Below are positions 1 to 64,000 of a DNA stretch of 64,000 bases, in pieces. The notes under the pieces were generated by a model. That model saw only the letters and a list, made by a program, of their open reading frames with translations, ran no database searches and was not told where the DNA came from. The stretch lies in IMG/VR virus record IMGVR_UViG_3300006923_000018, positions 12,281-76,280 of that record; one strand, given 5' to 3'. Position numbers and translations under genes: made by a program. Position 1 is the stretch's first letter; the number at the start of each line of letters is the position of its first letter. Source of the DNA: a virus.

Positions 1-53
1 GGTTTCGAACTGCGGCTTCTATCTGGTAGATGAAGCGAAACTCTAGGGGGATT

Positions 54-332
54 TCATTCGGATCTGACATCTTCAGCCCCCCATAGGTTCTCAGCGACGT
101 CATCTTCTTCAGTTTCAGTACAGACCTCGACGCACTCCCAGTGGGGTATACGTGGCACTCCTGTTACGCTGGTGTGTGTCCACTCCCAATAGTAAATCCG
201 TACCATCTTATTGTTGAGCCTGGTTGTAAGCTTTACTGTGGTGCCAGTCTCATGTGGGTTGATGTGAATGGCTCTAATATCGGTTATATCTGTATACTTC
301 TTGAGCATCTCAAAGAGTATATGTAGTAGCAT
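54..332 (-). CDS. Hypothetical protein (early-type, minus strand)
   Basis: 92 aa ORF preceded on the minus strand by ACACAACCACAGGAG (CAA-rich leader + SD). Confidence 0.6.
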   Translation of the reverse strand: MLLHILFEMLKKYTDITDIRAIHINPHETGTTVKLTTRLNNKMVRIYYWEWTHTSVTGVPRIPHWECVEVCTETEEDDVAENLWGAEDVRSE

Positions 333-511
333 TAGTTCTCCTGTGGTTGTGTTTTAAACGATGCGTAGGAGAGGTCGCTTCCATCAGCTTCCCTCACGAT
401 GCCTACGCTCACCGGCATGATTTTGGGCCCTCCACAATGGAACTGCACGCTCCGGCTGACTGAGGGGTACGGCCTTCATGCGAGGTTGCAGGATAGTCAG
501 CCGTCATGAGA

Positions 512-724
512 TTAAAGGCCCTCCTCGGGCTCGTAGGCGTTTGGGTCGAGGGGTACGGGCTCTAGACCCTTCGAAGTGCGGTGGATGCGGTTCCAGGCCC
601 CGTGGCACCCTCTACAGATCGGCTCGCGTTGGCCGTCTACTCGGATCGATGGAACGCGGTCTGGATTGAATGCGATAGGTCGCTGACAACCGGCGCATTC
701 ACCGAATGCGATGATGTGGGGCAT
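512..724 (-). CDS. Small putative zinc-binding protein
   Basis: 70 aa with CAGC and CRGC pairs; AGGAG SD upstream on the minus strand. Confidence 0.65.
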   Translation of the reverse strand: MPHIIAFGECAGCQRPIAFNPDRVPSIRVDGQREPICRGCHGAWNRIHRTSKGLEPVPLDPNAYEPEEGL

Positions 725-802
725 TGTCTATCTCCTGCTGTGTGATAGAGTGTTACACAGTATATATACGTATTCGGTTACGAATTGACGACAGGGGGTG
801 AT

Positions 803-1417
803 ATGGGTGGTTACGAGGTGGTTTACTGTGATCCGCCCTGGTCGTACACACACAATACCTACTCGGCTCGCGACAATGATGGTATCAAGTCCATAAGCTT
901 GAGTCATGTTACAGATAAGTATCCAACGCTCAGCTTGGTTGAGATGATGTGTTGGGATTTGGAATCTATTTTAGCTGATGATGCTTTGATATTTATGTGG
1001 GCCACTGGTCCTGTATTGGAGGAGTCCTTTCCTCTCATGAATTCGTGGGGCTTTTCGTTTATGACGGTTGGGTTTGTCTGGGAAAAGGTAAAGGTGAACC
1101 CTGGCTATTACACAATGAGCAGTTGCGAATACGTGTTAATTGGAAAGCGTGGCACCATTCCTCAGCCGAGGGGGAGCAGGTCTGTTAGACAGTTTCATCA
1201 GGAGTTGTCTACACGTCACAGTGCAAAGCCTGATGAGATTCGCGAACGGATCGAAGAGATGTTTCCAACTCAGAAAAGGCTAGAGATGTTTTGCCGAACG
1301 CCAAAAGAGGGTTGGGACATATTCGGAAACGAGGTAGATAGCAGCATAGTCATCCCGAAGCGAAGCCGATTAGAGGTGAAGCGCCTTGGGAGTGTCATGT
1401 GGAGGAAGTGGGCATGA
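803..1417 (+). CDS. MT-A70 family N6-adenine DNA methyltransferase
   Basis: VVYCDPPW catalytic motif, FMWAT, WGF..FVWEK, HSAKP, LEMFCR..GWDIFGNE; ATG at 803 after GGGGG. Confidence 0.92.
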   Translation: MGGYEVVYCDPPWSYTHNTYSARDNDGIKSISLSHVTDKYPTLSLVEMMCWDLESILADDALIFMWATGPVLEESFPLMNSWGFSFMTVGFVWEKVKVNPGYYTMSSCEYVLIGKRGTIPQPRGSRSVRQFHQELSTRHSAKPDEIRERIEEMFPTQKRLEMFCRTPKEGWDIFGNEVDSSIVIPKRSRLEVKRLGSVMWRKWA

Positions 1418-1719
1418 GTGTTGATGATATGCGTAATCGTTTAAAGATAAACCGGAATCCAATTCAGCGTCCTGGTGTAGATCACTGTCTCCGCACGACA
1501 GTTTTTGGTGGTCCTGATGCGTCTCGCGATGTTCGTCTTTATCTTGACAAGGCGAGCTTGAGGCACATGCTGGAGATTGCATCTAAGTCTTCTTTGGAGA
1601 TGGCTGTTATTAATATGGCTGGTCTAGAGATTTCTGTCTACCAGGCTGAATCTGGACATACTTATGAGGTGTGGAAGATTGTGGGATTGGCCCCTAAGCC
1701 GCTAAGTTTTAGTTTTTAG
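1414..1719 (+). CDS. Hypothetical protein
   Basis: ORF overlapping the MTase stop (ATGA) and ending just before terL. Confidence 0.65.
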   Translation: MSVDDMRNRLKINRNPIQRPGVDHCLRTTVFGGPDASRDVRLYLDKASLRHMLEIASKSSLEMAVINMAGLEISVYQAESGHTYEVWKIVGLAPKPLSFSF

Positions 1720-1728
1720 GGGTGATAT

Positions 1729-3378
1729 ATGGATGTTAATAACTATCATTATTTAATGAGTTCTTTAACGACTCAGTTTCCTTTATTTCGTTTAGCTCTT
1801 TCTACTCATCAAAATACTCGCGGCAAGCCTATTTCGTTTGCTGACAAGCCGTATTTGATTGAGCTTTATACTGAGCTTCCCAAGTTGCCCGGTGCTGATA
1901 TCCGTAAGGCAGTTCAGACTGGTTTATCAGAATTGTTTATACAGCTTATTTTAGAGCGTGCAGGCTGGGCGGGTAAAATTACAGCTTACGTCTTGCCTAC
2001 ATTTACAATTAGAGATCGATTTGTCCAGAACCGAGTGAACCCGTTACTGGCTTCTATCCCTGCTTATAAGATGCGAGCTACATCGGACGGCAAGGGAGGT
2101 CAGGGAAACCTTAAGCTGAAGCGTTTTGGCAAGGGCGCGATGATGTTTTTGGGCTCTAATACTGTAGCGGATTTTATTGAATTCTCTGCTGATGTTTTAG
2201 TTATTGACGAGTTTGATCAGTGTGATCCTGAGAATCTAGCTAAGGCTCGCGACCGATTAAGGGCTTCTGAGTACCCGCAGATGTTTCGTTTAGGGAACCC
2301 AACGTTGCCGCGCACGGGGATTAGTCGTCTCTATGAGCAAAGCGATCAGCGGATTTGGATGAGTCGCTGCAACCACTGTAATCATTGGCAGCCGATTGAT
2401 TGGTTTGCTAATATTATTCATCGCAATGATACGGGCGATTGGGCTTTGCGTGACAAAGAGCGGATTGGTTCTAATTTAGATGCTCGACCTATGTGCGTTA
2501 AATGCAATCAGCCTTTTGATCGTGGCGTGAAGCATGGGGCGTGGGTTGCGCGTCGTCCTTCAGTAGATTGGCGAGGCTACACGGTTAGCCGTCTTGATTG
2601 TTTAACTGAAAACTATAAGAATTTATTTATGGAATGGATGAGCGGTCAGGGTCAATCTGAGATGCTGTCTACGTTTTACACATCTGTCTTAGGAATTCCG
2701 TATGAGCATAGTGGGTCACGATTATCAATGGAGGCTTTAAACAACGCATCTGTTGGTGCAGAACTCGATTATGGTGGTGGTGATGCGTATGCTAATGAGG
2801 TGGTCACATTAGGCATTGATGTTGGTGCAGTATTGAACTGTTCGCTAAGTGTGATGCGAAAGCGTGAAGACGGGACTTTATTACGTGATGCTCGCTATAT
2901 TGGGGCAGTGCGGACGTTTCGTGAAGTGTCCGACATAATTCGTCGTTATCATGTTGATTGCTGCATAATCGACTCAATGCCTGAAACGCGCAAGGCTCAA
3001 GAGCTTCGTGATGAGTTTTTGAGTAGTGGATCTTGTCAGGTTTGGCTGTGTAGATTTCATCCGACCCAACGTGTTGGTCAGCAACTTTACGGTCTAAAGA
3101 TGAATTTCAGGGAACGAGTAATTACTGTAGATCGTACACAGGTGTTTGATGCCACATTTGACGATATTAAGCACGGAAGGCGTCGTTTCCCATCTGACAT
3201 TCAAACAGTTTTCGGGTGGTCTGCTCAGATGCGTGCCAGCGTTCGTGTGTTGAATGAGGGGAAGGGGCGTATCATTTGGACAGAAGGCAGGAACCCGGAT
3301 CATTATCGTTTAGCTGGAATTTACGACCGCATTGCGTATGATGTTATGGAATACGGTGGTGGATATTTTGCTGCCTAG
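1729..3378 (+). CDS. terL: Terminase large subunit (lambda GpA-like family)
   Basis: KAVQTGLSE Walker A variant, LVIDEFD Walker B, CNHC/CVKC zinc module, LGIDVG nuclease motif, C-terminal PDHY; upstream of portal. Confidence 0.9.
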   Translation: MDVNNYHYLMSSLTTQFPLFRLALSTHQNTRGKPISFADKPYLIELYTELPKLPGADIRKAVQTGLSELFIQLILERAGWAGKITAYVLPTFTIRDRFVQNRVNPLLASIPAYKMRATSDGKGGQGNLKLKRFGKGAMMFLGSNTVADFIEFSADVLVIDEFDQCDPENLAKARDRLRASEYPQMFRLGNPTLPRTGISRLYEQSDQRIWMSRCNHCNHWQPIDWFANIIHRNDTGDWALRDKERIGSNLDARPMCVKCNQPFDRGVKHGAWVARRPSVDWRGYTVSRLDCLTENYKNLFMEWMSGQGQSEMLSTFYTSVLGIPYEHSGSRLSMEALNNASVGAELDYGGGDAYANEVVTLGIDVGAVLNCSLSVMRKREDGTLLRDARYIGAVRTFREVSDIIRRYHVDCCIIDSMPETRKAQELRDEFLSSGSCQVWLCRFHPTQRVGQQLYGLKMNFRERVITVDRTQVFDATFDDIKHGRRRFPSDIQTVFGWSAQMRASVRVLNEGKGRIIWTEGRNPDHYRLAGIYDRIAYDVMEYGGGYFAA

Positions 3379-3392
3379 AGCGGTCAGCGAAG

Positions 3393-4037
3393 ATGGACGA
3401 GTGGCAAGATTACTGGTTAAGGATGGAGTCCCGTTCTTCAATTTTGGAGAGGGAGTGTCTTCAGAATATTCATCAGCTAGCAGAGTGGGCGGTTGAGAAT
3501 ACTCGCGGGGATGTGGTGACGTGCAGTCCTGGCAATGCGACGAGCGCGTTAGTCATCGGAAATGCAATTCGCGCAAAGTGCCCTAAGTACTGGTTTTATG
3601 ATACCAGGAATAATTTTAATTACTACATTCCTGATTCTGATTATGGCGCTTATGTGTATTCCAAACTGCATAGTTGTGACCCTGACAAGATGGTTGATCT
3701 ATTCAATTCATTAAACTTAGGCTTGCCTATATTCAGTAGTGTCTTGAACAGTTTTAATATGGAGATTGAGATTCCCAAATCAATTTCATTTCTGCATATT
3801 AATGCAAGCCTTAATGTGTTGGTAAAGCGATGTTTAGATCTCTTCTATGATAATGTTGAAGAGGGCGGAATAATCGTTTTAGATGATTTTGGCTGGTGGG
3901 AAGGATCTCGCCGCGCTTTTTACAGTTTTTGTTTTAGTCATGGCGAGTATCCGTTGTTGGAGAGGTGTGGATGTAGCCAAGTGTATTGGATAAAGGGTCG
4001 CACTCATAATCGCATTAGTGGTTATAAAATATTGTAA
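3393..4037 (+). CDS. TylF/MycF-like O-methyltransferase fold, degenerate motifs
   Basis: C-terminal ISFLHI...LFYDNVEEGGIIVLDDFGWWEGSRRA is typical of TylF; N-terminal GDVVTCSPG replaces canonical GDxVExGV. Confidence 0.65.
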   Translation: MDEWQDYWLRMESRSSILERECLQNIHQLAEWAVENTRGDVVTCSPGNATSALVIGNAIRAKCPKYWFYDTRNNFNYYIPDSDYGAYVYSKLHSCDPDKMVDLFNSLNLGLPIFSSVLNSFNMEIEIPKSISFLHINASLNVLVKRCLDLFYDNVEEGGIIVLDDFGWWEGSRRAFYSFCFSHGEYPLLERCGCSQVYWIKGRTHNRISGYKIL

Positions 4038-4072
4038 CCGCTATGATACTCTGAGTGCTGAAGGGGAAAGAG

Positions 4073-6478
4073 ATGGCAAAGGTCATTGGAACGGGTACTA
4101 CATTAGTACAGAAGGAAAGACCTGTAGTTGGCGGATGGCTCTCTGCGCCATCTGTTCGTAAGCGAAAGGGTTTAATTCCAACTTCTTCAATTAGCTCCAC
4201 TACCGAAGTCAGTGTGAATGAAGTTCGCCCTAGCTCTATCCTATCAAATGCAGAGCTATGGTCAGTTTATCGTCGCACCCCAGATGTGCGTGCTGCCGTT
4301 GATTCAATTGTCCGGCGGGTGGCTACATTTGATTGGACGGTAGAGCCAACCGTGGATGCAACAAGCGATTTATATCTACAGGCTCTAGATATTGCTAATC
4401 GTACAAAAAGATTCCTGTCAGCCCCAAATAAGAATGGTGAGACATGGCAGGAGTTAATGACTGCTGCCCTTACAGACTTATTAGTATTTGATGCTGGTGC
4501 TATAGAAGTTGTTTTTGATTCTAAGAAAGAGCTTAAAGAATTAGTTGCTTTACCTGGAACTACAATTCGTCCTGTACTTAACGAACATGGAAGGCTGTTG
4601 AAGTATGTTCAGGATATGGGGGACGGCGGCCTCGGGGGAGCATATCTACGTCAAACCACTAATGGCTCTCCCCCAACCTTCAAGCCTGACGAGCTTGTCA
4701 TGCTGCAAATGTTTACCAATACTCAGTCTGGTGGATACGGTAATCCATTAATCGAATCATTGGTTAATGAAGTTGTGACGTTGCTTCGTGGTTCTGAGCA
4801 CATCATGCTTGCGTATGATGCGGATGAGATTCCTCCTGGGATTTTGGTATTGGCTGGTTTGGCTGGTAATGCTGCTCGTGAGGCTCGTGCAGATCTCCAG
4901 AACATGCGAGGGCAGGACCATAAGATCCGCGTACTGACAACTCCAGATCCGGCTGGTGCTGGTGCTAAGTGGGTTGAGCTAAGGCACACTCCTAAAGATT
5001 TAGAATTCGAGAGCATTATGCAACAGATCCGCCGTACTGTATGGCGCGTGTTTGGTGTAATGCCTGTTGAGATGGGGGCCTCGGACGCCCTGCCTCGCTC
5101 CACTGCACAGATTCAGTTGGACGTGTCCACTTCTCATTTAGTTACTCCTATTCTGGAATTGCTACAAGCAAAGATCAACGCTCGAATTATCCCCTTAGTC
5201 GTTGGCGATGCAGACCTAACAAAGCTCGTCTCATTTAAGTTCGATCGAACAGCCCACCCAACAGCGGAAGATGCTCAGTATTTGTCTCAACGCTATCAGC
5301 GTTTAGTCGGAATTGGCGTAATGACACGGAACGAGGTCAGAAAAGAGATTGGTCTTCTGCCGATTCTGAATGGTGATGTTCCTACTGTAGACACGGCTCA
5401 GGGTCCGGTCCCGCTGGACATCTTGGTTAAAGAGGGTCCAGTTGGCGCATTAACCATTGAAGAGCCTTCAGTAGAAGATGAAATTACATCGAATGTTAGC
5501 CAGCAAGATATTGAGGACATTGGTGACGAGGCTCCTGGCGAAGTGGCATTGTCTAATCGATCGGAGCCATCCTATTTTGGTTATTTGCCAAGTGAATGGC
5601 AACCCGAAGGATTCTTTTCTAAGTATCGGACAATAGAACTAGAGCGCCTTGGCTTTGCAGTTGCTCAGTACGCAAAGTTTGTTCAGCCGTATTGGAGAGA
5701 GGCGCGAGACGAGCTTGTCTCTTCTTTATCTGCTAACTATAAGGATGGAAAAATCTCTGATGAGGCGGCTGCTAATCTCAGGAATGACGTAGGCAGAGCC
5801 GTCGATAAGCTAGCTACAAAGTGGGGCGTGGCGACATACCCGCTTTACCTGGAGGCAGCAAAGATCGCTCATGAATCAGCTTCCAGGTATGTAGATGGAA
5901 CGATTGAGATTGATTACGAGTTACTATCTAAGACATTTAACAATAATGCCATGTTTTACCTGACAAATGCTGAGGGGCTGTTGGGTGTAATGAAAACAAA
6001 AATGGTTATGTTTATTGATGCTTTAGTTGCTGATGGTCCTGTAATACGAACTAATCCAAAAACTCCACAGATTAGTGCTCCTAAAGACGTTGAGCCTGGG
6101 ATGTCGATAGAAGAAATGCTCGAACGCGCAATACATGCGTGGGATTCTCAGGAGAACCGAATTGAAAATTGGTCAGGAAAACTTGTTGAGCTATCAAATA
6201 TTGTAGCTGTATCCAGTTTGTCTTCTGCTGTGCCTTTTACACAAGTTGGCGGCGGCGATGAATGGTATTACGAGTGGGTTGAAGTGGGCGATAACCGCAC
6301 TTGTTCGACATGTAGATCTGAAGGCGCGATGGGATTCCGTGCTCTGAGTCAGATCAAGATTCACCCTGGTGGTGGTACTGTATGCGGCGCACGTTGTCGT
6401 TGTGTGCTTGTTTTCTGGAAAAAGAGCGAGGTAGACTCTGGAGTTGCTGAGATTCTGGGGCCTGCTGAGGATGAGTAG
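4073..6478 (+). CDS. Portal protein fused to MuF/SPP1-gp7-like head morphogenesis domain
   Basis: Portal motifs (GYGNPLIESL, VFGVMPVEMG, GVMTRNEVRKEIGLLP); C-terminal W..VGDNRTCSTC...HP....CGARCRC. Confidence 0.88.
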   Translation: MAKVIGTGTTLVQKERPVVGGWLSAPSVRKRKGLIPTSSISSTTEVSVNEVRPSSILSNAELWSVYRRTPDVRAAVDSIVRRVATFDWTVEPTVDATSDLYLQALDIANRTKRFLSAPNKNGETWQELMTAALTDLLVFDAGAIEVVFDSKKELKELVALPGTTIRPVLNEHGRLLKYVQDMGDGGLGGAYLRQTTNGSPPTFKPDELVMLQMFTNTQSGGYGNPLIESLVNEVVTLLRGSEHIMLAYDADEIPPGILVLAGLAGNAAREARADLQNMRGQDHKIRVLTTPDPAGAGAKWVELRHTPKDLEFESIMQQIRRTVWRVFGVMPVEMGASDALPRSTAQIQLDVSTSHLVTPILELLQAKINARIIPLVVGDADLTKLVSFKFDRTAHPTAEDAQYLSQRYQRLVGIGVMTRNEVRKEIGLLPILNGDVPTVDTAQGPVPLDILVKEGPVGALTIEEPSVEDEITSNVSQQDIEDIGDEAPGEVALSNRSEPSYFGYLPSEWQPEGFFSKYRTIELERLGFAVAQYAKFVQPYWREARDELVSSLSANYKDGKISDEAAANLRNDVGRAVDKLATKWGVATYPLYLEAAKIAHESASRYVDGTIEIDYELLSKTFNNNAMFYLTNAEGLLGVMKTKMVMFIDALVADGPVIRTNPKTPQISAPKDVEPGMSIEEMLERAIHAWDSQENRIENWSGKLVELSNIVAVSSLSSAVPFTQVGGGDEWYYEWVEVGDNRTCSTCRSEGAMGFRALSQIKIHPGGGTVCGARCRCVLVFWKKSEVDSGVAEILGPAEDE

Positions 6479-6611
6479 CGCTCTAATTATTTTAGTGGAA
6501 TTCTTTGGATGTATAAATTATCAATTACAGGTTATTATCTTGACGTATGAAGTATAATTGGGCTACCGTTTAATTGGTAATTCTATTAGATTTCATTTTA
6601 AGGATGACTTC

Positions 6612-8552
6612 ATGAATGAAAAATCTAGTGACGTTGTGTCTGCATTTTCAGATATTAAGAGCATCAAGCCGGAAATTTGCGAATCTTCTGGTAAGCGCTA
6701 TCGTGTAATCAATTGTCGTGAAGAGTTCACTTTGCCTTTGTCTATGAGAAAGTCAACTGTGTTACCTGAAGTAAAAGTTGATGTGGATGCGACGGATGCT
6801 CCTGCTGTGGCGGGTGCTCCAAGTCGTCTTGTTGAGGGTTTGGCTAGTTCTACATCTGTAGACGCTTACGGCACAGAGATGAGTCGTGAGGCGCTTTTCA
6901 AGATGAGAGATCAGTTTGAACGAGGAGTCCCATTACTTCCTCGTCATAATAATGGTCTCAGTGGTTCAGTGGAGTGGGACCAGGTAATTGGTCGTACCAT
7001 CCGTGCTGATGTTGAGCGCTCTAATGTTGCTAGGGCTGCGGAAGGCGGTGATCAACAATATGTATTACGAGTTACTTCATCTCTTTATGATGATGACGAC
7101 ACATCCCGTAAACTGTTAAATCGTTTAGCTGCTGGCCAATCAATTGGTCAATCAATTGGCGGATGGTTTATGCAGGTTCGTGTAATAAGTAATGATGAAG
7201 ATGAGATTGAGCGTGTCATTGTAGATGACGTGGAGTTAGATCATTTGGCAATTACTCGCGCCCCAGCCAACCCTGACTCAAGTGGTCTTTACGCTTTGCT
7301 CAGTAGACTTGATGCTGGAATTAAGAAAGCTGAATCCGATTCAGATAAATCAGATCGCCATATTGTTTCTGTGGCCGACAACAATGAAACTGTTACTGTG
7401 GTATACAAGAAGCTAGATTCTGAAGATAATGATAATGATGAAGAGTACGGCACAAACATGTTGAGCACTGATGACGAATCACTAGAGGTTCGCGAGGTTA
7501 CGAAATTCTCGGACCTACCGCTTGCGCCTGAAAATGATCGGTGGGGATGGAACACTGAGTCTCAGAATGAGATTCTTGGTCCTGATGGGGATAATTGGGA
7601 TACATATAAAAAGGCGCATTTGTGGTTTGATCCCAAAGACGCTGATTCAAAATCTGGTTACAAACTTCCTATTGCCAGGATGTATGGTCCAGAGTTACGA
7701 GTTGTTTTCCGGGCTGTTAGTGCAGCCATGGCAGCGCTAAATGGAGCCCGTGGCGGCGTTGACATCCCTGATGCAGATCGCAAAGGTGTGTATAATCATT
7801 TAGTGCGTTATTATAAAGAGTTTGATAAAGAGCCCCCTGACCTTAAATCAAAAGCTGAGGCGGATGAATTGAGTAAGGTAAACGAATTTGTGGAAAGTTC
7901 TAACTTAGAGGACCAGCCTTCTGTAGAAGAAGTGGTGGATCTCAGTTCTGAAGTTTCCCAACCCGAATCTTGTACTGAAACACAAGATAATCAAGTAGAA
8001 CTGGCTTCGGTTGACGCTCAAAGAAGCGCAATACCGGCCAACCCGGTAATAAACTCACATGAGGTAAATGAAATGACTGATTCTGATTTTAATAAGATTC
8101 AGGAACTTTTGTCAGCATCTGTTGGTGGGTTGGCCGAGCGGGTTAAGGATTTGGAAGCGAAGCTTTCTGCCCCAGCACCCGTTGAGCCTGCTCCAGCACC
8201 AGTTGATGACGGGGTGAATGAGAAACTAGAGCGCCGCTTGGCTCAGGCTGAGTCCATGCTTGCTAAAATTGCGGAAAACCCTGTACGTCGAGGACTTGCT
8301 AACACAGCATCTCTCCGCGCCGGACCTGGTGCAACTAGCGAGCTAGACGGCATGATCACTCGTGCTCGTGAAGGTGGTTCGTGTCCATCGCTTTGCGCTA
8401 TTATGGAACGTCATAAGGATGTTCTTGCTGAAGAAAATGGAGTAAGTAAAGTTACTTCTAGTCAGCTTCGTGATCTTCTTGCTGCTGGCCTTCGTGCTGC
8501 GGCCAATGATGGTCTAATCGGTAACTCTGGCCTAACCGCTAGCTGGGAATAA
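6612..8552 (+). CDS. HK97-type prohead protease with scaffold extension
   Basis: VEGLASSTSVDAYG, SIGG (Ser), LDHLAITRAPANPDS; acidic/coiled-coil C-terminal half; directly upstream of capsid gene. Confidence 0.85.
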   Translation: MNEKSSDVVSAFSDIKSIKPEICESSGKRYRVINCREEFTLPLSMRKSTVLPEVKVDVDATDAPAVAGAPSRLVEGLASSTSVDAYGTEMSREALFKMRDQFERGVPLLPRHNNGLSGSVEWDQVIGRTIRADVERSNVARAAEGGDQQYVLRVTSSLYDDDDTSRKLLNRLAAGQSIGQSIGGWFMQVRVISNDEDEIERVIVDDVELDHLAITRAPANPDSSGLYALLSRLDAGIKKAESDSDKSDRHIVSVADNNETVTVVYKKLDSEDNDNDEEYGTNMLSTDDESLEVREVTKFSDLPLAPENDRWGWNTESQNEILGPDGDNWDTYKKAHLWFDPKDADSKSGYKLPIARMYGPELRVVFRAVSAAMAALNGARGGVDIPDADRKGVYNHLVRYYKEFDKEPPDLKSKAEADELSKVNEFVESSNLEDQPSVEEVVDLSSEVSQPESCTETQDNQVELASVDAQRSAIPANPVINSHEVNEMTDSDFNKIQELLSASVGGLAERVKDLEAKLSAPAPVEPAPAPVDDGVNEKLERRLAQAESMLAKIAENPVRRGLANTASLRAGPGATSELDGMITRAREGGSCPSLCAIMERHKDVLAEENGVSKVTSSQLRDLLAAGLRAAANDGLIGNSGLTASWE

Positions 8553-8563
8553 GGGGCTCTAAA

Positions 8564-9562
8564 ATGACTATGAATCCAAACTGGATGGGCGCATCAGATC
8601 CCCGTCGCCGCGAAGCAATTGAGCGTGCATTGAACGTTACCAATGTTGGTTCTGTATTAATGCAGTCTTACATTAACCGAGTTGTTCAACAGCTTAGCGT
8701 TCGAGAATTTGGCGCATGGGCTACCCTGGACCATCGAACTGGCTCCGGCCTTGCTGCATATATTAACCAGCGCACCCCAGGTGCAGCCGGTGGCGTATGG
8801 GTGGCAGACACGGCGGCAGCTACAGCAGAACAGGGGACGTATGCTCAGGTAACATTCCCGTATAAGACTTTGCTGACGCAAGGTGCTGTTACTCGTAAGG
8901 CTCAGGCTGTTGGCGCATCTTATGGTGACTTGCTTGCAACCTCTATCGCTGGAAAGAGTGAGGACTTTGCCGCTAAGATGGAATCTTCCCTCATCAATGG
9001 TGACACTAATGCAACTCCTGCTGAGATCAATGGTCTTCTAACGCAGATCGATCAGGTAGGTGGACAGGTTATCGCCAATACCAGCGCGGCTGCTGGTGAT
9101 GATCTAACTCTTGCCCAACTTGATGCAGCTATTGACGCTGTTCGAGGCAGCGCTTCACGGTCGGACGTTGTGATTTACGGCTCATTCCTTGGAATGCGTA
9201 AACTCAATGCCGCACTTCAGGCGCAGCAGCAGTTTTCCAATATGACGGAAATTGCGGCTGGCTTCAGAGTTCGTACATACGATGGAATCCCAATGGTTAC
9301 TACCACTGGCATTAACGATGACATGGTTTGGAGCGGAACTGCTATCACGGCTACCACCGGTGCAGGTGCAGGCGTTGAGACGACTGCTCTCATTGTCGTT
9401 AATAAGCGAGACTGCTGGATTGAGGAGCTTACCCCTCTCACCGTCATGCCGCTTGCTAAGACTACGAGCCAAACAGAGTCTTTCGAAATGTTCTGGGACG
9501 GAGCGCTGGTTCTTGGTAATACTAAGGGCGCGTCAATTCTCGGTGGTCTAAGCATCGTTTAG
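8564..9562 (+). CDS. Major capsid protein (HK97 fold)
   Basis: 332 aa after protease; ESSLINGD..EINGLLTQI, YDGIPMV, PLAKT motifs; followed by a terminator. Confidence 0.85.
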   Translation: MTMNPNWMGASDPRRREAIERALNVTNVGSVLMQSYINRVVQQLSVREFGAWATLDHRTGSGLAAYINQRTPGAAGGVWVADTAAATAEQGTYAQVTFPYKTLLTQGAVTRKAQAVGASYGDLLATSIAGKSEDFAAKMESSLINGDTNATPAEINGLLTQIDQVGGQVIANTSAAAGDDLTLAQLDAAIDAVRGSASRSDVVIYGSFLGMRKLNAALQAQQQFSNMTEIAAGFRVRTYDGIPMVTTTGINDDMVWSGTAITATTGAGAGVETTALIVVNKRDCWIEELTPLTVMPLAKTTSQTESFEMFWDGALVLGNTKGASILGGLSIV

Positions 9563-9583
9563 GCTGACAATCTTAAGAACATC

Positions 9584-9627
9584 AGCCCTCGGAGCACTTT
9601 AGGTTGCGCCGGGGGCTTTTTCTTTTT
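9584..9627 (+). terminator. Intrinsic terminator after capsid gene
   Basis: AGCCCTCGGAGCA..TGCGCCGGGGGCT stem followed by TTTTCTTTTT. Confidence 0.8.
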
Positions 9628-9656
9628 ATGATATAGTGCAAAGGGAGGAACGACGT

Positions 9657-9977
9657 ATGCCTGCTGCTTTGACCGAAATTCCAGTTAATTATCGTTTTGT
9701 ATTACGACGGTATGATCGCGCTCCAGAGATCCCCATGATCTTTGCCACTTATGCGGAAACAACGTATAGCCGAAACCTTAATCTAGAAGGCACCCCGGCT
9801 CCTACGATTTTCCTAAAGACTATACCTGCTAAAGAACGTGCGCTAAAGCTTGGATGGGTGGACGTTACTAAGGAGTTCAACCTTGAACACTCGCTACCGG
9901 AAACTGTAGTGGAAACGGTAACGGAAATCGTTGAACCAAAAGTCCGTGCTCGGCGCGGTAGACCTAAGAAAAAATAG
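9657..9977 (+). CDS. Hypothetical head-associated protein
   Basis: GGAGG SD; basic RRGRPKKK tail common in post-capsid genes. Confidence 0.65.
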   Translation: MPAALTEIPVNYRFVLRRYDRAPEIPMIFATYAETTYSRNLNLEGTPAPTIFLKTIPAKERALKLGWVDVTKEFNLEHSLPETVVETVTEIVEPKVRARRGRPKKK

Positions 9978-9980
9978 ACT

Positions 9981-10568
9981 ATGCCAACATTTACAACCCG
10001 TCATCGTGTCCGATCACTCCTTGGCCTTGCCAGTGGTGTCACTGTTCATGATGAACTAATCGATGTTCTTGTAGATGTTGCAGATCAAATGGTATTCGAT
10101 GAGATTGATTTGCCAGCCGCAAGCGGTGGCCGAGTAACTGCATTTGATGAATATATTGATATAGATCGTTACGGCGTCAATGAGTTCGCAATTACTAATA
10201 TGCCATTAGTAAGTGTCGTGGCAATTACTACTGGTGGAACCAGCGGCACGCTTTTGGATTCCGATAATTATTATTCTACAGCCTGGGGCCAAGTGCGTTT
10301 AACTAACAATGAATCTTATTTTCCGGTTGGTCGCCGTAAAGTATGGATTACATATAAGGCTGGATTTGTTAATATCCCACCTGACCTTTCTCACGCAGCC
10401 ACGATCATAGCAGTTCATCATTTTAATGAAGGGCCACACGTCGGTTTTCAAAGTGAACGATTATCCACTTATAACTATAAACTCGCGAATTTAGGCAATG
10501 GTATGACAATGCCGCCAATTGCTCAGCGCATCTTGTATAAATACCGCAGGGCTTTTGCCCGGCCATAG
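9981..10568 (+). CDS. Head-tail connector/adaptor (gp6/gp15-like)
   Basis: HDELIDVLVDVA...PLVSV...ITYKAGF..IPPDL...ILYKYRR pattern and position. Confidence 0.75.
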   Translation: MPTFTTRHRVRSLLGLASGVTVHDELIDVLVDVADQMVFDEIDLPAASGGRVTAFDEYIDIDRYGVNEFAITNMPLVSVVAITTGGTSGTLLDSDNYYSTAWGQVRLTNNESYFPVGRRKVWITYKAGFVNIPPDLSHAATIIAVHHFNEGPHVGFQSERLSTYNYKLANLGNGMTMPPIAQRILYKYRRAFARP

Positions 10569-10576
10569 GAGTCATT

Positions 10577-10975
10577 GTGACACAACTAAGAAAACGCAAA
10601 AGGCCAGGCGACCGCCTAACGGTTCATACTCCCAGCGAAATCGTACACTGTCATCTAGTAGACAATTTTATGGTGGCATCGTGCAAGTCTTCATCAGCCG
10701 TTCGAGCACTAAAGCGAAAAGGGTTTAAGGTTTTTGAAGGCGCCCCCGCGTCAAAGCCAAAGAAGGCAGCCGCTAAATCAAGTCCAAACAAAGAATTAAA
10801 GTATGGAATTGAGTTCGATATTCTACGCGCAAGTGTTGATGACCTTTGTGATGAGTTATCATCAGGAAGCCATGACGCTCACCTTAAAAACTTGTTAGAA
10901 TGCGAGAAAGGCTCGAAGGCGAGAAAGACGGCTATTGAAGCCATAGAATCGAGAATTGCAAAACTAGCCCCGTAG
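10577..10975 (+). CDS. Hypothetical protein
   Basis: AGGAG SD + GTG; C-terminal LLECEKGSKARKTAIEAIESRI helical motif. Confidence 0.65.
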   Translation: MTQLRKRKRPGDRLTVHTPSEIVHCHLVDNFMVASCKSSSAVRALKRKGFKVFEGAPASKPKKAAAKSSPNKELKYGIEFDILRASVDDLCDELSSGSHDAHLKNLLECEKGSKARKTAIEAIESRIAKLAP

Positions 10976-11025
10976 TGAGCATCTGATTTCTATTGCCACT
11001 GATGGTTATAGAGGATTTTAATATT

Positions 11026-11745
11026 ATGAAAAAGCATATAGTTACTGTAATTGGTGATCACTTTTGCGTGGGTGCTCGGGATATTTGCGGATTTCCCAAT
11101 CGTCTCCATGTGGAGTTCGGGAAGTCTTCCGGCCCAATGTATACAGCCGTTCTGGGGCATGGCGTGTCTGGTGGAATCCGCAAGGTGTCAGAAGAGGTGT
11201 CATCCGCCATTACAGATGCTTATTCTTATGATGCTGATGAGTATACAGCCCTGCTCTGGGTTGGTGTTGGAGATCTAAAATCAGGCGGCATCCCATTTAG
11301 CGCTTGGGAGAATATGCTAGATCATTGCCTTTGCTCTCTCTTGGCTGCTGACATGAACGTATATGTAATCATTCATAACTGGCCTTTTGACGCTTCTTTC
11401 TTTGATAAGTCTTGGAAGAAATGGGTTATCAAAATTAATGATATTAAAAGAAGGCTTTGTAAAAAGTACGGTATTTGGTTTATACGAGTAGACGTGGAAA
11501 CAGAAGACTTTGCAGATCTTTATTCCCTTAAAGCTAAATCGTATCAATATGTCTCTCATCAAATTGCTAAAGAAGTTTGCGCCGGTTTGAAAAAACAATC
11601 CGCTTCCGAGGACAGCTTTCCAGAAGTAGTGCAGCGGCCTTCTCGTAAACGGGTTGATCCTGTTATTGAATCTAATAATAATGAGGAGCAGAACATGAAC
11701 TTAGTTATTGTGGCTCCAGATCGCGTTCGCCACGAAAGGAGATAA
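11026..11745 (+). CDS. SGNH/GDSL hydrolase-like fold, catalytic residues altered
   Basis: IVTVIGDHFCVG (GDS to GDH), GHGVSG, LWVGVGDL (GxND-like), DLYSLKAKSY in place of DxxHP. Confidence 0.55.
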   Translation: MKKHIVTVIGDHFCVGARDICGFPNRLHVEFGKSSGPMYTAVLGHGVSGGIRKVSEEVSSAITDAYSYDADEYTALLWVGVGDLKSGGIPFSAWENMLDHCLCSLLAADMNVYVIIHNWPFDASFFDKSWKKWVIKINDIKRRLCKKYGIWFIRVDVETEDFADLYSLKAKSYQYVSHQIAKEVCAGLKKQSASEDSFPEVVQRPSRKRVDPVIESNNNEEQNMNLVIVAPDRVRHERR

Positions 11746-11746
11746 A

Positions 11747-12217
11747 ATGCGTCCTTCAGTTCTAATAGTTTGTGACAGCATGGATCATGCTTTGTTCAAC
11801 GACTTGGTATACAAGAAAGACTTGTGCATTGTTGGAGAGTGCCCAAAGGAGGGCGCTCCTAAGAAGTACGGCAATACTCCAATCACACTCTTAGATCATA
11901 GTGAATTAAATAATTTTAGTTGGATGAGCGTGGTGAGCGGCAGTTCAGATGGATGCGTTAAACTCCTGAAAGATACTTCTAATCTTACTCATGTAGTAGT
12001 GGTGGTAGTGGCTGGCGTTGCTAGTCCTGCTCTTAAAAAGCTATGCGATAAGGCTCTTTTAATAGAAGTTCATCCTGGCTATTTTGGGATTGTGTCTGCT
12101 GAGAATAATACATATGCGCTAGAGGTGATTGCAGATGGAAAGTCCCCGAAGGCTCCAGCCAAGGCACCTAAACCCGCGAAGGCTCCAGAGCCTGCCCCAG
12201 CACCGCCCGCGTCATGA
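11747..12217 (+). CDS. Hypothetical protein with Pro/Ala/Lys-rich tail
   Basis: AAGGAG SD; PAKAPKPAKAPEPAPAPP C-terminus. Confidence 0.6.
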   Translation: MRPSVLIVCDSMDHALFNDLVYKKDLCIVGECPKEGAPKKYGNTPITLLDHSELNNFSWMSVVSGSSDGCVKLLKDTSNLTHVVVVVVAGVASPALKKLCDKALLIEVHPGYFGIVSAENNTYALEVIADGKSPKAPAKAPKPAKAPEPAPAPPAS

Positions 12218-12849
12218 TTATAAGTAGCGCACAGCGTCGGTTTACAATCATGCGCCTAACAGCGTTTGTTTTGGATGAGATTACATCTAAGGCAACAATG
12301 AGTGCAGATCGTCAGCCTGTCCGTGAATCAATCTTTCAGGTTCGTGTTCATAGCGGCACAACCAATTCCGGCACTGTCCAAATAACCGGATTAGACATAG
12401 ACGGTAACTCTATCAATGAAACTCTTACGTTTACTACAGCTGGCTATAAGCAAACCTCTAAGCGTTATGTAAGTATTAGCGCGGACGGTATTGTAACTAC
12501 TGGCCTAGCGGATGAGGCGGCAGTTCCAAATATTGCAATCAAGGCTCTTGGTCCTGATGGTTCTATTCAGAACATATCGTACATAGTAACGAAGGGCTGG
12601 CCTGCGATCATGGATAGGAGTCGTCCTTCTCGTGCTGATTGGAAGGGTGAGATCCCAGGTTCAATGGAAGAGGAGCCAGTCTTCATTATGCTTCAGTGGA
12701 CTGAAAACTTCTTCCCACGCGAAGGCGATATTTTTATAGATGATGATACTGCTGAGCAGTTTATTTTAACAGGAACCCCTCTGCTAGAGGGCTACGGTAG
12801 AGTTAGTCATTATGCAATCTGGGCGCAGAGGCGTCAGGGATCTGTATAA
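12214..12849 (+). CDS. Putative head-closure/neck protein
   Basis: Position in neck module; C-terminal PREGDIF..D..EQF pattern. Confidence 0.5.
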   Translation: MIISSAQRRFTIMRLTAFVLDEITSKATMSADRQPVRESIFQVRVHSGTTNSGTVQITGLDIDGNSINETLTFTTAGYKQTSKRYVSISADGIVTTGLADEAAVPNIAIKALGPDGSIQNISYIVTKGWPAIMDRSRPSRADWKGEIPGSMEEEPVFIMLQWTENFFPREGDIFIDDDTAEQFILTGTPLLEGYGRVSHYAIWAQRRQGSV

Positions 12850-12883
12850 ACCTTTACTTCATATTTAAATAATTGGAGGTCGT

Positions 12884-15778
12884 ATGCTTGCTATGCGCGG
12901 CAAGATTGCGAATGATAAGAAGCATGATGCGTTAGTAGTTATCCCGACTATTGGCGTTCCCGAGCCCTTCCTTGGTTTTTATAAAAACTTTATTGATTCT
13001 CTTAGTCTTAAGGCAAAGATTGTAATTTCTATAAACCCTGTAGAGAAGTCTCATGCGGACTTGTCTATTAAGTTAATCAATTCTGTTAATCTACCTGATG
13101 GATGCTCTTTGATTATTGAGCGTGCTGACGGCCCGATAGGTTTTGGTGCGGCTATAAATGCAGGTTTGATTAGAGGAATAAAAGAGGGCGGCCTTCCCAA
13201 GTATGTCATTACGGTGAATGATGATCTAGTGCTCGCCTCTGGCTGGGACACTGGATTGATTCGCGGTCTTGAGGCAAAGTCCTTTTGCTCTCCTGTTGAG
13301 CTTCCTGATTCAGACACCCTCCTGCGTACCAAGTACGATATTTCTCATATCAATAAGATTGGTCTTGTAGGTCCAGTTACAGATTACGCTGGAGGGATGC
13401 AGCAAGTTATAAACAGGAAAGACCTGGGCTCTAAGAGTTATGCGGACTTTGCTAAGGAGTGGTCCGAGACTCCATTTAATAAAAATGTTCTGATGAGCAC
13501 TAATCTTGTAGTTGGCCTGTGTTGCGGGATGAAGCGTGCTTTTATTAAAGACATGCTTTTAGACAACGGCGAATCCTACATTGGTATTTACGATGAGGAT
13601 TCATTTCCTATCGGCGGGTACGAAGACAATGATCTTTGTGTGCGTGCTTCATTAGCTGGGTGGGGAGTTGGCCTTGCGTGGGATGTTTTTGTTGGGCACC
13701 TGGGCTCACAAACTTTGAATCGATACTTTCCAGATCATCTTCGAGGACGCAAGAATCAGTCGAATTATTACGAGAAGTGGAAAGATATAACTTACAGAAA
13801 AGCTAAAAATAAGCTTGTAAGTGTTTACCGGATAAAGATTTCAACAGTAAACGATCTAATGATGTTGAAGCAAAGCCTGTTGCGCCATTCAGAGATTGTG
13901 GACGGTCACGCGATCCTTCTCACGAATAATCCATTAGATATTATTGATGCTGCTGATTGGGCCGCTTCTGGTGCATCTCTTGATGCTAGAGATCATCAGT
14001 TGCTTCATGATTCCAGTAATAAGGGTGCCCCTGGTGTTGCCAAGGCATTCAGGTCTTGGGTTCTCGACATTACCAATCAAGATCCCGAGGTCAAAGTTGA
14101 GGTATGGCAAAAAGGGTTTAATGAGCGGGATGAGCGGAACAGAGCCATCGATATTGCAGAATCCATGAGTCCAGACTGGTGCATATCTATCGATCATGAC
14201 GAGATTCTAGAAGACCGAATTACTAGAGGACACCTTGAACGGTATATGCGTCATCCTGACCCGCTGGTCTCAACTTGGGAACTGGGATGGCTGAACCATT
14301 GGGATAGTCCACGTATGTGCCGCATAGACGGTCCCTGGGGAGACAAGGGGGAGTTCAGAGGGGGGATGCGGGGGTCTAGGCTGTGGCGCGTTCTGAACGG
14401 GCAAGAATCGCGAATTCTAAGCGGGGGTGAAGATGGTCTTCATTGTGGGAATATTCCTCCCTTCTTTCCATCATCTGTTCGCAAGTCCGGTGCGCGATTT
14501 AGGCACTTTGGATATTTGAAGGCAGAAGATCGGTTTAGAAAATATCAGTTTTATCGCAAGCTAGATCCCAATCCCTCCATTTCTGAAGTCGGCGCCCACG
14601 ATTATAGCCATCTAATTAATGAAGAAAAAATGATGATGCGTGTCTACAATCCAACAAACGGTATTGGGCTCCATATGCTAGTATATGAGAAAGAGGAGCC
14701 CACCAATATCGCGGCACTCCTCAACGAGTTGCACGGGATGATGGACCAGATTGTACTGGTGTGGACTGGAGAATGGAATGATGAGGACAAATTTTGGTCT
14801 GTTGCTGGGCTCGACGCCCCATCCATAGAGGCATGGCCCGCAACGGGACCAAGCCGGGAGTTGGCTCATTACGCGCAAGCACATAACGCTGCCATTATTC
14901 ATCATCCTCTCGAAAATAATATCGCGCAAGCACGGAATGCTGGCATCAATTACTTAAATCAATTTCATAAAAATGGACTCGGATGGGCTTTATTTCTAGA
15001 TCCCGATGAGACCTTTTTAGATATGCACGATACTGTTACAGCTATGCGCGAGATGGCCCTATCTACTGATGCGTGGGGGTGGCTCTTTAAGTATAGAAAT
15101 CTTCTACCGGGTGGCGGATCTTCATCTTCTGAAAGTGTACGCATGGTCAAGCTGGATTCAGCCAAGATTATGCAGATGAACGGAAGAGTTCATGAATCAT
15201 TTGGGCATTCAATTAAGCGTCTTCAAGATCTGGGCATTCACCCATCCTTCCAATACGCGCCGTTCTATTCAATCAATGATGGATTAAATCGGACACCAGA
15301 ACAGAACGCGGCAAAGGTAAATCTTTATCGTGGTCTACTGATTGAGGAGCTTGAAGCTAATCCGCTTCAGCCTGGTCCGTGGGTTTCACTGGGACTGCAA
15401 TACAATAATGACGGAAACCCCGAAATGGCTAAAGAGTGTTACGAGCGAGCGGTCATTTGCGCCGGGACCAGCTTTTTGCCATTTATGGAGTTGGCACTTT
15501 ATCATCTTCGTGTTGGGAAATCATTACTGAAAGAGGTAGTAACTCGCACAGTAAGTCATCACGATGCCCACAATATTGCTGTGAAGGGCATTGAGATTTT
15601 AGACAAGCTGGCCCCAGGGCAACCCTATATAGAAACTGGTGGCCCTATTGCAAAGGATGCGCTGCTTCCTGATTTTCCATTCAGTGAGTTGATCGATAAT
15701 ATCGAAGAGTCTCAAAACAACTCGATAAACGAGAGCGAATCCTTTACCATAGAGGAAGGGGCCGGGCTCCGCGTATGA
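12884..15778 (+). CDS. Multidomain glycosyltransferase: three GT-A/GT2-like domains plus TPR
   Basis: Domain 1: VVIPT, GFGAAIN, VNDD, GGYEDNDLCVRA, VFVGHLGSQT. Domain 2: NERDERN, SIDHDE, LHCGNIP, RHFGY. Domain 3: NIAQARN, FLDPDE, GRVHE, then TPR-like WVSLGLQY....EMAKECYERA. Confidence 0.88.
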   Translation: MLAMRGKIANDKKHDALVVIPTIGVPEPFLGFYKNFIDSLSLKAKIVISINPVEKSHADLSIKLINSVNLPDGCSLIIERADGPIGFGAAINAGLIRGIKEGGLPKYVITVNDDLVLASGWDTGLIRGLEAKSFCSPVELPDSDTLLRTKYDISHINKIGLVGPVTDYAGGMQQVINRKDLGSKSYADFAKEWSETPFNKNVLMSTNLVVGLCCGMKRAFIKDMLLDNGESYIGIYDEDSFPIGGYEDNDLCVRASLAGWGVGLAWDVFVGHLGSQTLNRYFPDHLRGRKNQSNYYEKWKDITYRKAKNKLVSVYRIKISTVNDLMMLKQSLLRHSEIVDGHAILLTNNPLDIIDAADWAASGASLDARDHQLLHDSSNKGAPGVAKAFRSWVLDITNQDPEVKVEVWQKGFNERDERNRAIDIAESMSPDWCISIDHDEILEDRITRGHLERYMRHPDPLVSTWELGWLNHWDSPRMCRIDGPWGDKGEFRGGMRGSRLWRVLNGQESRILSGGEDGLHCGNIPPFFPSSVRKSGARFRHFGYLKAEDRFRKYQFYRKLDPNPSISEVGAHDYSHLINEEKMMMRVYNPTNGIGLHMLVYEKEEPTNIAALLNELHGMMDQIVLVWTGEWNDEDKFWSVAGLDAPSIEAWPATGPSRELAHYAQAHNAAIIHHPLENNIAQARNAGINYLNQFHKNGLGWALFLDPDETFLDMHDTVTAMREMALSTDAWGWLFKYRNLLPGGGSSSSESVRMVKLDSAKIMQMNGRVHESFGHSIKRLQDLGIHPSFQYAPFYSINDGLNRTPEQNAAKVNLYRGLLIEELEANPLQPGPWVSLGLQYNNDGNPEMAKECYERAVICAGTSFLPFMELALYHLRVGKSLLKEVVTRTVSHHDAHNIAVKGIEILDKLAPGQPYIETGGPIAKDALLPDFPFSELIDNIEESQNNSINESESFTIEEGAGLRV

Positions 15779-15785
15779 GGTAGTT

Positions 15786-16298
15786 ATGTCGATGTCAGTG
15801 GATGCCGGTAGTCTAAAGGTCATAATCTTTAGACTAGACGGCAAGAAGCGCGGCATTAAAAAGGCAAGCCTAATTGCTCTAGAGCGAATGGGTAAGATTC
15901 TCCATGCGCGTATTCTAGAGAATATGTCATACAAGGATCATTCATTATCTGATTTAGCCAGGTTAGATCATCCTTATGCAAAGCAACGTTATGGTGGAAT
16001 TCAAATCCATAAGCAGAAGCCCTACGTCGTTCATCAGCAGGGAACACACAACAGCCTAAATCTGAACACTGCTCTTACTGGAAAGTTAATTAAAAGCCGG
16101 TATACATATGAGATTAAACTAGACCACAAGAAAGCCCCATATGCAAAATGGGTTATTTATGGAACTAAGGTAATGTTCGGGCGTAGTGTATTATGGCAAA
16201 CCGGCGCTGAGAAATCTACTAGGCGAAAAATGATGAAGGAAGCCATTAAGGTTGTTGGTGCAGAGACAAGATTAAAAGCTGGCATTCGGTTCATATAG
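15786..16298 (+). CDS. HK97 gp10-like neck/tail protein
   Basis: Basic protein with APYAKWVIYGTKVM.GR motif; position. Confidence 0.6.
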   Translation: MSMSVDAGSLKVIIFRLDGKKRGIKKASLIALERMGKILHARILENMSYKDHSLSDLARLDHPYAKQRYGGIQIHKQKPYVVHQQGTHNSLNLNTALTGKLIKSRYTYEIKLDHKKAPYAKWVIYGTKVMFGRSVLWQTGAEKSTRRKMMKEAIKVVGAETRLKAGIRFI

Positions 16299-16306
16299 GA
16301 GGACTT

Positions 16307-16720
16307 TTGGCAAATTCAATGTTGGACATCTTGCAGATTATACGCGGTCTGCTTTTTGCTGATAGCACCATTACTGGAATGGTTGGTGATGCGATCTATA
16401 CTTCTCATATTCTTGATGCTGATGCTGGAACGGCGCCTCTCCCTGCGTATATTATTTCTCTTGATAATGGTACATCAATGTATAATGGACAGGTTCAGTT
16501 TCAGGATATTGAGGCTTACGGTTATTCGCGCATAAGTGCAGCCGAAGCCATGTCCGTTTATCAGGCTGGGTATAATGTTCTCCAGGCTAGTCGTCTCACG
16601 CTGGATAATGTTTCAGCCAAGGGATATATCTACGAAATCAATCGTCCCGATTCAGGTTATAACGATCGGATTAAAGCATGGTTTGTCCGTGGTCGATTCC
16701 ATGCAGTAACGGCAGGATAA
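16307..16720 (+). CDS. Tail completion/terminator protein
   Basis: LFADSTITGMVGDAIY N-terminal motif; position before tail tube. Confidence 0.65.
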   Translation: MANSMLDILQIIRGLLFADSTITGMVGDAIYTSHILDADAGTAPLPAYIISLDNGTSMYNGQVQFQDIEAYGYSRISAAEAMSVYQAGYNVLQASRLTLDNVSAKGYIYEINRPDSGYNDRIKAWFVRGRFHAVTAG

Positions 16721-16920
16721 TGGAAACTCAGAGCAGTAAACCTTTTAGCGCTACGAATGGTATCTCAACTGATATTTATTGTTGCGGAGAGCCCATCTAT
16801 AAATTGCGGGCTGGGTTGCGTATTCTTACTCAGCGATGCACGGCTTTGCCGGATACTTATTTAGATGTAAAGTGTCCCAAGTGTAATAAACGAACCAAGC
16901 TGAGAGTTGGTAAAGAGTAG
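16720..16920 (+). CDS. Small zinc-ribbon protein (Com-like)
   Basis: IYCCG...LDVKCPKCNK; ATG overlaps upstream TAA. Confidence 0.55.
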   Translation: METQSSKPFSATNGISTDIYCCGEPIYKLRAGLRILTQRCTALPDTYLDVKCPKCNKRTKLRVGKE

Positions 16921-16926
16921 GAATTT

Positions 16927-17289
16927 ATGAGTGTAGAAGATCGGCTAGCCAAGATAGAACGTCACATGCGCGGGATGGATGAGGAGATCAACACTATCTC
17001 TTCAATGGTTTCTGCGCCCAAGTCGGAAGAGCCCCCACCTCATCGCGGCGCTGCGAATCCAGATCAGATCTGGGCCTGCAAGAAGTGCAGTTCACGTCTA
17101 GGCTTTTATGATCCGGTAACTGATCTATTACGGATTCGGTATAAGGATTTTGTAACGTTTATGCACATTGGTGTTGGTGGATTTGTTCAGGTTTTATGTA
17201 GATCTTGCTCCGAAATGAATACGGCTGAATACGAAGGGCGAAGTGAAAATTCATCGCCTGTACCGGAATTGGTTAAACAGTCGGGCTAG
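16927..17289 (+). CDS. Zinc-ribbon protein (Com-like) with N-terminal coiled coil
   Basis: WACKKCSSRLG...VQVLCRSCSEMN. Confidence 0.6.
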   Translation: MSVEDRLAKIERHMRGMDEEINTISSMVSAPKSEEPPPHRGAANPDQIWACKKCSSRLGFYDPVTDLLRIRYKDFVTFMHIGVGGFVQVLCRSCSEMNTAEYEGRSENSSPVPELVKQSG

Positions 17290-17371
17290 CATCCATTTCC
17301 AAACCATGCTATCTTTTCTGAAGACGCCAGCCAGGTGCTTACCTCTAATTATGAATTAAGGAGACAAGAGC

Positions 17372-17932
17372 ATGCCTCTTAATATACCTACTGGCACAAC
17401 AAACGACATTTCATTTGGTCCAGCGCGACTCTTCATCAAGCCCTGGGCTGCTGCGGCCATGGGAACCCCAGACACTGACGTAGGTTACATCAGTGAGGAT
17501 GGCGTTAGTGTTGAAATTACTAGCGAGATGAAAGATATTGTTCAGGGCAATCCTAAGCTTATTGAATATACTTTCAGCCAAACTCAGGGAGTTTCAGTCA
17601 CTCTAAGCTCGATTGAGTGGGATTTTAATAATCTTGTCTATGCGCTCGGCGCTGGCGTTACTGCAAACGGTGCTACACTCAAGTATTCTTTTGGTGGAGA
17701 TCCCCTTGTAAGTTCCGTAGCGCTCAACATTGAGCACCAGATGGCGGTTACTGGTAATACACTTAATCTTTATGTGTGGAAGGCCGTCAGTGAATCTGGA
17801 GTGAGCTTCCCGTTTGGCGCTGACGAGCATACATTTGAATACAAATGGAAAGCTCAGCGTGCGGACACTGATTGGGGTGGCACCGCCTTGACTTACGAAA
17901 AGCAACTGATTCAGATTTTACGATCTAGCTAA
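17372..17932 (+). CDS. Major tail tube protein
   Basis: ISFGPARLFI...DVGYISEDGVSVEI tail-tube-like motif; strong SD; precedes chaperones and tape measure. Confidence 0.8.
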   Translation: MPLNIPTGTTNDISFGPARLFIKPWAAAAMGTPDTDVGYISEDGVSVEITSEMKDIVQGNPKLIEYTFSQTQGVSVTLSSIEWDFNNLVYALGAGVTANGATLKYSFGGDPLVSSVALNIEHQMAVTGNTLNLYVWKAVSESGVSFPFGADEHTFEYKWKAQRADTDWGGTALTYEKQLIQILRSS

Positions 17933-17990
17933 TCGTTTAGTTTAATCTGGAAGCCTTGTTGGGCTCGTGATATGGTAATAATGCCTAACG

Positions 17991-18521
17991 ATGCCCAAGG
18001 AGGTACAGGTGCAAGAAGAAACAACTAAGATAGATGAAGTTAGCAATCCAGGGTTAGATCTTACTCAGATGCTGGATACTTTAGTCCCCCCAAAAACGGT
18101 TACTGTAGTTGATGTGTTTGGAAATGAGTATGAGACCACTTCGGTCTGCTCAGCAAGATCACAGATTCGGATACTGAGAAAGTTTGAAGAATTGCAGACA
18201 TTGCCCGCTATTGCAGAGCAACTCGGAGACGATATTGCTATTGGCGATGCGGGATCGATCGCTGCCCTCATTGTAAAGGTAGCGTCTGACCCTCAAGTGC
18301 TTGGTGGAATTGCCTCAGCTTTTGAGATTGGTCATCCAAAGACTTACAGTCTTGCTGTTAAAGCTGCTAAGAAGCAAGGATTAAAAGAAATTGAAGATGC
18401 TGCGGATTTATTTCCGATTGAGGAGTTGGTTGCTGCCGTCCTCCCTTTGTTCATGCGTCTGTTACGCAAGAGCGCGACAGCGATAAACGCCCTAACGGGA
18501 GCGACGACCCCAGTAGCGTAG
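17991..18521 (+). CDS. Tail assembly chaperone (gpG-like)
   Basis: Between tail tube and tape measure; contains in-frame slippery site C CCT TTG. Confidence 0.75.
   Translation: MPKEVQVQEETTKIDEVSNPGLDLTQMLDTLVPPKTVTVVDVFGNEYETTSVCSARSQIRILRKFEELQTLPAIAEQLGDDIAIGDAGSIAALIVKVASDPQVLGGIASAFEIGHPKTYSLAVKAAKKQGLKEIEDAADLFPIEELVAAVLPLFMRLLRKSATAINALTGATTPVA
18443..18449 (+). other. Predicted -1 programmed ribosomal frameshift site
   Basis: X XXY YYZ heptamer C CCT TTG; the -1 frame is open from 18422 through the 18533-18826 ORF. Confidence 0.7.
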
Positions 18522-18532
18522 AGGGGTTAAAA

Positions 18533-18826
18533 ATGATCCTTGGCGCATTATTGGCGTCTGGTCATTCTCTAGATCAAATCCTTGACATGTCATGGGATCA
18601 AATTGGTTTAATGGGGGAGTGCGTTTTAATACATAAGTATGAAATGCTTAATTCCCTCATTGAACCTGTAATGGTTTCTATGGGTGGTAAGTATAAATCG
18701 GGTAAAGTTAATCGTAAAAGTAGAAAACAGAAAACCAATAAGTCAAAACTTACGCCTAAGCAGCGTGAAGAGTTATTGATTCATCAATTTGCGAGCGCGG
18801 GAATCCCGATCGGTGTAAAATCGTGA
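18533..18826 (+). CDS. Tail assembly chaperone C-terminal part (gpT-like)
   Basis: -1 frame relative to upstream ORF; ILDMSWDQI motif; directly before tape measure. Confidence 0.7.
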   Translation: MILGALLASGHSLDQILDMSWDQIGLMGECVLIHKYEMLNSLIEPVMVSMGGKYKSGKVNRKSRKQKTNKSKLTPKQREELLIHQFASAGIPIGVKS

Positions 18827-18839
18827 CTGGAGAATTTGA

Positions 18840-21800
18840 ATGGCTAAGGCGAACTTAGGCGAGCTTTTAATTAAGATCGGCGTCGATACTAAGAAACTCG
18901 ATGCCGGTCTTACTGATGCTGGTAACAGTTTAAAAAGGTTTGGTGTAAGTTCTAGGGCTATTTCTGCTGGTGTTACCGCAGCTTTCGCGGGTATGACGCT
19001 CGCAGTGGCGGCGTTCGGGAAGGCTACTACAGAGGTTGGTGCTGGATTTGAGCAATCAATGGCAACAGTGGGTGCTGTTGCTGGTTCAACAGAGGCTCAG
19101 CTTGGCCTCATGGAGACCAGGGCTCGTGAAGTTGGTCGAAGCACTTTATTTACTGCTCGCCAGAGCGCAGATGCGATGGTTGAGTTTGCTCGCGCAGGCT
19201 TTAAGGCTGGTGAAATCATCTCGGCCACTGAGCCAGCCATTAACCTGGCTGGTGCAACTGCGGCTAATCTGACTAGTGCTGTAAAGGGAGTAGCGGCGGC
19301 GCTAAAGGTATTTCAACTCGACGCTGGTGAGGCTGCTCGTGTAGCAGATGTTTTTGCTGTAGCCACTCAGAATTCATTGTTTGATTTGCAGGGTTTAATT
19401 GATGCTATGAAGTATGGCGGTCCCGCTGCCGCTGCGTTTGGTCTAAGTATTGAGCAGGGAACTGCCTATATGATGGTCCTGCGAAACTTGGGTTTAGAGG
19501 CGAGTCAGGCTGGTGTATATCTTCGTCAGATTTTAACTAGCGCGGCCAACTTAACACCAAAGGCTGCTAAGATATTTTCTGCGGTTGGTATATCTGCTGA
19601 GGAACTTGACCCAACCATTAATCATCTTGACGATATTATTAGAAGACTTGGCGACACTACTGAGCTGAGTGGTAAAAAGATTCAATCTGCGTTTGGAACT
19701 CGTGGTGGTCCGATTGTTGCAGCCCTGGTTAAGCAATATCGTACACTTGGAGAGGAAGGGCTCCATTTCCTTAAGTTTCAAGAACAACTGGCTGAATCCG
19801 CAGGCGAAGCGGAAAAGATGTATATCCGGCAGATTGATACTGTAATTGGCCAGTTTACTATTGCGAAGTCAGCAATGGAAGACTTGTTCATTGCGATGTT
19901 CTTTGGATTTAATTTAGAGCTAAAAGATCTCGGGACTGCATTTGCGGAGCTATTTAACGCAATCCGAATTGAACTTAGTTCGAGTGGTTTCAGTGACTTC
20001 GGTGAGCCAATTAACGACTTCGCTGCCATCCTGAGAAACAACAAAGAGGGAATTGCGAAAGCATTTGTTGGCTTTGCTGAGGCCATTGCTGGTGTCGGAA
20101 ACGCCCTAAATACGCTATTGCTTGTACTCCCGCTGGTACTTTTTGTATTTAATAATTTCAAAGGACTGCTCTATGGTCTGGCTACTGGTGGTTTCGTCCT
20201 GGCTACTAGCTGGGTAGTTCAGTTCGCTGGTGGACTCGCGACAACAGGAATTGTTTACGGGCGGTTCACGGGTGCGGTCGCCTACGCAACGGTTGCTCTG
20301 GGCGAATTCACAGCAGCGCTGGCCTTGTCAACGGGCGCTGTGCTGGGGATAGCGGCTGCTATTGGGGTGGTTGTTTACGCGCTATTCCGGTGGAAAACAG
20401 CAGAAGAAGATCTCGCAGCCATTAGAAATAAGAAAAAGGCACAGAGATACGCTGAGCTTCAGCATCTTACAGATCTGAGGCAGTCTACTGATGCAATGGT
20501 CCTCTCTTTAATTGATCGTGCAGTTAAAGAGAAAACCCTCTCTGAAGAATTAAAGATTCAACTGAGACAGCTTAGCGTCTTAAATCGAAAGCAAATTGAA
20601 ACGGGATTGGCAGCAGGAACTCTGTTTGAAACTTCAGAAAATGCTGTCATGTCTTTGGCTGCTGCCTTTGAGATGCAAAAACAAGGGATGACGGGTGCTG
20701 ATCGCTATCTTCGTGATGCAGAAAAGCATCGGCGCGGGTCACTAAAAAGTGCAGCAGACCTAAAGGCTGAAAACGCGACATTAGTTCAGCAGTATGACGC
20801 CATTATCAAAAAGCATGAAGGTACAGCGCTTGCGCAAGCTGCGGTTCGTAAAGAGGCAAGCACGCTTTTTGGTGAAGAGGTAAATAGCACTGAAGATGTC
20901 ATTCGTGTATATGATAAGCGCGAAGAAAAGGTGGAGGAATTAATTGGAGGCGCCAACAGGCTCTATGAGGCGCTTAAGATGGGAAAGATAGCTCATGGGT
21001 TATCTCTTCATAGTAAATTAATCTCCAATATTACTGGAAAAACAGCAAAGCAAGCAAAGGAAGAGAAAAATCTAGCAAATGCAATACTTAAGCGACTAGA
21101 GTTTGAGCTTAAGCTGATGCGGGAGATTGAGAATCTTCGAACCAGGGGCGCAACTACTAGGAAAAACGATTTAGCGGCCAGTATAGAGGCGGCGGAAAAA
21201 CTATATGCTGCCGAAATAGCGGCTGCGCTGGAGATGGGCTTAGAAATTGCTGCCATAGAGTCAGATCTGGTAGAAACTATAAGCAATCTTAAGCTTAGAT
21301 CTCGTCTTGAAACCATTAATAAGCTGAAAGATATTGAAGAGGACGCGATTAAAAAAACGCGTTCAATGAGGGAGATGACTCAGGCTGAAGAGCTTCATTC
21401 AGAGTATCTCACGGCAGAAGCAAACTTAGATAGAATTTATCAGTTAGAAGTTGACGCTAATAATTGGAGTTGGGAACTTGCTAAGACATTTGAGGATGCA
21501 AAGCTTGCTCTTCAAAGAGAAGCAATCGCAAAAGCTGAAGAGATACGGCGTAATGACGAAAAGAAGCGTCTTGCTGATATTGAGCGAATCACTACAGAAA
21601 TAAGCACTAGAGATTTAAAAGAATCAGAGCGTTTAGCATCTGAAAAGGCTCAGATTTTATCTCAGCTTAAAAGGGACGAGGTAGGCAAGCGGGAAGTTAT
21701 AGAATCTGATTATGATTATAGAATTCGGCAGGCCCGAAAGGAGGAACGCCGAAATATAATAGAGTTTATTAATTGGAGAATAAGAAGAGGGCGGGAAGGT

Positions 21801-23369
21801 GTTAAGCGGATGCTTAATGCGGCGAAGGGCAAGGTTGCTCCTTTTATTATAGCTTTATTTGGCAGGGATAAAGAGTCTGATAAATACATGAAGCGTCAGG
21901 CTGGAAAAGCCTGGAAAGAAGCCCTAAAGCTTCAAAGGAAAATGGATCGTCAGGCAACAATAAATGAGCGCCGGAAAAGTAAGGGTAAGCCGGAAAAGGA
22001 GTTTGGACGTTTAAAAGAGTCCGCAAAAGAGGCGGCACAAGGGATTGCACAGATAATGGGTGCGACCTTGGGCGCTGTTGGCGCGGGTGCGGTGAAGGCT
22101 GTTGGGATGATGAAGTCTATAGCAGGGGCTTTTTCTTCTGTTGTAAGCAAGTTTTCTGGATTCTCATTTAGTCCAGCAGCTATGGCGCAGGAGCTTGCTG
22201 CGGCTAAGGCGGCTGCCGACGAAGAGGGTGCTGGGTTTAGCTATGCTAAAGAGGCTCGCAAGTATGTAGACGGCCTTGTTGATCAGGCAATTGGCTTTGC
22301 AGACGGTTTGGCTAAGGGTCTTGGTCCTGCACTTGAGCAGATAGCCGAACGTCTACCTGATTTATTAGATGCGATTATTGCAGCAATTCCGAAAGTGGTT
22401 CAGGCGATTGTAGATGTACTGCCTGGGCTTATTATGACCATCATTAACAAGCTTCCCGAGTTATTTTCAGCTTTGGTTAATGGATTAGTTGATGTTGCCT
22501 TAGCTCTATTTGATGCTTTACCGGAGATGTTGACGCAGTTCCTTAGTGTTGCTCTGCCTGACATGATTACAACTCTTCTAGCAGCAATTCCTAAGATCAT
22601 TGATGGATTTGTTAAGGCTCTCCCTGATATTCTTACAGCTATTATTGATTCTATTCCGATAATCATAGAAGCAATTATCATGGGTTTGCCCGATATAGTT
22701 ATTTCTATAATTAAAGCTATTCCAATCATTGTGATTGAACTTATAAAGGCAATCCCAAGGCTAATAGTTGCTATTGTTTGGGGGATACTTAAGGCATTAG
22801 GCGCGGTAGTTGGTGAGCTAGGCAAGATTATTGCAGAGGCTTTTGTTGGCGTGTTTAATTTCTTTAAGGATTGGATGGGGAGTCTCAAGGAGACGTTTAA
22901 GGGTGATCCCGAGAAAAGTAAGTCCCACAAGATTTGGACAACTATAGGAGACATTTTTACTTTAGGGGGTGTATCACGGTGGAAAAAGAATAAGGCGGAA
23001 GCATACGAGGAGCTTGGCCGAGAAATGCCCACTGGCGGGAATGCCTACTCTGGAATCAATTATGTCCCAGCGAATATGCGGGTAAATGTTCATAAGGGTG
23101 AAGCCATTATCCCTGCAAGCCGCAATGCTCAGGGGGATAAAGGGGGCATGAACCGTGCCGCGCCAGCCTCTTACGGAGGGGGTCCGGGTGGCGGCGGCAT
23201 GGGTCAGCCTATAGATATTGCAATTATGGCAGAGGGTCGTCTTCTGGACGCGGTTCAGATCACTGCTATGCGTCGTGGTCATGCCCCTGAAATCAAAAGT
23301 GAGCTACGTCGCGCATCAGGTGTGACTGTTGGATTTAATCGTGGATCTTTCGACTATTGGACTAAGTAA
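18840..23369 (+). CDS. Tape measure protein (TP901-like core)
   Basis: FEQSMATVGAVAG..ARQSADAM..ARAG core, long coiled coil, amphipathic 'I..LP.I' repeats, VHKGEAIIPA C-terminus. Confidence 0.93.
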   Translation: MAKANLGELLIKIGVDTKKLDAGLTDAGNSLKRFGVSSRAISAGVTAAFAGMTLAVAAFGKATTEVGAGFEQSMATVGAVAGSTEAQLGLMETRAREVGRSTLFTARQSADAMVEFARAGFKAGEIISATEPAINLAGATAANLTSAVKGVAAALKVFQLDAGEAARVADVFAVATQNSLFDLQGLIDAMKYGGPAAAAFGLSIEQGTAYMMVLRNLGLEASQAGVYLRQILTSAANLTPKAAKIFSAVGISAEELDPTINHLDDIIRRLGDTTELSGKKIQSAFGTRGGPIVAALVKQYRTLGEEGLHFLKFQEQLAESAGEAEKMYIRQIDTVIGQFTIAKSAMEDLFIAMFFGFNLELKDLGTAFAELFNAIRIELSSSGFSDFGEPINDFAAILRNNKEGIAKAFVGFAEAIAGVGNALNTLLLVLPLVLFVFNNFKGLLYGLATGGFVLATSWVVQFAGGLATTGIVYGRFTGAVAYATVALGEFTAALALSTGAVLGIAAAIGVVVYALFRWKTAEEDLAAIRNKKKAQRYAELQHLTDLRQSTDAMVLSLIDRAVKEKTLSEELKIQLRQLSVLNRKQIETGLAAGTLFETSENAVMSLAAAFEMQKQGMTGADRYLRDAEKHRRGSLKSAADLKAENATLVQQYDAIIKKHEGTALAQAAVRKEASTLFGEEVNSTEDVIRVYDKREEKVEELIGGANRLYEALKMGKIAHGLSLHSKLISNITGKTAKQAKEEKNLANAILKRLEFELKLMREIENLRTRGATTRKNDLAASIEAAEKLYAAEIAAALEMGLEIAAIESDLVETISNLKLRSRLETINKLKDIEEDAIKKTRSMREMTQAEELHSEYLTAEANLDRIYQLEVDANNWSWELAKTFEDAKLALQREAIAKAEEIRRNDEKKRLADIERITTEISTRDLKESERLASEKAQILSQLKRDEVGKREVIESDYDYRIRQARKEERRNIIEFINWRIRRGREGVKRMLNAAKGKVAPFIIALFGRDKESDKYMKRQAGKAWKEALKLQRKMDRQATINERRKSKGKPEKEFGRLKESAKEAAQGIAQIMGATLGAVGAGAVKAVGMMKSIAGAFSSVVSKFSGFSFSPAAMAQELAAAKAAADEEGAGFSYAKEARKYVDGLVDQAIGFADGLAKGLGPALEQIAERLPDLLDAIIAAIPKVVQAIVDVLPGLIMTIINKLPELFSALVNGLVDVALALFDALPEMLTQFLSVALPDMITTLLAAIPKIIDGFVKALPDILTAIIDSIPIIIEAIIMGLPDIVISIIKAIPIIVIELIKAIPRLIVAIVWGILKALGAVVGELGKIIAEAFVGVFNFFKDWMGSLKETFKGDPEKSKSHKIWTTIGDIFTLGGVSRWKKNKAEAYEELGREMPTGGNAYSGINYVPANMRVNVHKGEAIIPASRNAQGDKGGMNRAAPASYGGGPGGGGMGQPIDIAIMAEGRLLDAVQITAMRRGHAPEIKSELRRASGVTVGFNRGSFDYWTK

Positions 23370-26300
23370 TGGGTGGACCTAATTCCTATATCATATTTCC
23401 CGAAACAGTATTAACTGGGGAAAATAATGTTGTAAGTGTTCAACCGAACACTGATGGTGAGTACCCTGGCCAGGGTTCAGCAGATTTAAACAATACGGGA
23501 TCTCTAACAGTTGTCCAAACTGGAACTTATAAGGAAGGAGTTTCAACTTCAGCCAAAAAAACAAATTACCGAGTTTGTGATGCCGGTAGTAATTTTGCTG
23601 GTGCAACCTACGGCTGGAAGCCTTCCACGGACCTAGTTTCTCTTGGTGATGGCGCCTTTTTAGTAGATAGTACGAATGCCTTGGCTGCTGGAGATCTAAT
23701 TCTCAACAGGATTAGCATTGGAGATTCTAATAAGTTTGATATCCTAAGCGTAGATTCTAACGATCAATCAGCACTATCCAAATCTATTGCAATTAACTTA
23801 AAGAAAGACCTCCACGGCATTACTGCTACTGGCGCTACCGTCTGGGCACCGTGGGCAAATGTTGGGGCTGGCACAGTAGGGTCTGGTGATATTTTAATCA
23901 ATGATGTAGATATACGTGCTGGAAGCGACATTGTTGTAACTGCAAATGACGGGACAGGAACTTTAGAGGCTGCAATTAATGCAAAGACATGGAAAACTGG
24001 GGTGACTGGAGATCTGGCTGCTGGGACGATGAGGTTGACCAGCGGTGGTTGCAATATCAAGCTTGAGCTAAGTGATAGTGGCGCTACGATTTTAAATGGT
24101 CTTGGTGGGGCTGTTTCCCTAACTCAGTTTGGATATATTACTCTGACGCACGAAACTCATATAGAGATTCGTGGGGCCAATCCTGTCTATATAGGATCTG
24201 TATTTGCTGACGGCTATTACCAGACCCGTGAATGGTATGGCTATGATGACATGCGGTATTTTTATGCTGAGCATGGTGGAATGCTGACCAAGCCAGGATA
24301 CGGAGCATGTTCAGTCTTCTGCAAGTTAGCGATGAGGGAACTTCTATATGTTGCTGAGGCAGCGCCAGGCGAGGGCGAGACAACATCAACTCTTAGAATT
24401 TCTTATCATGATGTTCGTTCTGAGTATGATGATTGGACCAGCACAACAGTAGAGCTTGATAAGGAGTTTGCCACTGGCTTTGGAGATCATAGAGCCGCCT
24501 TGCAGGTATGCGCTATGAGGGACGGGTCTCTGAGGCTACTGACTCAGCAGAATGGCCGTGATTGGGTTTTATGGCATTCTACAGATGGTCTTGTTTGGAA
24601 TAGAATAAACGACAATATTCTGAGACGATTTACCACAGATTTAATGCAGGCTTCTCTTTGGCCCAGAATGGATGCCAGTGGTGATTTTCTTAGAATTGCC
24701 TGGATGGATTACACGTCAACCGGCACTGGAAGTCATGAAGCTCTTACCTATTATCTAAGAACCATTGTTTCGTCGGATGGCGGGGCGTCGTTTACTGAGC
24801 CTACCTTTTCACTATCTCCCTATACAATCAGCGAAGACGGTAAGGGTTCTGATTATTTCATTTGGACAATGGCTGCGCTAGGTGATGAATCTGGGACATT
24901 TTATCTACATTTTTCAACTGGAAGTCTTACACGAAATTTCTATGCTAGGCGTTTAGACGGGTGGGCCGACACGACAATTTTCTTCGCCAATGCTGCTTGG
25001 AACACTACTACGCAGGGCGCACATCTCGGCGCTGTGCGTGGGCCTGATTATTACTATGTATTCTTTCAGTTTCGTCAGCCCAGCGGAAACCCAAGCGCCG
25101 CTTGGATTGCGGAGGGGGCGAGTATGACGGTTTATGAGATAGATCCCTCTGAACCATTAAGCAGTACAAGTTGGCGCCGGTTGGGGATTAGTGGTCAATG
25201 GGATGGGACTTGTAAGTTTCAGCCAGCCCTCATCAGCTTGGTAAACTGCGGTGACTATATTTCTATGTTTGGTGCTCTAGTAGATAATGATACGGATGCT
25301 GCTACACTAGAAGCTGACAATACTTGTTATTTAAGATTTGGAAAATGGGATAAGAAACCTATCAAGGAAACTTATCCAGAGTCATTTCAGACCTCGGCCA
25401 TTGAAGACCTTGTTACCTTGACCCATCAGCCGACTCGCACACTGTATCGTTTAAGCTGGAATGCCGCATTTGGGGCACCTGCGCCTGCATCTAATGCAAG
25501 TGCTTCATCCGATACTACTTGGACCAGAGATCGTCATCAGACAACCCAAAGCTGGAATGCGTGGAGATTTAAGCTTGAAGACCAAGCGACTGTAGGCAAC
25601 TACGGCATCTATACCTTTAGCGACACTGCTAATTTGACTACTCACAATGCTCCAATATGGGGGGTTACTCCATCTATAGCTAACATAGCTGGAAGCTGTA
25701 TTGAATGTGAAATGAGAATTGAACAGATTGAGGAGGGAATACATACAACTGAGATAGTTTTCTTTGGCGTGAAATCGTTTTATGGCACAACTTCAACCTC
25801 AACAAGACAGTTAGAGATCGCACTTTACTTTCATCAAAATGGGTTTGTTGTTTGGGATAAAATTTCAGATTCGTTGGCCACAACCGGAGTGACTGGTTTA
25901 GACATGACTGAATTTCATCTATTCAGAATGGTGTTCAGGCCAAATCCAGGCACGGACAGTAGTAGATGTCAGATTTGGTATAAACAAATAGGGGATTTTG
26001 GAGAAAACGAGTGGGGACACACCCCTGTTTTTACCCCTACCCTTAATTCAGGCCCCGAATCATTTTCTCAGTCTATTCATTTTGGGCACGGCAATGTATC
26101 ATATGGTAGTACAAAACGAATATCACAATGGCGACGGATTGCGGTGCTTGATTATACCGATTGCAATCAGCTTGAAGATGATGATGTCCGATGGCCTGAT
26201 GAGATGCGAGGCCACCTTGTAACTCAGAATCCGGTTCTAATTGATAATCATGCGTCTGCTCGCTGGGGCGGCGGCGGCGGAATGGATAATGATTATTTTA

Positions 26301-27397
26301 CAGCCGAAGCTGATAGCAATTATGCAGTTTCTAATGTATTTATTGACTCTCCAAGGATAGAGTGGCGAAGCGAATCTCATGGCGTTGATGAGTTGACTGA
26401 CGGGCAAATTGTTTTAGTTGCAGATCCCAATGACGAATTCGCTCGAATTCGCTTTGAGGGAATCGCCTTCTTCAACACCAATTTTCTTAGCACGTTCATC
26501 GAATGGTCTGATGACGGAACCACATGGGCCTCGGTGGAAGATGCCATTGACACCCCTTTAATAAGTGCTACGATTTATTCTATTGGTGAAAAGTTTTTTA
26601 TTTTAGATCTTCCGTCTCAAGGCAAACCCATAATTGGGCAGATGCAGACTAATCAAAATAATACTTACTATCTGCAATTTAAGTCAACTGTAGATGAAAC
26701 GACTAAATTTTATACTGTAAAGATTAACAAGCTCGATTATATTGATGGTGACAAGTTTTCTGTATATCTGGATACGGACAAGAACCTAAAAGCATACTTC
26801 GGTGATGAGCTTGGTGCTCCAGTTACGATTCACAGTAATCAATGGGCTTACCGCGCTACTGCTTCTGGTTCGTTTCAGCCTCAAATGTACGGAGTTAGAT
26901 ACCTCCGTTTTACTACCACTGGAAGTTATCCAAGCGCTGAAGGATATTGGAAAGTTGGCCGGATTGTGCTGGGTCCAGTATTAGATTTGGGTGTTCCCTT
27001 AGAGTGGACGCTTGAGAATAATCAGCAGCCAAATGTGACAAAGTATCGAACCCGGAGCGCTATTCAGTGGGCCTTTGTGGAGGGTCCGCCACAAAGAACA
27101 ATCAAAGGTCGCATTGTTGGTGATGTGAAAGAACAAGAGCGCATGAAGCTACGTTACAGTCTTCAGAAGTATTCAGAATACGAAAAGAAGTCATGCGTTT
27201 TAGTCAAAGACAGCACCTCGTACTATGGTAGTGAATCTGACAGCAATTATACTCGTCAAAACTGCAACCCAGACAATGTAATTCTTGGCAGGATTGCTAA
27301 TGGAAGTCCACTGGATCAAATTGCCTGGTATCAGGATGTGGATGGCATCTGGAAGCAGGCGGGTGACGTTGAAATAGAGTTTACGGAGGAGGTCTGA
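23369..27397 (+). CDS. Large tail-tip protein with flagellin-like insertion and BNR/Asp-box repeats
   Basis: After tape measure; STDGLVW, SSDGGASF, SDDGTTW Asp-box-like motifs; C-terminal IEFTEEV. Confidence 0.75.
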   Translation: MGGPNSYIIFPETVLTGENNVVSVQPNTDGEYPGQGSADLNNTGSLTVVQTGTYKEGVSTSAKKTNYRVCDAGSNFAGATYGWKPSTDLVSLGDGAFLVDSTNALAAGDLILNRISIGDSNKFDILSVDSNDQSALSKSIAINLKKDLHGITATGATVWAPWANVGAGTVGSGDILINDVDIRAGSDIVVTANDGTGTLEAAINAKTWKTGVTGDLAAGTMRLTSGGCNIKLELSDSGATILNGLGGAVSLTQFGYITLTHETHIEIRGANPVYIGSVFADGYYQTREWYGYDDMRYFYAEHGGMLTKPGYGACSVFCKLAMRELLYVAEAAPGEGETTSTLRISYHDVRSEYDDWTSTTVELDKEFATGFGDHRAALQVCAMRDGSLRLLTQQNGRDWVLWHSTDGLVWNRINDNILRRFTTDLMQASLWPRMDASGDFLRIAWMDYTSTGTGSHEALTYYLRTIVSSDGGASFTEPTFSLSPYTISEDGKGSDYFIWTMAALGDESGTFYLHFSTGSLTRNFYARRLDGWADTTIFFANAAWNTTTQGAHLGAVRGPDYYYVFFQFRQPSGNPSAAWIAEGASMTVYEIDPSEPLSSTSWRRLGISGQWDGTCKFQPALISLVNCGDYISMFGALVDNDTDAATLEADNTCYLRFGKWDKKPIKETYPESFQTSAIEDLVTLTHQPTRTLYRLSWNAAFGAPAPASNASASSDTTWTRDRHQTTQSWNAWRFKLEDQATVGNYGIYTFSDTANLTTHNAPIWGVTPSIANIAGSCIECEMRIEQIEEGIHTTEIVFFGVKSFYGTTSTSTRQLEIALYFHQNGFVVWDKISDSLATTGVTGLDMTEFHLFRMVFRPNPGTDSSRCQIWYKQIGDFGENEWGHTPVFTPTLNSGPESFSQSIHFGHGNVSYGSTKRISQWRRIAVLDYTDCNQLEDDDVRWPDEMRGHLVTQNPVLIDNHASARWGGGGGMDNDYFTAEADSNYAVSNVFIDSPRIEWRSESHGVDELTDGQIVLVADPNDEFARIRFEGIAFFNTNFLSTFIEWSDDGTTWASVEDAIDTPLISATIYSIGEKFFILDLPSQGKPIIGQMQTNQNNTYYLQFKSTVDETTKFYTVKINKLDYIDGDKFSVYLDTDKNLKAYFGDELGAPVTIHSNQWAYRATASGSFQPQMYGVRYLRFTTTGSYPSAEGYWKVGRIVLGPVLDLGVPLEWTLENNQQPNVTKYRTRSAIQWAFVEGPPQRTIKGRIVGDVKEQERMKLRYSLQKYSEYEKKSCVLVKDSTSYYGSESDSNYTRQNCNPDNVILGRIANGSPLDQIAWYQDVDGIWKQAGDVEIEFTEEV

Positions 27398-30042
27398 TGC
27401 CGATTGGGGGTCCAGACTGGGATGCTCTTGCGTATCGATTTTGGGCAATTGAGGAATTCCGTGAGTTAACAAGTGGTCCGAGGGGAAAGCTTAACGAGCA
27501 TTGGACTGATCAGATTCGCAAAGATCCACTTCTCTTGGGAATGCACATGTGTATCGACATGGTTTTCGGTGGTGGTCAACGATTACGTGTATCGACAGAT
27601 CCCATCACCGCCTATCGCCGTACTCCAGCTTCTGGTCCTGTCACTGAAATAGTGTACGAGCCCATTTTAATGCAACAGCCAAGAGTCAATCAGCAGTATT
27701 CCCTTGGTACTGGATCTTCTTCTGCTCGTAGTTTCGCAATCTCTTTTGCTGAGAATAATATGAATCCCTATTCAATTATTTCTGAAGGGAGATTCATTGC
27801 AGGGTGGGCTGAGGTTTCATTACTCATAGGCAATCAAGATTGGGAACTTAGATATGTTTTGATGCTTGGAGACATGAGCGGTGGCGTCACATTTGGTGCC
27901 GTAGATGAGATCATAGAAACAGAAATTGTAGATCCCCTAGAGACTAGCGACTTATTAATTACTCCTTATACAGTTCAGGCTAATACAGCATTATCAGCTA
28001 CTTGGTCTGCCCTGTCTACTGTAATGGCGGGCACTGTCATAGCAGATGACATCAAAATTAACGGGACTGATATTCATACAGGTTCAAATATAGTTGTAAC
28101 TGCTGGTGACGGTACTGGAACATTGGCTGTGGCTATCAATGCCCTTTCTTCTACTACTTCTGTTACCAGCGTTGCTACAAATGGACTCATGACGCTCACG
28201 GCTAGAGGTGGTGGGGAAATAGATCCCCAAGTCAAACTTGAGTTTACCTCTAATGGAGGACTCATCTTAAATGGCGTGCCTGGGGCTGGCTCCATCACTC
28301 AGGCTGGCTCCACTACAGTTCCAGAGAGTTACGTTGGTTATCGTTATCCTCTTGTTTTCAACAGCCCAGTTAATGTTCCAGCTATTCGTCTATCTGCTGC
28401 AACTCCCCCTTATTTTCTATGCTGGTTCGCCTCTGATGTTACGCCTTCTACCGTAAATGTTGATGGAGTAGATTATGGCTCAGCCAATCGTTATTATCCA
28501 TATACCTTTTCTAAGGTGAATGACGGAACTGGCGCTAACTATTGGAAAGTAGAATTTTCAACTGGTGATGCGGTTTGGGAGGCTGAGGCGCCTGTAAATG
28601 GAGGAATGACGATTTTCCCAGGAGATATTGTAATAGAGGGGGTTGACATTATGTCGGCTAATCCGAACTTTATTCTTCAGGCTAATGCAAATGGAACAAA
28701 CATTCTAAATGGGACTTCTGACCCAATTCTTGTAAATTCCACCTCATCAGGATGGGTTGCTGCTGATAATGTAAATGCAGGAGTATTAAATCCTGGTGAT
28801 ATTACTGTTCGTGGAGTAGATCTCGTAGACAGCGGCTCGGTCAGTGTTCAAGTTGATGATAACTCATCAACTCTTATTGCTGAATTTGCTGAGAGGTATA
28901 CGGAAACCGGAGTTATAGCGTTTCATGTGGCACACGGAAGCGGTTACAGAATTCGCCTTCAGTTTGAAGGGGAAGAGGAAAGTGGAATTCAAGATGATGA
29001 CATAGGGGGACTTCTCCGTTCACTCATCAATAATGTGTATAACAAAACTGGAGTTATGGCCACCATAACTGGGGGTAAAATCAGTCTTACCAAAACCAAC
29101 AATACTGATATTGATTTAGTTACGACTGCGAGGGGCGGCTATATATTAAATGGCGTATGGGGAGAGGTTAAGGCAACAACTCTTGGCGGATGGTCAGACA
29201 ACACCAGTGTTTTTGTAAGTGGTTCTCGGGACGGTGGTGCTCCTGATGAGAATATCATTAAAGTTATTAAGCGTTTATGTACCAACTGGAGCACATTGGG
29301 CCATCATGGGATTAGCGATAATCTCTTTGCTATTGCTGAGTCCAAAATACCTAACATCGCCAAACCAGCAGTCATTGTAAATGGCTCAGGGGGCGCCGAT
29401 TCCGCCTCTGCGATAGAGTATATTGAATCTACGTTATGCGCCAGTTTCCCTATGGTATCAATGGCATGGGGAAACGGTGGCTATGGTCCTGTAGTTACAG
29501 ATCGAACACGAGGAGGAATTCGTATGCGATTGGTAGCGGGTCAGGCTCCGTTATTAGATAGATCTACAGCCATTAAGGAAACAGCAAAATCGTCATTAAG
29601 TAATCAATTTACGCTTCGCTATAATTTTGATCCCGTAACAAATACGCATAATAGTTATGCGTCTAGGGACAGGAACAACAGCACCCTGTGCAGGATTAGC
29701 CAGGAGCAGGCAGGATTACGAGAGCGTGCGGTTATTGATTCTCCTCTTATTTATAGTTCGATTGTGGCTGATTATGTTTTAGACTGGCTTGTAGATCATT
29801 TTGCTCTTCCCTCATACTATGTTGAGTACGATTGTTTCCAGCCTTTATTTATTACTTTAAACCTTGGTGATAACATCACAATAACTGATTCAGATATTTC
29901 TGATTCAGAGATCACAGCTACAGTTGAAAAATTAGAGCTAGAGGGTGGCCGGTGTCGAATTGGTGTCCGGTTATGGCTCCTCTACGATAAGCTGGGCGGC
30001 GCCGCCGCAGGGATGGCTGGTTCTCAGTCTGGGAGCATTTAA
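27397..30042 (+). CDS. Tail-tip/baseplate hub protein with flagellin-like insertions
   Basis: C-terminal hub-like LNLGDNITITDS; internal repeats shared with upstream gene. Confidence 0.72.
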   Translation: MPIGGPDWDALAYRFWAIEEFRELTSGPRGKLNEHWTDQIRKDPLLLGMHMCIDMVFGGGQRLRVSTDPITAYRRTPASGPVTEIVYEPILMQQPRVNQQYSLGTGSSSARSFAISFAENNMNPYSIISEGRFIAGWAEVSLLIGNQDWELRYVLMLGDMSGGVTFGAVDEIIETEIVDPLETSDLLITPYTVQANTALSATWSALSTVMAGTVIADDIKINGTDIHTGSNIVVTAGDGTGTLAVAINALSSTTSVTSVATNGLMTLTARGGGEIDPQVKLEFTSNGGLILNGVPGAGSITQAGSTTVPESYVGYRYPLVFNSPVNVPAIRLSAATPPYFLCWFASDVTPSTVNVDGVDYGSANRYYPYTFSKVNDGTGANYWKVEFSTGDAVWEAEAPVNGGMTIFPGDIVIEGVDIMSANPNFILQANANGTNILNGTSDPILVNSTSSGWVAADNVNAGVLNPGDITVRGVDLVDSGSVSVQVDDNSSTLIAEFAERYTETGVIAFHVAHGSGYRIRLQFEGEEESGIQDDDIGGLLRSLINNVYNKTGVMATITGGKISLTKTNNTDIDLVTTARGGYILNGVWGEVKATTLGGWSDNTSVFVSGSRDGGAPDENIIKVIKRLCTNWSTLGHHGISDNLFAIAESKIPNIAKPAVIVNGSGGADSASAIEYIESTLCASFPMVSMAWGNGGYGPVVTDRTRGGIRMRLVAGQAPLLDRSTAIKETAKSSLSNQFTLRYNFDPVTNTHNSYASRDRNNSTLCRISQEQAGLRERAVIDSPLIYSSIVADYVLDWLVDHFALPSYYVEYDCFQPLFITLNLGDNITITDSDISDSEITATVEKLELEGGRCRIGVRLWLLYDKLGGAAAGMAGSQSGSI

Positions 30043-30461
30043 TGAGTTTGTTTAGTTACGATCGAAATCAGGCGTCCGCTTTGGACTTGAACACTTTTTC
30101 AAATACGATAAAAAGCACAATTATTTCAAGTATTCCTGATGAGAAGCTATCTGGAAATGGATTAAGTTTTTCAACAATGGAAATGGCTGACATTGAGGAG
30201 GATTTCCAAGCCGGATCTGTATCGGATATACCTGACTTAATGCTTGGCTGGAAGGCCAAGATAATGCAACTTGGTACAACTTATTGCCAGGTGGCCAAGT
30301 GGGAGGGCCGTACAATCTTATTTGTATGGGATTTAGCTATTGTTTCTAATGTTGATGGTCGTCCCCATCTTGAATCGTATGGTGATTTATTAGCTACGAT
30401 TACATTGACGCATCCTGATGGAAAAGAGATTTTAGAATATACTGTAAGCGTAGAGGTTTAG
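30042..30461 (+). CDS. Hypothetical protein
   Basis: Translationally coupled 139 aa ORF. Confidence 0.6.
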   Translation: MSLFSYDRNQASALDLNTFSNTIKSTIISSIPDEKLSGNGLSFSTMEMADIEEDFQAGSVSDIPDLMLGWKAKIMQLGTTYCQVAKWEGRTILFVWDLAIVSNVDGRPHLESYGDLLATITLTHPDGKEILEYTVSVEV

Positions 30462-31268
30462 ATGGATGATATGACTGAAAGCGGGCGTAAGCCTGAAAAG
30501 AGACGCGCTGCCAAGCCTGTGAACGTTTCGCAGCTAAAGTCGCCCCTAGAGCGCATCCGCAAAGAGCCAGAGATGGCCTATCGCTGTTTTCTTTTGTGGG
30601 CGATGCAGAATCCACGCAAGCGTAATCAGGCGGCTGCTGGGCGTGCTATTGAGCGTCATCCAAATGTCGTAATGCAGTGGAAGAAGCGGTGGTCATGGTT
30701 AGATCGCGTTGACTCTGTAGAGCTACCTGATGTTTGCGCTCAGGCTATTTACAGAAAACGTTTTTACGATCGTTATAAGCTTCGGGAATTGATTGAGGTA
30801 GAGAAGTATTTGGCAGTTCCGTTTATGCCGACTACTCCAATTCCGGCAACTGTAGCAGAGGAGGTCCACAAGGCCACTGCTCCGACTCGTCAGGAGCACA
30901 AGGAAAAGAAGAGACGTGAGGAAATGCGTCGGAAGCACAAGGCTCTGGTTGATGGTGCGATCGGTTTGTTGGCTCGTCGTATTGCTTCAGGTGAGATCAA
31001 ATGCAGCATGAAAGATCTGCCTATTTTACTGAAGATAAGAAATGAGTATGAGGATAATCATCTTGGTAGCGAGGAGGGCACTGGGTTTATAATTGAAACT
31101 GTCCGTGTTAAGCAGGCCAAGGCGTTAGGTCAGGATATTTTGTCTGCCATGTTAGAAGATGCTCGGGAGTCGGTTGCGATTTTGGGTGCATTAGTTGCGG
31201 CTAAAGAGCTTAAGGACCGTGCTGAGATCATGAATAACGAAACGAGTGCATCTGGGGTGTCATCATGA
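30462..31268 (+). CDS. Putative terminase small subunit (HTH type)
   Basis: EPEMAYRCFLLW...RNQAAAGRAI...VMQWKKRWSWLDRV resembles the TerS-like N-terminal HTH; coiled-coil C-terminus. Confidence 0.55.
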   Translation: MDDMTESGRKPEKRRAAKPVNVSQLKSPLERIRKEPEMAYRCFLLWAMQNPRKRNQAAAGRAIERHPNVVMQWKKRWSWLDRVDSVELPDVCAQAIYRKRFYDRYKLRELIEVEKYLAVPFMPTTPIPATVAEEVHKATAPTRQEHKEKKRREEMRRKHKALVDGAIGLLARRIASGEIKCSMKDLPILLKIRNEYEDNHLGSEEGTGFIIETVRVKQAKALGQDILSAMLEDARESVAILGALVAAKELKDRAEIMNNETSASGVSS

Positions 31269-31618
31269 GTTTGGATAGGCTTAATGCGGCAGACATTTTA
31301 AAATCTATTCCCTGGGAGGGCCTTTTAGAGTCTGCTGATAATTTTTTAGATGACAAGAATAAGAACGATAATGATTTAGACGAGTTCATTATTGACCAGA
31401 TTGATGATCGTATTGATTTTGCCTCAATAATTAATGGTCCTGCTGGTGCGGTTGCTGAGGCTTTAGACGGACCAGTTATTAAGTTAGTTTCATCATTAAT
31501 TAAAGCTATATCAGGAGATCCCGAGTCAAGACAGGCGCGGAGAGAGGTAAGGAAATCGCGCAGGGAGGCGCGGAGACTTGCTCGCCAGGAGCGAAAGAAG
31601 GCCAGGATTGATGGGTGA
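31265..31618 (+). CDS. Hypothetical protein
   Basis: Coupled ORF, acidic N-half and Arg-rich tail. Confidence 0.6.
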   Translation: MSLDRLNAADILKSIPWEGLLESADNFLDDKNKNDNDLDEFIIDQIDDRIDFASIINGPAGAVAEALDGPVIKLVSSLIKAISGDPESRQARREVRKSRREARRLARQERKKARIDG

Positions 31619-32072
31619 GCTAGAATCTAAAGTAGACCGCAACTCTCAGCGCCTTGAAACATTGGAGGAGGACGTGAATACGCTAAAGATTGACGTTGCC
31701 AAGGTGCATCTTTCCCTTGAGCATAGCGATTTTCGTGCTGAAGAACGTTTTAAGTCGTTGTCTACATCTCAGATGGAAGTGAAGGAGATTCTTAAAGAAA
31801 GAATGAAGGATGAGGAGAGGCGTGCGAAAGAGTCTAGAGAGTACCGGGCGAGGCGGGAACAGTTAGAGCTACAAGCTAATCTCGATCGCCAGAAATGGGT
31901 AAGAAGCCTAATTAATCCACAGACTCTATTTATTATATTTGCAATTATTCTAAGTTTTTTTGGAATGAGGGTCGCAGAGGTTGCTGAAATTGCAAATTTA
32001 GCAGGAATTCCGATACCCGCTAAACAACAAGGGTCAGCGCCGGATGCGTCTGAAGTCGTGGCGCCCGAATAG
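31611..32072 (+). CDS. Coiled-coil membrane protein
   Basis: Long heptad pattern then TM segment LFIIFAIILSFFGM. Confidence 0.6.
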   Translation: MGELESKVDRNSQRLETLEEDVNTLKIDVAKVHLSLEHSDFRAEERFKSLSTSQMEVKEILKERMKDEERRAKESREYRARREQLELQANLDRQKWVRSLINPQTLFIIFAIILSFFGMRVAEVAEIANLAGIPIPAKQQGSAPDASEVVAPE

Positions 32073-32156
32073 GGTATTCTGGGCGTCATTTTCGCTAAAC
32101 TGTTGGCGTAAATTGGCTATACCTGCTACGAATGGAGCCTGGAAGGACCGCAAGCC

Positions 32157-32870
32157 GTGATCGTAGAAATCGAAAGATGGCTACAGACTAACGAATCTGA
32201 CAGACCTCGTTTAGTTGAAGCCGCAAAAGATATAATAATCGCATTAGTGAGTAAGAGACCAAACTATGCTAATTGGCGCGGTCTGCCTCGATGTGTTGAA
32301 ATTTGTCCATCATATTTGTCTAAGAACAAGAATTACAGTCCTCAGACATCTAGAAATGCGTGGTCTGCCTTGAAGGATATTGTTGGTTGGAGTCAGCTTC
32401 CGCGTAAACAGGTCCGACGAACAATTACTAAGCTTGGGTTCCAGCCAAGGAAACCAAAATACGGCCATCGATATGGTACGCATTTGTTCATTTCTGGCTC
32501 GGTGTGGCGCGAACTAAAGAAGCTGTGTTTTCGGCTAGGACTGCTTAAAAATAAGCGTGCAAAGCCCATTGTGACAAGTATTATTAATAATACTAATAAT
32601 ACTACAACAAAGAAAGAATTATCCCCCCCAGCCCCCCAAAGGGGGACGAGGCAGAGCCGAAAGGGTCGTGTTAAGCATCCTAAGTATAATCAAGATTGGA
32701 AATCTCTATCCTATCGGGGTAAGGTAAAACGCCTACTTTTTTACACTATGCAGAAAGAAACGCTGAAAGAGAGCAGAAATACCGAGGGGAATAACGGGGT
32801 TGCGTTATATGAGGATAACTGGGGTCCGCTCGCCGCTTTCAGGGTATACCCGGAATGGGGCATTGGGTGA
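32157..32870 (+). CDS. Basic DNA-binding protein, possibly replication initiator-like
   Basis: First gene of the replication block; NNTNNTTTKKELSPPAPQRG linker like those in phage initiators. Confidence 0.4.
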   Translation: MIVEIERWLQTNESDRPRLVEAAKDIIIALVSKRPNYANWRGLPRCVEICPSYLSKNKNYSPQTSRNAWSALKDIVGWSQLPRKQVRRTITKLGFQPRKPKYGHRYGTHLFISGSVWRELKKLCFRLGLLKNKRAKPIVTSIINNTNNTTTKKELSPPAPQRGTRQSRKGRVKHPKYNQDWKSLSYRGKVKRLLFYTMQKETLKESRNTEGNNGVALYEDNWGPLAAFRVYPEWGIG

Positions 32871-32917
32871 ATTGGCTGGCGATGTAGCCGGATCGGTGTA
32901 TATTTGGTATATGTGTA

Positions 32918-34636
32918 ATGTCGGGACGAGGTTTCCCTCCGTCCGGCAACCTTCCTGTTGTTGTGGTGGGTCAGGGTCTTGCGGCCCTGGCCCTCATTAC
33001 AGGTGATGAAGTGGATCAGATACGCATCAAAATCGGCAGCGTGATCGGGATTGATGTTCAGCGACTGCCTGACGCTTGCTATCATGAGATTGTGAAGGAT
33101 TTTACGGTAGAGAATCCTGAGTACGTGCGTCGTAAGAAGTTCAACCGTTCTCTAAGGAACGTTCCTGAGACGATTGTTCTTTACCGTCATTACAAGAACT
33201 GGATTGAGGTTCCTCGCGGCGCTCTGAGTAGAGTGCGAGAGCTATTAAAACGATACAATTTAAGTCCAATCTTCTTAACTAATTCTGTTGTAACTGAGTC
33301 TCACGGCTTTCATCCTATTGAAGACTTTAATGTAACGTTAAGGCCCTACCAACAACAGGCATTAGAGAGGATGCACAAATGTGTACAAGGCGTAGTCCAG
33401 ATGCCCTGTGGTGCTGGAAAGACTGAGCTAGGCTGCGCGGCAATTCTAACCACTGGGGAGTCTGCGGTCATATTGGTCCACACGGACGATATTTACCAGC
33501 AGTGGAGGTCTAGGGTCCATCGCATGTCTGGGACGGCTCCTAGAGTGGTTTCTGGGACAGCCAAGAGCGATTTGTCCCCCCTGATGCCAGGCGAGGTGTC
33601 GGTTTGCATGATCCAGACCTTAGTTAGTGCTGGTGAGCTAGCGTTTCCGTTAATCAAGAGTGCTGGTGTCGTGCTTACTGACGAGTGTCATCATATTCCT
33701 GCACGCACATGGTCAAAGTTAATGAATGAGTTTCCCGCTCGCTTTCGTTGGGGATTGACGGCTACTCCTGAGAGGAGTGATGGGCTTGGGATTTTGATTG
33801 AAAGCATGATTGGCAATTTGCTTTATAAGATAGATACTAAGGCTTTAATTAAAGAAAACTATTTAATGAGTCCAAAGATTATTCCTGTATGGACAGGCTG
33901 GCAGGCGCCGGAGGATTGTTATCCATCGAAGGCGAAGTGTCCAGGGTGCAAGAAATGGATCAAATGTGTTGAGTCTCAGCATATAGATGAGCAGGTTTAC
34001 TGCAACCGCTGCAATCATAGGCTTCCGTATTCTAGTCAGTTTGAAACTGGCAATTTGAATTACAGCAAAGCTGTTACTGAGATGAGTAACGACAGTTCAC
34101 GAATAGCGATAATTGTAGAGCTTGTGAAAGCTGCAACCAGCCACAAGCGAACTGTTTTGGTATTAACTCCGAGAAAATCATCCGTTAATAAGCTTGTTGC
34201 GCGATTAAACTGGCAGGGGATATCCGTTGTTGGTGTCACATCAGATTTTAAGAAGTCAGAGCGAAAGAAAATGATAGATGATGTGCGTAAGGGTAATGTC
34301 AGCGTTTTGGTGGCAACTCAGCTAGCTGACGAGGGGTTAGATCTCCCTGTCCTAGATTGTGCAATAAACACATCAGCCGGAAGGAACGTGGGTACAGCTA
34401 AGCAGCGGGTCGGGCGGACCTTACGATTAGCAGGTATGCAGCCATTGGTATTCGAGTTAGTCGATTCTGGGGAGTTCGAGGCCCAGTGGCGGGTGAGATC
34501 TAACGCCTATAGGAGCGAGTATGGTGATTGCGTTCACAGCCTCGAACCACTGGAATTGCCCGATGCGCTAGAGGTGCTGGACGTGGTGGAGAAACCTGGT
34601 CGCCATATGTCCTCCGGTCGCGTATGTAGTGGGTGA
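32918..34636 (+). CDS. Superfamily 2 (DExH) DNA helicase with zinc-ribbon insertion
   Basis: LRPYQ, MPCGAGKT, TDECHH, GLTATPER, ADEGLD, QRVGRTLR; CPGC/CNRC insert. Confidence 0.92.
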   Translation: MSGRGFPPSGNLPVVVVGQGLAALALITGDEVDQIRIKIGSVIGIDVQRLPDACYHEIVKDFTVENPEYVRRKKFNRSLRNVPETIVLYRHYKNWIEVPRGALSRVRELLKRYNLSPIFLTNSVVTESHGFHPIEDFNVTLRPYQQQALERMHKCVQGVVQMPCGAGKTELGCAAILTTGESAVILVHTDDIYQQWRSRVHRMSGTAPRVVSGTAKSDLSPLMPGEVSVCMIQTLVSAGELAFPLIKSAGVVLTDECHHIPARTWSKLMNEFPARFRWGLTATPERSDGLGILIESMIGNLLYKIDTKALIKENYLMSPKIIPVWTGWQAPEDCYPSKAKCPGCKKWIKCVESQHIDEQVYCNRCNHRLPYSSQFETGNLNYSKAVTEMSNDSSRIAIIVELVKAATSHKRTVLVLTPRKSSVNKLVARLNWQGISVVGVTSDFKKSERKKMIDDVRKGNVSVLVATQLADEGLDLPVLDCAINTSAGRNVGTAKQRVGRTLRLAGMQPLVFELVDSGEFEAQWRVRSNAYRSEYGDCVHSLEPLELPDALEVLDVVEKPGRHMSSGRVCSG

Positions 34637-34709
34637 TGGAGTGTAGCACAACTGGCAGTGCATCCGACTGTTAATCGGAAGGTTGCAGGTTCGAGTCCTG
34701 CCGCTCCAG
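34637..34709 (+). tRNA. tRNA-Asn (GTT), no encoded CCA
   Basis: Acceptor TGGAGTG/CGCTCCA, D stem GCAC/GTGC, anticodon arm TCCGA-CTGTTAA-TCGGA, T arm GCAGG-TTCGAGT-CCTGC, discriminator G. Confidence 0.95.
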
Positions 34710-34722
34710 TTCAGGAGGCAGA

Positions 34723-36003
34723 GTGACCCCAAAAATTGTAATCCCTCGCTATGAGGATTGTGAAATCCATGGTCTTCCGTGGGACGCATTTGTTGTTACC
34801 AATTCTGAGCGCAGCACATTGTTGTGCCCGCGCTGGAATTGGTTTCAGTACACTGAGAATCTTAGGCCGCTAGTTACAGATCGGCCTTTACGGATTGGGA
34901 GTGCTTGGCACCTCATCATGGAGTCGGTTTATCGTCATTGGATGGCCCACGATACTGAGTTCGATGATGCTGTATGGACAGATCCCCTTGAGAAAATTGA
35001 ATCTGATTGGTCTGAGCAGTCTAAAGTCGGATTAGTGCCAGAGGACGAGTGGCGTACTGACGTGGAGAGGCTAAGCCGCTCCATGTATGGTTACATTCAG
35101 TATCGCGGTCGCGCTCCATCATCAAAATATCGTATTGTAGCCGTGGAGCAGGCGCTATGCGCTCCAATAATGGAGAAGGACACAGACAATGTATTCTCCC
35201 CTGATGCGGCTTTAATGGCAGAGGAATACGGGTTCAGAGAGGCGCGTACCGGAGAAGGAAAGGATGGTAGGTGTTCTGTAATCCAGAAGCCTTATTACTA
35301 CATTGGTCGTGCGGATGTAATTGTTTTGCACCGAGAAACTGGTGATGCGTGGGTTTTAGACCACAAGTACACAGCTTCGCCTGAATCGTATCGAACGGCA
35401 TCACTTATTGATTTGCAGATGCCTGGTTACTGTTGGATGCTGGACTGGATGCTCAAGAACGGGCATATTGATTTTTCAGGTAGTGGCCGAGTAGGTGGCT
35501 ATATCTTTGAGGCAACGAGCAGTGCGCTTGCACGCCATCCGACTTTTCTAAAAAGCGGGAAAATCTCTAAAGCTGCTAATGCTAGGATAGCGAGTTGGAA
35601 CTTTATTAAGTTTTGCGAAGACAATGAAATTGATGTTGCTCCGTATGCTGAGTACATTGAGTCGCTTAAGAAAAGAGTAGACAGAACGCTATATATATCA
35701 GATTGGACGCAGATTACTGAGAATGATATAGTGCGCTGCGCCAAGGAGGCGTATGGGGTAGCGAGGCGGATATCAGATCTGAAGTGGGACGCTGCGTTTG
35801 GCGACTTGTCTGATATTAATTATAGTCATCCCCGTCTGCCATTGTGTAAGCGTCCAGGTTCAAAGTGCAGATACACAACGATGTGTTTCAGCGAGTCAGC
35901 TTATAGCCTGGGCTTTGAGGTGGGTGATGGTGTTCGTTGGATCACCAACCCTAAGTTTTTATCAAATGACAACAACAAGTTGGAAGAGGAGTTAGGATGG
36001 TGA
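34723..36003 (+). CDS. PD-(D/E)XK exonuclease, Cas4/RecB-like
   Basis: LLCPRW, GSAWH, AVEQ, GRADVI, VLDHKY, QMPGY, and three C-terminal Cys (Fe-S-like arrangement). Confidence 0.85.
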   Translation: MTPKIVIPRYEDCEIHGLPWDAFVVTNSERSTLLCPRWNWFQYTENLRPLVTDRPLRIGSAWHLIMESVYRHWMAHDTEFDDAVWTDPLEKIESDWSEQSKVGLVPEDEWRTDVERLSRSMYGYIQYRGRAPSSKYRIVAVEQALCAPIMEKDTDNVFSPDAALMAEEYGFREARTGEGKDGRCSVIQKPYYYIGRADVIVLHRETGDAWVLDHKYTASPESYRTASLIDLQMPGYCWMLDWMLKNGHIDFSGSGRVGGYIFEATSSALARHPTFLKSGKISKAANARIASWNFIKFCEDNEIDVAPYAEYIESLKKRVDRTLYISDWTQITENDIVRCAKEAYGVARRISDLKWDAAFGDLSDINYSHPRLPLCKRPGSKCRYTTMCFSESAYSLGFEVGDGVRWITNPKFLSNDNNKLEEELGW

Positions 36004-36752
36004 CAAATAGTGGAATAGAATATTATATGGTGGGGACCAGCGGCATGACGCCGTTGCTGAAGGCGTTTATGTATGGCGATAGCGGTGCAGGCAAGACGTT
36101 TACGGCGGCTTCTGCCCCTAACCCCATATTTTTATTAACTGAGTCGAATGGATTGAAGAGCATTCAGAATTCAAATCCTGATGCGCTTGTGGCGCTGTGT
36201 ACTGATATTAACCAGGTTCGTCAGTTTGTAGCTGCGGCATCTCGTGGAGAATTTCCTGATGAAGTGGAAACAATAGTTATTGATTCTATTACTGAGGTGC
36301 AGCGGTTATTTATTGATGAAATATTAGCTGCCAAGGGTGATGGCGATAAAAAGATGGAATGGCAAGATTGGGGAGTCATGACGGCTCGTATGATTAAATT
36401 TGTGCGTTGCGTGAGAAATCTGCCGTACAACGTCATTGTAACTGCTCTTTGTGAGTATGCGACTGGTGATGATGGAAGCGTGACTCGGATATTCCCATCA
36501 TTTCAGGGTAAGAAACTTGCTAATGACATCTCTCAGTTCTTCAATGTGGTGGGCGTGGTTATTCGTCGTGAGGTTGAGACTGAACATGGGATTGTTATTA
36601 AGCGCGGGGTTCTAGTTGAGGGTCCGTCCCGGTATTTAATAAAGCCGTGTCATCCTCTTGTAGGAATATTGGAGCCCAATGTTTCTCAATGGATAAATGA
36701 GTGGAAAGCATCAATTGATTCAACTGAAGATAAAACTTCAAATTCTAATTAG
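35997..36752 (+). CDS. AAA_24/Sak4-like ATPase (recombinase)
   Basis: MYGDSGAGKT, TIVIDSITE, QDWG; between nuclease and SSB-like gene. Confidence 0.85.
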   Translation: MVTNSGIEYYMVGTSGMTPLLKAFMYGDSGAGKTFTAASAPNPIFLLTESNGLKSIQNSNPDALVALCTDINQVRQFVAAASRGEFPDEVETIVIDSITEVQRLFIDEILAAKGDGDKKMEWQDWGVMTARMIKFVRCVRNLPYNVIVTALCEYATGDDGSVTRIFPSFQGKKLANDISQFFNVVGVVIRREVETEHGIVIKRGVLVEGPSRYLIKPCHPLVGILEPNVSQWINEWKASIDSTEDKTSNSN

Positions 36753-36761
36753 GGGGAAGTA

Positions 36762-47104: not shown

Positions 47105-47175
47105 CCCCCCTAGTTTCGTTTTTTTGATGGTTGAAAGTAAAAAACCATTAATAATTCTGTATACATATATGTATA
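47105..47175. repeat. Dispersed non-coding element, copy A
   Basis: 34/43 ungapped identity to 62211-62253, followed by palindrome TATACATATATGTATA. Confidence 0.7.
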
Positions 47176-47290
47176 TAGGGGGCTCTGGTTGCGGCCTACC
47201 AGTTTTACGTTTTCTCTGCAAGTAGAGTCTGCCAATTCCATATGATACGCTGGTGTAGAATTTAATAGGTTTTCTGCTCGGGGTTTAATC

Positions 47291-48097
47291 ATGTCTACAG
47301 TTCGGCTTGGCTCATTGGGTCAGGATGTTGTCCTTGTTCAGCAGAGAATCAACCATCATGGCTTCGGTCCATTATCTGAAGATGGTGACTTTGGGAAAAA
47401 GACGGAATCTGCTGTGGTGCAATTCCAGATGGCGCAAGGGCTGAGGGGTGACGGGGTAGTGGGGCCGTTGACGTGGGGTGAACTGCTCGATGACTATGCG
47501 GAGGCGGTAGGTGGTCGGGCGGAGATAGCCCTTATGGTGCGCGAGAAGGAGTTGGGGGGCCTTGTGGCCAGCGCGGGCTCAGGGGCCGATATAGGGGCTG
47601 TTTTGTCGTTTGCGGTTGAAGATCTGGGCAAGCGCGAGCATCCCAGTGGTTCGAACGCCGGTCCTCATATTTCTCACTTGGTTGACGGATACCACGATTA
47701 CTGGAAGCTGGATAAGTCTAAATATCCGGCCCTGCCCTGGTGTGCGATGGCTGTGAGCCGATGGATTTATCATGGGCTCGGGCTGAGTTCATGGAAGGAG
47801 CACCCGTTCGGCCATTTCTTCGGTGGCGTCGGTCAGATAGAAGACTGGTCGAAGGAGCACGGCAAATTTTTCACCCCCGAAGAAGATGGTCTTCCCCCTG
47901 TAGGAGCTATATTTTTGATGTCCAGATCATCTTCTGGCTCAGATCCGAGCCGATCGGCCAGATCAGGTCATACTGGTTTAATCCTATCTGTAGAAGATGA
48001 TCAAATCGTAACAATAGAAGGCAATGTAAAAAACTCAGTAACATCAATGAACCGTAATCTGTCTGTCCTGACTGGGTATGTAATCTGGTGGGAATAA
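47291..48097 (+). CDS. Endolysin: peptidoglycan-binding domain + CHAP
   Basis: GS.GQDV..VQ...DGDFGKKTESAV..FQ...DGVVGPLTW; PWCAMAVS...GHTG...TIEGN. Confidence 0.92.
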   Translation: MSTVRLGSLGQDVVLVQQRINHHGFGPLSEDGDFGKKTESAVVQFQMAQGLRGDGVVGPLTWGELLDDYAEAVGGRAEIALMVREKELGGLVASAGSGADIGAVLSFAVEDLGKREHPSGSNAGPHISHLVDGYHDYWKLDKSKYPALPWCAMAVSRWIYHGLGLSSWKEHPFGHFFGGVGQIEDWSKEHGKFFTPEEDGLPPVGAIFLMSRSSSGSDPSRSARSGHTGLILSVEDDQIVTIEGNVKNSVTSMNRNLSVLTGYVIWWE

Positions 48098-48108
48098 TTG
48101 GAGTAATC

Positions 48109-48327
48109 ATGGATAAATTAAAATCTCGTAAGTTCTGGTTAGCAATCTTAGGCGCTTTAATGCCAATAGTCGGAGGATATGTGAGTCAGAGCCTATCATT
48201 AGAGCAGGCCCTAAGCGCATCTAGCGCTGTCCTGATCGCCTATATAGTTGGTCAGGCATATGTTGATGGCAAGGAGAAAGAGTCCGCCCCAGTAAGGCTT
48301 TCCCTTCCTAAAGCTAAGGAAGAGTAA
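48109..48327 (+). CDS. Holin
   Basis: KLKSRKFWLAI, two TM segments, YIVGQAYVDG; follows endolysin. Confidence 0.8.
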   Translation: MDKLKSRKFWLAILGALMPIVGGYVSQSLSLEQALSASSAVLIAYIVGQAYVDGKEKESAPVRLSLPKAKEE

Positions 48328-48362
48328 TCCAGCTAAGGATAACCGCTGACGGTAATCTGGGC

Positions 48363-48445
48363 GGGTTTGTGGTGCAGAATAACAGTTCGGTAATCCCCAT
48401 TACTAAACCTTGCTTTCTAAGCGCGTTATTCTGCACCACTCACCC
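48363..48445. other. Perfect 15-bp inverted repeat enclosing two hairpins
   Basis: GTGGTGCAGAATAAC (48369-48383) / GTTATTCTGCACCAC (48425-48439). Confidence 0.7.
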
Positions 48446-48753
48446 ACTTTCCCACCTATATAATCTTATTATTTACTTCAAAAGTCCTCCTGAAAGTGCG
48501 CCTTTAAACTGGAATATGGGACCGCTTCAAGATTTTACATTTATCATGGTAGTCAAATAACCTGAAATGTGGTATTTGTAGGAGTGTATTCGGAATCAAC
48601 CGGTGCACCGGGGGGCCGATCTGATGCACCTTATATATAGGGGACAGGCTAGGATATGGCGACACACCAGCAAAATGCTGTTTCAACCGTCACTTTCAAG
48701 CAGTAATCAGAAAGCTTATCCATTGTAATCTACAACAACAGCAGGAGGGCGCA

Positions 48754-50031
48754 ATGCCTGAAGATAAGACAGAAGAGAAACAAAACATCTCGGGGACAGG
48801 AACGCGGATCGATTGGAGTACATCTAATTTTAGTATTACTCCGAGTAATTTGCAGGCGCTATGTGATCAGGCGGGTCTGGGGATCAGCATTGATCCAATA
48901 GATCTGAATTCGGTTGTTAAGCGAATCGGAAATAACTATAAGCGAAAGGTGCGCGGTCAGTATGAATTCCAGAGCAAGATCGTAAAAACTGGTGATTCTG
49001 ATAAGACAATCATATCTGTTGCCATTTGGGAGCAAGATGAGATCACCGAGGAATCGAAAGCAGAGCACGTTAATCGTCTAGTATGGGATAACATCTCATC
49101 TCTCTGGCTTGACACTGGTCTTAAAAAAGTTGATGAGAATGCTCCGGCTGATGAGCAGCGCACCCAGGCTGCCATCATCGCTGCAACTTCTTATCTGCTC
49201 GGAGCAATCCGGCATGACCAGAAGCATCTCAACAGCACGCAGCTATACTGCTTGTACCTGAAAAGCTATCTCTCTGACAAGTGTATGGCAGTTGGAGTCT
49301 TCAATCATCGCTGCAAGCCGTATTACATCGGTCCTGGTTTTGAAGAGGAGAATTTTCAAAAGTTCTTATCATTTATGGGTAAGCTAACCTCATATTCTGA
49401 TAAGAATGGTCAGCGATGGTTGTTCGACTGCACGTATCCCTCCACACAAACTGCAATCAATAATGCAGAGCAGGGCATATCCTGTATGGTAGAGGAGCTT
49501 CAGGAGAAGATGAGCGTATGGCGTAACTCTAAGAACAATGTTCGAGGAGACGCGCTTGCTGAGCGTATTGCTGAGTTTAATGATATTAAATCATTTGCTG
49601 GTCTTTTCTCTGATGCGCTTGAGTGTCAGATGGAGAGCCTAACTTCTGATTTTGATAAATGTCAGAGTATGATCGATCAGGCCATCAAATACCGTGACGC
49701 AGGCGCGAGCCCGCGTCTAATTAAAGTGTTCCAGCGACTCATTGATCGTCACGATGATAATTGTCCGATGGGATTCGTTATCCCATCAGATGCCCTGCTT
49801 AATGTGAGCAAGGTGAAGAAGCCTAAGATCGGAGTCTTATGCGCTACCGCGTTGAAGGCGCCATCTTATTACAGTCCGTCAGGGTTAGGCGGTAAGGCTC
49901 TGAAGGCTTGCGGCTATCAAGGACGACTGATTGAAACTAAGGCTAAGAATTTCGACGAGGTAATGGAATACGATCTTGTTGTTATGAAGCTTGCTGAGGA
50001 AGAAAATCCAGAGGTGGAGGCGAATAGCTAG
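48754..50031 (+). CDS. Conserved-looking phage protein (DUF6744-like) heading the early block
   Basis: CAACAACAGCAGGAG leader; G...W....IT...L......GL N-terminal pattern; family call tentative. Confidence 0.5.
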   Translation: MPEDKTEEKQNISGTGTRIDWSTSNFSITPSNLQALCDQAGLGISIDPIDLNSVVKRIGNNYKRKVRGQYEFQSKIVKTGDSDKTIISVAIWEQDEITEESKAEHVNRLVWDNISSLWLDTGLKKVDENAPADEQRTQAAIIAATSYLLGAIRHDQKHLNSTQLYCLYLKSYLSDKCMAVGVFNHRCKPYYIGPGFEEENFQKFLSFMGKLTSYSDKNGQRWLFDCTYPSTQTAINNAEQGISCMVEELQEKMSVWRNSKNNVRGDALAERIAEFNDIKSFAGLFSDALECQMESLTSDFDKCQSMIDQAIKYRDAGASPRLIKVFQRLIDRHDDNCPMGFVIPSDALLNVSKVKKPKIGVLCATALKAPSYYSPSGLGGKALKACGYQGRLIETKAKNFDEVMEYDLVVMKLAEEENPEVEANS

Positions 50032-50047
50032 ACAGCTAATCTTATTC

Positions 50048-50131
50048 GACGGGGTGCCCTTTGGTGCCCCGTCATCTTTATTGCAACAACATTATTTACT
50101 ACAACAACATTATTTACTACAACAACAGGAG
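50048..50131 (+). repeat. Intergenic cassette: hairpin + TTATTGC + tandem 18-bp CAACAACATTATTTACTA + SD
   Basis: GACGGGGTGCC-CTTT-GGTGCCCCGTC; 18-mer at 50084 and 50102. Confidence 0.75.
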
Positions 50132-50136
50132 TAATC

Positions 50137-50511
50137 ATGCAGGCAATAGCGCTGAAACTTAAATGGACTGAGTATACGGGTCCGCATAGCATAATCAATT
50201 CGATGAAAGTGATATTTGATCTTGTGGTGGAAGCCTATCATGATGATATTACTTATGATCTTTCATTCCTAACTAAGTATTGCGCTGAATTAGATCTGCC
50301 CAATCTTGACAACGAATCACTCCGTTGGAGTGTAGGCAATTGTGGTAGTCAGATCGGTATAGTGGAACATGGTGCCGAGTCTCGGTGGACTCATCATTGT
50401 GCCTCTTATCTGCACTACGAAATTCAGTTTTACAAGAACAAGTTTAAGCTTGTCCAGGTGGACGCTCACCTCACTTCCGAGAAGTACATCAATGCTATTG
50501 GGGGTATGTAA
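50137..50511 (+). CDS. Hypothetical protein
   Basis: CAA leader + AGGAG. Confidence 0.7.
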   Translation: MQAIALKLKWTEYTGPHSIINSMKVIFDLVVEAYHDDITYDLSFLTKYCAELDLPNLDNESLRWSVGNCGSQIGIVEHGAESRWTHHCASYLHYEIQFYKNKFKLVQVDAHLTSEKYINAIGGM

Positions 50512-50984
50512 TGTCTAAGATCATATCTGATCATCAGCGTATAGCAGGCGCCACCCAGACATCTGAATACTGCGGAGACATCCAATCGCTTGCTCGTACT
50601 TATATTGGATTTATTCAGGAACATCGCAACAAACAAAATCATCCTTTGGGTAGGCAGTTCTATGTTGCCGATGAGGAGGAAGGTAAGGTTTACCTCTCAC
50701 TCATTAAAGGCCCCATGGATAAGTCGTGGGGCGAGATCCCCCGCAAGCTAAGGCATAAGTTGATGCGGCTGGTAATTGGCAACGTCCAATCTTCTCATGC
50801 TCTTTTACTTATTGAGGTATTTGAGGTGGTCTATCTAAGCTGTCATGGCTTAAATGATCACTTCATGTGGAGCTTTAAGGTTGGCTCTACATCAGAATCA
50901 GATCTGATTTACCAAGATTTACCAACAACAACACTTAACATCTGGAAAGAAGGCATAAACTCAGTCGTTTATACCCAAATTTAA
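50511..50984 (+). CDS. Hypothetical protein
   Basis: Coupled ORF. Confidence 0.65.
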   Translation: MSKIISDHQRIAGATQTSEYCGDIQSLARTYIGFIQEHRNKQNHPLGRQFYVADEEEGKVYLSLIKGPMDKSWGEIPRKLRHKLMRLVIGNVQSSHALLLIEVFEVVYLSCHGLNDHFMWSFKVGSTSESDLIYQDLPTTTLNIWKEGINSVVYTQI

Positions 50985-51096
50985 TACGTCTAATTTACCG
51001 TAATCGGGTTAGTTAGGATCGCGATTCAATAGAAAAACCTCAAAACGTCGCCTGAAAATGGCGGTTGTAGGCGGGTTTCTATATGTTTACACGTTC

Positions 51097-51125
51097 TTGA
51101 CAACCACTAACCCTTCGCGTGTAAT
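51097..51125 (+). promoter_or_regulatory. Sigma70-like promoter
   Basis: TTGACA-N17-TGTAAT in an intergenic gap. Confidence 0.65.
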
Positions 51126-51187
51126 AATAGGGCATGTTGTCAATTTATTCCTCGCGCGCGACGGCGCTCATAACAACAGGGCAATCA

Positions 51188-51514
51188 ATGGCCACAAAAC
51201 TATCCCCCACAGTTAGCGCAATCCTATGTCATGCGTTCAAGGTATCCATGGACACTGCTCAGATCTGGATCAAGTCTGGTCGTGTCTGTGTTGGCGCTCC
51301 ATCGGATCACCGTTTGAACCATTACGGTCCACGCGTGATCGGAGTTGATAGAACCTTGGAAAATCTAGACGATGGGCTCACCGATCGCTTTGAGATCCGA
51401 GTGTTAGTGCCTGATGAATGCGATCACCTTGTGAGAATTTGGCACACTGTGATCTTTACGCCGCCACCTACTAAGATTTTTAATTCAATTCAACAACAGC
51501 AGGAGATCAAATGA
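51188..51514 (+). CDS. Hypothetical protein
   Basis: AACAACAGGG leader before ATG 51188. Confidence 0.55.
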   Translation: MATKLSPTVSAILCHAFKVSMDTAQIWIKSGRVCVGAPSDHRLNHYGPRVIGVDRTLENLDDGLTDRFEIRVLVPDECDHLVRIWHTVIFTPPPTKIFNSIQQQQEIK

Positions 51515-51870
51515 ATCTACAACTAGATCAAACTAAAATAGCAATGAGATTAGTAGAAAAGGTTTTGCATCGTGCTCAAATCCCGCGTCGTGATCTTAGT
51601 CCAAATCAGATTCGTCGCCTGAATATGGATGATCTTGCAAGAGCGGAGCAAATTCTCGCAGTACTCATCTACTCAGGCACACTGCTTGAGATAGATGAGA
51701 GTGAGAATTCTCCCGACTATCCTATGACCGACTTGGCTCAGGGAATTCTTGGTCAGATATGCTTATTAAAGTATGGGTCATTGAATGCGGCTGATGATGC
51801 AACGGAAATTTGCGCACATCTTCAGGTTCTGCTTGATGATCTGACTAATCACTATCCAATTGCTGCTTAA
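51511..51870 (+). CDS. Hypothetical protein
   Basis: CAACAACAGCAGGAG leader. Confidence 0.7.
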   Translation: MNLQLDQTKIAMRLVEKVLHRAQIPRRDLSPNQIRRLNMDDLARAEQILAVLIYSGTLLEIDESENSPDYPMTDLAQGILGQICLLKYGSLNAADDATEICAHLQVLLDDLTNHYPIAA

Positions 51871-51881
51871 CAAGCCATCTG

Positions 51882-51955
51882 GCGTCCCTCAGCTTTTCTG
51901 AGGGGCGCAAATTTGTTTTATTGCGACTTTTAATCACAACAATAAACAGTAGGAG
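51882..51955 (+). repeat. Intergenic cassette (hairpin + TTATTGCGACTTTTA + CAA leader)
   Basis: Near copy at 52663-52712. Confidence 0.8.
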
Positions 51956-51962
51956 ATCCATA

Positions 51963-52193
51963 ATGGAGACAATCCAATTAGCTGAGATAGCATATCAAGC
52001 GATTGATAAAACGCTCGCAGAGCTGGATCGGATGATCAATAGAATTGATCGTACTATCCCAGCAAAGTACCTCAGTCAGACGCAAAATGACTCAGAAAAA
52101 GGTGGACAGGCTGCAAATCTGAGGGATCTTCGCACGAATCTCATAAATGCTAGGACTGCCATCTTCCGTTTCAATGATAACGAGGTGAGCTAA
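51963..52193 (+). CDS. Hypothetical protein
   Basis: AGGAG SD. Confidence 0.65.
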   Translation: METIQLAEIAYQAIDKTLAELDRMINRIDRTIPAKYLSQTQNDSEKGGQAANLRDLRTNLINARTAIFRFNDNEVS

Positions 52194-52275
52194 CGACTCT
52201 AATCTCATGGGGATGGCCTTTGTCGTCCCCTTATATTGCAGTTTTTAATTCAATTCAACAACAACAGGAGATCAA

Positions 52276-52650
52276 ATGGGATCAGGAACAGAAGTTATAA
52301 ATAGCGCCGGGTATCTTCCCGGCACTGATAAGGTGGCCTTCGAGTGGCATCCTTTATGGTGGCATGAGCAGGGCCTGACGGAGACGGCATCAGGATACGG
52401 ACCTAAGCTGAACACAGGCTTTAAGATCCAGTTCAACGGACGCATGTATCGCGTCTACTGTTGTCAGTGGAGCAATAGCGGGACAAATTACATAATCAGC
52501 CTCGGTGAGCAGCTGGTAATTCCCGATCACCGAATCTTCATTCAAATCGGACATCGCAGAGATTGTGCTACGGAGATCGATCACTCCCTACGATGCAATT
52601 GTGGTCTCATTGACTACGACGAGGAAGAACATCAGAAGGAGTCATCCTGA
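52276..52650 (+). CDS. Hypothetical phage protein
   Basis: TASGYG.KL.T...I.FNGR.YRVYC...SNSGT.YI; CAA leader. Confidence 0.7.
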   Translation: MGSGTEVINSAGYLPGTDKVAFEWHPLWWHEQGLTETASGYGPKLNTGFKIQFNGRMYRVYCCQWSNSGTNYIISLGEQLVIPDHRIFIQIGHRRDCATEIDHSLRCNCGLIDYDEEEHQKESS

Positions 52651-52756
52651 GATTAATCTAGAGCGCTCCTCAGCTTTTCTGGGGAGCGCAGTTATATTTA
52701 TTGCGACTTTTAGTCAACAACAACAACAATAATAATCATCTCAACAGGGAGATATA

Positions 52757-53980
52757 ATGTCAGCAATACCACCACATCTTGTGGTTGCACAGCCTACGGC
52801 TAAGCCTACAGCTTTGGATAATATCCTAAAGCTGGAAAGTGAGTTAAATTCTAAATACTTTGAGCGGCAGGGTCCAATTCGATCTCTAATGATCGGGCTA
52901 ATCGCTCAAGAGCATGTTCTGCTACTGGGTCCACCAGGCACTGCTAAGTCCGACTTGTCTCGTGACCTATCAAATCAGGTCGGGGCTGAATTCTTTGAAT
53001 ATCTAATGACAAAGTTCAGCACGCCCGAGGAGATTTTCGGGCCTATCTCACTAAAGCAGCTTCAGAACGACGTGTATAAGCGCGTAGTTAATCGGAAGTT
53101 GCCTACATGTCAGATCGCATTCTTGGATGAAATCTTCAAGGCTAATTCGGCTATCCTGAACTCGCTATTGACCATCATCAATGAGCGAGAATTCGATACT
53201 GGCGCGGGGCGGATGAGCGTTCCTCTGGATATAGTAATCGGAGCATCTAATGAATTTCCACAAGATCCTGGTCTGGGGGCGGTTTATGATCGTTTCCTGC
53301 TCAGGCATTGGGTGGAAGACATTTCTACTGATGCGAATTTTGAAGCGTTGCTCCTTGGCCAACAAGGATCTCTCACCCAGACTCTATCCAGTAGTGATCT
53401 CGATGAGCTTCGAGCGTTGCGTAAGACGATTGATATTACAGCAGTCATTCCTAAGCTAACTTTAGTAAGAAAGGAGCTTAAAGCTAAGAAGATCCGTGTC
53501 AGCGATCGTAGTTGGAAAAAATGTCTCAAGCTAATCGCGGCGCAGGCTCTTCTTAATGGTCGTACCGCAGCGGTTTCTAAGGACGTGATGATCCTGAAAA
53601 ATAGCCTTTGGAGCGACAAAGATGATCGTCAGTCGGTTCTTACTATCTTGACTGGTGAATGTGAGGACGTGAACACTAAGAAGGCTCTTGAGTATAGAGA
53701 TATGGCTTCTGAGGTGTATAACGAGCTAAAGGATAGGGTTGCTGATGGAACCATAACTCAAACGATCAGTAAGGCTAAAAGTTCTAAGGGTCTCAGTGAC
53801 AGAAAGGACGCAACTCTATTCTGGAGGGCTAAGCGTGATGAGTTGGAAGAATTTTCTTTCAAGTTGCTTGATCTTGAATGTACCCCTGAAGTTATCGAGG
53901 TTGCTGAGCAGATCGACTTACAGATGAAGTGGTGTGGTGATCAAGTCACAAACACTAAGACATCAAAGGCAATCCGATGA
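52757..53980 (+). CDS. MoxR/RavA-like AAA+ ATPase
   Basis: HVLLLGPPGTAKS, TKFSTPEEIFGP, AFLDEIFKANSAILNSLL, GASNE, YDRF, VSDR.W. Confidence 0.93.
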   Translation: MSAIPPHLVVAQPTAKPTALDNILKLESELNSKYFERQGPIRSLMIGLIAQEHVLLLGPPGTAKSDLSRDLSNQVGAEFFEYLMTKFSTPEEIFGPISLKQLQNDVYKRVVNRKLPTCQIAFLDEIFKANSAILNSLLTIINEREFDTGAGRMSVPLDIVIGASNEFPQDPGLGAVYDRFLLRHWVEDISTDANFEALLLGQQGSLTQTLSSSDLDELRALRKTIDITAVIPKLTLVRKELKAKKIRVSDRSWKKCLKLIAAQALLNGRTAAVSKDVMILKNSLWSDKDDRQSVLTILTGECEDVNTKKALEYRDMASEVYNELKDRVADGTITQTISKAKSSKGLSDRKDATLFWRAKRDELEEFSFKLLDLECTPEVIEVAEQIDLQMKWCGDQVTNTKTSKAIR

Positions 53981-55404
53981 AGGAGATGCTCTTAATCCAT
54001 AATCACGGTATGCGTGAGACTTCTCGTTATCAGAAGTATCTTCATGAGGAGAATTCCCCTGGGACAATTCTAAAAGATTCTGAGGGAAAGATTCAGGGTA
54101 CTCTGATTGACAATGAAATCGAGGCATCATCAGCGGTTGATGATGCTACTGTGCTTGGACGGGAAACATTTTCTGTGTTGCACGGAGATCCCGAGCCAGT
54201 AGAAAATCCTACTTGCTCCAAGTGGCTACAGTACATCACTGGCCTAATCGATTCTACGCCAGAGTTTGAGGAATTTCGTGACGCCTGCCGAGGCGATAAT
54301 GACTTTTCTTTAATCGGTGCTGCTGGACTGTTGGAGGACATCAATGATGATCTGTCTTCCTACTTTAACGAGATCGCTCCTCATGAAGATCAGGACGATG
54401 ACGGAGAAGGCTCAGAGAATCCACACGGATTTAATGAGGCAAAGTGGACTAATGAAGCCCTAAAGGGAAAAATTAAGTCATCGATTATAAAGCATACTCA
54501 GGATATTGCAGAGACCAAGGCTATGCTTTCTGCTCTTTGCCCAGGATCTGAGGAGGCTCCTCCTGATTCGGATGGCAATTCTGCTAATCGATATAAGTTA
54601 ATTAAAAAGCTCAAGAATAGTAAGGAGATCCATAAGCTTCTTGAGAAGGCTGGAGCCATCATGTCGGTTTACCGTAATGAGGTTCAGAAAAAGGCTATCC
54701 AAGGCTCAGAAGAAATAGTTGATATTGAACGCGGAAACGATCTCTCTCGACTTCTTCCCATCTCTTTGGGTATGTTTGGCCATCCTGTCTACGAAAAGCT
54801 AGCTCAGCGAGACTTCATCGAACGAAAGCTGCTTCAGTATCAGCTTGTTGGATACGATCAAATGGGCCGTGGTGACATGGTTCTTATGATTGACGAATCA
54901 GGAAGTATGAGCAACTCAGCGTTCGGAGGCGACAGCCTTCATGATTGGGCGCGGGCGATAGCTATCTCTGCAATCTCAATAGCTAAGCGAGAAAATCGTC
55001 GGGTTACGATTATCGGGTTTACTACTGAGCCGAGATATGTTGCTCATTTTGATCGTAAGGGCAGCGCCACATGGAATGATGAGCCGATTGATCCGCTTTC
55101 CTGTATCGTTAAGATATTGGAAATGAATTGTAGCGGAGGGACTAAGTTTGATCCTGTTCTGAAGTTTGGTTTAGGCCATATTGCAGAGGGAAGATCGGAT
55201 TTAATCTTCATTACTGATGGTGAGGCAACAGCTTCACAGACCACGCTAGACATTCTCAGAAGTAAGTCTGAGCTAGGTGTCTACGGTATCCAGATAGGGG
55301 GCAGCGGCCACATCAAAGGCGTGCTCAAGGAGGTGTGTACGTCGGTTGTTAATCTAGATACTAATAGGCCAATAGCGGAGGCAATAGGATCTGTCTTCAG
55401 CTAA
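53977..55404 (+). CDS. vWA-domain protein (ViaA-like partner of MoxR ATPase)
   Basis: GNDLSRLLP, MIDESGSM (MIDAS), GGTKF, IFITDGE. Confidence 0.9.
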   Translation: MKEMLLIHNHGMRETSRYQKYLHEENSPGTILKDSEGKIQGTLIDNEIEASSAVDDATVLGRETFSVLHGDPEPVENPTCSKWLQYITGLIDSTPEFEEFRDACRGDNDFSLIGAAGLLEDINDDLSSYFNEIAPHEDQDDDGEGSENPHGFNEAKWTNEALKGKIKSSIIKHTQDIAETKAMLSALCPGSEEAPPDSDGNSANRYKLIKKLKNSKEIHKLLEKAGAIMSVYRNEVQKKAIQGSEEIVDIERGNDLSRLLPISLGMFGHPVYEKLAQRDFIERKLLQYQLVGYDQMGRGDMVLMIDESGSMSNSAFGGDSLHDWARAIAISAISIAKRENRRVTIIGFTTEPRYVAHFDRKGSATWNDEPIDPLSCIVKILEMNCSGGTKFDPVLKFGLGHIAEGRSDLIFITDGEATASQTTLDILRSKSELGVYGIQIGGSGHIKGVLKEVCTSVVNLDTNRPIAEAIGSVFS

Positions 55405-55487
55405 GCAGAAACACTTAATTCACCTAAGCATGTGACTAAACTGCTTGTCCCTTTGGACTTTTATCGCGCTTTACAACAGGAGTAATA

Positions 55488-56162
55488 ATGTCAGAAGTAT
55501 CAGAAAAATCAAAACTTGCAGCAAAGCATCATCGTAACCGTTGCTTGCCGCCACGCGAGGCGGGGACTGTATCTCATGGAACGCTCAGAATACAAGATCT
55601 GACTCGGTGTTTTATGGATTACATCCATAAGTATAATTACGATGCGTGGGCAATCATTATCCATGACATCAAGCTCAGTTGGGAGACCTTTAATCAGGAC
55701 TACGCTTTCTCAGAAATGATGTGTGATGTTATGGGCTTAGACGGCTATCGTATGGGTCTAAGTCTAGTTGATGATGATCTTTGGTGGGATACTGACGACG
55801 CATCCACCATCTTGAATGAAGACATCTGGCAAGCGATGGATGATATTGCGCCTCCAGGCACCTCATTTGGTGCCCACGAAGGCGACGGATCTGATTTTGG
55901 ATTCTGGCCTAATGAAGACTCAGAGTCTAATCCAAAGGAAATGGCCCACTTCTTTATTGGTGGTGAGCACTGCTTCATCTATCTCTGCGAAGGAGAGGAC
56001 GGGGCTTACTACGACATCTATATGGGCAAGACTCATATAAACTTCGGCAATCCGTGGTTCTGCGACGGATGCGGAGTCCCAACTATAGAGGAAATCCGTG
56101 AGGCGGTTGACCTCATGGCTAGCAAGTCGCAACGTCTTGAGCCCAAAGATGAAAATGAGTGA
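55488..56162 (+). CDS. Hypothetical acidic phage protein
   Basis: VSHGTLR.QDL and FGAHEGDGSDFGFW motifs; CAA leader. Confidence 0.7.
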   Translation: MSEVSEKSKLAAKHHRNRCLPPREAGTVSHGTLRIQDLTRCFMDYIHKYNYDAWAIIIHDIKLSWETFNQDYAFSEMMCDVMGLDGYRMGLSLVDDDLWWDTDDASTILNEDIWQAMDDIAPPGTSFGAHEGDGSDFGFWPNEDSESNPKEMAHFFIGGEHCFIYLCEGEDGAYYDIYMGKTHINFGNPWFCDGCGVPTIEEIREAVDLMASKSQRLEPKDENE

Positions 56163-56173
56163 TAGGAGATAGA

Positions 56174-56638
56174 ATGCCAGACAAATTACCAACTAATCCG
56201 TTGCTTTCAGCTAATCGCTTACAAGATGAATTGCGCGAAGGGGCTCTTTTTTATCTCCTATTCGGAAGAAACGGAGCAGGCAAAACCGATATAGCTCATG
56301 CAATAGTAGATAACTTAGGCGAAGCGAAGGCTTATCTGGACAAGCCTGAGAACGGCCTCCATCCCACATCACAGGCCAAACTCATGGAATCTTTATGGCA
56401 CAAGGGAAGGAAAAGCAGAGAGCCTATTCTCATCGAGACACATTCAGAGCATATGCTAGAGATGCTACTGAATCTGATGGAGGTGGAGGAAGACACTGAT
56501 AAGTTAGTAGTAATCTACTATGTGTGGCGTGATCGGGAAGACATCACTAGAATCCGAAGGGTTGAAACCAAGAACGGTCAGCTACTTGATCCTATCAATA
56601 CTGACTTTTCAGATAATCCTACACTCTCTATCATATGA
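56174..56638 (+). CDS. Miniature ABC-ATPase-like protein (AAA_21/DUF3696-like), likely inactive
   Basis: LFGRNGAGKT, AYLDKPENGLHP.SQ, ILIETHSEHM with the intervening helical domain absent. Confidence 0.7.
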   Translation: MPDKLPTNPLLSANRLQDELREGALFYLLFGRNGAGKTDIAHAIVDNLGEAKAYLDKPENGLHPTSQAKLMESLWHKGRKSREPILIETHSEHMLEMLLNLMEVEEDTDKLVVIYYVWRDREDITRIRRVETKNGQLLDPINTDFSDNPTLSII

Positions 56639-56680
56639 GATACATCTACCAAATTACACGAAAACTATTATCCTGCGATA

Positions 56681-57217
56681 ATGTCGTTCGGAGAAAGCAT
56701 TATGAGTGGACTTAAAAGCATTACATATCTGGATCTTTTAGGTATTCTTAACAGTCTTACCAAAGAGCAATTATCGGTTACGGTTACGGTATCTACTGGA
56801 GGAGATCAGTTTATTCCGGTAAATTGTGTAGACATTACAACGGAGGATGATGTCTTAGACGCCAATCATCCCGTACTTGTGATTAATCGTGTACGTGAGG
56901 AATTGCCGGTCTTAGGGCAGCTTAATTATGGCTCATCTGGCATTGGAAAATCTTCTGGTCCTATTGTTCCTGTAAAAAGTAAACCAATCACACCGAGTGA
57001 TTTTTTGCGAATAAACGGCGGCTATCCAGACGATTTTACTGATGAAGATAGAACGTCAGAAAACATCTATTGGAAAGATGCAATCAAGTCTCAGCACCCC
57101 ATTACAAGAAAGGCAGAGGGCTCATTCTGGATGTGTGGTGGAAAAGTCGTCTTCTGGCATGGTCAGGAATCTGATGAGGCTAATCGAATTCTCTTAAAGC
57201 TTGAGAAGACTCCTTGA
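56681..57217 (+). CDS. Hypothetical protein
   Basis: 178 aa ORF. Confidence 0.55.
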   Translation: MSFGESIMSGLKSITYLDLLGILNSLTKEQLSVTVTVSTGGDQFIPVNCVDITTEDDVLDANHPVLVINRVREELPVLGQLNYGSSGIGKSSGPIVPVKSKPITPSDFLRINGGYPDDFTDEDRTSENIYWKDAIKSQHPITRKAEGSFWMCGGKVVFWHGQESDEANRILLKLEKTP

Positions 57218-57287
57218 TCAACTAAATCTAGCGGCTTCTAGCCGTAATCAATTCACAACAACACAACAACACAACACAGGATACCTC

Positions 57288-57707
57288 ATGTCCACAATCG
57301 AATATCATACAGCGCAGCAATCCCTTGCCCGATTTCTTTCGGGTTTAACTCACCACGCTAACCCCGACACCGTATCAGAGATGCTACCAATCGTGAATCA
57401 ATATCTGCCGTGCGGTAGTGGGTTTGACAATGGTACATCTTTTGATGTTGAGAAGAGCAGCCCTAATAAGCTAATCTTCAATACCTCTTTTCATCACATG
57501 TCCGAACATGGTTATTATACTCGATGGACTGATCACAAGGTCACAGTTACCCCATCGTTTTGGGGCTTCAATGTAAAGGTTAGCGGGGTAAATTATAATC
57601 AGATCAAGGACTACATTGCAGAATGTTTTGATTATTGTTTATCTCAGTTAACGGGTAATAATCTTATCAAGCAATACGTTGAGATCTCTCGCGCGAACTG
57701 CGCATAA
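57288..57707 (+). CDS. Hypothetical phage protein
   Basis: LP.GSGFD.G...FHHM.EHGYY..WT.H.V.VTPSF; CAA leader. Confidence 0.7.
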   Translation: MSTIEYHTAQQSLARFLSGLTHHANPDTVSEMLPIVNQYLPCGSGFDNGTSFDVEKSSPNKLIFNTSFHHMSEHGYYTRWTDHKVTVTPSFWGFNVKVSGVNYNQIKDYIAECFDYCLSQLTGNNLIKQYVEISRANCA

Positions 57708-57759
57708 ATCAACACAGCAACAACAACACAACAACATCATTAACAACAGGGAGTCTGCC

Positions 57760-57873
57760 ATGTTCAGTGCAGCTAATGGAGTAGCTGAGTTTCAATTTAT
57801 TGTACTCATGCTTGTCATCCTATTTATTATTATCGGGTTTCAAAACCCTTCATCAGAAAAGGAGCTATCATGA
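57760..57873 (+). CDS. Small membrane peptide
   Basis: CAA leader + GGGAG; FIVLMLVILFIIIGF. Confidence 0.5.
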   Translation: MFSAANGVAEFQFIVLMLVILFIIIGFQNPSSEKELS

Positions 57874-58358
57874 GTTTGGTACTAAGTAACATAAGTAATA
57901 TCTGCGTTGGAAGTCAAACGGACTACGCTAATGGTCGTCTTATTTTCAAGTGGTTCTCATTAGATGAGCTAGATGACGCTAAGAAATTTGCATCTAAATT
58001 TGATGAAGCTTATCTGGCTGATATTGAAGGTCCAATTGCAGCAATCCAACAATACCTTGGAGAGCATCTTATGTGGGACGTGATCGAAAAGGTTGGGGGA
58101 CTTTTGGAGGAGCACGGAGATCTGCTTGTAGCACTTCTTTCAGTCAAGTCTCTAAATGACATCGACTTAGACGACATCGAAGAGAATGGTGTTGATGCAA
58201 TCTCTTACGAAAACGCTGAGAAGTATGGTGAAGAGATAGTTGGTGATCGAATCCCCGGTGATCTTGATTGGTACTTTGACTTTAAGGCTTACGGTGAGGC
58301 GGCCTTAGCTGACGAGTCTCATACAACACATGAAGGGCGCCTGTACGTCTTTTACTAA
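57870..58358 (+). CDS. ardA: ArdA-like anti-restriction DNA mimic
   Basis: ICVG...DY.NGRL..KWF.L N-terminus, very acidic, L.WYFDFKAYG C-terminus. Confidence 0.78.
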   Translation: MSLVLSNISNICVGSQTDYANGRLIFKWFSLDELDDAKKFASKFDEAYLADIEGPIAAIQQYLGEHLMWDVIEKVGGLLEEHGDLLVALLSVKSLNDIDLDDIEENGVDAISYENAEKYGEEIVGDRIPGDLDWYFDFKAYGEAALADESHTTHEGRLYVFY

Positions 58359-58390
58359 TCATAACAGTCACGAGGGAAGCAGTAAGACTC

Positions 58391-58846
58391 ATGAACTCAT
58401 CAATGAGATATAATCTATTGTCGGGTGTCGCTTACAGATACCCGATAACTAGCAGAGCACTAATAATGAACCGCCGCATATTGACCGCTCTGAGGGATAT
58501 AGACCAGCTAGGCAATCTCACCCACTGGGAGCCTCTGAAACGGCTCACAGTGGATCTATTTGCCCAGAAAGCGTGCCCAAGCGAGGCGCTATCCTGTCTT
58601 AATGAGTGGCTTGAGCGCTGGTGGCTGATGCATCCTGCAATCCGTCAGTTCTACGTTGATGAGTTGAATGAGTTTCCAGACAGCAGACTAATCCAAAATT
58701 CTCTGGATTGGTTACTTTTAACAGACAAAACAGATATGAAGTTAAAGTCAAAGTTGGCTTTGAAACTTAATAAAAGATGGAAGAGACGCTATCGAAATGA
58801 AGTGACTTTGGACTTGTTGCCGGAGGGAGATAGCGGTATAATGTAA
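58391..58846 (+). CDS. Hypothetical protein
   Basis: ORF; start uncertain. Confidence 0.5.
   Translation: MNSSMRYNLLSGVAYRYPITSRALIMNRRILTALRDIDQLGNLTHWEPLKRLTVDLFAQKACPSEALSCLNEWLERWWLMHPAIRQFYVDELNEFPDSRLIQNSLDWLLLTDKTDMKLKSKLALKLNKRWKRRYRNEVTLDLLPEGDSGIM
58814..58842 (+). promoter_or_regulatory. Sigma70-like promoter before sigma-like gene
   Basis: TTGTTG-N17-TATAAT. Confidence 0.5.
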
Positions 58847-58874
58847 CCACACATCGTTAACAGGAAGTGTAATC

Positions 58875-59345
58875 ATGACAGAATGGGAAGTGATAATCCG
58901 GTATATGCCGCTTATCCATAAGCTAGCTAGAAAGTATGCTCTCGTGCATTTAGACTTTGCCGAAGAGTTGATCGTAGACCTCGCAGAAAATCTAAACAAA
59001 TATGATGAATCTAGAGCAGGGATTGCTACATTTATCTATTGGAGATCTCGCGGTGTTCGTCGTAATTTATTATATCCGCCTAACCGAGTTTTCTTATCGG
59101 ATGAGGTGATTGAGGTAGAGGATACGAGTTCGGTATCTATAATTGAGAATAAAGCTGTATGTGCTCAGGTGTTAGCTGAGTGCAATGATATTGAGAGAGA
59201 AGCCATGTTGTCGATGATGGCTGATTTTGATGAGCGTCAGCTATTTGAAGTGCTGAACACAAATCGTAAGACTAGAAACAAGAGGATCGAGCGGTTCAGG
59301 ACTCGGTACAGAAGAGGGAAGGAGATCAGTAATGGGTCAAAATAA
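58875..59345 (+). CDS. Sigma-70-family (region 2 + degenerate region 4) factor-like protein
   Basis: IIRYMPLIHKLARKY...KYDESRAGIATFIYW. Confidence 0.7.
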   Translation: MTEWEVIIRYMPLIHKLARKYALVHLDFAEELIVDLAENLNKYDESRAGIATFIYWRSRGVRRNLLYPPNRVFLSDEVIEVEDTSSVSIIENKAVCAQVLAECNDIEREAMLSMMADFDERQLFEVLNTNRKTRNKRIERFRTRYRRGKEISNGSK

Positions 59346-59604
59346 TTTAGATGAAATTACTTTAGATGAGAGTGCGGTTCATTATACTTGGATTTGCATG
59401 ATGGATGGTGCAGTGAAGAGTATCATCCCTGGTCGAGATGGTTGGGAGAGCAAGCGAAAGATCCGATCTTATGTAAGCAAGGAGCACCAATCAATCGTGC
59501 AGTGGCTTGCAGGGTTCTATAAGGTCAGCCTCACACGTATCCGTCGAATTGTAGGCGGGTGCAAGTCTCATCAAGACGAAGCGTCGGCCCGGTGGGTGAG
59601 CTAA
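59332..59604 (+). CDS. Hypothetical protein
   Basis: AAGGAG SD; coupled ORF. Confidence 0.5.
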   Translation: MGQNNLDEITLDESAVHYTWICMMDGAVKSIIPGRDGWESKRKIRSYVSKEHQSIVQWLAGFYKVSLTRIRRIVGGCKSHQDEASARWVS

Positions 59605-59937
59605 TGAGTCCTAAAGAAATAATACTATTAAGTCTTAGTCCGCACATCTGTACTGATTATTCATGTGGCCAGGACCGACGCCCGTCCAATCATATTGGTT
59701 GCATGGAGTTATCTTCAGACGTATTCATTGAGGCGACACAGGCAACATCAAAGCGGGAAAATGGTGAGCCCATGGCACCGGATTGACAATATCATTGGGT
59801 GACTTGGGCTAAGTCATGGGGCATGAGTGAATGGAGATTTGAGGATTTATGCTATCGGTATGATACGCAAGAGGCTTCAGACGATAGTACAGATGATGAA
59901 TCAATACAGATAACGCTAATTAAATTCCTGGGGGAGA

Positions 59938-60270
59938 GTGATGAGTAATTCTAGTTATGTTGAGTTAGTAGGTGCGGCGCCTACTCCTGTTTTTACAATT
60001 CCTAAGAATTGTTTACCTCGAAATTCTATTTTTAATAAATTGCGCAGTGAGTGGAAGAAAGCAGCGCCGGGTAGACGCAGCAAAGATCTGGCTGATTTAT
60101 TGGATGTCAAGCAGCAGGCGATTAGTCAATGGTGTACGGGAAGTGATAATCGTGAGCCACCTTGGTGGGCTATTATGCGCTTATGTCATGAGACAGATCA
60201 TTACCTTGAGATTTTTCCTCACTGTGTACGCATTCAAAAGATCAAGAAAGATGATGGTGTTGTCCGATGA
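59938..60270 (+). CDS. XRE/Cro-type HTH protein
   Basis: SKDLADLLDVKQQAISQW.TG...EPP. Confidence 0.75.
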   Translation: MMSNSSYVELVGAAPTPVFTIPKNCLPRNSIFNKLRSEWKKAAPGRRSKDLADLLDVKQQAISQWCTGSDNREPPWWAIMRLCHETDHYLEIFPHCVRIQKIKKDDGVVR

Positions 60271-60617
60271 CTGAGCATCAATGGGTATCAAGGTCATCTA
60301 AATGTTGTTACGAGGCGATCAAGTCTGATGCTGACACTAATGCTACTTACATGCAGTTTGCATCTAAGGCATATGCTAAGTTTTTGCATTGTTCTGATTT
60401 CAGTCGTCGCCAGTATGCCCAGCGTCATTTAGCTGATAAGCTGAAGGTTTTTATTATTCGTTCTACAGTTGAGTCATCGTCATTCGAGCAGTTCGACAAT
60501 GTTGCTCAGAAGCTCATTCTTTCTTTACTCGAAGAGGTTAATTGGTATGAGGTCTCTGGTAAGATGTTGGTCGACTATGAGAGATCTCAAAACATATCGG
60601 TTAATCGAATCCTGTAA
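60267..60617 (+). CDS. Hypothetical protein
   Basis: Coupled ORF. Confidence 0.55.
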   Translation: MTEHQWVSRSSKCCYEAIKSDADTNATYMQFASKAYAKFLHCSDFSRRQYAQRHLADKLKVFIIRSTVESSSFEQFDNVAQKLILSLLEEVNWYEVSGKMLVDYERSQNISVNRIL

Positions 60618-60738
60618 TAAGTATTGGATTCGGTTATGCTTTCTGGTTTAGGGTATCTCATGTTGTTGTCTCAAGAGCCTAACAGGCTAGGAATAAAATC
60701 GCCTAACTGTAACAGTCCCCAGATCTCCGAGGTGTAGT

Positions 60739-61203
60739 GTGGCAGATCGGCGCTGTGGCGGTTGTGACGCATGCTGTGAGGCTTTACCGATCGATGCGGT
60801 GATGAGTGCTAGATATGAGCGCTGCGTCTATCAGAGGCGGCATTATAGGTGCTGCTCGATATATTCAGAGCGCCCTAAGTTCTGTAGGCAGTTCCAGTGC
60901 TCATGGTTACGAGGCGACTTTGCTATAAGGGATAGGCCGGACAAGATCGGCTGCGTTGTGACTAGAGATCACGGCCCAGCTGTTGGTGTATTTTCTTCAT
61001 TCAGGGAGATTTACGACAGGAGTTTTGATCAGTCTCGCGTAACGAAGTTAATTCATAAGTGTAGGTCACGTAATTTAAATGTGGTTGTTGTCTATCGGAG
61101 TGGTGAGCGTAAGGCGTATGGTTCAGAGGAGTTCTTGGAGAGTCTAAGGGGATTGGTAGACAAGTCTACATTTGTGGCAGATTCTTATCCGAAGCATTTG
61201 TAA
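60739..61203 (+). CDS. YkgJ-like Cys-cluster protein
   Basis: CGGCDACC...C...CSIYSERPKFCRQFQC.W. Confidence 0.75.
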   Translation: MADRRCGGCDACCEALPIDAVMSARYERCVYQRRHYRCCSIYSERPKFCRQFQCSWLRGDFAIRDRPDKIGCVVTRDHGPAVGVFSSFREIYDRSFDQSRVTKLIHKCRSRNLNVVVVYRSGERKAYGSEEFLESLRGLVDKSTFVADSYPKHL

Positions 61204-61445
61204 TGGCGAAGAAGAAGGAAAAATCTAAGCGTCGATTTATTTATGTAGTGGAGTATAAAACGTCTCAGTACAGTGGTGAGATCGAGATATTTGAGGATGA
61301 GGGTGCTGCTGAGTCACGGGTTATAAATAAGGCAATCAAGTTTGTGATGGCTCCTAATCGTTCTTGTGATGACGAGTGGAGGATCATAGATTCATATCCT
61401 TTAACTAAGGGAAGGGGCAGTAAGAATGAATCCGGTGCTGACTAA
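61203..61445 (+). CDS. Hypothetical protein
   Basis: Coupled ORF. Confidence 0.5.
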   Translation: MAKKKEKSKRRFIYVVEYKTSQYSGEIEIFEDEGAAESRVINKAIKFVMAPNRSCDDEWRIIDSYPLTKGRGSKNESGAD

Positions 61446-61950
61446 TGCGTATATTGTATTTAATTCTAATGAGAATGGTGGGGGTATATTTTATGATTGG
61501 GATAAGTTTGAGGAGTGGGCGTTAGGTTTAATGGGAGCCCTTGACGCGCATTCAGTTCTTGGTACTCGTTTTATGGAGTATCAGTGTCCGCCCCTCATAA
61601 CTACGTTGATGTCAGCTACTCAGTTGCTTTCTAGTTACCATGTTGATCATGCAGCCACATTGAATACATTGAGGGATCGATTTGCTGAGGCTGTTTCTCT
61701 ATCGACTATTGATTGTGGTGTACGTACTAAGCATGGAAAGAGTAAGCGCTGGAGAACTTCAACGCCTGCGAGCATCTATTTGACGGCGCTTTATGAGTCA
61801 TGGGGAACGAATGCGTTTAGTCGTGCATTTGAGTTATGCGCTCAGAGTCTTCATCATTTTGAGGCCCCTAAGAAAACCTCTAGAGACTATGTTGAGCTAG
61901 CGGTTGGTTTGCTTTTAGCGCGAGACTTTGAGCGTTTTCTGTCACAATAA
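61426..61950 (+). CDS. Hypothetical protein
   Basis: 174 aa ORF. Confidence 0.55.
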   Translation: MNPVLTNAYIVFNSNENGGGIFYDWDKFEEWALGLMGALDAHSVLGTRFMEYQCPPLITTLMSATQLLSSYHVDHAATLNTLRDRFAEAVSLSTIDCGVRTKHGKSKRWRTSTPASIYLTALYESWGTNAFSRAFELCAQSLHHFEAPKKTSRDYVELAVGLLLARDFERFLSQ

Positions 61951-61968
61951 TAAGTAGAGGAGATACTT

Positions 61969-62169
61969 ATGAGAAAGAGACGTCCGCTTGATGATGGTAT
62001 TTATGCGCTGCTGAATAGGATTATTAAGTCTAGCAGGGGATCTGTTGAGAGGCAGCAGCTACCTGTTCCGAGTTCTAATCATTTATTAGAGACGCCTAAG
62101 ACTCAGCCGTCTTCCGCATCTAATTGTAATGTAGATTTAGATATAACCTCCGACTTCTTAATTAAATAG
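61969..62169 (+). CDS. Hypothetical protein
   Basis: GAGGAG SD. Confidence 0.5.
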   Translation: MRKRRPLDDGIYALLNRIIKSSRGSVERQQLPVPSSNHLLETPKTQPSSASNCNVDLDITSDFLIK

Positions 62170-62210
62170 ACGGTTTCTCACGGTTATTGAACAAACTATA
62201 TTAAAAAAGT

Positions 62211-62292
62211 CCCCCCTAGTTTTGTTTTTTTCGGCGTTCGAATTGAAAAACCAGAGAAAATCCTAGATGGATATATATATATATGTATCCAT
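62211..62292. repeat. Dispersed non-coding element, copy B
   Basis: Matches 47105-47147; followed by near-palindrome ATGGATA(TA)nTGTATCCAT. Confidence 0.7.
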
Positions 62293-62889
62293 TTATGTAT
62301 TAGATATATTGGTTTGAATTCATCTGGCGTGTTGAGATCTGCACTTGGTCTTATTTCTCATCTAAAATAGAGTGTTTTGCGTTTTACGGCCCCTATACTT
62401 TCACGGTGTCGATAACGCCGCTCAAAGCGTCAATATGGCCATATAATCCATTCGAATACTATTCATCAATGCGACGGTTAAAGCTGAAGAATACTCTGGT
62501 TGTTGTGATGATGATTTATTTGAGTCATAACTGAACTATAATAAGCATGGTTTGCTGGTAATTGTCAGGCAATTACGGGTAGAGATTCCATCATATGCTT
62601 AATGTGGTGTGCTCGCTTTGATTGACGCTGAGCCTTCTGTCGCAATTTGTGATTGTCTTGCTGAGTATCTAGTAGCGATAGTGCTGGTGAGATCTCCATA
62701 AATTCAGCTATCACTAAAGGCGAGTCCATATAGTTTTATCTTAATTACAGACAGCCTGGGCAGAGCCGTGGGCCTTATCTAGTAGCGGCTGTGCTATCTT
62801 GCTTAGAATCCTCGCACAGTGCTAGCGGGGATTTGATTAAGATCTGATGGTAGTAATAGTAAGCGCTATAGCGCTAATATTATTTTATA

Positions 62890-62945
62890 GGAAGAAGCCA
62901 TCCCGCGCCCTCAAAAAACGTGGAAGAAGCCATCCCGCGCCCTCA
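62890..62945 (+). repeat. 24-bp direct repeat x2
   Basis: GGAAGAAGCCATCCCGCGCCCTCA at 62890 and 62922. Confidence 0.9.
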
Positions 62946-63236
62946 CGCTCACAGGGAAAGGGCGATCTGGTCCAAGCAAAAAATAATCATGTCGAATAAA
63001 ATACGATCTTCCTATAAGGATCTCACCCGGATAAGGCGATTCTCTGATATTCGGCGTTCGATCGTTAATCGGCTTAGAAACTAGCATCTCGACTGATCCT
63101 GAATTATCGGCGTTTGCCCGTGATTTGCAATCTGTGTTGCAGACCTCAGATCCACGTCTGAAACGTCTGATCCATTGACGGCGAAATCTGTAATCTAGGT
63201 GATCAGATCTATCGGAAATTGAACTCAGATCTATCC

Positions 63237-63432
63237 TAATCCTTAATCCTTAATCCTTAATCGTTAATCATTAATCGTTAATCATTAATCATTAATCCTT
63301 AATCATTAATCCTTAATCGTTAATCATTAATCGTTAATCGTTAATCGTTAATCGTTAATCATTAATCCTTAATCGTTAATCATTAATCGTTAATCGTTAA
63401 TCGTTAATCGTTAATCATTAATCGTTAATCAT
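63237..63432 (+). repeat. Tandem heptamer array TAATC(C/G/A)T x28
   Basis: Counted directly; only position 6 varies. Confidence 0.95.
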
Positions 63433-63851
63433 CTATCTGAGAGAATTTATCTCAGCTACCACGGATTGTATAGGAATCTCAGACCGGATTGATCGAGATC
63501 TGAGCCAGATCATGTAATGTGCCAAGTAATCGAGGTTCTAACGTTACTATTCAGATGTCCCCCTGACTATCCCCTTAGAACGCCGAATATGGCTGAAAAA
63601 ACGTCGTTTGCTCCGATCAGCTGATTCAAGTATCCGAGATCCGTTACCAACTTGTCAAGTAAATGTAAAGCTAGATAAGTCTGGGTTCCAAGGGTATAAC
63701 TGGTGAGCGTTCCTAGTTGACTGATTGCTGATATTGACGGTTTACACGTTATATCTATATACGCGAGATCACGAGATAACCGGATTCGTGTATATTGTGG
63801 ATGGTCAATGCAGTTTCGCATTGATCACAACACAACAAACGGAGGTCAGTC

Positions 63852-64000
63852 ATGACCAAGAAAGCAATCAAGAAAGCAAACACGAACACCTCAGCCAAGT
63901 CGTCTGAGGCGCCCGCACCTGTCTCAGAGGAGAAGGTGAGCGCGTGGACTGAGGTGCATACATCATACATGGCTAGCGTTTCCCGAGATCGTTTCAAGGA
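63852..64000 (+). CDS. Partial ORF (MTKKAIKKANTN...), truncated by the window end
   Basis: CACAACACAACAAACGGAGG leader, same style as the early genes. Confidence 0.6.
   Translation, partial: MTKKAIKKANTNTSAKSSEAPAPVSEEKVSAWTEVHTSYMASVSRDRFK

Follow-up and report, generated by a model that had tools for sequence, protein, structure and literature searches.

The closest described systems to the locus presented here are flagellins whose outer region is built from beta domains of the Flagellin_IN type. In Helicobacter pylori FlaB/FlaA (PDB 9yh1, 9ygu) and Campylobacter jejuni FlaA (6x80) this region is a nested cassette of two such domains, and p5 of Sphingomonas sp. A1 (PDB 2zbi, 3k8v, 3k8w) is a flagellin with helical arms and one domain; the p5 beta-domain was presumably the first Flagellin_IN domain to be solved. 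We know of no single conserved ligand for flagellin outer domains. On the phage side, decoration domains are known to be shuffled among tail proteins, and the "evolved" distal-tail and tail-tip proteins of siphophages carry inserted carbohydrate-binding modules, the number of which varies between related phages. The finger of T4 gp11, the sheath insertion domains of Mu, A-1(L), PhiTE, XM1, Milano and 7-7-1 and the T7-type nozzle share one general fold, used as an exposed add-on of the tail. The likeness of the p5 beta-domain to the gp11 finger domain has been published (PMC9751261). A remote structural likeness between the flagellin beta-domain and phage tail add-ons is known already; in the locus described below the link is found at the sequence level.

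The window, that is, the whole stretch of DNA analysed, covers 64 kb of a virus record of 76,280 bases which was rated as complete by CheckV. The gene order is siphovirus-like and nearly all genes of the window are located on the + strand. The genes that set the frame for the analysis are the following.

1729-3378, large terminase
4055-6478, portal
8564-9562, major head protein
between the major head protein and the next gene in the listed order, head-tail adaptor
12884-15778, 964-aa protein with triple GT2 and TPR, within the virion module
17372-17932, major-tail-like protein
18840..23369, + strand, tape measure protein of 1509 aa (Pfam PhageMin_Tail 4.6e-34; PHROG tape measure families to 1.8e-58)
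23369..27397, + strand, ORF in the +1 frame, P0001, 1342 aa, first tail protein after the tape measure and carrier of the module
27397..30042, + strand, ORF, hub2, second tail-tip protein, 881 aa, 61% identical to P0006

The tape measure, P0001 and hub2 genes have the same orientation and their stop and start codons overlap. P0001 and hub2 were placed at the tail tip because the tape measure gene is immediately upstream of them, which points to roles of the Dit and Tal type.

The first-pass annotation, made from the letters alone, had proposed that a flagellin outer-domain module is present in the first tail-tip protein, at 23630-24200. The peptide quoted for it was found at aa 88-277 of P0001, in the +1 frame of ORF 23369-27397, and its identity as a flagellin outer domain (Flagellin_IN) was upheld both by homology search and by the predicted structure. 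The boundaries obtained here, aa ~95-285 (window 23651-24223), are near those proposed. P0001 is divided as follows.

23369..23650, + strand, N-terminal ~94 aa; in local alignments the conservation extends to P0002 and P0007 and not to P0003; pLDDT 37-48
23651..23830, + strand, first half of the outer flagellin-type domain (aa ~95-154) with the degenerate IN motif 1; aligns to aa 390-446 of flagellin P0004, pLDDT >94, matched only by two-domain flagellins
23831..24136, + strand, inner flagellin-type domain (aa 155-256) with the canonical IN motif 2, nested in the outer domain; Pfam Flagellin_IN at aa 177-226, match to Sphingomonas p5
24137..24223, + strand, strands that complete the outer domain (aa 257-285); strands 256-261, 264-268 and 282-285 at high pLDDT, within the superposition on FlaB 171-380
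24305..27394, + strand, conserved core (aa 313-1342), common to all homologues including P0003

An exhaustive phmmer search (E<=1e-3) was carried out with aa 85-285 as the query against 1.84 billion representative proteins, and 46 matches were obtained. When the Pfam content of 45 of them was scanned, leaving out P0001 itself, Flagellin_IN was present in 41, Flagellin_N in 30 and Flagellin_C in 28, and 30 of the 45 were bona fide flagellins. The verified flagellins P0008-P0012 matched at E values from 5.7e-14 to 2.1e-08. The identity of the module to true flagellins was 37-42% (37% over 174 aa with P0004). In the verified flagellins, which are ~475 aa long, the match fills essentially the entire region between the terminal helices; in P0008, for example, Flagellin_N covers 5-141, the module match 172-358, and Flagellin_C 387-472. 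A PDB sequence search with the module gave nothing.

The curated cut-off of Pfam PF07196 (Flagellin_IN) is 22.7 bits, and P0001 scored under it at aa 177-226, with 15.4 bits for the whole protein, 17.3 for the segment and 19.2 in the six-frame search. At the homologous position of P0002, the 68% orthologue, the score was 25.2 bits, which is above the cut-off; hub2 reached 16-22 bits and P0006 32.7 bits. The Ile-Asn centre is kept in both IN motifs (..SIAINL.. and ..AAINAK.., with A-I-N at aa ~141-143 and 202-204), and across an alignment of 43 sequences N143 and N204 vary little or not at all. It was also possible to align motifs 1 and 2 to each other in register (z 3.3 vs shuffles). Neither Flagellin_N (PF00669) nor Flagellin_C (PF00700) matched P0001 or hub2 at E<=1. 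With the D0/D1 helices absent, P0001 is not a flagellin and cannot polymerise as a filament; the outer cassette alone is shared. Flagellin_N is absent from the whole 76-kb genome (E<=0.1), so no filament-forming flagellin is encoded.

The structure of P0001 aa 1-312 was predicted with AlphaFold2 from the 43-sequence alignment. In this model aa ~100-280 form a block with pLDDT 94-98, and aa 1-87 and 289-312 are disordered. A comparison by AlphaFold and Foldseek, already suggested with the first reading of the sequence, gave flagellins as all of the top 10 matches in the PDB, led by H. pylori FlaB (E 3e-8), H. pylori FlaA (7e-8) and C. jejuni FlaA (2.5e-6), and including P. aeruginosa FliC and Sphingomonas p5. 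With VIA-align, residues 87-286 of the model were superposed on H. pylori FlaB 171-380 with Z 13.6 (182 aa, rmsd 3.9); the Z scores for H. pylori FlaA and C. jejuni FlaA were 13.5 and 11.5, and over the three alignments of the predicted model the length was 182-195 residues and the identity 20-24%. The inner unit (aa 155-256) superposed on residues 175-276 of the p5 beta-domain with Z 9.5-9.6 (rmsd 2.7, 95 aa, 24% identity), with the Ile-Asn centre kept, and alone it also matched the single-domain FliD (Z 6-8) and FlgE (Z ~6). In a scan of 48,161 representative chains, independent of Foldseek, 12 flagellar proteins came first, followed by the phage sheath insertion domains and T7-type nozzles, with Z between 4 and 5, and by T4 gp11, with Z 2.7.

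The nesting that had been read from the motif pattern was borne out by these ranges: the stretch 155-256 is matched by single-domain flagellar proteins, and the longer stretch 87-286 by the flagellins of H. pylori and C. jejuni, across both domains of their outer region. Judged from the aligned ranges, the flagellin outer cassette thus has two domains, one of which lies inside the other, unlike the single domain of p5. Residues ~95-285 are thus almost certainly a complete flagellin outer-domain cassette, in which the second of two Flagellin_IN-type beta domains is spliced into a loop of the first. The protein around it differs from the flagellins that share it, since P0001 has no D0/D1 helices and the cassette is located inside a 1342-aa phage tail protein. 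The gp11, sheath and nozzle domains resemble the cassette in structure only, whereas the cassette has significant sequence homology to flagellins and a Z score of 13.6 with them, vs ~5 with the phage domains. A chance resemblance, or a generic beta domain common to all the homologues, could be argued from the score of P0001 under the Pfam cut-off; the E value of 5.7e-14 to verified flagellins, the drop from Z 13.6 to ~5 at the next non-flagellar fold, and the existence of homologues without the module (P0003 and the hub of contig L009) rule this explanation out and leave its probability negligible.

P0001 has only three homologues in the collections searched, namely P0002 (68% identity), P0007 (30%) and P0003 (24%). 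An alignment to phage homologues had been proposed as a check of the module, and it identified P0003 and the L009 hub as lacking it. By BLASTP, P0001 313-1340 aligned with P0003 932-1896 (2e-56); P0003 aligns solely from aa 313 on, and an unrelated N-terminal region of 930 aa stands in place of the N-terminus and module of P0001. A hint from MAFFT of an N-terminus common to both proteins was rejected by a shuffle test (score 40 vs 31.7 +/- 6). Considering that P0003 has a different N-terminal region and no clean deletion, the module of P0001 is an exchangeable N-proximal cassette and not a clean insertion. As far as the sequences go, the behaviour of a plug-in domain, that is, presence or absence between collinear homologues with clean junctions, is only partly seen in P0001.

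The same domain family was found in hub2, in two insertions.

27961..28311, + strand, insertion 1 of hub2 (aa ~189-305), a single flagellin-type unit with 50-53% identity to the inner domain of P0001; absent from the L009 hub
28582..29190, + strand, insertion 2 of hub2 (aa ~396-598), a nested pair of units; domains at 388-437, 450-508 and 534-597 by phmmer, with matches to its own genome; absent from the L009 hub

L009 is a syntenic metagenome contig in which P0007, the hub, proteins of 140 aa and 263 aa and, further on, a helicase and a PD-(D/E)XK nuclease follow each other as in the window. When hub2 (881 aa) was compared with the L009 hub (580 aa), the flanks were 36-46% identical on either side of two gaps, with clean junctions at hub2 aa 188/~306 and 395/599, and no flagellin-type unit was detected by phmmer in the 580-aa protein. 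Since the flanks are collinear and the shorter hub has no units, those of hub2 are real insertions. The first-pass annotation had described the module as inserted; that description holds cleanly for hub2, whose homologue lacks all three units, and only in part for P0001, with its N-proximal cassette and the unrelated N-terminus of P0003. P0006, the 61% orthologue of hub2, is without one unit of the nested pair.

The number of units per protein varies from 0 to 3 among these few relatives, and up to five are present in one phage (two and three, in adjacent genes).

Window phage: first protein 2 units, hub 3 units
P0002 / P0006: first protein 2 units, hub 2 units (two proteins, not taken as one phage)
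L009 (P0007): first protein 3 units, hub 0; the extra unit of P0007 comes after the first cassette
P0003: first protein 0 units

As a protein may have anything from 0 to 3 units while the cores are conserved, the units appear to be dispensable plug-in decorations and not part of the core of tail assembly. In this the two proteins resemble the decorated tail proteins of siphophages, being large carriers encoded after the tape measure with plug-in domains, and for hub2 the insertion is seen against a shorter homologue. They differ from them in the inserted family, which is Flagellin_IN and no known carbohydrate-binding module, and in that the carriers have no recognised Dit or Tal fold.

Outside flagellins the module is very rare. 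The exhaustive search gave only three non-flagellin carriers. Apart from the tail proteins described above, such a carrier is P0005, a protein of 973 aa made almost wholly of such units, on a 140-kb contig. When 50,697 GenBank phage records were searched by tblastn, neither P0001 nor the module had a match, and none was obtained by megablast of 12 kb or in pattern scans of IMG/VR for the module. One locus only, L009, came from the metagenome scan, and BFVD gave weak matches only, to uncharacterised phage proteins. Nothing relevant beyond PMC9751261 was found in the literature searched for Flagellin_IN or flagellin-like domains in phages. With no counterpart in the GenBank phage records or in that literature, and in a lineage that is very sparsely sampled, a flagellin module on a phage may be unreported. 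As far as we could find, a familiar habit, the shuffling of decoration domains in tails, is seen here with a domain family apparently new to phages.

Regarding the origin of the module, the first-pass annotation had proposed that it was captured from a host flagellin, and had expected the top flagellin matches to suggest the host. The data do not support this capture: the closest flagellin among the 1.84 billion representatives is ~42% identical, and the module predates the split of homologues that are 30% identical. Nor was a host signal obtained from P0008, the closest flagellin. Among 185,579 species genomes its relatives are only 26-34% identical (one stretch of 79 aa reaches 47%), and they come from scattered phyla, with matches in Aquabacterium, Desulfocapsa, Bacillota and Hydrogenedentota. 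The maximum-likelihood tree of 52 units was poorly resolved. In this tree the units of P0001, P0002 and P0007 group together (SH-aLRT 91), as do hub2-A and P0006-A (97), and all tail units fall, with weak support (80), into a single set that also contains a few flagellins. The tree would allow a single origin of the tail units, and it names no donor and no direction. At the DNA level the two paralogous units in the window are ~55-60% identical, as counted by hand on the alignment, and share no long repeat, which indicates that the duplication is old.

These observations bear on the possibility that the flagellin domain of the current host was taken up recently, as mimicry or as a host marker. 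The family is overwhelmingly flagellar and rare in phages, so that a phage may plausibly have acquired it from a bacterium at some point. A recent event is very improbable, however, as the best flagellin identities are 37-42%, the units of the first protein in the phages cluster in a clade of their own, the module is already present in the homologue with 30% core identity, the DNA of the paralogous units has diverged as described above, and P0008 itself has only distant and scattered relatives.

On balance we regard as probable, as the best overall explanation, that the module is a flagellin outer cassette which, together with the plug-in units, is displayed on the virion and acts in accessory adhesion. 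The cassette corresponds by homology to the entire hypervariable region of the ~475-aa flagellins, minus the filament-building helices, and the same domain family has been spliced three further times into loops of hub2. The units would project from the tail tip, their outward display being assumed from the insertion domains of other tail proteins. They may then work as accessory adhesion domains of low affinity, keeping the virion attached to a polymer of the host surface, either a glycan or the flagellar filament, and this adhesion would precede the committed receptor step. For the accessory adhesion role taken separately we consider the case open to serious doubt, though it is a credible one; it is based on the turnover of copy number, on other phage tails in which this fold is an exposed add-on, and on general knowledge of decorated tail-tip proteins.

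If the polymer were specifically the flagellum, the units would bind the host filament by contacts between outer domains, and the flagellum would be the site of first attachment. Outer domains contact each other in the filaments of Campylobacter and Pseudomonas, the module is the full outer cassette of real flagellins, and the closest structures to it are filament outer domains. With a profile of the hub family, a weak match (E 0.07) was also obtained to two flagellotropic phages of Agrobacterium, 7-7-1 and Milano, in the outer domain of their sheath. Against these points, a best flagellin identity of ~42% is far for a homotypic interface, the matches to 7-7-1 and Milano are non-significant, and the same fold is present in the sheaths of phages that are not flagellotropic. 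We therefore find flagellotropic docking unlikely. A particular form of it, in which the units would slot into the outer-domain lattice of the host filament as like binds like, grappling it by surface mimicry rather than by filament-wrapping fibres, is a little less likely again.

The units could also be structural spacers only, that is, inert and stable beta domains which make the tail tip bulkier or more rigid and have no ligand. The copy number drifts without obvious pattern, no binding-site motif was recognised in the units, and sheaths use the same fold for a structural insertion domain, all of which would be expected of a spacer. But a homologue whose core is only 30% identical has kept the module, and one phage has up to five units, which suggests selection; moreover, insertion domains that have been studied at the tail tip of other phages are often carbohydrate-binding. 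We consider the spacer reading to be on the unlikely side, while still a contender.

Another candidate role for the units, as a glycan scaffold, comes from the 964-aa GT2/TPR protein. In Campylobacter and Helicobacter the flagellin outer domains undergo heavy O-glycosylation, and the phage units could be the substrate of this enzyme in a copy of that modification. Its gene is in the virion module, and its 60% homologue P0055 shares a contig of 18,050 bases with P0002. The protein has, however, >110 full-length homologues, many of them on contigs of 70-100 kb, the size of a phage; considering that the glycosyltransferase is widespread and the module very rare, the one is not tied to the other. 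Serine plus threonine make up 17.3% of the P0001 module vs 17.2% of the core, so there is no enrichment, and the glycosyltransferase Pfam matches of the protein encoded at 12884-15778 are all below the cut-offs. Glycosylation of the units is distinctly improbable.

The tail tip described here, with up to five units of a family that otherwise marks flagellins and hook and cap proteins, and with its recursive nesting and turnover of copies, offers a concrete case in which the traffic of domains between the surface of the flagellum and the virion can be tested. It gives a handle on the ligands of flagellin outer domains and a candidate adsorption determinant for an unstudied phage group.

The cores that carry the units were also analysed. 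An AlphaFold2 model of P0001 aa 286-1342, based on 4 sequences, had a mean pLDDT of 41.9. The cores of P0001 and hub2 had no match in Pfam, PHROG or NCBIfam, and profile searches against PDB sequences returned only noise; a search for short homologues of the last 343 aa of P0001 gave none. As leads only, the Atlas linked hub2 to viral clusters with Phage-tail_3 (score 0.98), and the C-terminus of P0001 to small viral proteins or clusters, some of them bearing F5_F8_type_C.

Flagellin-type units, each one a Flagellin_IN-type beta domain, were also found in the second tail-tip protein (hub2, 881 aa), whose gene adjoins that of P0001, the first tail protein after the tape measure. The features of the two tail genes are the following:

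23369-23650 (+), N-terminal segment of P0001, aa 1-94
24770-24793 (+), canonical Asp-box of P0001, S-x-D-x-G-x-x-F/W, aa 468-475
27961-28311 and 28582-29190 (+), three flagellin-type units of hub2

Two of the three hub2 units are nested. One of the three is missing from P0006, the orthologue with 61% identity, and the 580-aa homologue on the syntenic metagenome contig L009 carries none of them. Outside flagellins, units of this type were also seen in P0005 (973 aa, encoded on an ENA contig of 140,840 bases), where five to eight of them make up nearly the entire protein, with neither the N- nor the C-terminal flagellin helices.

Positions 203-309 of the hub family profile (A8) matched weakly (E 0.07) the tail sheath outer domain of phages 7-7-1 and Milano, and low-Z structural matches to the same sheath chains agree with this result. 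Both phages are flagellotropic and infect Agrobacterium.

The approximately 90 N-terminal residues of P0001, which start with GGPNSY..FP, are kept in its homologues P0002 and P0007. The structure of aa 1-94 was predicted without confidence, and it is possible that this segment folds only in the assembled tail. In the core, the Asp-box has a counterpart in all four homologues, its chance expectation being 0.09 per shuffled protein, and shorter versions of the motif occur twice more, around aa 404 and aa 1047. P0002 gave a weak BNR_2 match (E 0.024). A propeller of the sialidase type is possible in this core.

Three further features lie away from these genes:

12884-15778, 964-aa protein with GT2 and TPR, between neck and tail genes
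34637-34709, single tRNA-Asn (GTT), flanked by helicase and PD-(D/E)XK nuclease genes
42871-46622, separate three-gene cassette, distant from the tail operon

The 964-aa protein gave TPR and several GT2 matches, the latter all sub-threshold. Its full-length homologues number more than 110, at 33-85% identity, and many are encoded on 70-100 kb contigs; the protein thus marks a large group of phages, few of which have the flagellin-type module. Among the cassette products, the 950-aa one had no family match, the 176-aa one had weak scaffold or structural matches, and the 115-aa one matched phrog_1084 (L-shaped tail fibre assembly-like).
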